Origin: Stylophora pistillata
Taxonomy: Eukaryota
Length of the DNA: 64,000 nucleotides
NCBI RefSeq assembly: GCF_002571385.2
Contig: NW_019218081.1
Location: 256,006 to 320,005, forward strand
Direction of reading: 5' to 3'
Position numbers and translations under genes: made by a program
Shown: positions 1 to 64,000 of the stretch, one piece after another
How the letters are laid out: each line of letters starts with the position of its first letter
Numbering within the stretch: the stretch's first letter is position 1
Notes under the pieces: model-generated
The model's database searches: none
The model's input: the letters and a program-made list of their open reading frames with translations, nothing else
Told to the model about the DNA's origin: nothing

Positions 1-620
1 GCAAATCGTCAACAAGCTATCAATAGCCAAAACGGTACAATTGTCATGCAAAAATAATATTCTAGCGTGCATTTGTTCTTGTGTCATTAATTTTGTCTAC
101 ATAATTAGAACTGTCATTCATAATCATGAATATTACCAAGAGAAAGCCCAGTTGCATAAACCTGACCAAACAAACGCGAATGTTTTCAAGTGAATTTATT
201 ATACTAGATTCAAACAGTACCAGTATATGGGAGCAAATACGTGTATATCTAGTTAATCGTATGTGAATTAACGCTGAAACCTCCCAATTTAAATAACAGA
301 AAACTTTTGTAAAATAAAACTAACTTCCGACAGGTTAAAATTCATGTTCAGCTTACATAATTTAATGTCACCACGAAAATTCACACCACATTGAATTACA
401 AATTCTACGACTTCTTTTCAACAGTTTCGATTTGAAAAACCACACTTACAGAAATGCTAAGTTTAAACCATAAACAAAGTAAGTCTCTTGGAATTCATCC
501 CGGTAGTTTGTAAATTTCACTTCATTCGCTGCTTCATTTCAAGGTTTTAGTGGTAAATATTTCTGTAGTGGCGACATGATTAGTAAATCATCTGTCTAAC
601 ATGTAGAGAAAACTTCAAAC

Positions 621-869
621 CTGGTCTATGTACTTCCTCCAAAGCGGGGTATCCTCAACCGCATCGAATTCATTCAGCCCGTGGAGCTTTCTTCTTCTCT
701 CAACCTCATCGTTGTTCAAACCATGTACCGGATCACTCCGAAATTGTTTCAAAACTTCCTCGACCGATAGCGAGGAAGCCTTTGCCGACGAAATTACAGT
801 GGACATCATCCCTACATCGCTATCCTCTTCAGAGTAGTCCTCCTGCTTTAGCTGAACGTAAGTACCCAT
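621..869 (-). CDS. ATP2C1: Secretory pathway Ca2+/Mn2+-ATPase (SPCA1), first coding exon; gene continues beyond the window start
   Basis: VISSAKASSLSVEEVLKQFRSDPVHGLNNDEVERRRKLHGLNEFDAVEDTPLWRKYIDQ matches the SPCA N-terminal cation-ATPase_N region; donor CAG|GTTTGA at 621/620. Confidence 0.85.
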
Positions 870-1969
870 ATTGCAGCCAAATCGCTATGCACTTCGCCAT
901 GATTCCGCTAGCATATTGGCATAGATCACAGAACACTTACAGGAGGTTGGACGGTCACAAAACACAAATTATTTGCATTTCCCAACATGCATCGAGGGTT
1001 AGAAAATCTTGGGACACTGGGTCGAGTAAAGGATCGGAGCTGACAGGTGCCTTCTCGTACGCTCTAAAAGAACGACAAGAGCACCTCTCTTGAAAAGAAT
1101 GAGAAAATTAACAATTTCCGGTATTTTTTCCAATAGCACTTGATCGATTCTCGAAAAAGTTTCTCTAACAGAAATGTTACTACCCCTTTTTGTAAGAAAA
1201 GTGTCATGAGCTTGGGTTGCCCGTGTTCTTCCAACGAAGAGGGGAAGGGTTTAAAGTCAAATCCATCTTATCACCCCTTAAAATTCAAGTGAAGTTAAAG
1301 TTTATTTCTCACCTATGAAAATATCACCTCTAAATAATTACAATGTGCACCTAAGATATTTACAAAATTCCTTTTATTGATTACAAAATCTTCCATAAAA
1401 ACTGTGTATTTCATAATTTTTAAATTCCATATACAAATTGTTAATCATAAATTAAGTGGCATATAATAATTTTTTCAAAATATTATTTATTTGAATATGT
1501 TGTTCATTAGCCTCCAGTACACGAAAATTAGAGTTGATTTGAGTTTGAAAACCATAAATGTTCTTAGAAACTTGCATTAGGTACACTGCCATGGTGACTA
1601 AGAAAGTCAACAAAAAAAAGTATTTATTTCTGTGACATATTTGGAGGGAATAATAAAAAGAAACTTGAAGGTAAGTCTCATTTAATATGCTACCATAAGG
1701 AAACAGTGAGTTCAAAGTAAAAACAAATAAATTGCCCCGGAAAACATGAGTAACCATCACAACCATTTTCATAAATGAATTTGATTGTTCAAGAGATCAG
1801 CAGAGCAAAGTGATGCAAAAAAAAAAAAAAAACCCAATCCATGATTACTTTCCATACTCAATTGGAAATTGCTCAAATACTAATTACTATATAAGTTAAA
1901 GAGATTGGACAAGAAGTCAGTGTTAAAAATACATTTGAGCCTTGCTGAGCCTTGGACAAATTCTTCTTT

Positions 1970-3475
1970 TTACAGCACCCATGGAGTCCATACATTACCA
2001 TGCAGCTCTGGTAAAGATGCTGGATCTGGGGCCGGGTAACGCACTGGTACAGCTGTGGCATTGTACTCCTTGAGCCTAAGCATTAAAGTATTCACCATCT
2101 CTGGATAAACCTTTGAAAGTTCATTTCTCTCTTCTGGATCCTCTCTTATATTGAAAAGGAAGGTACTGTTTATATTATCAAAATAATTTGGTGCATACTC
2201 AATGGGATAAGAACTCTCTGGGGGTGGAATCCAACTTCCATTCCCTGGACATCCTCTTAAGAGCTTCCAATCACCAACTCGTATGGCAGCTTGTCTGCAG
2301 TGCTTATATGGCTCAATGTGAGAGTTCCAGTAGGCATCAATGGGGTCAATATTATGCAAGATCTCCTTCCTTGGTGAAGGTTCTCCATTACTCAAAGTTT
2401 CCCAAACATTGTAACCATCTAAAGGTAGATCCTCAATGGAACCTCCTGATAGGTGGACAATTGTTGGAAACCAGTCAGTGACATGGATTAGTTCTGAATT
2501 AACCTGTCCAGGTTTTGATAACAGTTTGCTGTACACAAGACCTATACCCCTCATTCCACCCTCCCACAGTGATCCTTTCCATCCACGCAGAGGAAAGTTG
2601 TTACCGCCTTCTAATATCTGTCCACCATTGTCCGTACTGAAGAAAAGTACTGTGTCATCCCACAAGCCATGTTCCTGTAGGGCCTTTGTTATGTTACCAA
2701 TCCCTTCATCCATGCAGGTAACCATGCCTGCATAGGTGCGGCGAGCATGGTTGTCAATATCTTTGTATATCTCTGTGTATTGTTCAGGTACCTGCAGGGG
2801 TGAATGAACAGCTTGATATGCGACAAAAAGGAACAAAGGTGTATCTGGATCGTGAGAAGAAATTATCTTAACTGCTTCATCAGTGAATAGGAATGTTGAA
2901 TAGTTCCCTGCAACATCAGCAGCGACTTCTTCATTTCTCCGCATGTCATACCCGTTTAGAACAACGTATTCGCTTGAAGGATATCCGAAGGTATTATTAT
3001 GAGTATAGTAATCTTCTCCACCCGTCAAGTATCCAAAAAACGAATCGAAACCTCTCTGAGTTGGAATGAACTCTCTTTTGTAGAATCCAATATGCCATTT
3101 TCCAATCATGTGAGTACTGTAGCCACTCTCTTTCAGCTTACTCGCGATCGTAGTTTCATTTTTAGGCAATGCATTCGGCTGAGATGGCCAGATTATCCCG
3201 TGCTGTAAGCCAGTGTGAATCTGATACCTACCGGAAAAAAGCTGACTTCGAGTTGGCGTACAAATTGGTTGCACATAGTAGTTCTCCAAGCGCACTCCAT
3301 GGGCTGCCAAACTGCTGAGAAAAGGAGTTTTTATGAGTGGATTGTGATAACTGATATCATTAAAGCCATAATCATCGGCCAGAATGAACACTATGTGCGG
3401 TGGTTTTCCAGAAGCAATTTGTAAGCTGAACAGGAACACTAATGTTACGAAACCCTCCCCCATTTTCATGACCAC
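1970..3475 (-). CDS. ARSB: Arylsulfatase B-like sulfatase, single coding exon, 501 aa
   Basis: Signal-peptide-like N-terminus, PHIVFILADDYG, formylglycine motif CTPTRSQLFSGR, GYSTHMIGKWHIG, STDNGG, NFPLRGWKGSLWEGG, C-terminal GNVWTPW. ARSB versus ARSI/ARSJ orthology was not tested. Confidence 0.9.
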   Translation of the reverse strand: MVMKMGEGFVTLVFLFSLQIASGKPPHIVFILADDYGFNDISYHNPLIKTPFLSSLAAHGVRLENYYVQPICTPTRSQLFSGRYQIHTGLQHGIIWPSQPNALPKNETTIASKLKESGYSTHMIGKWHIGFYKREFIPTQRGFDSFFGYLTGGEDYYTHNNTFGYPSSEYVVLNGYDMRRNEEVAADVAGNYSTFLFTDEAVKIISSHDPDTPLFLFVAYQAVHSPLQVPEQYTEIYKDIDNHARRTYAGMVTCMDEGIGNITKALQEHGLWDDTVLFFSTDNGGQILEGGNNFPLRGWKGSLWEGGMRGIGLVYSKLLSKPGQVNSELIHVTDWFPTIVHLSGGSIEDLPLDGYNVWETLSNGEPSPRKEILHNIDPIDAYWNSHIEPYKHCRQAAIRVGDWKLLRGCPGNGSWIPPPESSYPIEYAPNYFDNINSTFLFNIREDPEERNELSKVYPEMVNTLMLRLKEYNATAVPVRYPAPDPASLPELHGNVWTPWVL

Positions 3476-3889
3476 TGAGAGTGTTTGGTCTTACAGGATG
3501 TGACGTTTTTCTTTGTTATTCTTTCTATTGTTGTATTCATTTCATTTTATCTTGTCTCTCCATTGCGTTACGCCTTGTGACCCTTACGTACGTGCGCGCT
3601 TAGTCACATGATTTAAATGCTTCAGTCTCACACGTGTTTACTGGTGCGCCCTCGTTGTTTGTGAAATCTCTTTTTTTTAGTGTTTGGTTCGCACAGAATT
3701 TTTCATCGTTTGTGTAGCCCGTTTTGTGACCGTTTACGACTATCGATTGCGGTCGACGATTCAATAAATTTTACAGCCAAACGCGTTGATTGCCGTGCCA
3801 CCCTCACTAGAGAGAGCGACATATAGTATGTCATGTAACGAACACTCAATTATCTTTTTCCTGATGCATGACGATAAAACAAAACCAAC
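3476..3889. promoter_or_regulatory. Putative bidirectional promoter (ARSB / C20orf96-like)
   Basis: Divergent ATGs 414 bp apart; CpG-rich; GTCACATGA (3603-3611), CACGTG near 3631, TGCGCGC near 3594. Confidence 0.55.
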
Positions 3890-4864
3890 ATGGCGACTGC
3901 TGGAGGATTCACGATATATCGTTCAACTCGGAGCGACTCTCAAAGAAGTGGGCAAACTGCGCTTTCAAGCCCCAGAGGATGGGGTAAGCAAGCAGTTCAG
4001 AGACTCAACTCAAAGGAACAATTCAAGAACGACCCACTTCTTAAAACTTTAGAAGGCAAAATTGCCGTCAATTTTGGTGATTATAAACCATGGCAACGCA
4101 CTAGGCAGTCAAGATTTCAGAACGAAAGACAGACCAGAAGAAGTGCCAGTCGTCCTTTGTCTGGGCAAACTATGGTATCTGTTGGAAGTGCTCCTGGACT
4201 TTCACGAGAAGAAACAGTGAAAAGAGGACCGCGGCCATTTAGTGCAGCCACGAGTACGGCTTGCTCTACAGTTTGAAATCACCCATGGACGAAAAAACCC
4301 GGCCCAGTTATTGACGATGGTGAGGAGAGGCGAAGGCAAAATGTGCTGTCAGTATTAAAGGTATTTCGTAATAAGTGTTCTGGCCAAGCTATTCTATGTA
4401 TAAAGCAGTATTAATCCAGGGCTAGGAATTTCAGTTTCAATGCACCACAATGGACCACAATGACAACTACTGGTTCTACCAGTAATTGTGTTATCCAATA
4501 AAGTCATTATCTTATCTTATCTTATCTTATCTTATCTTATCTTAATGCATGTTCATTTGACTTACAGCTGGATATGATTATATTTATACCTAAGCAAGTC
4601 AAACAATGACAACAAACAAACAACAATAAAATTAAGAACATTTTTGATCAGTAGCAATAATAAATGTTTGCTTATTTCCACACAGATTTGAAAGGGGAAG
4701 GGTAGGAAACAAGAGTTTGAACTTGTTTTGCAGCAGTAGTAGTAATTTAGTATTGTTTAACAACATCAGTGAAAAAATTTTAAAAAATCATCATCATTAT
4801 CACAACCAGCAACAAACTTTTGCATATTTTCACACAGGGTGGAAATCAGTGGGGAATAATAATA

Positions 4865-4928
<64 letters not shown>

Positions 4929-5061
4929 CACCTTTATTTAGACATGATAATGTTTAAAGCTGAACAGCTTGTGGGGTCGTGTGTAAATGCAAATAAACTC
5001 TAAATGATGATGGTTTATGAGGAGAGAGGAAAACCGGAGTACCCGGAGAAAAACCTCTCGG

Positions 5062-5092
<31 letters not shown>

Positions 5093-5126
5093 GTTAGGAC
5101 ACTGGGTCCGGGAATCGAACCTGAGA

Positions 5127-5159
<33 letters not shown>

Positions 5160-8100
5160 TGCCAACCCTGTTCCCCTCTTCACTATTTATCACACTTTGT
5201 TTGCTCCCATTTCCTTTCCAGTTTGCTTCCCCATCTGTTTCCATCATGTTTACATCCTCAAGTCAATTGGCTCAACTCAAATAATTCCAGGACAAAAAGA
5301 TTGCAATAAAGATAAATAAATACATTAAAATAAACTATTTATCTAGTAATATTCATTTCTCAGTAGTGCTGTAGCCCGATCACTGTGTTACATTTTTGAG
5401 AAAGATATGCAGTGTTTCTTTATCCACAAATATTAGATTTAATGGTATGTTCAAAATTTTAGGCAAACTTTTACAGATTGCAGGAAGCAGGTAAAAGACA
5501 TACCCATGGTTAAAATCTTAGGGAAAGTTTACTAAACAGTGTACTGTTCTTAATTCCCCAGATTCAAATTAAAACAAGACAGAAATCAATAGCTGAATAT
5601 GAAAGCAGAAAGAAGGACCTGTATCCTTTATAGATTTTGATATTTTGTTTTGATAAAACCTTCTTACTGTGTCAACATCATAGATTTGTCTTTCTTAGTA
5701 TTTTGGATGCCCTTTATTTTGAGGATGTATTAATATCTTCATATACAAGTAACAAACAGTTTTGAAGTCTTGCCATTGGACAGAAGCAGCCCTTAATTTA
5801 CACCCTATTATATATTATTATGTATATTTTCCATACTGCTCTCCCTATATTTCCTAAAGTGCTGTCAAGAAGAGCTTGTCTACATGTAACAACTGCAAGC
5901 CTTTTAAGCAGGTGGTCATTTCCTTCTTTTATTCTCATGACCTAAATGTATGATTCAGGGTTGTACTGTAAGGATAAATTAGATGCTAGTCACTCTTGGA
6001 AGTCAAAGAGTCAAACATTAGTGTAAATTTATGAACACTGGGGTATTTCAGGGAGACATGGTGGCCTTTTTTGTTGATCTCCTAGACTCCAAATTGAAAG
6101 GCTTTGGTCCAAGAACTTGCAGAGGTAACTATCTCCTGTGCTCTTGTGTAAAACCCTCTTCTCCTATGGTACAAACACTTCAATGACTTTGCCAATCCTT
6201 AACTGTTTCACCAGACTTATAGAAAACATGAAGATCACTGATGAGATTGAATCATCAGAGAACAGCATTGTGAGTTAAACTTCTGTATTTTCTTACAATC
6301 TTGTTTTGGTTCTTTTGTCAACTCGTGATAGTATAGAAAACAGTTTATACCATCACTGGTTTGAATTTCAACTAGAGCCTTTAATGTATACTTTTACTGT
6401 TCATTTCATTTTTCAGCATGAAGATGTGAAGTCCCTACTGAAGAAATATGAAAGATTCAGGGTAAGGTGCATTAACCTGAAATTTAATTTGAAATATTTT
6501 TTAGTCAGGCTATGACTAGGAAGATTGTATATAAAAGCCAGCTTATGGCAATCTTAACTAGTTACTTTTGATTATTGTATTTAACGGTAGTATAGCTATC
6601 AACTTCACCTTTTGACTTTTGTGAGTGGCAACGATCACCAAGACTGAATTTCTCCTTACAATGTCAATTTAATATCAAGAAACAAGTGATGAGAGATAAA
6701 CAAATATGTTAATCAGGGAATTATTAGCTGATCTGATACTAAATTCTCAAAACTAATATCTTAAGAATTGCATGGCAGACAGTAAGCAGAATTAGTGATA
6801 AGATCTTGGGAGTGAGAGGGTTAAGGAGTTTCTGGGAAGCATGATAAATTGATTATGAAAACTTACTCAACAGTCTTCTTAACAGCAACACATACAAAGT
6901 TAATACCTAAAAAAAACTCTCTTTCTTAACAGCAACAGCCTACAAAGTTTATACCTAAAAAAAACTCTGTTTCTTAACAGCAACACCCTACAAAGTTAAT
7001 ACTTAAAAAACTCTGTTTCTTAACAGCAACACCTCACAAAGTTTATACCTAAAAAAAACTCTGTTTCTTAACAGCAACAGCCTACAAAGTTTATACCTAA
7101 AGAAAACTCTGTTTCTTAACAACAATACCCTAAAAAGTTTATACCTAAAGAAAACTCTGTTCCTTAACAGCAACATGTACAAAGTTTATACCTAAAGAAA
7201 ATTCTGTTTCTTAACAGCAACACCCTGCAAAGTTTATACCTAAAGAAAACTCTGTTTCTTAACAGCAACACCCTGCAAAGTTTATACCTAAAGAAAACTC
7301 TGTTTCTTAACAACAACACCTTACAAAGTTTATACCTAAAGGAAACTCTGTTTCTTAACAACAACACCTTACAAAGTTTATACCTAAAGAAAAATCTGTT
7401 TCTTAACAACAACACCTTGCAAAGTTTATACCTAAAGAAAAATCTGTTTTTTAATAACAACACCCTACAAATTTTATACCTAAAGAAAACTCTGTTTCTT
7501 AACAACAACACCCTACAAAGTTTATACCTAAAGAAAACTCTGTTTCTTAACAGCAACATGTACAAAGTTTATACCTATTTAGAAAACTCTGTTTCTTAAC
7601 AGCATCACCCTACAAAGTTTATACCTAAAGAAAACTCTGTTTTTAACAACAACTCCTTACAAAGTTTATACCTAACGAAAAATCTGTTTCTCAACAACAC
7701 CTTACAAAGTTTATACTTAAAGAAAAATCTGTTTTTTAACAGCAACACCCTACAAAGTTTTATACCTAAAAAAAACTGTTTCGTAACAGCAACATGTACA
7801 AAGTTTATACCTAAAGAAAACTCTGTTTCTTAACAGCAACATGTACAAAGTTTATACCTAAAGAAAACTCTGTTTCTTAACAGCAACATGTACAAAGTTT
7901 ATACCTAAAGAAAACTCTGTTTCTTAACAGCAACATGTACAAAGTTTATACCTAAAGAAAACTCTGTTTCTTAACAGCAAAGCAACATGTACAAAGTTAA
8001 TACCTAAAAAAAAACTCTGTTTCTTAACAGCAACAGCCTACAAAGTTTATACCTAAAGAAAACTCTGTTTTTTTAACAGCAAAACCTACAAAGTTTATAC

Positions 8101-11100
8101 CCATAGAAAACTCTGTTTGGTTGTTCTGTTATGGGACAAGTTTTTTTCCTTTTTTTTTTTTTTTTTTTTTTTCAGCATTTGACTGGTAATTGAATAATCA
8201 AGTTATTCCTCCTTGACAGGGTGCCATGTCAACATTAAATGAGAAGTTTGATAAAAGCCTAATAATAACAAAGAAGAAACTGGAGGAGACAAAAGTATTA
8301 GTTGATAAAGAAGTAGCAGGTACAATAAGTAATTATAAATGTCTTTACCTCAATGTGAAATAGAAAATTTTTGAGAAATGTGAGCAATTGTCATCATTCA
8401 GTGAAGTTTGTTCTAAAAAAATTAGAATCTTAATCATTTTTCCTGAACTACATGATTTACCTTAAGGGTGAAGCCATCCTATGGACAACACTACTGTATT
8501 CATTTCCCTTATTGAGTTGTACTGTGTACTTTTGTTGTAGATTTACAGTGCCAACTGAATGTAATGGACAGAAAGTTGACACAAAAGAGGGAAGAAATGA
8601 ACATACTGCTAAACTATAAGGCAAGCTGAAAATGTTAGAGAGTGAGGCAATTTAACAGCAATTCCAGGGTAGAAAGCTTTGTAAATTTGGCAATCATGTT
8701 AATTTATGACCAAACATTATGAGAGCAAAAGGGGGGGAGGGATTCCATCTAATGTGAAGTTTTTATCTTTATTCTTCAGGGTTCATTATGGAATTTTTAC
8801 TGACGTAGGTGTACAGCACCAAGGGCTTTAACTACACTCTAGCTTTCAACGCATTTGATATGGTGGTTTGCAGTCCTTGTCGGGGTCACCTTCACTTTGA
8901 CAATTACACTGCACCATCAAATCCCCAGATTGTTAAACTTAGTATTGTGAAATGTTATGGAAATTGAATACTTGTTTTTTAATGCTTTTTGTATATGCCT
9001 TTTTTTGTGTGTATGTTATGCTAGGATAAAGAGTATCCTGCAAAGGCACTCCAAATAGCCAAACTGAAGAGGCAAAGGGAACATTTAGAGTCAACATTTA
9101 AGGTTAGAATGATTTTTCACAAGACTTAAGACATTTCATTACACTTAAGTAGATAGTATCATACCAAGTAATACTTATTTGGTAAAAAAAATGTGTACCC
9201 AGAGATTTTGAGACATTTTAGGATACTCATTGTTAGGATTTGGAGGTAGACTTATTGTTTTTGTGTTATGATGGAGCGAGGTGTTAAATTTTTAGCCTAA
9301 TGACCAAAAAAAAAAATGATGTTCTTTCCAGTTAGTGGTACAGTCCTACTCAGAACGAAAGAAATTCTGATGTATTAAGGGCTGGTCAAAAGATATTGAA
9401 GGAATACAGTTACATTCGCTTTGAGTATTATTATGTTCTCTTTCTCTTCAAATTTTTTTTTTCTTGATGTCATTTTACCAGGAAGAACTAGAAGACTTAC
9501 AAGCTATAGCTAATGCTGAGAGAGATAAATTCAATCAACAAAGAATAACTTTCCAGCAAGAAATAACAACTCAAGCAACAGAGGTATGTAAGAAGTTCAA
9601 AGTCCAACATTCCTGGCTAAGTATCAAGGAGACTGGTTATGATGTATTAAGGGGTTAGGAGTAGGTGACCACAGAAAAAAATTGGAACAGAAGTTTTGGT
9701 AAGAGTTGCCTCTTGTTTTATGATGGTTGCAGTGCATCCTATCAAGCCAATGGAGATTTAATTTGGATATATCAACAAAGCTGAAATGGTAAATTGGCCA
9801 CCGTAACGATTACAAAAGCTGACGTTTCGAGCGTTAGCCCCTCATCTTTCGCTCCGACGAAGGGCAATCGCTCGAAACGTCAGCTTTTGTAATCGTTACG
9901 GTGGCCAATTTACCATTTCAACTTTGTTGATATATCCAATTTATTTCGTTACCCCCACCGACGCAGCCCCGAACAGTTTCTTTAGAAACTATCAGCCTTT
10001 ATTCAATGGAGATTTAGGCTATGAGAGCAACTGATTATTCATGAACGATCTTAACAATCTGTGTATGCGAAATGAAAGTAGTTGACCGTCTGACTTTTGC
10101 TAATAAAAAAAGCGCAGAAACCCGGTAACAGTCTTTAACACACTCTTTAAATTTCCTTGAACATTCTCAGGATACAATCAATGCTATGGGGGATGACATT
10201 AAAGAAATGGCTTTACAAAATATGATCATGAAAAAGGTAACTTACATGTGTATATGTATCATTTTCACCCAATTGACTTAATTGTTCAGCTGTTGTTTAA
10301 ATCATTTTGGGGTAAAATAATTCCACTTATGTTGATTTTATGTTCTTTATCTTAAGGAGGTTAAATTGCACAAAGAAGAGCTAAAATCCCTGGAAATGAA
10401 CAATGCAAAGTTGGAAGCTGAAATTAGGTATGTAGACTTAATATTAATTTGACAACTCTTGTAACTTCGTTATGCTGATGGAATTTCTTGTATTCACTCT
10501 TCCAACAGGAGACTCTTAGATAGCGAAGCCTTAGACACACAAGCTGAAATATTTCCTGAAGTGTTTGGAAAACGGGAAAAGTGAGTAACTTTTGTAAAGA
10601 ACTTTTTGTTAACCCTTTGTCCTATTGAAAGAGCTTTAAGTCAATTAAAACGGAAGGCAGTTTTAATGTTCATGTTAGGTTTATGCCAAAATGGCTTATT
10701 TTAACCGAATACCCTCTTGGTTAAAAGTTACATCCATTTCTGCAAGAGCTAAGGGTGGGAACTCTGGGTAGAGCATCCTCAATGCAAGAAACTATAGGGC
10801 TGTCCAATATCACGGATCGTAACGCGTCGTAAACCTGACTTATCGATCCGCACGATTCGTACTGGTCGTGTAATGTATTCTCGAGTCGTACGACCCATAC
10901 GATTCGTACAGATCGCCTTATGCACTTACGAGTCATCCGACCCGTATGATCCGTACAAAACGTGTAATGCATTCACGAGTCCTACGACTCGTACAACTCG
11001 TGAATGCATTAGACGATCATCAGTCACAGCGACCATGTTACCTTTTCAACCAATCCCACTGGAGTATCAGCGTACTTTGACCGGGGATCGAACCCGCTCT

Positions 11101-11452
11101 ACTGTAGATCCTCGTAACGACATGATTTTATGTTAGCTCTATCCAACCTGACAGCGTAGCAATTTTAGTGAAACATAAAAAGGTGAAAGGGTTAATAACT
11201 ATGGTAATAACTATCACCCTACCAATGATGATTACGATGATGATGATCATGATGATGATGATCATAATGAAAGGCGCCGTCAACAGTCTGGGTTGTTCTT
11301 CTATCCTTTAATTGATATTTTTATTTTGATTCTTTGACCATACCCACGTGTGTTGTTGTAAAGTAGTAACTTTACTTTTATTCTTTTCCAGGTGTACACC
11401 GGATATGGAGCTTCATCTTGATATACCAACCCACGACTGGCTTCCAATATGA
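3890..11452 (+). CDS. C20orf96: C20orf96-like coiled-coil protein, about 12 exons (approx. 3890-4360, 5562-5620, 6215-6269, 6417-6461, 8220-8319, 8541-8620, 9025-9101, 9482-9583, 10171-10236, 10357-10427, 10509-10580, 11392-11452); in-frame TGA at 4274-4276
   Basis: Phase-compatible exons give ...ILLNYK|DKEYPAKALQIAKLKRQ... and a C-terminus KCTPDMELHLDIPTHDWLPI*, resembling the C20orf96 C-terminal CTPDMDVILNIP motif (recognised from memory). Confidence 0.75.
4507..4543. repeat. (TTATC)n microsatellite
   Basis: About 7 perfect pentamer units. Confidence 0.95.
4855..5172 (-). mobile_element. tRNA-derived SINE with V-domain-like core and (TTA)n tail
   Basis: Minus strand: A-box GGCATAGTGG, B-box GGTTCGATTCC, core TTTTTCTCCGGGTACTCCGGTTT, LINE-like tail, and (AAT)n at 4855-4926. 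Confidence 0.8.
6876..8118. repeat. 47-48 bp minisatellite, about 26 copies, intronic
   Basis: Unit AAAGTTTATACCTAAAGAAAACTCTGTTTCTTAACAGCAACA(TGTAC/CCCTAC). Confidence 0.95.
9762..9992. mobile_element. Penelope-like retroelement terminal remnant: ~75-bp-arm palindrome with hammerhead-like motif
   Basis: Inverted arms TTGGATATATCAACAAAG...CTTTGTTGATATATCCAA; GCT-CCGACGA-A-GGGC-AATC-GCTC-GAAACGTC-AGC at 9851-9884. Same family as 29084-29411. Confidence 0.75.
10790..11125. repeat. CpG-rich unclassified insertion built from TCGTACGA/GATCCGTAC-type short palindromic motifs
   Basis: Abrupt CpG enrichment in an AT-rich intron, with recurring self-complementary motifs. Confidence 0.5.
11225..11270. 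repeat. (GAT)n imperfect microsatellite
   Basis: Direct reading of the sequence. Confidence 0.85.
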
Positions 11453-11495
11453 CATCTCTTCGAAATTTCTTTCTCCTTAGACAAATCAGAATCTA

Positions 11496-11645
11496 GGGTA
11501 CAAATGAAAATAAAATTAACAAATGCGAGTTAAAGAACTCGCATTTGTAAATTTTATTTTCATTTGTACCCTTGATAATGGCGTCATGAAGTCGCCGAAA
11601 CGTCGGGATTTTACATCGTTCGTTTTTACCTGTCTATGTATTACT
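11496..11645 (+). ncRNA. Hairpin plus minimal type I hammerhead ribozyme-like motif (Penelope-type), downstream of the C20orf96-like stop
   Basis: Inverted repeat 11496-11571, then CCC-TTGATAA-T-GGCG...CGCC-GAAACGTC-GGG (11569-11607). Confidence 0.6.
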
Positions 11646-12610
11646 AAATCTTTGTTAATACGAAATCAGAATCTGTTCTTAACATTTGTGCACAAAGCTT
11701 TTCATCAGATTTTTGTGAAATGCTCTCCAGCATTTTGGCTTTTTTTTCTAGTCACCTTAAAACTGAATTCTTTCTCGAGAATAAAGACGGGCTTTGTAGT
11801 TAAAAGGACACTTCAAGCGAGGGTGACGTTACGGTCCTGTGTAAAGGGATTCTGTTGCATCCTCTGCACTAACTAAACTTAGTGTCCATCGTGGTGCGTA
11901 CATGTACTTGCTGTATATATATTAAGTTATTTACGATTGCTGTTAAAAATAACGTTAAACAGAGTCTTAATTGTCAAAATTTGATTATTTAAACTCGAAA
12001 TTTTTATTTAAATGTGGAAAAAATTTAAAAAAATGAAGGTAATAAAAACTTGAAGTTATTCTGAGCGAAATGGTGAGGGTGATTGGAAATGGCCTCTTTA
12101 TAGAGGCCCAACTATGGGGTGGGGTGTCCGGTATTGCTTGTCTCGGATGGAAAAAAGGGTAGGAAGATCCTTCGAGCCTTGCGTATTTATATCACGGTGG
12201 CCTATCAATTACTTATCGTTCTTGGCGTCTCTTGGTTTTTCAAATTAAAAAAGTATACCAAATGGCTGTTCTTTGTCCCGTCTCTTTACCTTGTCTACAG
12301 ACGTAAATGTCGAAATTTTTCCCATAAAGGGTTATCTTTTGTCGCGATTTTATTTTGTTTCATTCACCTTAGCAGGCCTACCTCATATCACTTAAGTATC
12401 TCACTACACGTATACACTTATCGTATAGCCAAGTGGAGTTGACATGACGTCAAACGCTGTCGAATCTGTAACAAGGGAATCGTGACCCTTTATTCGTGTG
12501 TTCTTAAATGAAGAAACTTTCTATCGATACCTACAAGACACTGCGCGCCACGAACGTCACTCTAGCTTTTCGCCATCTTGTCGGATTTTTGCCTCTGCAA
12601 GTTACTAATC

Positions 12611-15600
12611 ATGGCGAGCTTATTGAAAATGGGTGCTTTACCTCGAATCTATGCTAGAATTGCTTGCAGACCAATCCAGACGTCGGCTGCTCGAAAATAT
12701 TATCCAGTTCCAAAGATCAGACCAGAGTACGGATCTGAACTAGCCGCGCTGCAAGCCAAGGAAGAGGGTCCGTGGACTGAGCTTACAACACAGGAGAAAA
12801 TTGACCGTGAGTTCTCTCATTCAATAGTGCTTACTGCTACTACATAGTTTAGTTTTACTCAGAATAATTTGATATCATTTTACAGATTAGCAGCAGAGGT
12901 CTTAGCTTTTGACGATTTTAGTTCATCGTAACCTTAGTTTCGAGTGGATTTCGATTTGTACGTCATATTAATATTGATTCACTTGTTACACAGGAGGGTT
13001 AGATAGTAATGTGAGTGTGTTGACGGCATGTGATTATCTTCTCTGGCTGTAAAATGATTAAGAAATTCATTCGACAGGAGTTTACTCTACTGTGTTCCAG
13101 TATATATGTTTAATTGCTGTTGAATTGCGAATCATCGATCAATTGGGCGCTCGTGCATTAATAGAGAAATAGTTTGAAGGGACAACTCCAGCTCGCCTGA
13201 CAAAAAGCTGAATTATTACTTATAGTCCATAAATGATGATGTTATGGGGCAGTTGTGCTCAAAGTGCATAAATTTTTTATATTAGAGTGATTTAAAGGAA
13301 CTGAACAGCCACCTAGGCTCCAATTGGTCAAGAATGTACTGGCTTAACTGTACTTGTAAATCATATGAAAACATTAGCATTTGGATGTTGTTTTGTTTTT
13401 TAATAAAACTAAAATTCTGCACCTTTATTGGTTTTGTAGTGTACAACCTACTTGAGATGTTGAATGAGCATAAAAAAAACAAAATGTTTCATGAGTTGAA
13501 ATCTGTTGATTTTCAAGCTTCATACATGCTTTAAAGACATCCCTTCATGATAAGTGTTTCAGTAAAATCAAAGGAAATGTGACCCATTGCTTAAATGTGA
13601 ATAGATATATTTCATTGTCCACTCAATAACTATTTTACATTTCTTTTGCAGTTTTTAAGTTGTGAAAATTTGTGATAAGAAGGAAGGAACAGTATTTTTT
13701 TCTCAAAGATTTATATGTTCAGGGTTGGTACAGGTCATGGAAAACCTGGAAAGTCGTGGAATTTCAAAATTTCATTTTCCAGGTCTGAAAAGTCATGAAA
13801 TTTAGGTGTGGGTCATGGAAAGTCATGGAAAGTCAATATGCTCCCAATGAGTGAAAGGCAATAAGACCCCCCAAAGTTGAAAAGTTAACTGACAAGTCCA
13901 AAAATCAGATTTAATTTCATTAGAAATAAACAGAAGCATGCATTGTGAGAATGTTTGCAAACAGGTCATGGAATCTTTCAAAAGGTCGTGGAAAAAGTCA
14001 TGGAAAGTTGTGGAATTTTAACTGGTCAGAAGTGTACGAACCCTGATGTTTGCTCTTCCCTATTTCTAGTGTACAAAGCTCAGTTTCCTAAAACTATAGC
14101 AGAGGAAAAGACAGAAGAACCTTACGTAAAGAAGCTGGTTGGAATGCTCTCTATTTTGATGGCAGTTTCAGTTGGTCTGTTTGCATTTCTAAAGAAATAT
14201 GGTAAGGGCACTCTTTGTTACTGATTGTGTATTTTGATTTGTCACATAGATGAATAGCTTACCGTCACAGTATAGCACGCCATTTGTAGCAATATTCAAA
14301 AATTCTTTTATTCAACTATTCAACTGCAATTCATCCGTTCAATTCAACCCCAATTCAACAATTCAACACCCCCATTCAAGAATCTATTCAACTACTCAAC
14401 CCCAATTCAACTATTCAACCCCAATTCAACTATTCAACCCCATTCAATTATTTAATCCCAATTCAATCGCGCATTCAACCATTAACTGGCGGAATGGGGA
14501 ACCTGGGATGAAAGATGGCCGAGCTGGAGCCTGAAACCTAAGTTATCATAGAAAGGAAGATGGTGCCAGATGCACAGCAATTTGAGCTAACAGAGATACC
14601 TAGTTTTTTAAACCACGTCCTAAACAAGACAACTCAGTTATGTAAGATTCCTTTCGAGGTGGAACCATTGGAAAGGCATGCTGTAACACTTTACAAAACA
14701 ATCTCCTTGTTAAGAAAGCTGGAAGATTGTTTCCAGTTTGAAGATAATGAGAAACCACAGTTGCAAAAAATTACTTACGCTTTTGATGATATTTTACAAG
14801 GCTGGAACCATTTATTGTCTCGAGCTTCCATTACCACAAAAACTGTCGCTAACTTGGGCTCAAACAGACAAGCAATTATTCCTCCCCGCGGGAGGCCATC
14901 GTACAACATATCTTCTGACACACTTGAGAAACTTCTGCAAAGAACTTTGGGAAACCACAGGCAGCCCATCTTAGTGTGTATCTCTAGCCAACAAAATTTT
15001 TCGGTCTTTTGAATTCAATTTTGATTTAATTCTTTCATTGAACCTGTCTGAAGAAATACGTTACATTGCTATAAATGTCAATGGAAGGAATATTTACTGC
15101 GTACAATATTTCTAAGTTAACGTAACAGACGTCTTAGGACGTCTTCGTGTAGTTTTGCTAGGTTACTCAGTCCTGCAACCATCAGGTCTGAATGCGGGAT
15201 TGAATGGTTGAATGCAGGACTGAATAGTTGAATTGGGGTTGGATAGTTGAATAGATTCTTGAATGGTTGAATGCGGGTCTTGAATGGTTGAATTGGGGTT
15301 GAATTGAACAGTTGAAGGGTTGAAGGAAAGAATGATTGAATATTCCTACAAATGGCCAGCCATATCACGGTGAATGACATAACATTTTGGAAAACTGTAG
15401 TTTATTTCTGAAGCATATTTCTCATCCTCACTTTGATAGTGAATAGACAAATTTACTAAAAAAAGTTACCTACAAATAGCAAAAGAGTTGTCTTTTCATT
15501 TATACATGGATAAAACTCTTTGGTAAATGGTCCCCAAGGTTTATTATACTTTTATTTTCCTGTAATTTAACCTTCCTGGCCTCTACAACTGATTTAAAAA

Positions 15601-16133
15601 CAACAGATTTTATACCCTGAAGGAAGCCCACAAAGTATAATTTGTGTTTACATAAAGGAATTTGATGATTATCAGTATCACTGAGAGTAAGGTTTACGTG
15701 TATACCCACTACAGGGACTATGTTCACTTTTTCACGATACCAACCTAAGATACCTCATCAGAATGATCTGCCTTCAAATCATCAAAGTGCTTAGGCTTTG
15801 AATTTGTTTCTGTTAATAATGGCACAAGTTTCAATGCAGACCTGCTGAAAATACCTAATTGTTCATAGCAATTTTAAACCATTTGTATTACCTGTTTGAT
15901 ATCCCCCAGCAAAGTAAATCTTTATCCTAAAGTGTGTTGGTTTTGTCACATCATGCTGCACTTCCACTACATGTTAACAGTTTCCCTCACTATAACACTA
16001 TAATTTGTGTTTTTCACTAGTTGGTCCAGAGAGGCCTCGTACTCTAACAGTTGAATGGCAAGAGGATGCCAAAAAGATAGCAAGGCAGCGCAGGGCAAAC
16101 CCCATCACTGGTGTCAGTTCTGACCAGGCGTAA
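12611..16133 (+). CDS. COX4: Cytochrome c oxidase subunit 4 (exons 12611-12806, 14070-14201, 16021-16133; 146 aa)
   Basis: Presequence-like N-terminus, LQAKEEGPWTELTTQEKIDLYKAQFPKTIAEE, one TM helix, PRTLTVEWQ, ANPITGVSS. Confidence 0.9.
13720..14045. mobile_element. MITE with CAGGGTT termini and 5-bp TSD (hAT5-like)
   Basis: TIR CAGGGTTGGTACA / TGTACGAACCCTG; ATGTT on both flanks; internal GTCATGGAA repeats. Confidence 0.8.
14271..15364 (+). mobile_element. IS3EU-like DNA transposon deletion derivative in COX4 intron 2
   Basis: TAT...ATA termini, imperfect ~30-bp TIRs (GCCATTTGTAGsAATATTCAA), inverted ATTCAAC subterminal arrays, TSD TCACAG/TCACGG, and a 150-aa ORF (14560-15012) ending near RGRPSYNISSDTLEKLL. 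Confidence 0.7.
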
Positions 16134-17013
16134 TTGAAATTCATTGGTCTTTTGTTAGCCTGCTAGTGAATGTGAAAAGTTCTCAGATTTTGGAATATGG
16201 TCTTTTTTTGTGTGCTAATTACAGTGTAATGTAAATAAAAAGACAGTAAAACACCTCTTACTTTTAACTGTTTGTGTTTTAGTCCTTTCAAAACTTAGTA
16301 TAACTTGAACTAAGATCATTCTTCAAATTTTTATTTTTACCATAATTGAAAAATTATGAGATGCCATAGCAAGCAAATACCCATGCTGAAATAACGAACC
16401 ATCTATCCCTTTTTTGGTGGTGAATCATAAAAATCATTCATTAATTAGTTCATCTTTTGTTATTTTTTCTTCCTTTTTGTTAAGGCATAAAGTTAATTAT
16501 GATAACTGCAATTACAAGTTGTTGTATAGTACCATCTAACCAGTTTTGGCTGAAAATACCCTTCTTGTTGTGTATACTTTTGTCCACCTTTGTCCATGGA
16601 GAGTGATAGGTCACTTCCCCAAGCGTCAGAGAGTGATTCTCCAGAGGCAATTTATGAAAATCATAATTAGCAGTTAAACAATGAAAGTTATTATTGAACT
16701 TGGTCATGGTAAAAGAACATAATTTGTAACTGTCTTGAAGTTCAATATTAATTACTGGATTGCTTACTTCTGACAAATCCTAGTATTTGCTCAACTTTGA
16801 TAAGTGATCACCAATATTTCACCCAGTTTCAACTCAAAACTTCCCCCACCTTCCTAAGATCTGATATTGCATTCATCTCTCTGGTTGCTACAAATTTCCT
16901 CATAAATAAGCTACAAAAATTTGATGTTAGGTCATGATAACAACTTTTGCCTGTGAAGTTAGAGTGTTCTCATTACCTGTTTGCTGAAAAATGTATGAAC
17001 ATTATAGGGATAA

Positions 17014-17484
17014 CAGGGTTGCCACTCATTAGAACCCAAAAAATTCCCTGACTTTTCACTGACCTCAAAACTTTTTTCACTGACCTTGAATTAAATTAAT
17101 TATCAAACAGGCCAAATCCACTTTTACATTTCTCCATTGCTTTTAAGCTTTCTATCCAATTTGCTACACTCAATCAAATACTTCACAAACCTTTGTGGAA
17201 CCCTCAAAACAAAATTCCCTGACTTTTCACTGACCTCAAAACTTTTTTCACTGACCTTGAATTAAATTAATTATCAAACAGGCCAAATCCACTTTTACAT
17301 TTCTCGGTTGCTTTTAAGCTTTCTATCCAATTTGCTACACTCGATCAAATACTTCACAAACCTTTGTGGAACCCTCAAAACAAAATTCCCTGACTTTTCA
17401 CTGACTTTGACGAGAACTAAGATTTTCCCTGACCTAGAAAAATTTTTGTTTTTCCCTGACTTTTCCCTGACCATGGCAACCCTG
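17014..17484. mobile_element. MITE with CAGGGTTGCCA TIRs, 5-bp TSD and internal ~170-bp tandem duplication
   Basis: CAGGGTTGCCA...TGGCAACCCTG; GATAA on both flanks; segment ~17040-17210 repeated at ~17211-17400. Confidence 0.85.
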
Positions 17485-17880
17485 GATAAGTTAAATGTTA
17501 ATCACTTCTGAGGGTTAAATGATTCGGTGACTTACAAATCTCTTGATAACTATGAACAGCTTTTCCCAACTATGACAGTTCCATCAAATGATTCTGCACA
17601 GGCAGATGCAAATAATTCATTTTTTAACTCAAAGTACTCAAGGAAAACAATGCACCAGGTAGGTTTAAAAAAAAGATGATTTTCAGGAACTACAATCCAC
17701 AACACCACAATGGATTATAAATAAACTTTGATTCTTCAATCAAACATTTACAATTTTCATGAAGGAAATGTATCTAGGATCTTCTCATCATAGATGTAAA
17801 GACAGGAACAAAGTTAAGATCACATTAAGAGAGGTTAAATGTACACTTTAGAGACTGATTCCTAAATTGCAACAAGTGTA

Positions 17881-23010
<5,130 letters not shown>

Positions 23011-23468
23011 CTAATTTTCTCATCACCCCTCCCTACTACGTATTAAAATCTTTTTCTATAAGTATACTGTAGCTTCTAGATCTGGCAGATAGTATCTAAT
23101 TATCTTGAATAAAGTAAGATTATATCAATATGATGATGTTTTACAATTTCTGGTTTTAAATTGGAGAAGGGTTTTTTTTTCTATGTCGTGTTCGATTATT
23201 ATCATCCCTCTCCACTTCGGACACTTATCATTATCCCAGGCCCAGTCTCTCACAAGTACGTCATTTCACGAACGAATGTGTATTCCATTATTCCACAAAC
23301 ACACTCCCGGACAAGAAGGAAAGTGATTCAGTTACGTGGTGGCTAGGAGCAATTCTTAATTTCCTGTGCTGTAACAACAACAGGGATTGAGGAGAATGCT
23401 ACTTTCATAACGCTTTTAATTTACGGACGATAACAAGTAAAAGTAAACAACAGTGGCCAATAAAAGTC

Positions 23469-26400
23469 ATGGATCCATTTCGTGTTAAACTGTTGTCCCT
23501 CTCAAACGGAATTACTGATCGAGAGTTCGTCGACTTGAAGTTTATGTGCAAGCAGCACATTCCTGTTGGAGTTTTGGAGAGACTCAAAAGGCCACTAGAG
23601 TTGTTTGATGAACTTGAAAACAGAAACTTGCTGAATGCGGATAACAAGGAATTTCTGGCCGCCATATTAGGCGGAATCAATCGCTTGGAACTGAGAGATG
23701 ACTTATTGGGTAGGAATTTATAGGATCGACACATTAGTGTAGCTTCTATTCACAACAAAATTATTTACCTTACGTATTCTCCTCTAAGAAAGTATTGATA
23801 CCAACTGCAGTTTGCGATTTGCGCTCCTTCCCTAGTTCAATGTCGTAACGTCGTACTAAACAAAAAGGAACATTGAGAAGGGGCAAAAGAAGGGGGGTTT
23901 GGAATAGTGGCATTAGAGATGAAATAATGATACCATTCCAGAATACCGTAATATCCATGGAAGTGCGTCAATTTCGTGGGCCTCTTTAGAATATAGAGAA
24001 TCTTTCCTTCTTCATACTTTGGGTGACATGGTTCATGCCATTACATCTCTGGCTGTGGTCCAAGAATTTGACCTGAATTCCCCATACCTTTTGCATTTAT
24101 TAGCATAGGCAGATCTGAGATTTAAGTTATCCAGAGGCAGCTGTTTTTGATATGATATTGACATTATTGATATAATAATGTTGGTTACAGGTCAAGCTAG
24201 TGGAAGTAATGTTTCATCTCCACTGAGTACATTTCAAGAGTCTGTATGTGACCTATACAAGAATGTAATTGGATGGCTACAGCCTCTTGCATGGAATAAG
24301 TCATTTCATATTCACATCAAACACATCTATACCAATCTGCAGATGATCACAGAGACTCATCAAGGGAGAACCATAAAGAAAGAGCCCTTGAACTCCTATG
24401 TTGAGGTCTTCAGAAGGCACTCCCCTTTCACCAAGCAGAAACGCATTCTTATTGAAGGACAAGCTGGTGTAGGAAAGAGTACATTTTTGTCACTGATAGT
24501 GTATGACTGGGCTTCTGGAAATCCTAATTTACAGCAATTCCAGCTTATCCTTTTCATGGAACTGAAGCAGATGAAAGGGAATCTGAAGAGTGACATTTTT
24601 GAATTGCTCTTTCCAAGAGATTTTCCATATTCGGCTGATTATCTCTTCCAGTATATCTCTGCCAACCAAGAAAATGTTCTTTTCATTTTAGATGGTTATG
24701 ATGAAGTCAATCCTTCCCAACTAAAGGATATGGAAGATCTCATTATGGGCAAGATATTTAGAAATGCCACTGTTGTTGTGACATCAAGGCCTGGTAAAGG
24801 TTCTCGTGTGCACTGGTTTATGGATTCTCGGATTGAGATAACTGGTTTCACAAGCGAGAACATTCATGAATTTGTTCTCAAGTACTTTCAAGATGATGTA
24901 CCGATGGCTGAGAGTTTAATGGCGCAACTTGAAATGCATCCTGTTGCTGAGAACATCGCCAGAATTCCTCTCACAGCAATGCTCATCTGTGCGATGTGGG
25001 AAGAGATGCCTCAAGCAGCGCTGCTTTCATCAATGACATCTCTTTTCACTGAACTCACTCTTTTGCTTGTAAAGAGATATTATGCAAGACAAACTGGTGA
25101 GAACAGCATTGATCCTGGAAACCTCTCCACCCTGGAAGATATTCCAGAGGACCTCTTCCAGAGTCTGTTATCACTGGGAGAGATTTCACTCAACGGATTG
25201 CTGAATGATCAGTTACTTTTTGATGTTCAGGAGCTTGAGAAAAAGTGTACTTACAAAGGTGTTTTAGACATTGGCTTCCTCTCAAAGGAGTTGGGAGCTT
25301 CAAGGCTTAAACCTGTTGAGAAGTGCCGGTTTTCACACAGATCTTATCAAGAATTCCTAGCAGCGCTGTGGTTGAGCAACAAGATCAAGCAGGCTTTCAT
25401 TGACAGATCTGTCTTTGATTTTGTCAGTGTTTACATCATGAACTGCGTGTCCTCAGGGTTAGATACTGTTCTCTTTCTTTTCACACCTGGGCTGTTAGGA
25501 GATGCTTTTCCGCCTGTTCTGGAGCTTCTTTTGCTGGAAGGTGCTGCTGAAGTTGAAGAAGATGAAAGCCTAATGCAGTCATTCTTTGAAGTTTGTATTT
25601 CCTCCTTGTATGAATCAAACCAGGGACACTTGGCCTATAAACTTGGGTCACAAATGCCCCCAGGTGTGGCAGCACTACATCATTTAAATGCCACCCCATA
25701 CAAAGTTAGGGCTCTGGTTTACTTTCTGTTGAACATCCAAACAGTGCAGTCCCTACTGATAGAGCACAGTCAAGTTGGAAAGCAAGCTCTTCAAGTACTT
25801 GCCAGGTTCCTTCCTGAAATGGTATCAGTCCAAGAGGTAAACCTAAAGTCAAACATGATCACTGATGGAAGTTTGATTGCCTTTACAAAATCACTCTCCT
25901 GTGTACCTCATCTGGTAAGGTTCTCACTTGCAAGCAATTGCATAACAGATCATGGCTTGGGGTTTCTTATCTCAGCCTTCAAAGATCTTCCAAATTTAGA
26001 ACACATGGATCTCCAAGGCAACAAGATCTCTGAAACAGGCTTTGGATTGGTAGCTCCAGCACTGTCACTCTTGCCAAAACTGAAAGACCTGCGGCTTGGT
26101 TGTCCAGTGGTATCTGGGACAGAAGAAATACCAAAAGGTTCAGTGTGGGTATTTCTATTTACATATAAGTGTTTTAGTGCTTTCAAGCTGTTTATACTCT
26201 GTTTTCACTCTCAAAATCATGCTGCCAATCTCAGGAACATTCAAATCACTCAGGGCTTTTTGAAGCAAGAATATTAGAGCCAAAATTGATATGAACAGCT
26301 TTGCCAGATTAAGTTTGCCACTAGTTTTGCAGTTGTGGCTGGAATAGGGTGTGGTTGAAAGGAATGATTTTGGGAAGTTGAGTCAGCATTTTACCCATTT

Positions 26401-26995
26401 TGGTTAAGAAAAGTCCATGATAATTGAAAATTTAAAAAAAAATTGAAGCATATAGTAATGTGTTACATGTCTTTTTTCAGGTGAAGAAAGGAGTTCACTT
26501 AAAGCATTGACTGAGACGGTGTTTAACTCGCTGATGGAGGCTGTCCATTCTCATGCAACTTTAAAAGAAGTCAAGTGAGTGCTTCATGCTTCTTTAAACT
26601 AGTTTTTCAGTGGAGGGGGGGAGAGGGGTGAGCCGAGAGAGGAGAGTGGTAGGCCCATAGCAAACAAAATGGGTTTCATATCAAATATGTCATATGTTAA
26701 GGTGTAAGTAAGAATTTGAAAGCAGATATAAAGGGTAAAACTGTTGTCTGTTTTAGCAAGGAATCTTCTTGTGATGTTTCCTTCTTGGAGTATTTTGGTT
26801 TACACACGAGTTCTGTTATGTTATTAATAGTAATTTTGATATCACACACACATTTTTAAAAAGTGTGAATAAAGGACTTTTGTTAGCTAATAGGTTATGT
26901 AACATTAATGATTTTTTTCTTTCCATAGTCTGGGCACTAAAGCACTTCCACTGGGGCTGGACCCCTCAAAATTTGACAGGCTCAAAGTATCCTGA
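23469..26995 (+). CDS. NLR immune receptor, DED-NACHT-LRR (exons 23469-23709, 24191-26137, 26481-26574, 26929-26995)
   Basis: FADD-like DED (DLKFMCKQHIP, LELFDELENRNLL, RLELRDDL); Walker A GQAGVGKS; Walker B LFILDGYDE; VTSRP; WHD FSHRSYQEFLAA; RI-like LRRs (LKSNMITD, LASNCITD, LQGNKISE); phase-compatible GT-AG introns. Confidence 0.9.
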
Positions 26996-29083
26996 ATTAT
27001 TTTTGAAGAAATCTTTAATAAGTTTAGCTCTACTGTCAAGCTGACATGAAAAACAAATTTATCTAAACATGCAGATGATTTTTCATGTCAGTGATTCTGT
27101 AGGGCATGTATATGAAACAAAGATGAAGTGACTGCCCCTCATTCAAACTAGTAATTGCTGATTCTTTTTTAATATCTGCACTGAATTCAGATGAATGGGT
27201 GGAAAACTTTTAATTGATTATTTCCTTAGGTTGCAGAACAAATGTACTTTTTTATAAGGCAAATGGAGGCAAGTACAAGTGATGCACAAGGGGGAGGAGG
27301 GTGATAAATATTATTATTTTTCACACTACTCCCTTCATGCAAAACTTGTACTTCATGTTTGCCTCTTGCTTGCCTTTGTTTGCCAGAAAAACACACAAAG
27401 AAAGAAAGGATTGACAATAACCTTTTCTGCAGGCTAATACTATTTTTAAATGTATTCGGAACTTAAAATTGAATGAATTTCATAACTATAATTGGAATTT
27501 TATTAATTGTGTTGTACAAACAATAAATTGACATGGACAATGATTAAATTGAAGTTGCCCGACTGTGTCTAAAAAATTTTGAATGAATTCTTTTGTACTC
27601 TAGGAATAGTTATTGTAGAATTGTTATAAACCGCATCTGAGAATAAAGCATCCATAGCTTTCTGGTTTACTCAATAAAATCATCAGCTCATTAAGTACTT
27701 CCGTTTGATTAGTTATGGACAACAATTGCACTCTCTTCAGCTTTCGTTGTGCAACTTACTTTGTCAGGGATATTCATCAAGCTTCCTATGCAAATTTGCG
27801 ACAACTGAAGAATATACTTAGACACTTATTCCCTTTCCAATTTTGTTCAGATTTGTTATATTGGTCGTGCAGTTTGGGATAATTGGTTATGAAAAAGAAA
27901 AATGATGAAAGAAAAATTAAGCTGAGAAGTCAATACCTGTCTGTCCTCTAATAAATTATTGGAAAGAATGGAACGAATGCGTATTCCTACTAAATCATCA
28001 ATAATAGAAGCTTGTCTTTGACAAAAATCCTCTCTTCTGAAAAATTTTCAGGCGTGAAAGTGCGTTTATCCTTACTTCTACCGGAATAGCTGGGGCCATC
28101 CAGGCAGATTAGGGGTGTGCAATGTAGGCTTGGGTTGTGTTTGCATGGTTTCGTTCTGGGATTGTTCAGTAAATCCCGAGACACAATAGTAACCAAACCA
28201 ATGTCAAACAATTAAGTCCTGACTTGAAAGCAGTTTTCAATCATTGGCTCTCAAAGGTATTTTCTTCTTTCTGATTGTTGTTTGTGATAATGTTGGTTTT
28301 TGTTCAACAACACTCGATCGAACAGTAGTTTATTTAACAATTATTCTATGAGCCCGCGTTGGATTTGAGATGATTGATAGCCAACGAGGTGCGTAGCGCC
28401 AAGTTGGCTATAATCATCTCATATCAAGCGCGAGTGGAATAATTGTTTTATTAAAAAAAAAAAAAACGCCTCCAAAATATTAGGCAAATCTTCTCTACTT
28501 TATTTTGTAAGAAGAAACCGGATGTTACAATGTACAGATATTAGATTATGGTATATTGGCTCATATACTATAATAGCTAAGCGAATAAAACGTCTTGAAT
28601 TGCATTATCCGATGATCCAGTTTTTAATAATACCTGTATTCAAATTAAGGTTGCACGGTTTTTCTATAGAATGTCTTTGGCTTCATGTAATTCATCCGTT
28701 TTACTACACTGTTTGAATTATGCCGATTTCATTATTTTAGTTTTTGTTTCGTTAACGGGTCTTTCTCGAATTTCAATCTTATCGCCATCCAATCTTCCTC
28801 CGTCTTCGAGCAACAGGGACTGGGAACTGACTCGCTGAAAGAAGGTGAAGTCCTTCATTTCATCTAATGGAGTTGTTAGGTAACGCAGCGATTCAGGTCA
28901 ATGGAAATGTTAATAGACAAGGGTACAAAGAAAATGATTAAAGAAAAGAATTAAAAGGAATTAAGGCACAAAGATCGCCTTGTACCTCAACTTTTTAATT
29001 AGAATTTTGCCAAAAACAAACAGACAATTCTGCAAAAAGCGTAATGAACATTTTTATGACGGCAGTTAATTAAATTAAGGCTG

Positions 29084-29411
29084 TTAGTTTCTAAAGAAAC
29101 TGTTTGGGGCTGCGTCGGTGGGGGTAACGAAATAATTCGGATATATCAACAAAGTTGAAATGGTAAATTGGCCACCGTAACGATTACAAAAGCTGACGTT
29201 TCGAGCGTTAGCCCCTCGTCGGAGCGAATAGAGGAATTGTGGGTTGTGTGTGCTTTTAAAGGCAGAAAATGGAGCTACGTTATTCTGCCTTTAAAAGCAC
29301 ACACAACCCACAATTCCTCTATTCGCTCCGACGAAGGGCTAACGCTCGAAACGTCAGCTTTTGTAATCGTTACGGTGGCCAATTTACCATTTCAACTTTG
29401 TTGATATATCC
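29084..29411. mobile_element. Penelope-like terminal remnant: near-perfect ~130-bp-arm palindrome with a hammerhead-like motif on each strand
   Basis: Arms about 29139-29267 and 29283-29411; GCT-CCGACGA-A-GGGC-TAAC-GCTC-GAAACGTC-AGC at 29325-29358. Confidence 0.8.
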
Positions 29412-30266
29412 TAATTAATTAAATTGCCTTCGCAACACTTAAGAGTCGAAAACGAACTACTTATAATTCGTCAAGTGGGTAATTTCCTTCAATAAAAGCA
29501 AATTGTGTTACCCGCTGCCTTTTTGCAGTACACTAAATTCGAACATTCACAAAAAGGCACCAAAGATGTTAATCTGTCAATCAATTTTCTTTTATCTTAC
29601 CGAGAAAAAAAATTACGACAGTTTTAATGCGCGGTTTACTAAAGGACTGCTTACATATCTTGACAAGAAGGGATTGAATGTATTATCGTGGGTTGAAGTA
29701 GATAAGCCGATAGCAAATACATTTTTCCTGTAATCGCATGCAGCTGCTAATTTTTTCGAGCTTATTTGAATTTACCCAACCAGTGGAAACGACATGCAGT
29801 AAAGGTTATTTGTTTTGCTGGTGACAGTGTGTCACCTGGAGACGGCATATATGACAAACATTTTGCATCTGAGTACGCCAACCCAGAGGAAAAGTAAAAA
29901 ATAATTATAATTTACGTCTTTTCCCCTGAGATTAAAAGAATTTAGCAAGTGCCAAACTCTAATTTGAAGATCGGTATCATAAATTTTTTTTTCTTACCAC
30001 ATTCAATGCCAGATTTTCTAACTACAGAGAAGGTAAGCATGCTGATGTTCCTGTGAATAATAAAAACTGAATTTAGATATTTTTCACCTTATGACTAATG
30101 AAATATTTATAAAAACTGCAGTTAGGAATTTTCCGTATTGTCAGTTATGACTGTGATAATGACTTGTAACCCTTTCCAGCGGCTTCAAGACGACAACATC
30201 TCATATTATCGAGATTAATTTTAACCACATGATTTTAAGGCAAAGGGGACTTTTTAAGTTTTGTTA

Positions 30267-31101
30267 TGAAAGATGGTAGAAGCAAAACTTATTGTACTTG
30301 CGGTTGTCAATTCATTATTCAGTGCGTTTGGAAGTATCATGAATTTAGTGGTTGCTTTTGTCATCGTTAGCGATCGAAACCTGCAAAAAGGGCTAAATCT
30401 TCTGATCTTAAACCTTTGTGTAGCAGATTTCATGAACTGTGCGATTTCGCAACCGATATAAGTGCACGCTGTTCTAAACTTTAGTGAGACAAGCACGACG
30501 TTTATAAAAGCTTTTACGATGGTCGCTTCTATCACTCTGCACGCTTCCACCATGAATCTACTGGCCATGACAATCCACCGAATGAGAGCACTTTCCCGCC
30601 CTTTTTCGTATCTTTTTCTGTCGAAGCAGCAAGTTGCGATCGCAGTCACCCTGGTTTGGGTAATGTCGGTAATGGTGGGTGTGTTTTCTCGCCACGGACA
30701 GTGGCAAACTTGTCGCGGCGTATTTTCATTTGGCAATGACATTAGCGTGGATTGCTGGCTACGTCGGCCTTTTCTGTTTGGTGAAAAGGCACAGAGCAAG
30801 AATTGTTTCATTGGAAGGCTCTCCCACTACACAGTTACAAACTGCTAGTCTCGAATATGAGAGCGAATCCGTCAAAACCTCGGCCATTTTGGTGGCTTCC
30901 TCGTTGATCTGTTTCTTCCCGGATATTGTGTTGGATTTTATGGGACGTGCAGACGAGAGCAGAAAGTCTTGGGGATTTACCATTTTGTTTATGAGCTCAT
31001 CCTTAAACCCATGCTTAATCATCTGGCGTAGCCAACAGTTTCAGGCTGTACTTACCAAGATGTTGCGGGACGTTCGGCAGTGGCGAGGTTTTATGGAATG
31101 A
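30267..31101 (+). pseudogene. Disrupted single-exon class A GPCR (nonsense codon at 30459-30461, +1 frameshift near 30683-30687)
   Basis: Three ORF pieces are colinear with the intact paralog at 36526-37332 (LHAS, YESE..KTSAILV, ICFFPD, NPC, RSQQF); TAA lies where the paralog has Tyr. Confidence 0.85.
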
Positions 31102-32669
31102 TAGACTGGAGTGTGCCGTTTGTAAAGCTTTCATCAAATAGTCCTTGAAAACAAGTCGATGCTGTGAGTTTAGTAACGCTTTGCTCGTGACTGTCGAACT
31201 TATCCATGATAAGTTTCCTAGGAAAAAAAAGGCATTAAGTAACGAAGGAAAGGCCTTCAAGGTAGTTTTTTTCGGTTGCGGTGAAGTATCTACTAAGTCA
31301 TCCTTGTGTGAAATATTTGGTTTAAAAAAAAGAAAATCGAAAACCGATCTTTACTTCTTTGTTACTCAAACAGTTGGAATTAGAGATTAATCGAACGATT
31401 TAGCTGGTTTAGAAATTTTTGGAAAGAGGAACTAAACTTCATTTCACTTGAGCGAACTGTTCTCGAAAAGGATGATTTCTTAAATATAAAGTAGAATTTC
31501 ACACCCGTTACTAATTTGTACAAAATGCGAAGAGCACATCAAGTCACCTAAAATATTCTATGTAAACACTGGTATGAAAACAATAGATTCTAAAAAACGT
31601 TTTTAAGTCGTTTTTCCCTCAACAAACCGATGACTTGTAATGGTTTCTGTTTCAAAAGAATCTGAAAGCATATGGCAACGACAAAAATCGCTTTTAGAAG
31701 CGGTCGCTTCTCTCTACGTAAAGAATATAAAAGTTATGAGCTTTAAGAAATAACCATCATCTGTCTGCAGCTCGAGTCGAGTCGCTTATGCAGGCAAACT
31801 TTTAGTCGCATGTACATCATGAAAGACATCCATTTGGCTGGTTTATGGAGTCAGTTGCTCCTTTTATCTTCGTTTCCCTAAAATTAAACGGGTCGCAGAG
31901 CAAAGACTGACCTCCACAAGTGTTTGGGGATAATCAACGAAGAAGAAGAAAGAAAAAGAAAACCCTAGGTGTTGAGATATTTCAACCCGTGCCAGAATAC
32001 CTCATTTTCGACGCAGTATTGCTTTTAGTCCCAGAAAATCGACCTTCGATTTCTAAAGAAAAAAGAGAGGGGAATTGTATATTAATTATAGATAACTATT
32101 CAACAAGGCTCGTTAAACAATCTACTGTATGGTGCAGCCGCTGAATTTAAGACAGCGTGGCAGTTTTGTGTTAAGTCACTCCATTCATGTGATACTTTGT
32201 AATATATCTGTTCTGGACATTTTTAAATAGCACAATTTCTTTTTGTTTTTGTTAGAACGTTTAATCAAAAAGGTATCAGCCTTCACGGAGATAAACATCT
32301 GCGTTCTTTCGCCGCTTTTCTAGTCGCCTGAATTATTTGAAAATTAAACTACTCAATCAAAAGGTTTGGAGACCTACTTAATAAAATTGAGTCTGCTGAA
32401 ACCGGTTTGTTTTGCCGAAGACAAGAAACGAGACATTGGCACTCACTAGAGCTGTTGCTAAAGTTATACAGTGTCTACTGTATAACAATTAAAGCTTAAC
32501 TGAAACTGATTGTTCCAAAAAGAAACTTATCATAAATTACAGTGTAAGATTTCGCTCTCTTCTATCGAATACCCCATGAAGATTCAAAGACTTAGCAACT
32601 TAATCATAATTAGTCTACACCGCTCTCAGATATTTGACTGTTCATTAAGATTAGATGTGATGTATATGC

Positions 32670-32731
32670 GTTATTAATCAAAAGTGAGGTCAAGATGGCT
32701 GGATAATGATTGGCCGACTTGGTTTTTTGCA

Positions 32732-32768
<37 letters not shown>

Positions 32769-33240
32769 TGCGAAAAAAGAACGAGGCTAATATCTAGCCA
32801 TCTTGACCGAACAAGCTTGGTTTATAAAGGATTTATATTATATTACAAAAGATTTCGCTTTAATGAGAATTAGAATGAGTTGTTTACTTTGAGAGCCGGG
32901 AATAAACCAACTGTATTTGTAGCACAACAAACTCACGAGAATCATTTCTATTTTCTTTGTTTTGACTATCTTCTGCCGCTTTTTGCGTTTCCATCGTCGA
33001 AATTGTCCAAGAATTACGAACGTAGTTCTAATTCTATTTTTTCTTGCACGGGATCAATGCGGGCAATCCTGCGCGGGCAAGATGGGCTCGTCTCGCCCGC
33101 TCGGGTAGCCAATCAGAACATAGGATTCGCTTCATCTTGCTCACGGGCGCTGCGAGTGGTGTAATGAATTATCATTACTACTTAGCTAGCAGCACACACG
33201 GGCTAGATGAAGCGAATCCTGTGTTCTGATTGGCTGCCCG
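32670..33240. repeat. Interspersed non-autonomous repeat; similar elements at about 28335-28630, 39228-39390, 39685-39995 and 46245-46800 (class uncertain)
   Basis: Motifs such as GACCGA...CAAGCTTGGTT.ATAA, AGCCAAT/ATTGG boxes and CGAG...CGAGG recur among these segments. Confidence 0.45.
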
Positions 33241-33249
33241 AACGTTCAA

Positions 33250-33785
33250 ATTAATAATAATAAAGTCTTTATTCCCTAAAAGATAAAAATACATAACTTT
33301 TGTTACAAATACCTATAAGAAATTTTGAAAAGGCAAAAAGTAAGAATTAAAAATCTAGTATATTACATAAGTAATTCATATTTTAAAACTAAAAGGTAAA
33401 TAAAGGAATTTTTAAAATGTATAGTGTTAATCTTAGGCTTAGAACAAGTTCCTTTCCTAAGATTGTGACTGGACGGTTTAACACGAGGCATAACGGGTAA
33501 AAGTGGATGTCCTTTAGCATTAGAAAGTTTTTAAAAAATTTTACGGTCTTGCCTCTCTACGAGATCATTAATACTTACAGGCTTAGACGTGTATTTCCTT
33601 TAAAACAGCGGTCTAAGAAACATTGTACAGGTGTAAGATCGGACTCGGACGCGGCGTAAACAGATTATGCGTAATTGATATTAGATAGAACTATTATATT
33701 AAAGAGATGATGTATTTCTGATCAATTGTACCCTCTTTACGCAGCGTTCTAAGGATATCTGGGGATTTGTTAGCTTTAAAAAGTT
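33250..33785 (-). mobile_element. Degenerate LINE 3' fragment
   Basis: Decayed ORF2 C-terminus-like sequence on the minus strand ending in AATAAA and a (TTA)n tail near 33250-33272. Confidence 0.5.
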
Positions 33786-34164
33786 TGTTCTTCCCGTGCA
33801 CTGAAAATTTGCTTACGAAGTCGCAAAAAGCGGCAGAAGACAATCAAAACAAAAAAAAAAATTAGATAAAACGACCCATTAAGGCGCTTACGTTTACGTG
33901 TTCTAAAACGCAAATGAAAGTAATCACAATGGCCAATCAAGTCGTATTATACATTTCAGGGAGCCACTGAGGACAGTGAACGCATGATAATGGTCTTGTA
34001 TCTGATTGGTTGAGAGGAAGTGATTGACACTCCTTTGCACTAATTTCAATTTGCCTGGCTAACAGTAATTGAACAGCCGTATGGTTCGAAATATGCAACT
34101 CTTAACTTTGTTAGGGTATGCTAAGCATTCAAGAATCTGGTTGCACTTCCATATTCTACATCTC

Positions 34165-34830
34165 TTAGAAAGATGTTTTTCGTCTTGTCACGAGCGTAGG
34201 ACAAAGAAAAAAATTCTGTTTCCGCATGAGGAATCGATCATCAGACCTTCGGATTACGCGCTCTGATGCTCTACCACTGAACCACAGAGACTTTATGTTG
34301 AGCAAGGCCCATTCCGAAGTTCATACGTGACACGCCTACTGCGGCTAGAATCAGCAATGTCGATAGCGTCATGACGTGATATAGCATGACGCTATCGACG
34401 CGCGCGTGACAAGACGAAAAAGATCTCACTATATTTCTTTACCGAGCTCAAAGCTTACCGTCTTTCTCATTCTCTACATCTCTTGTTTGGAATTTAAATC
34501 TTCTCGGTTTAACTCTGGTTCTATTATGTGTCGTGACGTCGCCCATAGACACACTCCTTTCCAGATTTTGCGCAGCCAAAAAGGGAGGGGACTCCTAGGG
34601 ACTAAGTCTTTTTTTGACTGAATTACTAAAGTAATACGTATGATGCACGAGCCTCGCAGTAGAGAGCGCTATTTATGCAATAGCGAAAATCAGACCTGAA
34701 AAAAATCAGGCCTGTATGGGATTCGAACCACTGACCTCTGCGATACTAGTGCAGCGCTCTACCAATTTAGCTAACAAGCCAACTGGGAACAGGCCGTTAA
34801 GTTGATTCGTAATAAACCCGTGATGATAAA
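34165..34830 (-). repeat. Two tRNA-derived repeats (about 34165-34475 with inverted arms; about 34690-34830)
   Basis: Minus-strand GTTCAGTGGTAGAGC...GATCGATTCC and TAGCTAAATTGGTAGAGC...GGTTCGAATCC; TCGTCTTGTCACG / CGTGACAAGACGA inverted pair. Confidence 0.55.
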
Positions 34831-36525
34831 TCAGAAACAATGTATATATGAAGTTCATGTATTTTTTTCAAAATATATGAACTTCAGATATACATTGTAT
34901 CTTACTTACGTAATATTTTTTTAGAGCTGGACTGGGAAATTTCGAAACCAAGTATACCCTGGAGTATACAGCTGTTTCGAGAAAAAAGGACAAGAGTGCA
35001 CGAGACAATCTCGAAAGGTAATCTGGGTATCTGGTAATCAATGAATTGGGATAGATAAAAAGATTAAATAAATTCATCAAACCTACGATGCCTCGTCCTT
35101 ACAGTGACTTTTCTCAGGCTTCCCAGAAATCATTGACTTGAAAACTACCGACAATACCTTTCGAGATTATCGCACGCACTTTACGCTTTTTGTTTTTGAC
35201 AACCTTTCTCGAAACAGCGGCATCTAGTCGGGTTTAAGGCTCTTAACAAAACTAGCGCGCAGGTCTCCCGGCTAAGTGGTCTCTGCAGATAAGCAGAAGT
35301 TCCTATTTTTATTCTTACAAAAACGTTTTCACAACCCATAGCCACATTTAAAAAGTGTGCATTAGTGGCAGTTACTTTTACATTTTTCAATGTGGAAATT
35401 ACTAAGCCACCGTGATATCATAGTTATGCTATCCTTACGAGTTCGATCAGCTTAGAATGAAACATTGAGGTGTTCATAGCTACTGACTCACATTTGAAAA
35501 CTGTAGTATTAATGACTTTTACAGTGCGGGGTTCAAATATACCAAAATAAACCAATCACATGATGGGAAACGAACAGGGACTCTAAATTATTCAACTGTG
35601 GCAATCAGCGATTGCGCTAAAAACTAGCTAAGGTGACATATCAGTAAACGCATTTCAATCTACCTTGATTTGACGACCAGTTTTTTTGTCCTTTTTTTTT
35701 TTTTATTTTATCTAAGATACTGAAAGAGGGGCACCTTAAGTGTGCATTGTGCCGTGTCAACTCACAATTTTTCCTATTTTGGGATTTTAACAAAAGGTGC
35801 TCTCAGCTTGTTTCATTCAGTGCGTGAACTCTTTGCATTTAATTTAAAGTGACGATAGCAGGTAGCTGAATATTTACACAAGAAGAATTTAAATTAATGT
35901 TATTGTCGCGTGTATTTGAAATCATGACAGTTTGCTGTTCAAATGTCGGAGACTCTTACAATCAAAGGGATCATTTTAGCACGTAATGTTGCAAATCCTT
36001 CACCGTAGGTAAACTGAATTTTGTTTAAAGTAAAATTTCTTACATAGGCTTAAAAGTAGGCGGCTTGGCTTACATGTTAACTAGGTGTTCACCAAGACTT
36101 TCATAATTAAGTACCACATGACTGACAATTTTATCCGCGTCTGTTTTATTTTGACCATGCTTCCTCGCGATTTTTGAATGGTTATCAACTTGTAGTTTAG
36201 AATATATTCCTACACAAGAAACAGTGATATTACATCGGTTTTCCTTCGACCTTTTATTTTATCGTAACTATTAAGAATCAGAAATTTGTGCTCAAAATTA
36301 CCTTTTTTTTTGCCAATAAAGCTACATTCTGCCTTGTTTTTACTGTGTATTCTGAGACTCCAAGTTAGATCTGCAGATATACGCGACAACCAATGTGCGA
36401 TTAGTTAATGAAGCACAAAGTAATTTTTTTAAACTTTGTTTTGTCCCTTTGCGTGCACTGACCTTATCTTCTAGGAAATAAAAGATTTTCTTGTCAATAA
36501 AAGTTATCGATCCCCATGGCCCTTT

Positions 36526-37332
36526 TCACACACATCTGCAAGTTTTGCGAAACGCTCTCCTAAACTGCTGACTTCTACAAACAAAAACACACGGATTTAT
36601 CAAAGCGTTGGCGAAAAGCAAAGTGTAAGACCATTGCAATCTGGTTTCTTCGGCTCTTTCGAGCAGTTCATACACTACATCGGGAAAGAAACAGATAACA
36701 GATGTGCCCACTAGAATAGCCGAGGTTTTGGCTGCCTCACTCTCGTATTTCAAATTCGCCATCATAAAAGGACATGAAGGCATTCCTTCTTTAAAAGAAA
36801 TTCTATGCTTGTGTTGGCGCACAAGCCCGTATATCCCTGCATAACTTCCAAGCCACGCCAGAATGACGACAAGATGGATATACGGTGCTGCGGATCTTCC
36901 TGGTTCGATATCAAAAACAATCGCCATAATAACGGCTGCTGACCAAACGGTAACGATAGCGCACCAAGTTTGCTTTCTAGATATGAGAATGATATGTCTG
37001 AAAAGGCGAGAGAGCGCCCTCAAGCGATACAGCGTTATGGCGACCAGGTTGTTGGTCGAAGCGTGAAGACTGACAAAAGTGAGAAAGTGAAACGCCTTCA
37101 ATTTGTAACGATCAGTTTCCGTTTCGTGCGCGAGAAGGTAGATGTAAATTGGCTGAGCTACGACGTTGCTGAGAAGATCTGCCAATGATAGGCTTAAAAT
37201 AAACAGGTTTAGTCCCTTTCGTAGATCTTTGTTCTTAAAGATCACGAAAACCACGGTAGTGTTCAATACAGTCCCGAACACACTAAGAAGACCATTCAGT
37301 ACTGATAGGCTGATGACTCGAGGAGAAGTCAT
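36526..37332 (-). CDS. Compact single-exon class A (rhodopsin-like) orphan GPCR, 268 aa
   Basis: TM1 GxxxN, TM2 LSLADL, TM3 xxR (LYRL), TM4 W, TM6 CFFP, TM7 NPC, helix 8 FRRAF. Confidence 0.85.
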   Translation of the reverse strand: MTSPRVISLSVLNGLLSVFGTVLNTTVVFVIFKNKDLRKGLNLFILSLSLADLLSNVVAQPIYIYLLAHETETDRYKLKAFHFLTFVSLHASTNNLVAITLYRLRALSRLFRHIILISRKQTWCAIVTVWSAAVIMAIVFDIEPGRSAAPYIHLVVILAWLGSYAGIYGLVRQHKHRISFKEGMPSCPFMMANLKYESEAAKTSAILVGTSVICFFPDVVYELLERAEETRLQWSYTLLFANALINPCVFVCRSQQFRRAFRKTCRCV

Positions 37333-38483
37333 CTTCTTTCAATCGAAAAAACGGGATAATTCCACTTTAACCCTTGTGTATCCAAAATAACAACGAACTG
37401 CGCCCTTGGTAAACTTATCGGTCTGTGAGTGAGCGTGCTAAATGAATCCACCCTTCACGCAGCTGATGTAGCAATCAATTAATTGCAAGGAACATGTCTT
37501 TTTTTTTTTTTTTTTTTTGCGAATTATGTTTTTTGTTGAGTTTACCAAACGATCACCGGTTTAAAGTAAACCATTATATGAAAATAAAAGAAATAGAAAT
37601 TAAAAATTTCTTCGAAATATTTTTTTATTGTTTGAGTATTAATCAAAATCTAATGCTTCCTTTTCAACCTTTGATCCCATCAGTGATCAGCAACTGAGTT
37701 CCCTTTACAATATCACCCCCAGTTTCGAACCCAGAGCTTTCACGGCCAAGCAGTTACAGGTAGGATTTCGATTCGGTGAGTGTGTCTATCACACCTCCCC
37801 CTCCCCCCACAAATTACATACGAAGGTCACGAGAATAAAGTAGATGATCACCAACTAAAACAATTCTCCAGGTCAGAGGTATACATAAGTCGTTTGTCTT
37901 CATTCAATGTGGAGCAAGCCTAGAGAGTTTTCAGCATTCGGGTGTTCATTTTTTTGTTAGATAAAATTGAGGGGGTTATTTCAGTCTACTGGAAAAATCT
38001 TTAATTGCGGCCCAAAAGTGATGGCAAACATGCAGCTTTTTGTTATCATTTCTTCCTTCACGCCGCTCTTCGCTTTCTGTTTTTACTTACAAATAAAATC
38101 ACGCGTATGTCCGGCCTTTGCATACGGTATCTGCTGAAATAAAGACAAGTACCATTTTTCTGGTTTCTTTTTTTCTTTTTATTAGAGATTTCTAGGCTCT
38201 GGTTATCTGTCTGCCTGACTTTGTATTTAGATTTCAAAGAAAACTGTCGTATTAAGAGATAATAAACTGTCTCTTGATCACAAGATAAACTTTACGTCGA
38301 ATAATTGCCGGGGGGTGGGCGCTTATCGCGCTTACCAGAGGAAAGACTAAGTGGACCATCGATCTATTGGTTCCCAGTCTCGTCTCCCAGAAAATCGGTA
38401 GAGATGGAAACGGGTTCACGCGTTTAAACTTGTTGAGATGATGGTTCCAATTGATTTTGATTTTCTTTGTTTGACCAGCAGAG

Positions 38484-41400
38484 ATGTTGCGATCACTGCT
38501 GTTTGTTTTAACCATATTTTCCCAAATTATCTTCCGTGATGATTTCTTCGTGGTATCTCTTACCTCTAAGACCTGTTCTGCGAAAAATCAAGATTGCAAC
38601 ATGGCGGAAGTAGATGGTGCACATCCAAAACTTTTTATGCTGGATGGTATTAAGGTGAAATGAAGATTTGAGTTTTGATTGAGAGAAAATGTAGATAACT
38701 GAGAAATATATTTATCTGCTTTATACATGGATTTGATTTTGAAGGCGGGAATGAGAAATATCACCTAAATCTTCCTCTCATGCATTCAAGAAAATACTTC
38801 AAGTTTAATTTGTTCACGTAATATCTATTTCAAGGTGGAAGGATACTTCTTAACTTAGCCATATAGCTGTATGCTAGGGAGCAGGCTTATATCAATCGGG
38901 AGATACTGCTTAATTTAACAGTAAATTATCAGAGCTGAAAGATTTATTTTACAGACAGCAACATATTTGCTAACTTCGTTCTGCAACTATAGTTTTGGGA
39001 TGATCAGTTTAAAACATGATTTCTTCTTCTTCTTTTTCTTCTTGAATCTGTAACAGGTAGGACATGTTCAGGAGGTAAAACTGATGGAAGGAAAAATACA
39101 CCAAATGATAACTAGAAGCCTCAGGCCTCTTCTTTTTGGTAAATGTTGTGGGTGGGAGGGAAACTTAAACTTTCTAAGAAGTTAGAATGAAGCGTGTTGC
39201 TTGCTCGCTTGCTTGATTGCTAATTAGCAATTATTGGGTGAGTTTGAGCATGATAGTGATAATTATCAAGGCCAAAGTTAGTGTTATCTGCCAAAGCTGA
39301 AGGCTGAGGCAGATAACACAAACTGAGGCCTTGATAATTATCACCATCATGCAAAAACCAAATCCAATAATTGTTTTATTATGCATATTCCAGAACTGCA
39401 CTAGTAAAGACAAGAGCGCATAAAACTATTGTCTGTAGGTATGACATCACTTCTACATTATGTAAAATCTATTGTCTGTAGGTATGATGTAAAAGAATGT
39501 ATAATAATAACACTTATAGAGATACCGAAGCAGTAATGTACTGATCAGAAGTAATTTTGAAATTCTTAAGACTTCCATGCTGAACAAATTACTCAATCTA
39601 AAGGAAAGGACTAATATATAAACTGCCAGTATCCAATCCAGACTTCTCAGATATCGGTGTCTAGATTCATATTGATAAATATGTCTTATTAACCAAGCAT
39701 GAGGGCCGTACTGGGAGAATATTGGCCCGAGGTCTTGACAGTACGGACCGAGCGCAGCGAGGTCCGTACAAAAAAGACTGAGGGCCGATATTCTTCCAGT
39801 AAGGTCCCGAGCAAGCTTGGTTAATAAGAGATTTATTATACGACTGAAGTTCAAAGGGAGACAAGTGCGGTATCATTCGGGACCATTCGGGACAGTGCCC
39901 GGTCCAATACTTAGAGAATATTGGACCGGCAATAGAGCATTTTGATTGGTTGATATTAGTTATTGGCCCTCTGACTGCCCGAGTCGTGTAATAAAGACTA
40001 TTATTATCCAAATATGCTTTGTAGAGTACAAATAATGCACAAGACAACAACTCGTTGTTTGTATTTTTACTTGCCCTGTGGGCTCGTCAAAATACGACAT
40101 GACTCATAAAAATACTCAGCGATACTACACAACAAAATGTCTAATAAGATATATCTATTCAAGGTAAGTGATGAGCACATGATTGCTATCTTATCACCAA
40201 TTATTAAAGCAACGATTTGTAACAAATGTGTGTAATAAAACGTAGAGGTTCAAAATGCACCAGTGGCTGCAGCTGAGTGAATCAAAGCCAATCATAATGA
40301 AACATCAGACAGGCTTTTTCACTGACGGAACTTTCAGTGGCTTGATCTCGTCTTTTGATGAAGACTGGCAAAAATGTTACAACAGTTAAAATGTTGCAAT
40401 TAACAGTTGAAGTTACTTAACATCTAATAACATCTAAGCAAGGTTTTTTTAATTAGACCACAGCTTCAATTACTCTATGCATTTTTCCCAAAAATCAACT
40501 GCATCCCCTTTTGGCTCCCTACTGGCAAGTTAGGTTTGTTTTATTCTAAAGGCCAATTTTCAACCTTCTGCCTTGATGATTTCTCATGGGGTGTACCCTT
40601 TTGACATCATTATTGTTGTTTGCCTTTCTAGAAATATCAGACTTCTAAACACAGAGGAATGTGAATACATAATTAAATCAAACTTGCTTGCAAACAGGGC
40701 TTTTATGAAAGTACTACAATTCGCAACCTTGTGCCCTGATGAGTTCTCTTGAGGTGTACCCTTTTGATATTAATATTGTTGTTTGCCTTTCCAGAAATAC
40801 CAGACTTTTTAAGCAAGGAGGAATGTGAACACATAATCAAACTTGCTGGCAAAAAGGGCCTTCATGAAAGTACTACATTACCTGATCCTGACGATGACAT
40901 TGGTAAGACTATTTGACCACTTCGTTAGCTGACAAGAAAAGACTTGTCTTCACCCAAATCTATAATCAGGAGTAACAACCCACTCCTTCTAGTTATGCAT
41001 TATGAAATTCAAGATTATTGAGAATGGATCAGCTTGTTGCTTAGTAAACAGAAAAATCATAAAACGACTCTACCCTAGAAATATACCTTGACATCCTTTC
41101 AATTCACTGAAATCAGTTTTATGCTCCTGCATGAACAGAAGTGCTATCAGTTCTATCATTCCTTTGTGAGCAACTCTATAGCTATAAATAGGACTTGCAC
41201 TGGATAATTCAATACAAAATCTCATTTGTTACCTGTCATCATAGAGAGGATTTTAACTGCATTGCAAGTCCAGCATTTCAAATCATTAATCAAAAATGTA
41301 GAGTATAAAGCATGTCAATGTCAGAGCTGTATCTTGTAGCTTTTTTTCTTTTTTTTTGAACTTTTATATCAACTTTTATTGTATATAGTTTAATGAACTT

Positions 41401-44400
41401 CAATATCTCATATATGATATTCATCTATTATTTAATTTGTATTTCCTTTAGTCGAGCGTTCTATACATGAGCCCTTGGCTCGGGAGATTGGGTGACCACT
41501 CTCTCTGTTATCGATGATAAATAAAGTTCATTCAATTCAAGTGTAGGCACAAAACCAGATTATCTGATAAGTTTGCTTCTTTAATTCTTACTAAACCGCC
41601 TCCCGGTTAGCTCAATGGATAGAGCACTGGACTGTTGTGCGGGAGGTCGAGGGTTCGAGCCCCTGCCAGACTAACACTCAAAGTCTTAAGAAATAATTGA
41701 GAAGAATTTTGGTTGGATATTCTAGTCTTCTCGGATAGGGATGAATAAATGGAGGTCCCGTCTCCTGCTGGGTTGGGGGTTAGGAGACATTAATTTCCCA
41801 CGCATGAGATTACTGTGTGATGGATGTCTTCCCCTGGGGTGGGATGGGTGGGTACAAAGGAGTTAGGTGTCAATTGGGACAAAAGTTGTGTTCCTTCCTC
41901 CTGCCATTCCCATGGCAAATGAATTAAACTAAACTAAACTGGCCTTTTAGCTTACAGTGATGAGGAAAAGGTTGAGCATTGTAAGAATTTACTTTCCAAT
42001 GACAGAGGTAGTGATGGCAAGATTTCCACACTTGAGGTATGTCATAATCAGAGAAAAGAATTAACCATTTCACTTCTTAGATAATGATATAAAAAAAAAT
42101 AAACAGTTTTTAATGTGGAGAAACACTTAGCTAGAAGCTAGTTTACAGGTTTTCCACCAAGCAACTGAAACAAATGATTCAAATTGAAAATAACATTATT
42201 AAGAATCCCAACTGGCCGAAGGTAAACCAGTTGGCTATATTACATTGCAAGCATGGCCAAGGATTTGAAACTCGGGGCTACCATGAAACAAATCCAGGTA
42301 GTGGCCAGGGCATGACTTGAACCCGGGAGCCCTGGATCACAAGTCCAACACGCTGACCACTCGACCACGCTGCCTTCCATTAGATCTCAAAGCTAATACT
42401 CCTAAATGATGACTATAAATTCCTCCGTTGACTTGTTTTGTGAAACTCTGTGTGATGTCAAAAGAATCTATATCTCTTTATTTGTTTGTATATTGTTTTA
42501 AATTTAATCACCTGTCTGATGAGAATTTACACTATTTCAAAATTACTAGTTAGAAGTCATATTTTTATCAGCCAAAGTCTGGACCGTGATTGAATAATTA
42601 CTGATCAGGAATAGTACCAACTGAAAATAATGTGGATAAATAGATTAATTCTTTTTGATAAGTAACATGGTGTCACTTTTCAGTTTGCTGCCTTCATAAA
42701 ACAGGATTTTGCAATGTCAATAAGTGATGCTGATGTGGAAACGATGTAAATTCATGTGTTCAGTTCCCTCTTAAATTATCTTCGTGCTTGGACTGCCTTT
42801 GTGCTTTTCCCTTCAAATTCAATGCCTTAAACAGGCTTCTAAGGTTATATCCCTTCAATGAAAGTCCTAACTTTGGAACTTTTTCTTTAATATCAGGTTA
42901 CAAAAAGTAAACTTTGATAAAGACAGGGATGGTAAGCTCAGTTTATTATATTTTGGTCTGCTTATTGCCATACAAATGAAACATGTGAACACATTTTCAT
43001 GTGGCCCATGGTATTTGCTCAAGTTGTTGATGATGAAATTTCCAGAAAGCCTTGAAAGGTTCTTTGCTTTGAAACCTCAAGAAAGTGCATTTTAAAGAAT
43101 ACATGACAGGACACAGTATCGTAATAGAAAGAGCAAGCTTGGACATTCACTCATAACTTAATCATGCTATCCATTATGGTGATGCATAGACATTATGAGC
43201 CATTGTGATGAGACTTGGCTGGTCTTCCAGGGTGCATCATGTGGCTGTGCAAAGTTAGGCATGATTCAGAAAACATTACCGGTATTATCCTTTGTTTTTG
43301 GAATTCTTTATTAAGCCTTGGTTGAGCCATTGAGTCATGTTATCATCCAAAATCCATGGCCCTTACATAAATCACCACCCAGGAAAAGGGGGAGGTTTAC
43401 TGGTAATTAGCAATGGTTTGACTCCCCAACTAGGAGAAATGGCAGTGCTTTGAGTGGCTTTATGCTTTGGTAACTGGAAATTTGAATGGGTAGGTAAGTC
43501 GGTCTCATATGCAGGCTTTATCTTTCAAGGTTTGATCAGTGAAAAAGAATGTCTTGAGGGCAATCATGTTGCATTTGACCAGTACATGAGATACTTGGAA
43601 GACAATCATCCACGAGAACGGACAAGACTCAGTAAGCAGACTTGGCTGAGTGTCACAGGCAGCACTGATGTAGTGTTAAGAGACTTACAACAAAGGCATG
43701 AAAAATGTTCTACCCATTCACTCTATTAAAAATATTCTTGCCTCGACTTTTAGGAATAATCATTTTTTCAATGGAGTCAACCTTCATGGAAATTTAACAG
43801 TTTAAAAAAGTGAAAACAATTTGTTACATGGACCAAGTTATTAAACAATTTGTAAGCAGATCTAGTTTGTAACTATAGATTAATGTTATTACAGACTTCG
43901 CTTAGTAAGAAGCTCCCTGATTCACCTTTTCCCTTTTGCAGAGTTAAACTGTTGACAAAACTACCGAAATATTTTATTGAAAACAGTGAAGACTTACAGG
44001 TAAAATATGTACTCTTTGTTGATACTTTAGTTCTAAATTGGTAGTTGATGGAAAGTCAATGGCTAGTTGTTTAATAGTTGATCAATAATGGGCCAGTATT
44101 ACACCAATGGTGGACCAATGTCTCAATATCCCCATCTCAATATTCTGCTGATGTCACCTCTTAAGGGAGACACCAACTAATCAGCAGACCATCTTTTGAC
44201 AACCGATGGACTTTCAACTGATCCACTGATTGATATTGATGCATTAATTGATGTATCAATCAGCTATCAACTTATTCATTGACAAAGGTTACTATTTATA
44301 CACAAGATCTGTGAAGTGACAATTTAGCAAAGTATGTATCATGCCTGTGCCTTGCTTATTAACAAAGGGTTGTTTACCTTTTTTGCTCAGGTTGTCCAGT

Positions 44401-45622
44401 ATGGTGTTCATGGTCACTATCACGCGCATTATGACTCTACAAATGAATGGAATGGTCAGGCTTCACGATGTTGTTTGGGGAATTACTCCGATCACTGCAG
44501 CTTGTGTAGGTTAGTAAGTCTACGTTATGAACCGCATCTAACCAGTCCTACATAATTTTTCAGATGTCCTTGATTTTTTATGCACCTCATGGTTCAACAC
44601 TATAAAACCTCTTGCTTTATTGCAAATGAGTAGTAGTACTTTTTACTTTGTGCGAGAGACCTTTTTAAAATTACCTTTTTTTGAGATATTAGTTGAACAT
44701 ATGTTGCCCCATAGAGTGGCAGTAGCAACATGTGCTTCTCATCAGACCTATTTTCCTTCTGTCTCAGGTTTATGACAGTATTGTATTACCTTAATGATGT
44801 AACAGATGGTGGAGAAACAGCCTTCCCAGTTGCTGAAGAAGAACATATCAACCAAACGGTATGAGAAGCATTCAGAAAAATTTAGGTGTTGAGTAATTGA
44901 AGTGCAAGGTGACTTAACCAATCCTAGTAGTTACTAGGATTTCCCTTCAAGAAACCATCTTTAAATTGCAAAAATAATTATATTTGAAAGAATAATCACC
45001 TCAGATAAAGAGATGTCAGATGTCTAAGGTATTTTTGAAAAATGAAGTCCTTCTCCACCCCCCCCCCCAGAATAATAACCGTCCACCGATACCGGTGCAG
45101 CACTCTGATCAACTTGGTTGTCGAACCAACTGGGAGCTGTTATGGGAGCTGCTTGAAAAAGTAACCAGCTAAGCCGTGCAAAATCTGTTTTTTTTTTCCT
45201 AAGGCCACTTAACGTGCATGAAAGGAATTAGCGACTGAGCGAAAGTTGCGTGAATATTGAGGGCAGGAGGAGCGAACGAGCAGCGCCCAAATTTTGCGCG
45301 TTTAATTTAGAACCCACCGTGTCAACTTGATTTTTCTTACCACTAGGGTTATGTTCTACTTAATACTTGAAATTGTGTATAGGAAATTGAAAAGGAAGAC
45401 CGGACAAATTTGAGCATCCACTGTTAGGACGCCAATGTGGTTGTTCGTCCTGCGAGAGGCAAAGCTGTAATGTGGTACAATCACTTGATCAGTAATGTGA
45501 CTGGTTTGCTTGGAGAACATGACATGCGTTCTTTGCACGGAGGATGTGATGTTCTGGAAGGTTCCAAGTGGATAGCAAACAATTGGATAAATGCACCATT
45601 TAAATGGACAGATGGCAACTGA
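38484..45622 (+). CDS. P4HTM: Transmembrane prolyl 4-hydroxylase-like 2OG-Fe(II) dioxygenase with EF-hands, about 11 exons
   Basis: LDGIK|VGHVQEV...RSLRPLLF|EIPDFLSKEEC; EF loops DRGSDGKISTLE and DKDRDGLISEKE; RLSKQTWL; SEDLQVVQY..HGHYHAHYDS; YYLNDVTDGGETAFPVA; SLHGGCDVLEGSKWIANNW. Confidence 0.9.
40576..40722 (+). pseudogene. Degenerate tandem duplicate of P4HTM exon 3 and its splice acceptor
   Basis: Aligns with 40737-40880; keeps the TTGCCTTTCTAG acceptor but reaches TAA after four codons. Confidence 0.85.
41345..41540 (+). mobile_element. LINE-type 3' tail fragment
   Basis: GAGCCCTTGGCTCGGG hairpin, AATAAA, and TTCA-type terminal repeats. Confidence 0.45.
41596..41940 (+). mobile_element. 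tRNA-derived SINE family; copies at about 46880-47150 and 60480-60745
   Basis: TAGCTCAATGG A-box and GGTTCGAGCCC B-box; body GATATTCTAGTCTTCTC...CCCGTCTCCTGC...GAGATTACTGTG shared by the three copies. Confidence 0.85.
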
Positions 45623-47749
45623 TGGCGCAGATTAAAATTTATTTCCATTTTCGCGTAAAATGCAACGCAAAATTAAGTCTTTGCTAACCGACAATTGCTT
45701 TCTTATGAATGTTAAATTTGCAGATATTGATGTAGAGGGTATGTATTTTTGCGATAAACGCTGACTTTTTACCTATTCCTGTTGTTTTCTGGTTGTAATG
45801 AGCCCTCGATAACTTCGTCCTCTGGATGTGATTCGCTAAATGGAGGAGGTTAATGGATTAAGACATACAGCTTCAATTTGTTAATGATTTGCTACATTTT
45901 TTTAAAATTCTGTTTCCACTTTAACCTATTCTTGCATAATCTTTCCTACGTTGCTATTTAAACAATATAATTTTTTTGTCGTTGTTGCATATTTTACTGT
46001 AGAACACTTAGCACTAGTTAAAAAGTTAGGGAAGTGTTCGAGTTCGTGATTCACCAGGAAATAACCGCATTTTTTTTGCTGTAATTGAGCTTGAAATCGT
46101 TATGGTATATTCTGCGGCGAAATTCCTTCCTGATTCTACGTCCAAAGTTTATATCTGATTTCTACATTTTGTTATCTAACTGCATTAAGTGGTAAAGTAG
46201 AGTAGAAATAACGCGCAAATTGAGTATATATATTTAATAAATAAACCCTTTCAGGAGACTGGTGTGTCGACTGATGGTGTCCGTGGCTGAGAGATTGTCC
46301 AAAAAATGAATATTTGGCCGAGTAGCGAAGCTTCGAGGGCAGAAGTGAATTTTTTCGGACAACCTCTCAACCAAGGACATTATCAGCCGACATGCCAGCA
46401 AGCCAGAAGGGGTTTATTTATTTTTTAACCCTTCTACTAATTTTCATACCGTGCGTTGGCAGCAAATTTTGTTGACTTTTTTGTACTTTGCAGAGCAGCA
46501 TTTAAGATCAGCTTTTTTGATGTCGCTTTCACTGTACTCTACAAAACGAGTTCGTTCTTCTTCCATGTAAAGTAAGTGAAACTCTTTCGAGCTGGCTTTT
46601 TTCCGCTAGTACTGTTTCTTTTCGACAGAAATAATCGGAGAACAAATTTCGAGCTAAACGGGAATTATTGCGTGAGAACTATCCTGTGATTTTGCATCAC
46701 GTGACGTAAAGTAGCCAATAGAATCGCGCGTAGGTGGGTTAGAACACGCGATATTTGGACAGTTATTGATTTTGTACATAATATATAATAGAGCAATTGA
46801 TAATAAATAACTTTTTACACCTGGTGTGTAGCATCGTTGATTATCTTCACCAATACTCATAGTCCCGGACTAATACTCATGGTCTCGGACAATACTCATG
46901 GTCTTAAAATAAGAAAGGAGAATTTACTACCTTTCTATAATCAAGAAATGGATAGATATTCTAGTCTTCTCGGATAAGGACGAATAAACCGTAGGCCCCG
47001 TCTCCTGCAGGGTTAGGGGTAGGAGACGTTAATTTCTCACGCACGAGATTACTGTGCGGTGGATGTCCTCCCCTGGGTGGGATGGGTGGGTGTTGGCCCT
47101 TAAAAGCCCCTATGGGGAGTGGTCAATTAACCTATGTATATATGTATGTGGTTTGTTTTCTGACTCACCCTACGGGCTCGTCCAAATATAGCGCAACCTC
47201 GTAAAAATACTCAGCGATACTACACACCAAAACTTTGAATGAGATAGATCGTAGACCTTAAGCAACAGGTCTAGCTTTGGTAAGGAAAATTATCTTACTT
47301 TTTTCGCGACGTCCTTTTACTGGACTTTCATGGATACGGACCTTCCTCCGGTAGAGGATAAATATAAACCCCTTGCAGAAAACACCTCATGACAAACATA
47401 ACATACCCCAGTTATTGCTAAATCAAATGAATTTAAGGTAACGCCAGTAATTAACGACAGAAAGGGACAGCGCCATTACTATAATGGGATACTTCATTGT
47501 GTCTAACACAAACACACGCCTTTATGGTAGAATATCCGCTGTTCACAACTGAGCACTGTCCAAAGAAGCGGAAGTAACCGAACAAAAGCGGCCCTATAAA
47601 GCTCCGTGGAAATGAATGCTCTCATGTCTTTTATTTTGGGAGAAATGTAGTCTGTTGAATAATTGGTAAGTACATGATTAAATGGAAAACTTCAGAAAAC
47701 GTTGATTCAATCCCTTTTGCCGCAAAGTTTGCGAATGTCGCGAACAAAC

Positions 47750-48295
47750 CATAACATAACATAAAACCTTTATTTACACACGATAAGGTTTAAAGCTCCC
47801 AAGCTTGTGGGGTCGTGTATACTAACTACGTCACAAAATATATACATGTAAATGTTTAATAAAAACTAACTAAAAAACGTAAGAACTGAAAAGTAAACAT
47901 AGTCGCTGACTCTGTCTCGACGTGGAGATTGCTGTGCCGTCAAAGATAAAATCTTTGAAATAATCCCTGACAGTAAGCCGTTTCATTAATTCCTTGAAGC
48001 TTACATTAATTAGTTATTTTTTTCATTGAATTTCACCAGATTCCATAATATAGGCCCTCGATAGGCTAATGAATCTTTCATAAATCTGCTTTTGCGTCTG
48101 CGGATATCTGCTACCTCATGCCCTCTCGGTGAGTAATTGTTGTCTCGTTTACTAAAAATATTTCCACATAAATTGTCAGGTAATATGTTTTTGTATGCGT
48201 TGTACATTGATTTAAATATTTCCAGTTTGTAACTTAATCTAATTGTTGACCAATTCACGGTTTTCATTACTTCACTGGATGCCATATCCCAACCC
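47750..48295 (-). mobile_element. 5'-truncated LINE 3' end (CR1/L2-group-like)
   Basis: ORF2 C-terminus-like peptide VNWSTIRLSYK...SLAYRGPILWN (48010-48369), followed by a 3' UTR, AATAAA and a (TTATG)n tail. Confidence 0.7.
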
Positions 48296-48809
48296 CATCG
48301 TCTAATGGGGTTGGGATACGGATGACCTATCGTGTATGAAGTCATATGTTTTAAAATGTTAAAACACATATAGCAGGGTCATATTTGTACGACAGAATTA
48401 AAAAAGAAAAAAAAATTGACATGTTTTGCCCAGCAATAGAATGTTACAGCTTTTTATCAGGCATCAGTATGTAGCTGGCGGCAATACAACAGAAAAAGCA
48501 GGAAAAAATATTTTCTAAAAAGTGAGGAAGGTCTTTAAACTCTACAATTCCATGGTGAAGCTATCACTTTATTCCCCTTCACCCCCATTTCACCTCAGCC
48601 ACACGTGTGCATTAGAACTGACAAAATGTTGCCGGTCATTAAACTGCTAAGATATCTCTTTTGGTCTATTTGTACTTCAACAGTTGACAGAATTTGTGGG
48701 AAAATTGTCTAGAAAATATTTAAGTTTGATGTCATCTTGCCCTGCATAATCTGAAGTCAAGATTTTCTCTCTAGGAAGATTACTTTTGAAGAGTAATTCT
48801 GCTGGCAGA

Positions 48810-51734
48810 ATGGACTCCACTGAGGGGAAATATTCGAGCGAAGAAATCAGTACCGAAGAAGTGATTAGAACAGTCAAGACAATGTTGCTTCACTCTATAT
48901 CGCTGGACAACTCAGAAGGTTTTACCATGGCTTTAGAAGCTTTGGAAGAACTCAATATTGGTCTCAACTGGAGTGCCTTTTCCGAACCCCTTCTGCCTGG
49001 TCGTGGTGAGTGGAATACTCCTCTTACCCTGAGTTCAAAGCTGGGTCGGACAAGCATGGTGAGCTCTTTACTTCAAAAAGGTGCAAATCCCGACCTATGT
49101 TCTGATTCTGGAGTTGAGAGATCGACTCGGCGGACACCTCTCCATGAGGCGAGTAAATCTGGGCATCTTCAAGTCATCGACTGTCTGCTGACACATGGGT
49201 GTAACGTCAACTCACTTGACGCACGTGGTTGGACACCAATTCATGATGCAATTTGTCATGACAGGATGGACATTGCATTAAAGTTACTTGAAAATGGTGC
49301 AGATCCAAGAAAGAGCTTTTTCGTAGCTTCTTCAGATCTGAAGAATCTTGATCTCATCGGAAGAGGATCTCTAATGTTTTCTACCAAGCCTTATACACTA
49401 GAGTCATCAATACCTGCGTCATTTGAGTGGAATTGTTTATCGTTTGCTGCTAATTGCCACCAACCATGGTTAGTGGCAAAGCTAATAGACGAATATTTAC
49501 AAGATGCCGTCGAATGCCACAGTTCGTCTCGCAGAACGGCTCTTCACGAGGCTGTCAAGTTACCAGAAAGTTTGAATCTCGATAAGGAAGCTGTTGTCCG
49601 AAATCGGCACGAAACCATGAAAATCTTACTGGATGCAGGTGTCAATCCTAATATTCCCGATCACTTGGGGAAAAACGCTCTTCATCTCTTCTTCGACCAT
49701 GTTAATTTGGCCAAAGTTATCGTAAAAAAGTATTCCAAGATCGTCCTCGAGACAATCCTCTTACTGCACGAATATGGCATCCGTCTAGACATGGCGGACC
49801 ACAAGGGAAGGACTGTACTTCACCAAGCCGCTGCGTTTGGCTTGGAAGAGACAGCGCAGATTCTTCTTAACCTTGGTGCTGATATTCACCGCGTAGACAG
49901 CGACAGAAACACGCCAGCTCATGTTGCAGCTTACCATGGTAATTTTGAAGTACTAAGCTGCCTGATGAATCCGCACGTTTCGCATGCGGAGCTGATCAAC
50001 CGTCACGGAAACACGTTGTTACATTGCGCGATAATGCCAAAAGCCGATGAGGATGCTCTGATACGGGTCGCGCAAACTTTGATAAGCGAGCAGGGCTTCT
50101 ATAAAACGCGGGTAAATGCTGATGGAGCCTCAGAATATGACCTGGCTGTTATGTTTCAGTTCAACGCGCTGGCTCGCTTGCTTATTGACCAAAGTGATGG
50201 GGTTATGGTTGCCAATAGTGATGACCAGTCAGATACCACAGAAGTCCGCCGACATGAACGAGTTACAGGTAACGAAACCGATACCCCTGAAATGAAGAAG
50301 GAAGAAAACACTGTGGATGGCGAAGGTGTTAGAGACTGTGACAGGCATTTTGAATTGGGAAATGAAACTGATTTTGATGATAACTGCGACGACTCTGAAA
50401 TACCTGAATTGAGAATTGACGCCAACACTAACGTCAACGAGTATTTAATGAATCTTTGTCAAGAGTATCGCGTCAGAGGCTTCCACTTGGAAGACGAGGG
50501 AACATGCCACGAGAGATGCAAAATTGCTAAACAGACCGTGGATTTTGTCGAAGACCTTTTGAAGCTTGGTGCTGAGGACGATGGGAGGTTCACTTGTGAA
50601 ATTTTACGCACTGGAAGTGCGTTTGAAGGCTACAGAATCGGAAAACCCGATGAATTCGATTATATGTGTGAACTGAAATCCCTAACGGAAGAAAAATGTG
50701 AAATTCTTGTGACTAGCGATCCTGGGTTTGTTCGTGTCCGAGTTAAAGAGGACTACAGAGACGAATGGAGGATGTTCCTATCCGAAGGAGGATTTCTTGA
50801 CGCCTCAAAAATCAAATCTTTTATGGTGGAAAACTTGTACATGAAGTCTGGTTCGAAAGCCTTTGCTCGGAAACGATGGAATTTGAGCTTTAACACGACA
50901 AGCTATGATTTGTGCATGTTATGTCAACCGGTTATTGCCACGAGCAAGGCTGGCTTGAAGATGACTTTACTTTGGCAAGGGAATGTCTACAAATTTATGC
51001 CTATTGATATTGACATCACTCCAGCAATAGGCTTTCCCGGGTGGCCAAAGTCAGCTAAAGTACCCCCATCCCATGTCCTGAGAGGTTGTGACGAAGTGGG
51101 GTATCACATTGTTCCCAAGTCAGAAGGAGGAGATTCGTTGTTGTGGAGATTGTCCTTTTCCGTTGCCGAACTACAGATTCTACAGAACACAACTACAATC
51201 CAAGCAGCTTGTTACACAGCCCTGAAAATAATCAAAGGACAGACGTCACTAAGAAGTGTAAGATCGCAATCTTTCTCTCATTTTGGCTACCTTCATACTT
51301 ACGTCCTCAAGATGAAGTTCTTTGAAGAACTAGAACGCTGCCAGGACCCAGAGATGTGGCAAGAAGGCAAGCTAGTTGAGCGGATTTGCTCCGTTTTAGA
51401 ATCTACAGCACTCCTTCTAAGCCAGAAACGGCCCTCTCAAGTGGAATCGTACTTCCTGCCAGGGCACAGGGTCCTCCGACAGGCAGACAAACACTTTGGA
51501 AACTTCGTGGCAGTATCTATCAAAACAACCCTTCGGAAGGTAATACGAATGCTGCGCAAGGAACCTGAGACGCCGGCAGAAAATTCACCGGACGACACTG
51601 GCTTCATAATGCAGTTTGACCCAGATTCAGGTTCAGAATCGGACAGTGAAAGTGGTGCGATTATTAACGATCCTGGCACAGTGGCGAATAACATCGCTGC
51701 TTCGCTATTGTCGTCCATTTACAAGAGTAAATAA
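48810..51734 (+). CDS. Ankyrin-repeat / cGAS-like receptor (Mab-21 family nucleotidyltransferase) fusion; single coding exon, 974 aa from ATG 48810
   Basis: About 9-10 ANK repeats (TPLHEA, TPIHDA, TALHEA, TVLHQAA, TPAHVAA), an acidic linker, then TGSAFEGYRIGKPDEFDYM, IDIDITPAI, WP, HIVPK, WRLSFSVAELQIL, HTYVLK and ESYFLP, all cGAS/Mab-21 signatures. Confidence 0.92.
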   Translation: MDSTEGKYSSEEISTEEVIRTVKTMLLHSISLDNSEGFTMALEALEELNIGLNWSAFSEPLLPGRGEWNTPLTLSSKLGRTSMVSSLLQKGANPDLCSDSGVERSTRRTPLHEASKSGHLQVIDCLLTHGCNVNSLDARGWTPIHDAICHDRMDIALKLLENGADPRKSFFVASSDLKNLDLIGRGSLMFSTKPYTLESSIPASFEWNCLSFAANCHQPWLVAKLIDEYLQDAVECHSSSRRTALHEAVKLPESLNLDKEAVVRNRHETMKILLDAGVNPNIPDHLGKNALHLFFDHVNLAKVIVKKYSKIVLETILLLHEYGIRLDMADHKGRTVLHQAAAFGLEETAQILLNLGADIHRVDSDRNTPAHVAAYHGNFEVLSCLMNPHVSHAELINRHGNTLLHCAIMPKADEDALIRVAQTLISEQGFYKTRVNADGASEYDLAVMFQFNALARLLIDQSDGVMVANSDDQSDTTEVRRHERVTGNETDTPEMKKEENTVDGEGVRDCDRHFELGNETDFDDNCDDSEIPELRIDANTNVNEYLMNLCQEYRVRGFHLEDEGTCHERCKIAKQTVDFVEDLLKLGAEDDGRFTCEILRTGSAFEGYRIGKPDEFDYMCELKSLTEEKCEILVTSDPGFVRVRVKEDYRDEWRMFLSEGGFLDASKIKSFMVENLYMKSGSKAFARKRWNLSFNTTSYDLCMLCQPVIATSKAGLKMTLLWQGNVYKFMPIDIDITPAIGFPGWPKSAKVPPSHVLRGCDEVGYHIVPKSEGGDSLLWRLSFSVAELQILQNTTTIQAACYTALKIIKGQTSLRSVRSQSFSHFGYLHTYVLKMKFFEELERCQDPEMWQEGKLVERICSVLESTALLLSQKRPSQVESYFLPGHRVLRQADKHFGNFVAVSIKTTLRKVIRMLRKEPETPAENSPDDTGFIMQFDPDSGSESDSESGAIINDPGTVANNIAASLLSSIYKSK

Positions 51735-53097
51735 ATTTTACTCGGGAAACCCTGAATAGGTTCAGTAGTGGCCATTGTACAGGACTCTGGGGAGATAGTT
51801 GTCCTACCAGTATTGTTTACTCATCCGAAAAATTATTTGAACAATTAGGACCTACAGTCCATTCCACTGATGGGAAAAGTTTTGAAGTGTAATTTTGAAA
51901 GATTTTCAATTAACTGATCAACAAGAACAGAAAGCTTAAATTAAACACTTTATTACAATAATTACAACAAATGATTCCTTTGCCTCTCTATCTCCAATAC
52001 ATTAAATACTATTTTCTTGTAACAGTTACAAAGTAACATGAGACATGAGCTGGAGATGCTGATAACAACGAAAACCAAAAAAGTTGTGGAGGTTTGGGTG
52101 TTTCAAGTCTTCCCAATTTAGTGCACATTGTTGCATCTGTAGCTTTGGACGACGATTTCAAACTCCTTGATGAAACGAACACGTAAAATTTAATTCAGGT
52201 CCCATTACCAAACAAATCCAAGACAACGTTGTCGGAAAAAAACATTAAGGGCACATTTAATGTGCACTAGAGAACGAAAAAGGTTCAAAATAAATTGAGT
52301 GGGATCAACTATTTTTCATTTTTTCTACTTTGTGCTCAGATATTGATATTGTTTCTCTTAGCAATTCCCCACAACAATCATATATAACAAGTTGTAACGG
52401 TGTAAATGTGATTCATTGACTGAGGTAAACATAGCTGGATATTTACCACGAATTGTGTGCTTATCCAGCTATCTTAACCAAATGAGCTTGATCAATAAAG
52501 GATTACTATAATTATGGCATATAGACTACACCGAAAAAATTGCCAAATGAATTCACAAAACCAGAAGCCCTTAACATGTTGTAATTTTCTTTGTTTGACA
52601 TTTGTCTAAAGAAATACACGGACTCTCTTGCCCGCAGAACTGGGCAGAACACTTTTCCGAATAGTGTAATAAGTTACTTTGAACTTGCACATTTCTGTAT
52701 GTAAACCAACTACCGGTACGTTTTATCTTTTTTGCTGTGTGATTATTAAAGTGAGCAATCCCAGGCAGAAAAACTTGTACCCATATGCAGCTGAATAGAA
52801 TACAGGACTTGCTTCATGTCTCTCACTCTCAGAGCCAGCTGTGTGATAAGTATTATCCATGTACACTTTGAGATCAGTTGTCTAACATGCAAAAATCTAC
52901 TTGCTTATTTAGTCATACTATGATTATGAAAAGTAAAAAAGAGGAGTACATCACAGAGCAAGAAAGAACTCTCAGTGCTCTCAGGAATGTGTTTCCTATC
53001 TACAAAGATCTGTATGGTTTTATTCCAAACACACAAAGTTCAAAAGGAGTCGATAGAGCTCAAAATCTTTCAAAGTTGAGACCTTTTTTTGTAAACA

Positions 53098-56000
53098 CTA
53101 TCTGCTTGAGGAGGGTCCTTCTCTTGGTGACTCAGGATCAACCTGCATTCTGTGGTGTTCATCTGATGGTGATGTGCCACTTGATGTGATGGTTAACAAA
53201 TCACTAAAGTCCATTCCTGTTCCTTCTTTTTCCTAAAAAGAAAACCAGACCTATTAGTTTTAGAAATACAATAAAAACAAAGACACGTATTTGATAATTA
53301 TATTCCTTGTCATAAAAATAATAACAGTCATCATCATTATCATCATCGCCATCATTGCATAATTTATGAAAATTTCTTTGACATTCACATTTTTAGTGCT
53401 TTCACTCCCATGATTTTATTATGAATTCTCCTTACTTGTCTGCTTTACGATTCTCATGATGTTGGTTTGGGGAATTTAGCATTGGATCCACTGATAATTG
53501 CCTAATTGATATTTTTCACCACTTGCCTGCTTGATACTGTCTTGACACTGTAATCTGGAGAAATTTTGTCTCGGTCACTCATAGGAGTTTAATTAAGGGT
53601 TAAGCTCTTACGTTGTTCTGCAACAAGTGCCTCTCTATTGTCAGAATAACGTAAGTGTCTGTTATCAGTGAGAATAACATATGTAGACAGACTGGTTAAC
53701 AGCATGGTATACAAGACACTCACGGATTTATATTCTAAGAACATTTCTTTGAAGGTCAAGAAGTCTGTAAAGCTCATTAGCATTTCAAAAATGTCTCCTC
53801 CAATTTGGTCCTGGCGGCTTCTGCAAGTAGAGCAAGAAAACAAATCAGTGTGCATGAGATAAAAAGATCCTGTTATGCTCTCAGTTGATTTCATTTTTAC
53901 TTATGAAAAAAAGCACCATGTCTACATTTCTTTTTCTGAACATGCATGTGTCTTCTTCTAAAATGAAATCCCTCTTCCACTCAATGAAAATTGTTCTTGA
54001 TATGTACTTAGATTAAACTGAGGTTGACAACTTACTCTAGAGACTTTGAAAACTCTTCCATGGAGAAACCTGATATTCTTTTTTTAAGCTCTTCTTCGAT
54101 GTAATTTTCCACTAGGGAAACCTGAGATACAAACAAGTAAACAAAAATACAGAAACTACAATATGATGGTAATGTGCACTACTAGAAAAGTCCATGGGAT
54201 TAACCATTTAATTTTTATGGATGGAGAGGGTAGGGAGGGTGTGTTTCTGGAATGACAAACTCAGAACAACAACAACAACAACAACAACAACAAAACAGAG
54301 ATGAAACAAATTCCCAAAACAAAAAGTTTAGTCCCTCAGCCACAATAAAAAAGACAATTTAACCCTTAAACACCCATGAGTGACCAAGACAGAATTTCTC
54401 CTTACAATATCAATACAATGTTAAGTAGACAAGTGAGGAGAATAAACAAAAATATCAGTTAGGCTACTACATCATAAGGATTGTATGACAGACAGCGGGG
54501 AGAATTACTAATGAGATCTTGGGAGTGGAAGAGTTGAATACATGGCCAATAGTAGAGTTGAATGCCATTCAATAAACACCAGCCTCCAGAGCTCAACACC
54601 AACTCTTCAACTTACTAGCCTGGACTAGTGGAAATAAAAAATCACTAGCCAAAACTGAATTTCTACTAGTCTGTGGCTAGTTGGCTACTGTTGGCCTCTC
54701 TAATTATTATGTCAACATAGTTCTTACATACAACAGCTAGCTTTCCTTTAGCCTTGAAGAGTCAAGACCTACACCAGACTACTCACATATTCCTTGAATA
54801 TATCCATGTATATAAGCTTGTTTTCTTCTTCATCTGTAAAGTGTTGGTAGTACTTCTCTTTGAAGTCATGCTGCATTGACTGAAATTTTTCCTCTGCAAA
54901 AAAAAAAAAAACAAAAACAAATACATACATGTGAAGCCAGGAATGAATCCATCGTTGATCCTTTCTCTCAGTTTCCTCCTGACTATTAGATCTGAGAATT
55001 TAGCATTGAACTAAACAATTTCTCCAATTTTATATTTCTCTAAAGTGTCATTCTCATGTCTACTTGACATTGTGTACATGTATTGCTTGATCTTGCAAGG
55101 AGGATTACCCATTGGCCATCCTTTTGAGTGAAAAGGGTACAAGGAGCTTGCTTGTGGACAGACATCACAAGATCAGGGTAAACCCTTTCACTGTCGGAAA
55201 TGATAAACATGAATACTACAGTCTCCTTCCATAAAGAGATATTTTTATGGTTCATGAGTTAGAAGCTTATTCTAGAATCTTCCGATGCAAGTTTTTAAGC
55301 AGCAGTCAGCATTATTTCCTTAAATCCCCTTCATATTAAGTAATCTGCTCCAAGGCCTTACTTTTCATAGCTTGCAACCCTCCCACCCTAATTAGACTAC
55401 CCTACATACTCATTATCTAGGGCTTGACACTAACGGTAGCCCAGTAGCCACACACTAGTAGAAATTCAGGTTTGGCTAGTGGTTTTCGATTTCCACTAGG
55501 CAGTTTGGATAGTAAACAAAGTGAAATTGTCGTAACATCTATAATGCCACCAGCCACTTGGCTAATAAGTTGAAAAGTTAATTAGTGTCAAGCCCGGATT
55601 AACTTTCAGAACTTACCCATAATTATATCTTCTATGTGACCAACAGTTGTATCAAACTTTTTATCTGAGCGACTGGACCTGGTGTTACAAACGAAATATT
55701 ACAAGAAACAATTTGCTTGGTCCGTCACATTTGATTATAAAATCTTTCATAAGTGTGTTTGTGATTCTATAGTTTGGATAAGAAAAGGTGAAATAAATTG
55801 CAATCAAACAATGGATGAATGGTGACTAAAATAATCAATGCAAACTGCAAAGAAAAGCCAAAAACAGAATTCAGACTTACACAGGATTTAAACCTGTGCC
55901 TGCCTGATACCAGGCAAGTGTGATTATATTCTGGGTTGGAAAAATGCTGATTTGTAAAATTTTTACCTTGCAGTGAAATACAAAACAGAGTTACAGAGAT

Positions 56001-57515
56001 GCTGCTTTACTTAAAATATATTCCTACTCATGAAAAATCACCAGGCCCCAGTTGTTCAAAGGGTGGATACCAGTAATGCTATTCAAGAGATAAATCTTTA
56101 TCCAGTGGATAGAGCAGCATGTTTTGTTAACACTTTTCTGCTGGAGAGCAACTTATGCTTTGGTTAGAGGTATGGACCTTTTGAACATCTGGGCCCTGAC
56201 AAGTGTACAGGAGTGAAACAAAGAAATGACGGAATACTAATTTTTTAAGATTTGGTTTACACTTAAAACATTGTCAAGACTTCAAGTTAGCCACCTACTA
56301 TTGACTAACACTAAATTTTGGTTGCCAACAGTCAACTTCCAGTTGCATTGGCAACCAGCTGGTCGCAACTTTGAACTCTGATACTAAATGAGTAAGCGAC
56401 AGTGTAACCGCATTTATTATCCAACTACACTAAGACGAGTACAAATAATGCCATAGACGAGTACAAATATCATGCGGTATTTGTACTTGTCTATTGTAGA
56501 GTACCNNNNNNNNNNNNNNNNNNNNNNNNNNNNNNNNNNNNNNNNNNNNNNNNNNNNNNNNNNNNNNNNNNNNNNNNNNNNNNNNNNNNNNNNNNNNNNN
56601 NNNNNNNNNNNNNNNNNNNNNNNNNNNNNNNNNNNNNTGTATTTTGACGAGCCCTACGGGCTCAATACGGCACAATACGGCACAATACGGCACAACTCAA
56701 TACGGCACAACTCATAAAAATACTCAGTGATACTACACAACAAAATGTCTAATAAGATATATATACAAAGTGCCCAATATAATATTCTTAAAATGTTGAT
56801 TTCATTGAGTGAAAACAAAACCCAAAACGGCACAAGCTGCTGACATAGGAACAAAAGAATATGACGGCAGTTAATGTATGGCGGTTGGCCACAAAAGGAT
56901 CTGTTACTCAGACTTGCCATTGGACTTCCACATATGTAAGATTATACTTAAACTAATTATACACAATAACATTCACTTCCAAATTAAATGTTGCCTTTAA
57001 AGTTAGTGATAGAACAAAGCACATCTACTCTTGTATGGTACACCTTTTTAGATTACTCAGTACATTACACTTTACATTGCTAGGAGTCATAGCAATGCTC
57101 GCGGAAAGACTCAATACAGAACGTAAGCGACCTACGGTTCTCTTTCGTAAAGAAGATCTAACCATAAATTACGAATTTAATTTCATCACTTCCTCTGTTG
57201 ATTATTTTCATTTTACAGACCACGAATTTTTACGTTAGAATTGTTCAATATCATGCAAAATCACGCTAGTTAGGATCTGTCAAACTTGTGCAACAAGTCT
57301 CTTGTAAACTGGTGACCTGAGAATCATACAAAGCTTATAAACGACTATCGATCACTAAAACTGGATGTAAAAGTATATTAGAAATTATTACCTTCCTGTT
57401 GCCAAATCCTCGTCTAATTCAAGCTGCTTAAAATCTAAACAAGAAGAAAAACAATTTTCAACTGGCGAAAACACATCAGAAACAAAGCAACGTTATTTCA
57501 AACCTTACCCGCCAT
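53098..57515 (-). CDS. ARL2BP: ARL2-binding protein (BART), about 7 exons
   Basis: DKKFDTTVGHIEDIIM, EENKLIYMDIFKEY, GDIFEMLMSFTDFLTFKEMFLEYK, EKEG; 7-nt first coding exon ATGGCGG|GTAAGG. Confidence 0.92.
54264..54292. repeat. (AAC)n microsatellite
   Basis: Direct reading of the sequence. Confidence 0.9.
55418..55597. mobile_element. Short MITE with GGGCTTGACACTAA TIRs; related partial copy near 54587-54695
   Basis: GGGCTTGACACTAAC...ATTAGTGTCAAGCCC; flanks ATTATC / ATTAAC may be a decayed 6-bp TSD. Confidence 0.6.
56506..56637. other. Assembly gap (N run) in an ARL2BP intron, next to short AATACGGCAC repeats
   Basis: Run of n characters. Confidence 1.
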
Positions 57516-57832
57516 ATTGGAAAACAACAGTCACCATGGTGCAAACCGCTGACAGTAAGCTTTGGCGTTAGTGTCAACACTCAACAGGTCGACAGCAGGT
57601 CAAGATTTAACCGAAAACTCTTAACCAAAAAATCCTTTCGAAATATACTTTCTGCAGCGCTACAGATAGATAGAGAGTAATTTTTGATTGACACAGATCA
57701 TTATGATAAGAATTTTAATAGACTTATTGCCCTCAGTCGGGCTACGATTGAATGCATCTTACACAACCTAATTCCTTCAGGGCAGCAGCTGGGGGTCCCA
57801 ACCTCTCTCGACCTTCCTTCTCTCATGCAAAT
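57516..57832. promoter_or_regulatory. Putative bidirectional promoter (ARL2BP / RNMT)
   Basis: Divergent ATGs 317 bp apart, both in AATATGGCGG (YY1-like/Kozak) context. Confidence 0.6.
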
Positions 57833-63538
<5,706 letters not shown>

Positions 63539-64000
63539 TAGGTGTCTTCTTGGTGGTGGTCTTAGAGATTTAAAAATAACAATCATCTTTTATAAGTTGT
63601 GTTTTTCCTTACACAATGAGCCAATGTACGCATTTTGTTTGGTCCTTATTTCTAATCTATCTAAGGACAGATGCTTAGATAACGTCACTGTCAATGATAT
63701 TTTGCTCTGTCATCACATCAAAGAAATAGATTCTATTTTGTCATGCATCTGTTCAGTAATTGATCACAGATGATGCCAAAATATGTTAAGAACATCAATG
63801 ACACTCTCAGCTGTCCCTCATGTACCACTTTTTTGTTTTTATTGTGTTTTGGTGTGATTTATGATCTATAACTGTGCAGACCCATGGCAACATGGAATCT
63901 ATTTTTTTGATATGATGACAAAGCAAAATGTTTAAAATGACATCATACATGTATGTCCTCCAGTAGATTATAAATAAGAACCAATCAAAGTATTTCTATA

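What the first reader, a model, noticed from the sequence alone, without database searches (positions are those of the whole stretch)
48810..51734. Ankyrin-repeat-fused cGAS-like receptor with an apparently intact catalytic triad
Seen: one uninterrupted ORF joins about 9-10 ankyrin repeats to a Mab-21/cGAS-fold domain with GS (50613), E-F-D (50652-50660) and a third acidic strand IDID (about 51003-51014). Known: this hG[GS]x9-13[DE]h[DE]h plus distal D pattern is the metal-binding triad of cGAS, cGLRs and bacterial CD-NTases, which make cyclic dinucleotides; MAB21L developmental proteins have a degenerate site. No vertebrate cGAS zinc-thumb motif is evident. Inference: an active second-messenger synthase whose input may be a protein or ligand read by the ANK array rather than bare dsDNA, i.e. 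a modular sensor-cyclase of invertebrate immunity. ANK-Mab21 architectures occur in other invertebrates, so the novelty would be its ligand and product.
Basis: partly seen in the sequence, partly recalled or inferred. Interest (0 to 1): 0.82.

Follow-up and report, generated by a model that had tools for sequence, protein, structure and literature searches.

The report
Ankyrin-fused cGAS-like receptor of a coral
This is a real, expressed and strongly conserved stony-coral gene that joins about ten ankyrin repeats to a cGAS-type signalling enzyme with an intact active site. This type of fusion was already reported for corals in 2023, so only its trigger and its product remain unknown.

Summary
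One open frame (48810-51734, +, 974 aa) encodes ten recognisable ankyrin repeats, a 70-residue acidic disordered linker and a Mab-21/cGAS nucleotidyltransferase domain. GS, E-F-D and IDID sit at exactly the coordinates given.

- **Fold:** the NTase domain models at pLDDT 91 and superposes on DNA-bound mouse cGAS at Z 31.
- **Active site:** G602, S603, E615 and D617 are invariant in 27 coral orthologues, and D735 is kept in 26 of them. All five are at least 90% conserved across 100 distant homologues.
- **No zinc thumb:** confirmed.
- **Expression:** a spliced transcript contig (5'UTR exon, GT..AG intron, then the whole coding sequence in one exon) occurs in three runs, one on record as polyA RNA-seq.
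- **Selection:** both domains are under purifying selection (dN/dS 0.10-0.17 NTase, 0.18-0.31 ANK), with conserved synteny.
- **Context:** the genome holds five more ANK-Mab-21 genes, about 55 Mab-21 matches and 10 STING matches.

The architecture is not new. Li et al. 2023 list ANK-cGLR fusions, including in Stylophora pistillata, which an earlier scan note names as this genome. Ligand, product and the role of the ANK array remain untested. This is an ordinary, well-supported member of a known kind; interest is moderate to low.

The parts
48043..48128 (+). Exon 1, non-coding 5'UTR. Two transcript contigs begin at 48043. In the coding frame it holds a stop and then no ATG; it also carries two short upstream ORFs.
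   Evidence: read laying pieces X2 rec 22 and X5 rec 27 start at 48043, X11 rec 5 at 48053; frame check
48129..48774 (+). 5'UTR intron of 646 bp, with donor CTCG|GTGAGT and acceptor TTCTCTCTAG|G
   Evidence: Joint 48127->48774 (cut +1), GT..AG, seen in X11 (polyA RNA-seq), X2 and X5; sequence context
48775..53477 (+). Exon 2: a short 5'UTR remainder, the whole coding sequence and a long 3'UTR. The 3' end is approximate.
   Evidence: Contigs run unbroken from 48774 to 52400, the end of the laid stretch, and are 1.0-1.25 kb longer. An 81.6% conserved collinear block with orthologous contig L023 ends at 53477. AATAAA at 53270.
48810..51734 (+). Coding sequence, 974 codons plus stop, with no intron
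   Evidence: orthologues in L023, L024 and L025 are likewise single uninterrupted frames
48849..50195 (+). Ankyrin array, residues 14-462: an N-cap helix pair plus ten repeats (anchors at 70, 109, 142, 208, 243, 289, 335, 368, 402, 441)
   Evidence: Pfam; AF2 pLDDT about 90 over this part; PDB matches are generic ankyrin and DARPin; anchors
50196..50411 (+). Acidic disordered linker, residues 463-534 (pI 4.05). It is the least conserved part, with dN/dS about 0.5.
   Evidence: pLDDT 21-36; pI; dN/dS; conservation 0.46
50412..51584 (+). cGAS/cGLR nucleotidyltransferase domain, residues 535-925 (Pfam Mab-21 605-793, Mab-21_C 801-904)
   Evidence: Model pLDDT 91, pTM 0.91; Foldseek 8gjw 2.7e-16 and human cGAS about 1e-15; VIA-align Z 31.2, rmsd 2.9 A over 328 residues to 4o6a
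50613..50618 (+). G602-S603, the phosphate-binding GS of the hG[GS] motif
   Evidence: Invariant in 27 orthologues, at least 90% in 100 homologues; aligned to the GS of human cGAS and of Cv-cGLR1
50652..50660 (+). E615-F616-D617, the first two metal-binding acids
   Evidence: Invariant in orthologues; aligned to the cGAS NEFD motif; E and D invariant in 48 distant ANK-Mab-21 proteins
51012..51014 (+). D735, the third metal-binding acid (second D of IDID)
   Evidence: At least 90% conserved in 100 homologues; invariant in alignment A3; aligned to the D of the IDVD motif in Cv-cGLR1 and to the D of MB21D2; 26 of 27 orthologues
51585..51731 (+). C-terminal tail, residues 926-974: an acidic Ser/Asp cluster (DSGSESDSES), then a predicted helix with low confidence
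   Evidence: orthologue consensus keeps an FDxDSxSESDDDS-like cluster

Best explanation
The locus is a two-exon gene with its whole coding sequence in one exon. It lies in a stony coral, probably Stylophora pistillata, and encodes an ankyrin-fused cGAS-like receptor (ANK-cGLR). Shown here: the gene is transcribed and spliced, both domains are under purifying selection, the C-terminal domain has the cGAS fold, and every motif known to be needed for catalysis is present. Inferred: the protein is an active nucleotidyltransferase that makes a cyclic di- or oligonucleotide read by one or more of the genome's STING paralogues. Also inferred: the N-terminal ankyrin array, tethered by a flexible acidic linker, is the input or regulatory module. 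It would bind a conserved protein or other non-nucleic-acid partner and so switch the NTase domain on or release it. The array more likely reads a conserved host or conserved microbial partner than a fast-evolving pathogen factor.
For: **Gene and expression.** A GT..AG joint at 48128/48775 is seen in three runs, one of them polyA RNA-seq. One contig (X2 rec 22) carries the 5'UTR exon plus the entire ORF. Exon 1 has an in-frame stop and no following ATG.

**Fold.** pLDDT 91, Z 31.2 to cGAS-DNA, and best sequence and Foldseek match to Cv-cGLR1.

**Active site.** G602, S603, E615 and D617 are invariant and D735 is kept in 26 of 27 orthologues. The same five, plus S782, E787, K806 and K834, are at least 90% conserved in 100 homologues down to about 21% identity. 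K770, R780, S782, E787, K806/K809, Y831 and K834 align with human cGAS K362, R376, S378, E383, K411/K414, Y436 and K439 (alignment; the residue roles come from my knowledge of cGAS structures).

**Selection and orthology.** dN/dS is 0.10-0.17 for NTase and 0.18-0.31 for ANK. There are 36 full-length orthologues with the same architecture, in Orbicella, Oculina, Montipora and unnamed corals. Synteny is collinear over about 24 kb, and a 2OG-Fe(II) oxygenase is a conserved upstream neighbour.

**Pathway.** The genome has 10 STING ligand-binding-domain matches and about 55 Mab-21 matches.

**Input through ANK, not nucleic acid.** There is no zinc thumb. NTase pI is 7.95 and the whole protein 5.39. 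The spine helix has net charge 0. Li et al. report higher pI for cGLRs that sense dsDNA or dsRNA. The concave-face positions of the ankyrin repeats are as conserved as the rest of the array (0.73 against 0.71 for non-framework positions), with invariant W141, C216, D296, D365 and H376. ANK is retained in 47 of 48 long homologues, including a lungfish protein.
Against: No enzymatic activity, ligand or product was or could be measured here. A pI of 7.95 is not acidic, so nucleic-acid binding is not excluded. Model coordinates and PAE were not available, so triad geometry and any ANK-NTase contact are unverified. The full-length model is only moderate (pLDDT 69.6, pTM 0.58). The docking test of ANK against NTase gave no answer. 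Most of the 140 cGLRs that Li et al. purified showed no activity with the ligands tried (15 new active enzymes), so an intact motif set does not guarantee detectable activity. One orthologue (P0018) has V at the D735 position.
Confidence: 0.6

Rival explanations
1. It is a conventional nucleic-acid-activated cGLR. dsRNA or dsDNA binds the NTase domain as in cGAS, Cv-cGLR1 or Sp-cGLR1. The ankyrin array only localises, oligomerises or auto-inhibits the enzyme and is not the sensor.
For: The closest solved relatives are cGLRs that sense nucleic acids (8gjw, 8gjy; ligands from Li et al.). The model superposes best on DNA-bound, active-state cGAS. NTase pI of 7.95 is slightly basic.
Against: There is no zinc thumb. 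The spine helix has net charge 0 and the N-terminal helix -1. Whole-protein pI is 5.39, and the linker and tail are strongly acidic. The ANK groove positions are conserved as if they bind something specific.
Confidence: 0.25
2. It is a non-enzymatic signalling scaffold. The Mab-21 domain acts through protein contacts, as reported for shrimp Mab21 proteins that activate IKK-epsilon, and the ankyrin array recruits partners. The catalytic motifs would be retained but unused.
For: A 2026 paper reports crustacean Mab21 proteins acting outside the canonical nucleic-acid-sensing scheme (PMC12928593; abstract seen). Many purified cGLRs are inactive in vitro.
Against: The 25-residue segment holding GS and EFD is almost invariant in 27 orthologues. 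All nucleotide-contacting positions stay conserved down to about 21% identity, which is hard to explain without catalysis. NTase dN/dS is 0.10-0.17.
Confidence: 0.07
3. It is a relay or amplifier. The ankyrin array binds a nucleotide messenger, as the ankyrin repeats of RNase L bind 2-5A made by OAS. One cGLR's product would then switch on this one.
For: This rests only on analogy (RNase L, from my own knowledge) and on the genome holding about 50 other Mab-21 genes that could supply signals.
Against: The ANK domain shows no specific similarity to RNase L. Its best PDB matches are consensus ankyrins and DARPins. No test was possible.
Confidence: 0.05
4. It is a non-functional retrocopy or an annotation artefact, in which two neighbouring genes are read as one frame.
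For: The coding sequence has no intron.
Against: A spliced 5'UTR and a single transcript contig cover the whole ORF. The same full-length frame occurs in 36 orthologues. dN/dS is well below 1 in both halves, and synteny is conserved.
Confidence: 0.01

Closest known systems
ANK-fused cGLRs catalogued by Li et al. 2023 (Cell 186:3261; bioRxiv 10.1101/2023.02.22.529553), including S. pistillata proteins in their Fig. 4C and Table S2 (for example PFX22559.1, with Ank_2 at 58-325 and Mab-21 at 740-1030)
   Same: Same architecture (N-terminal ankyrin array, C-terminal Mab-21 NTase with a putative active site), same animal group and probably the same species.
   Different: PFX22559.1 has different domain coordinates and fits the 1106-aa paralogue on contig C235, not this gene. 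I could not show that this exact protein is in their tables, because two were cut when stored and a search for its motif peptides found nothing. No sequence carrying a TPLH or TALH ankyrin signature appears in their table of tested proteins, so apparently no ANK-cGLR of this kind has been assayed full length.
Cv-cGLR1 of Crassostrea virginica (PDB 8gjw)
   Same: Best sequence match (E 1.9e-13) and best Foldseek match (2.7e-16). GS, EFD and the D of IDVD align with the motifs of the query.
   Different: It is a stand-alone enzyme of about 350 aa with no ankyrin array, and only about 20-30% identical. Its ligand and product cannot be transferred to this protein.
Sp-cGLR1 of Stylophora pistillata (PDB 8gjy), a dsRNA sensor that makes 3'3'-cUA
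   Same: Same fold (Foldseek 6.8e-15) and probably the same genome (earlier scan note s1-771603).
   Different: It is a distant paralogue (E 5.5e-07, about 19% identity), a multi-exon gene without ANK.
Vertebrate cGAS
   Same: Same fold, with Z 31.2 and rmsd 2.9 A over 328 residues. The catalytic triad and nucleotide-contact residues align.
   Different: This protein has no zinc thumb, no basic N-terminal tail and no basic spine helix. Identity is about 21%, and it carries an ANK array in place of a disordered basic N-terminus.
MAB21L1 / MB21D2 (Mab-21 developmental and orphan proteins)
   Same: Same Pfam family. Weaker structural and sequence matches (5eog E 4e-4; 7lt1).
   Different: Here the site is complete and conserved.
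Lungfish XP_043939976.1 (Protopterus annectens, 994 aa, uncharacterised)
   Same: Same ANK plus Mab-21 architecture with GS, ExD and D retained. It is 35% identical in the NTase domain and groups near the coral orthologues in a FastTree tree.
   Different: It is a vertebrate protein and not an orthologue. Tree support was not assessed.

Membership tests
cGAS-like receptors (cGLR; Mab-21/cGAS-type CD-NTases of animals) | Mab-21 nucleotidyltransferase core plus C-terminal helical lobe (the bilobal cGAS fold) | tested here: met
   Pfam Mab-21 2.2e-20 and Mab-21_C 7.8e-06; model pLDDT 91; Z 31.2 to 4o6a; Foldseek 8gjw 2.7e-16
cGAS-like receptors (cGLR; Mab-21/cGAS-type CD-NTases of animals) | The hG[GS]x9-13[DE]h[DE]h motif and a distal third acid | tested here: met
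   G602-S603, then 11 residues, then E615-F-D617, with D735 as the third acid. Invariant or at least 90% conserved at three alignment depths.
cGAS-like receptors (cGLR; Mab-21/cGAS-type CD-NTases of animals) | Conserved nucleotide-contact residues of the acceptor and donor pockets | tested here: met
   K770, R780, S782, E787, K806/K809, Y831 and K834 align with human cGAS K362, R376, S378, E383, K411/K414, Y436 and K439. They are invariant or nearly so in orthologues. Their functional roles come from my own knowledge.
cGAS-like receptors (cGLR; Mab-21/cGAS-type CD-NTases of animals) | Triad side chains converge on one metal site in three dimensions | tested here: inconclusive
Convergence is inferred only from strand topology (GS after strand 1, ExD on strand 2, D735 on the long central strand) and from the superposition on cGAS.
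cGAS-like receptors (cGLR; Mab-21/cGAS-type CD-NTases of animals) | Ligand-stimulated synthesis of a cyclic di- or oligonucleotide | not testable with these tools
   This needs purified protein and NTP assays.
cGAS-like receptors (cGLR; Mab-21/cGAS-type CD-NTases of animals) | A cognate STING-type receptor in the same genome | tested here: met
   10 matches to PF15009 above the cut-off, nine of them on contig C69
Vertebrate-type cGAS (dsDNA sensor, strict sense) | A zinc thumb, H(x5)CC(x6)C, between the SFSxxE strand and the following helix | tested here: not met
   A 9-residue gap faces the human cGAS thumb. The segment at residues 788-806 has one Cys and no His.
Vertebrate-type cGAS (dsDNA sensor, strict sense) | A basic ligand-binding surface (basic spine helix, high pI) | tested here: not met
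   Spine helix 568-588 has net charge 0. NTase pI is 7.95 and the whole protein 5.39. No electrostatic surface could be computed.
Ankyrin-repeat proteins | A tandem array of 33-residue helix-turn-helix repeats with a TPLH-type signature | tested here: met
   Ank_2 6.7e-37 and Ank 1.1e-34; ten anchors; pLDDT about 90 with paired helices; ankyrin-1 and DARPin matches down to 7.5e-76
ANK-cGLR fusion class of Li et al. 2023 | ANK array and an active-site-bearing Mab-21 domain on one polypeptide and one transcript | tested here: met
   A single ORF; a single spliced transcript contig spans it; the same architecture in 36 orthologues and in 47 of 48 distant long homologues

The most novel reading that the evidence does not exclude
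The ankyrin array is itself the pattern- or danger-recognition surface. It would bind a conserved protein (a host guardee or a conserved microbial or symbiont factor) and allosterically switch on the NTase. ANK-cGLRs would then be a protein-sensing class of cGLR that is ancient, reaching from corals to lungfish, and that works without nucleic acid.
Probability: 0.3. Interest if true: 0.7.

Novelty: new member of a known kind. Interest (0 to 1): 0.33.

Why it matters
Most animal cGLRs are orphans: their fold and active site are known, but nobody knows what activates them. A cGLR that is permanently tethered to a conserved protein-binding array gives an experimental handle, because its partner can be fished out with the ANK domain. 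This orthologue is attractive for that purpose. It has one coding exon, is expressed, is single-copy with conserved synteny across stony corals, and sits in a genome with many STING paralogues to match products against. The architecture itself is published, though, so what this locus adds is a good candidate and some evolutionary context, not a discovery.

Tried and rejected
- **Docking of ANK (1-462) on NTase (535-925):** the verdict was 'no answer' (score 0.00). This is evidence neither for nor against an intramolecular contact.
- **Promoter motifs:** the NF-kB site GGGRNWYYCC has 0 matches in the window (3.4 expected). The ISRE-like GAAANNGAAAS has 4 matches (2.9 expected), none near the promoter. 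There is no support for an immune-inducible promoter.
- **Rfam on 46000-48800:** nothing found. The very deep RNA signal at 46.9-47.2 kb comes from an interspersed repeat.
- **Species proof by identity to the Sp-cGLR1 crystal sequence:** two stand-alone paralogues were tried. One had no match at E 1e-10 and the other was only a distant match (2.2e-20), so neither is the same gene.
- **Search for this protein's motif peptides in Li et al.'s supplementary tables:** no hit, but two tables were cut when stored, so this is uninformative.
- **Names for distant ANK-Mab-21 representatives:** only the lungfish entry carries a name.
- **The look-up of encoding contigs for the Montipora orthologue P0022:** not on record.
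- **ANK domain against PDB for a specific relative such as RNase L:** only generic ankyrin matches.
- **Joined exon 1 plus exon 2 mRNA:** I neither built nor searched it. The coding sequence lies wholly in exon 2, and exon 1 was only read in frame, by reference.
Full report
**1.

The ORF listing gives one open frame, 48786..51734 on the + strand. Its first ATG is at 48810, which gives 974 codons.
- GS at 50613 (G602 S603)
- EFD at 50652-50660 (E615 F616 D617)
- IDID at 51003-51014 (I732-D735)

Pfam reports several ankyrin families (Ank_2 6.7e-37, Ank 1.1e-34), Mab-21 at residues 605-793 (2.2e-20) and Mab-21_C at 801-904 (7.8e-06). Ten TPLH-type repeat anchors lie between residues 70 and 441.

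**2. Gene model and expression**

Transcript contigs from four public runs were laid on 46500-52400.
- Three runs show the same joint, which skips 646 bp with GT..AG ends. One of them (X11) is on record as polyA RNA-seq.
- With the one-base ambiguity resolved, exon 1 ends at 48128 (CTCG|GTGAGT) and exon 2 starts at 48775 (TTCTCTCTAG|G).
- Two contigs start at 48043.
- One contig (X2 record 22, 4728 nt) carries exon 1, the joint, and then everything from 48774 to the end of the laid stretch.
- Read in the coding frame, exon 1 has a stop followed by no ATG, so 48810 is the start codon.
- The contigs are 1.0-1.25 kb longer than the laid stretch. A block conserved with an orthologous contig ends at 53477. 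Together these suggest a 3'UTR of about 1.7 kb.
- These are assembled contigs, so they show presence and splicing, not expression level.

I did not build or search the joined mRNA. The coding sequence lies entirely in exon 2.

**3. Structure**

The full-length AlphaFold model, built on 27 orthologues, is confident for the ankyrin array (about 90 over residues 15-462). It is disordered over 463-532 and only moderate for the NTase part.

I then modelled residues 535-925 with a 100-sequence alignment of diverse homologues. That model reaches pLDDT 91 and pTM 0.91.
- Foldseek ranks Cv-cGLR1 (8gjw, 2.7e-16), human cGAS-DNA complexes and Sp-cGLR1 (8gjy) on top.
- VIA-align gives Z 31.2, rmsd 2.9 A over 328 residues, to mouse cGAS bound to DNA.

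I could not reach the model coordinates, so convergence of the triad is inferred, not measured.

**4. Active site**

- In 27 full-length orthologues, the 25-residue stretch from T601 to L625 is almost invariant. G602, S603, E615, F616 and D617 are invariant, and D735 is present in 26 of 27.
- In 100 homologues down to about 21% identity, the positions at least 90% conserved are G602, S603, P613, E615, D617, D735, P738, S782, E787, K806 and K834.
- In 48 distant ANK-Mab-21 proteins, G, S, E, D, D, E and K are strictly invariant.
- The third catalytic acid is therefore D735. D733 is specific to the orthologue group, and the paralogues have T, S or E there.
- The HMMER alignment to human cGAS puts K770, R780, S782, E787, K806/K809, Y831 and K834 opposite K362, R376, S378, E383, K411/K414, Y436 and K439. 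That these residues contact the nucleotides is my own knowledge of cGAS structures.
- The cGAS zinc-thumb segment faces a 9-residue gap, and the query has one Cys and no His there.

**5. Evolution**

The word-indexed search finds 36 proteins of 730-1110 aa with the same domains. They are 51-88% identical in the NTase part. The named ones come from Orbicella faveolata, Oculina patagonica and Montipora capricornis. The closest, at 84%, comes from a Tara coral metagenome contig.

| Comparison set | NTase dN/dS | ANK dN/dS | Linker dN/dS |
|---|---|---|---|
| Pairwise Nei-Gojobori on four orthologues | 0.10-0.17 | 0.18-0.31 | about 0.5 |

- All four coding sequences are uninterrupted.
- The window and the Tara contig are collinear from about 35.9 to 59.6 kb, including a GPCR gene.
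- An exon of a 2OG-Fe(II) oxygenase at 45383-45613 matches the upstream neighbour in two other corals.

This is therefore a stable, single-copy orthologue, not a member of a fast-turnover cluster.

The ankyrin positions that form the usual concave binding face (DARPin positions 2, 3, 5, 13, 14) are as conserved as the rest of the array. Their mean conservation is 0.73, against 0.71 for non-framework positions, and 19% of random position sets reach this value. W141, C216, D296, D365 and H376 are invariant. This pattern fits a conserved partner better than an arms race.

**6. The wider family**

- An exhaustive HMMER search with the NTase part finds 418 representatives (81 at E 1e-10 or better), many of them 850-1100 aa with the domain at the C-terminus.
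- Of 48 such long proteins, 47 carry ankyrin repeats. One is a lungfish protein, XP_043939976.1.
- The window's genome (398 Mb) holds five more single-ORF ANK-Mab-21 genes, on contigs C30, C305, C191, C324 and C235. All keep GS, an ExD motif and the third D.
- In a FastTree tree these paralogues fall in separate deep branches. That tree is midpoint rooted, support was not assessed, and many 'no ANK' leaves are short fragments.
- The genome also has about 55 Mab-21 matches and 10 STING ligand-binding-domain matches, nine of them on one contig.

**7. Comparison with what is known**

Li et al. 2023 state that 87% of cGLRs are stand-alone but that some carry TPR or ankyrin modules. They say S. pistillata has 42 cGLRs and 7 STINGs. 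Three of those cGLRs are fused to additional domains, among which they name ankyrin repeats and death domains (their Fig. 4C).
- Their Table S2 lists S. pistillata PFX22559.1 with Ank_2 at 58-325 and Mab-21 at 740-1030. Those coordinates fit the C235 paralogue, not this gene.
- No sequence with a TPLH or TALH signature is in their table of purified proteins.
- No later paper in the library deals with ANK-cGLRs.
My own data agree with that (genome size, cGLR and STING counts, a pocilloporid-like closest relative), but I did not prove it.

The six ANK-Mab-21 genes found here exceed the three fusions Li et al. mention. This difference is small and may only reflect annotation.

**8. Mechanism**

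*Shown:* the gene is expressed, constrained and cGAS-folded, with a complete catalytic and nucleotide-binding motif set, and it sits in a genome with many STING receptors.

*Inferred:* it is an active cyclic-nucleotide synthase. Also inferred: the ankyrin array is the input or regulatory module. That second inference rests on several points:
- There is no zinc thumb.
- The spine helix has no net charge.
- NTase pI is 7.95, against the high pI that Li et al. link to nucleic-acid sensors.
- The linker and tail are strongly acidic.
- The ANK groove is conserved.
- ANK is retained across a large, old clade.

None of these points excludes nucleic-acid activation. The docking test gave no answer.

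I put about 0.6 on the overall statement, about 0.7 on catalytic activity, and about 0.3-0.35 on ANK being the ligand sensor proper.

**9. Verdict**

The architecture is already in the literature for corals. This is a well-behaved member of a known kind, useful as a candidate for de-orphaning cGLRs, and of moderate to low interest as a discovery.

Noticed in passing
window 24178-26277 (+): A single 699-aa ORF with a NACHT domain (8.8e-28) and weak C-terminal LRR matches. It looks like an NLR-type immune gene about 22 kb upstream of the ANK-cGLR.
   Followed up: no
window 46890-47150: A roughly 260-bp interspersed repeat with more than 3,400 first-look candidates in the genome. The 40 copies scored are mostly 94-97% identical. 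It has enormous summed depth in RNA contigs (38,000-75,000) and no Rfam match. It is absent from the orthologous position in contig L023, so it is probably a young SINE- or MITE-like insertion.
   Followed up: partly
window 36526-37332 (-) and 30273-31074: An intronless rhodopsin-type GPCR ORF (7tm_1, 3e-18), 89% identical to the neighbour of the orthologue in L023. A second, more distant GPCR-like stretch (40-46% identity) lies at 30.3-31.1 kb.
   Followed up: partly
window 45383-45613 (+): An exon matching a 2OG-Fe(II) oxygenase (PF13640), the conserved upstream neighbour of the ANK-cGLR in Orbicella and another coral. The Oculina patagonica protein model P0011 (1107 aa) carries PF13640 plus ANK plus Mab-21, so it probably merges the two genes.
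   Followed up: partly
window 1970-3475 (-): A 501-aa single ORF with a sulfatase domain (1.3e-63). An earlier scan note describes a catalytically dead, membrane-anchored sulfatase elsewhere in this genome. I did not check whether this one keeps its catalytic residue.
   Followed up: no
window 48043-48128: The 5'UTR exon holds two ATGs that open short upstream ORFs of about 4 and 10 codons, the second running across the splice junction. This could mean translational control. The minus-strand ORF 48010-48369 that overlaps this exon has no Pfam match.
   Followed up: no
window 51585-51731 (residues 926-974): The C-terminal tail has an acidic serine cluster (DSGSESDSES) that resembles CK2 sites or a DSGxxS phosphodegron. 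The cluster is kept in orthologues, but the G is not.
   Followed up: no
G000 contigs C30, C305, C191, C324, C235 (loci L013-L017): Five further intronless ANK-Mab-21 ORFs (703, 963, 917, 839 and 1106 aa), all with GS, an ExD motif and the third D. That is more ANK fusions than the three domain-fused cGLRs that Li et al. mention for S. pistillata.
   Followed up: partly
G000 contig C69, 317-354 kb: Eight of the nine STING_LBD matches on contig C69 sit in a tandem cluster within about 37 kb; the ninth is at 781 kb. One of them contains two TAG stops.
   Followed up: no
window 56506-56637: A run of 132 N (assembly gap or masked stretch).
   Followed up: no
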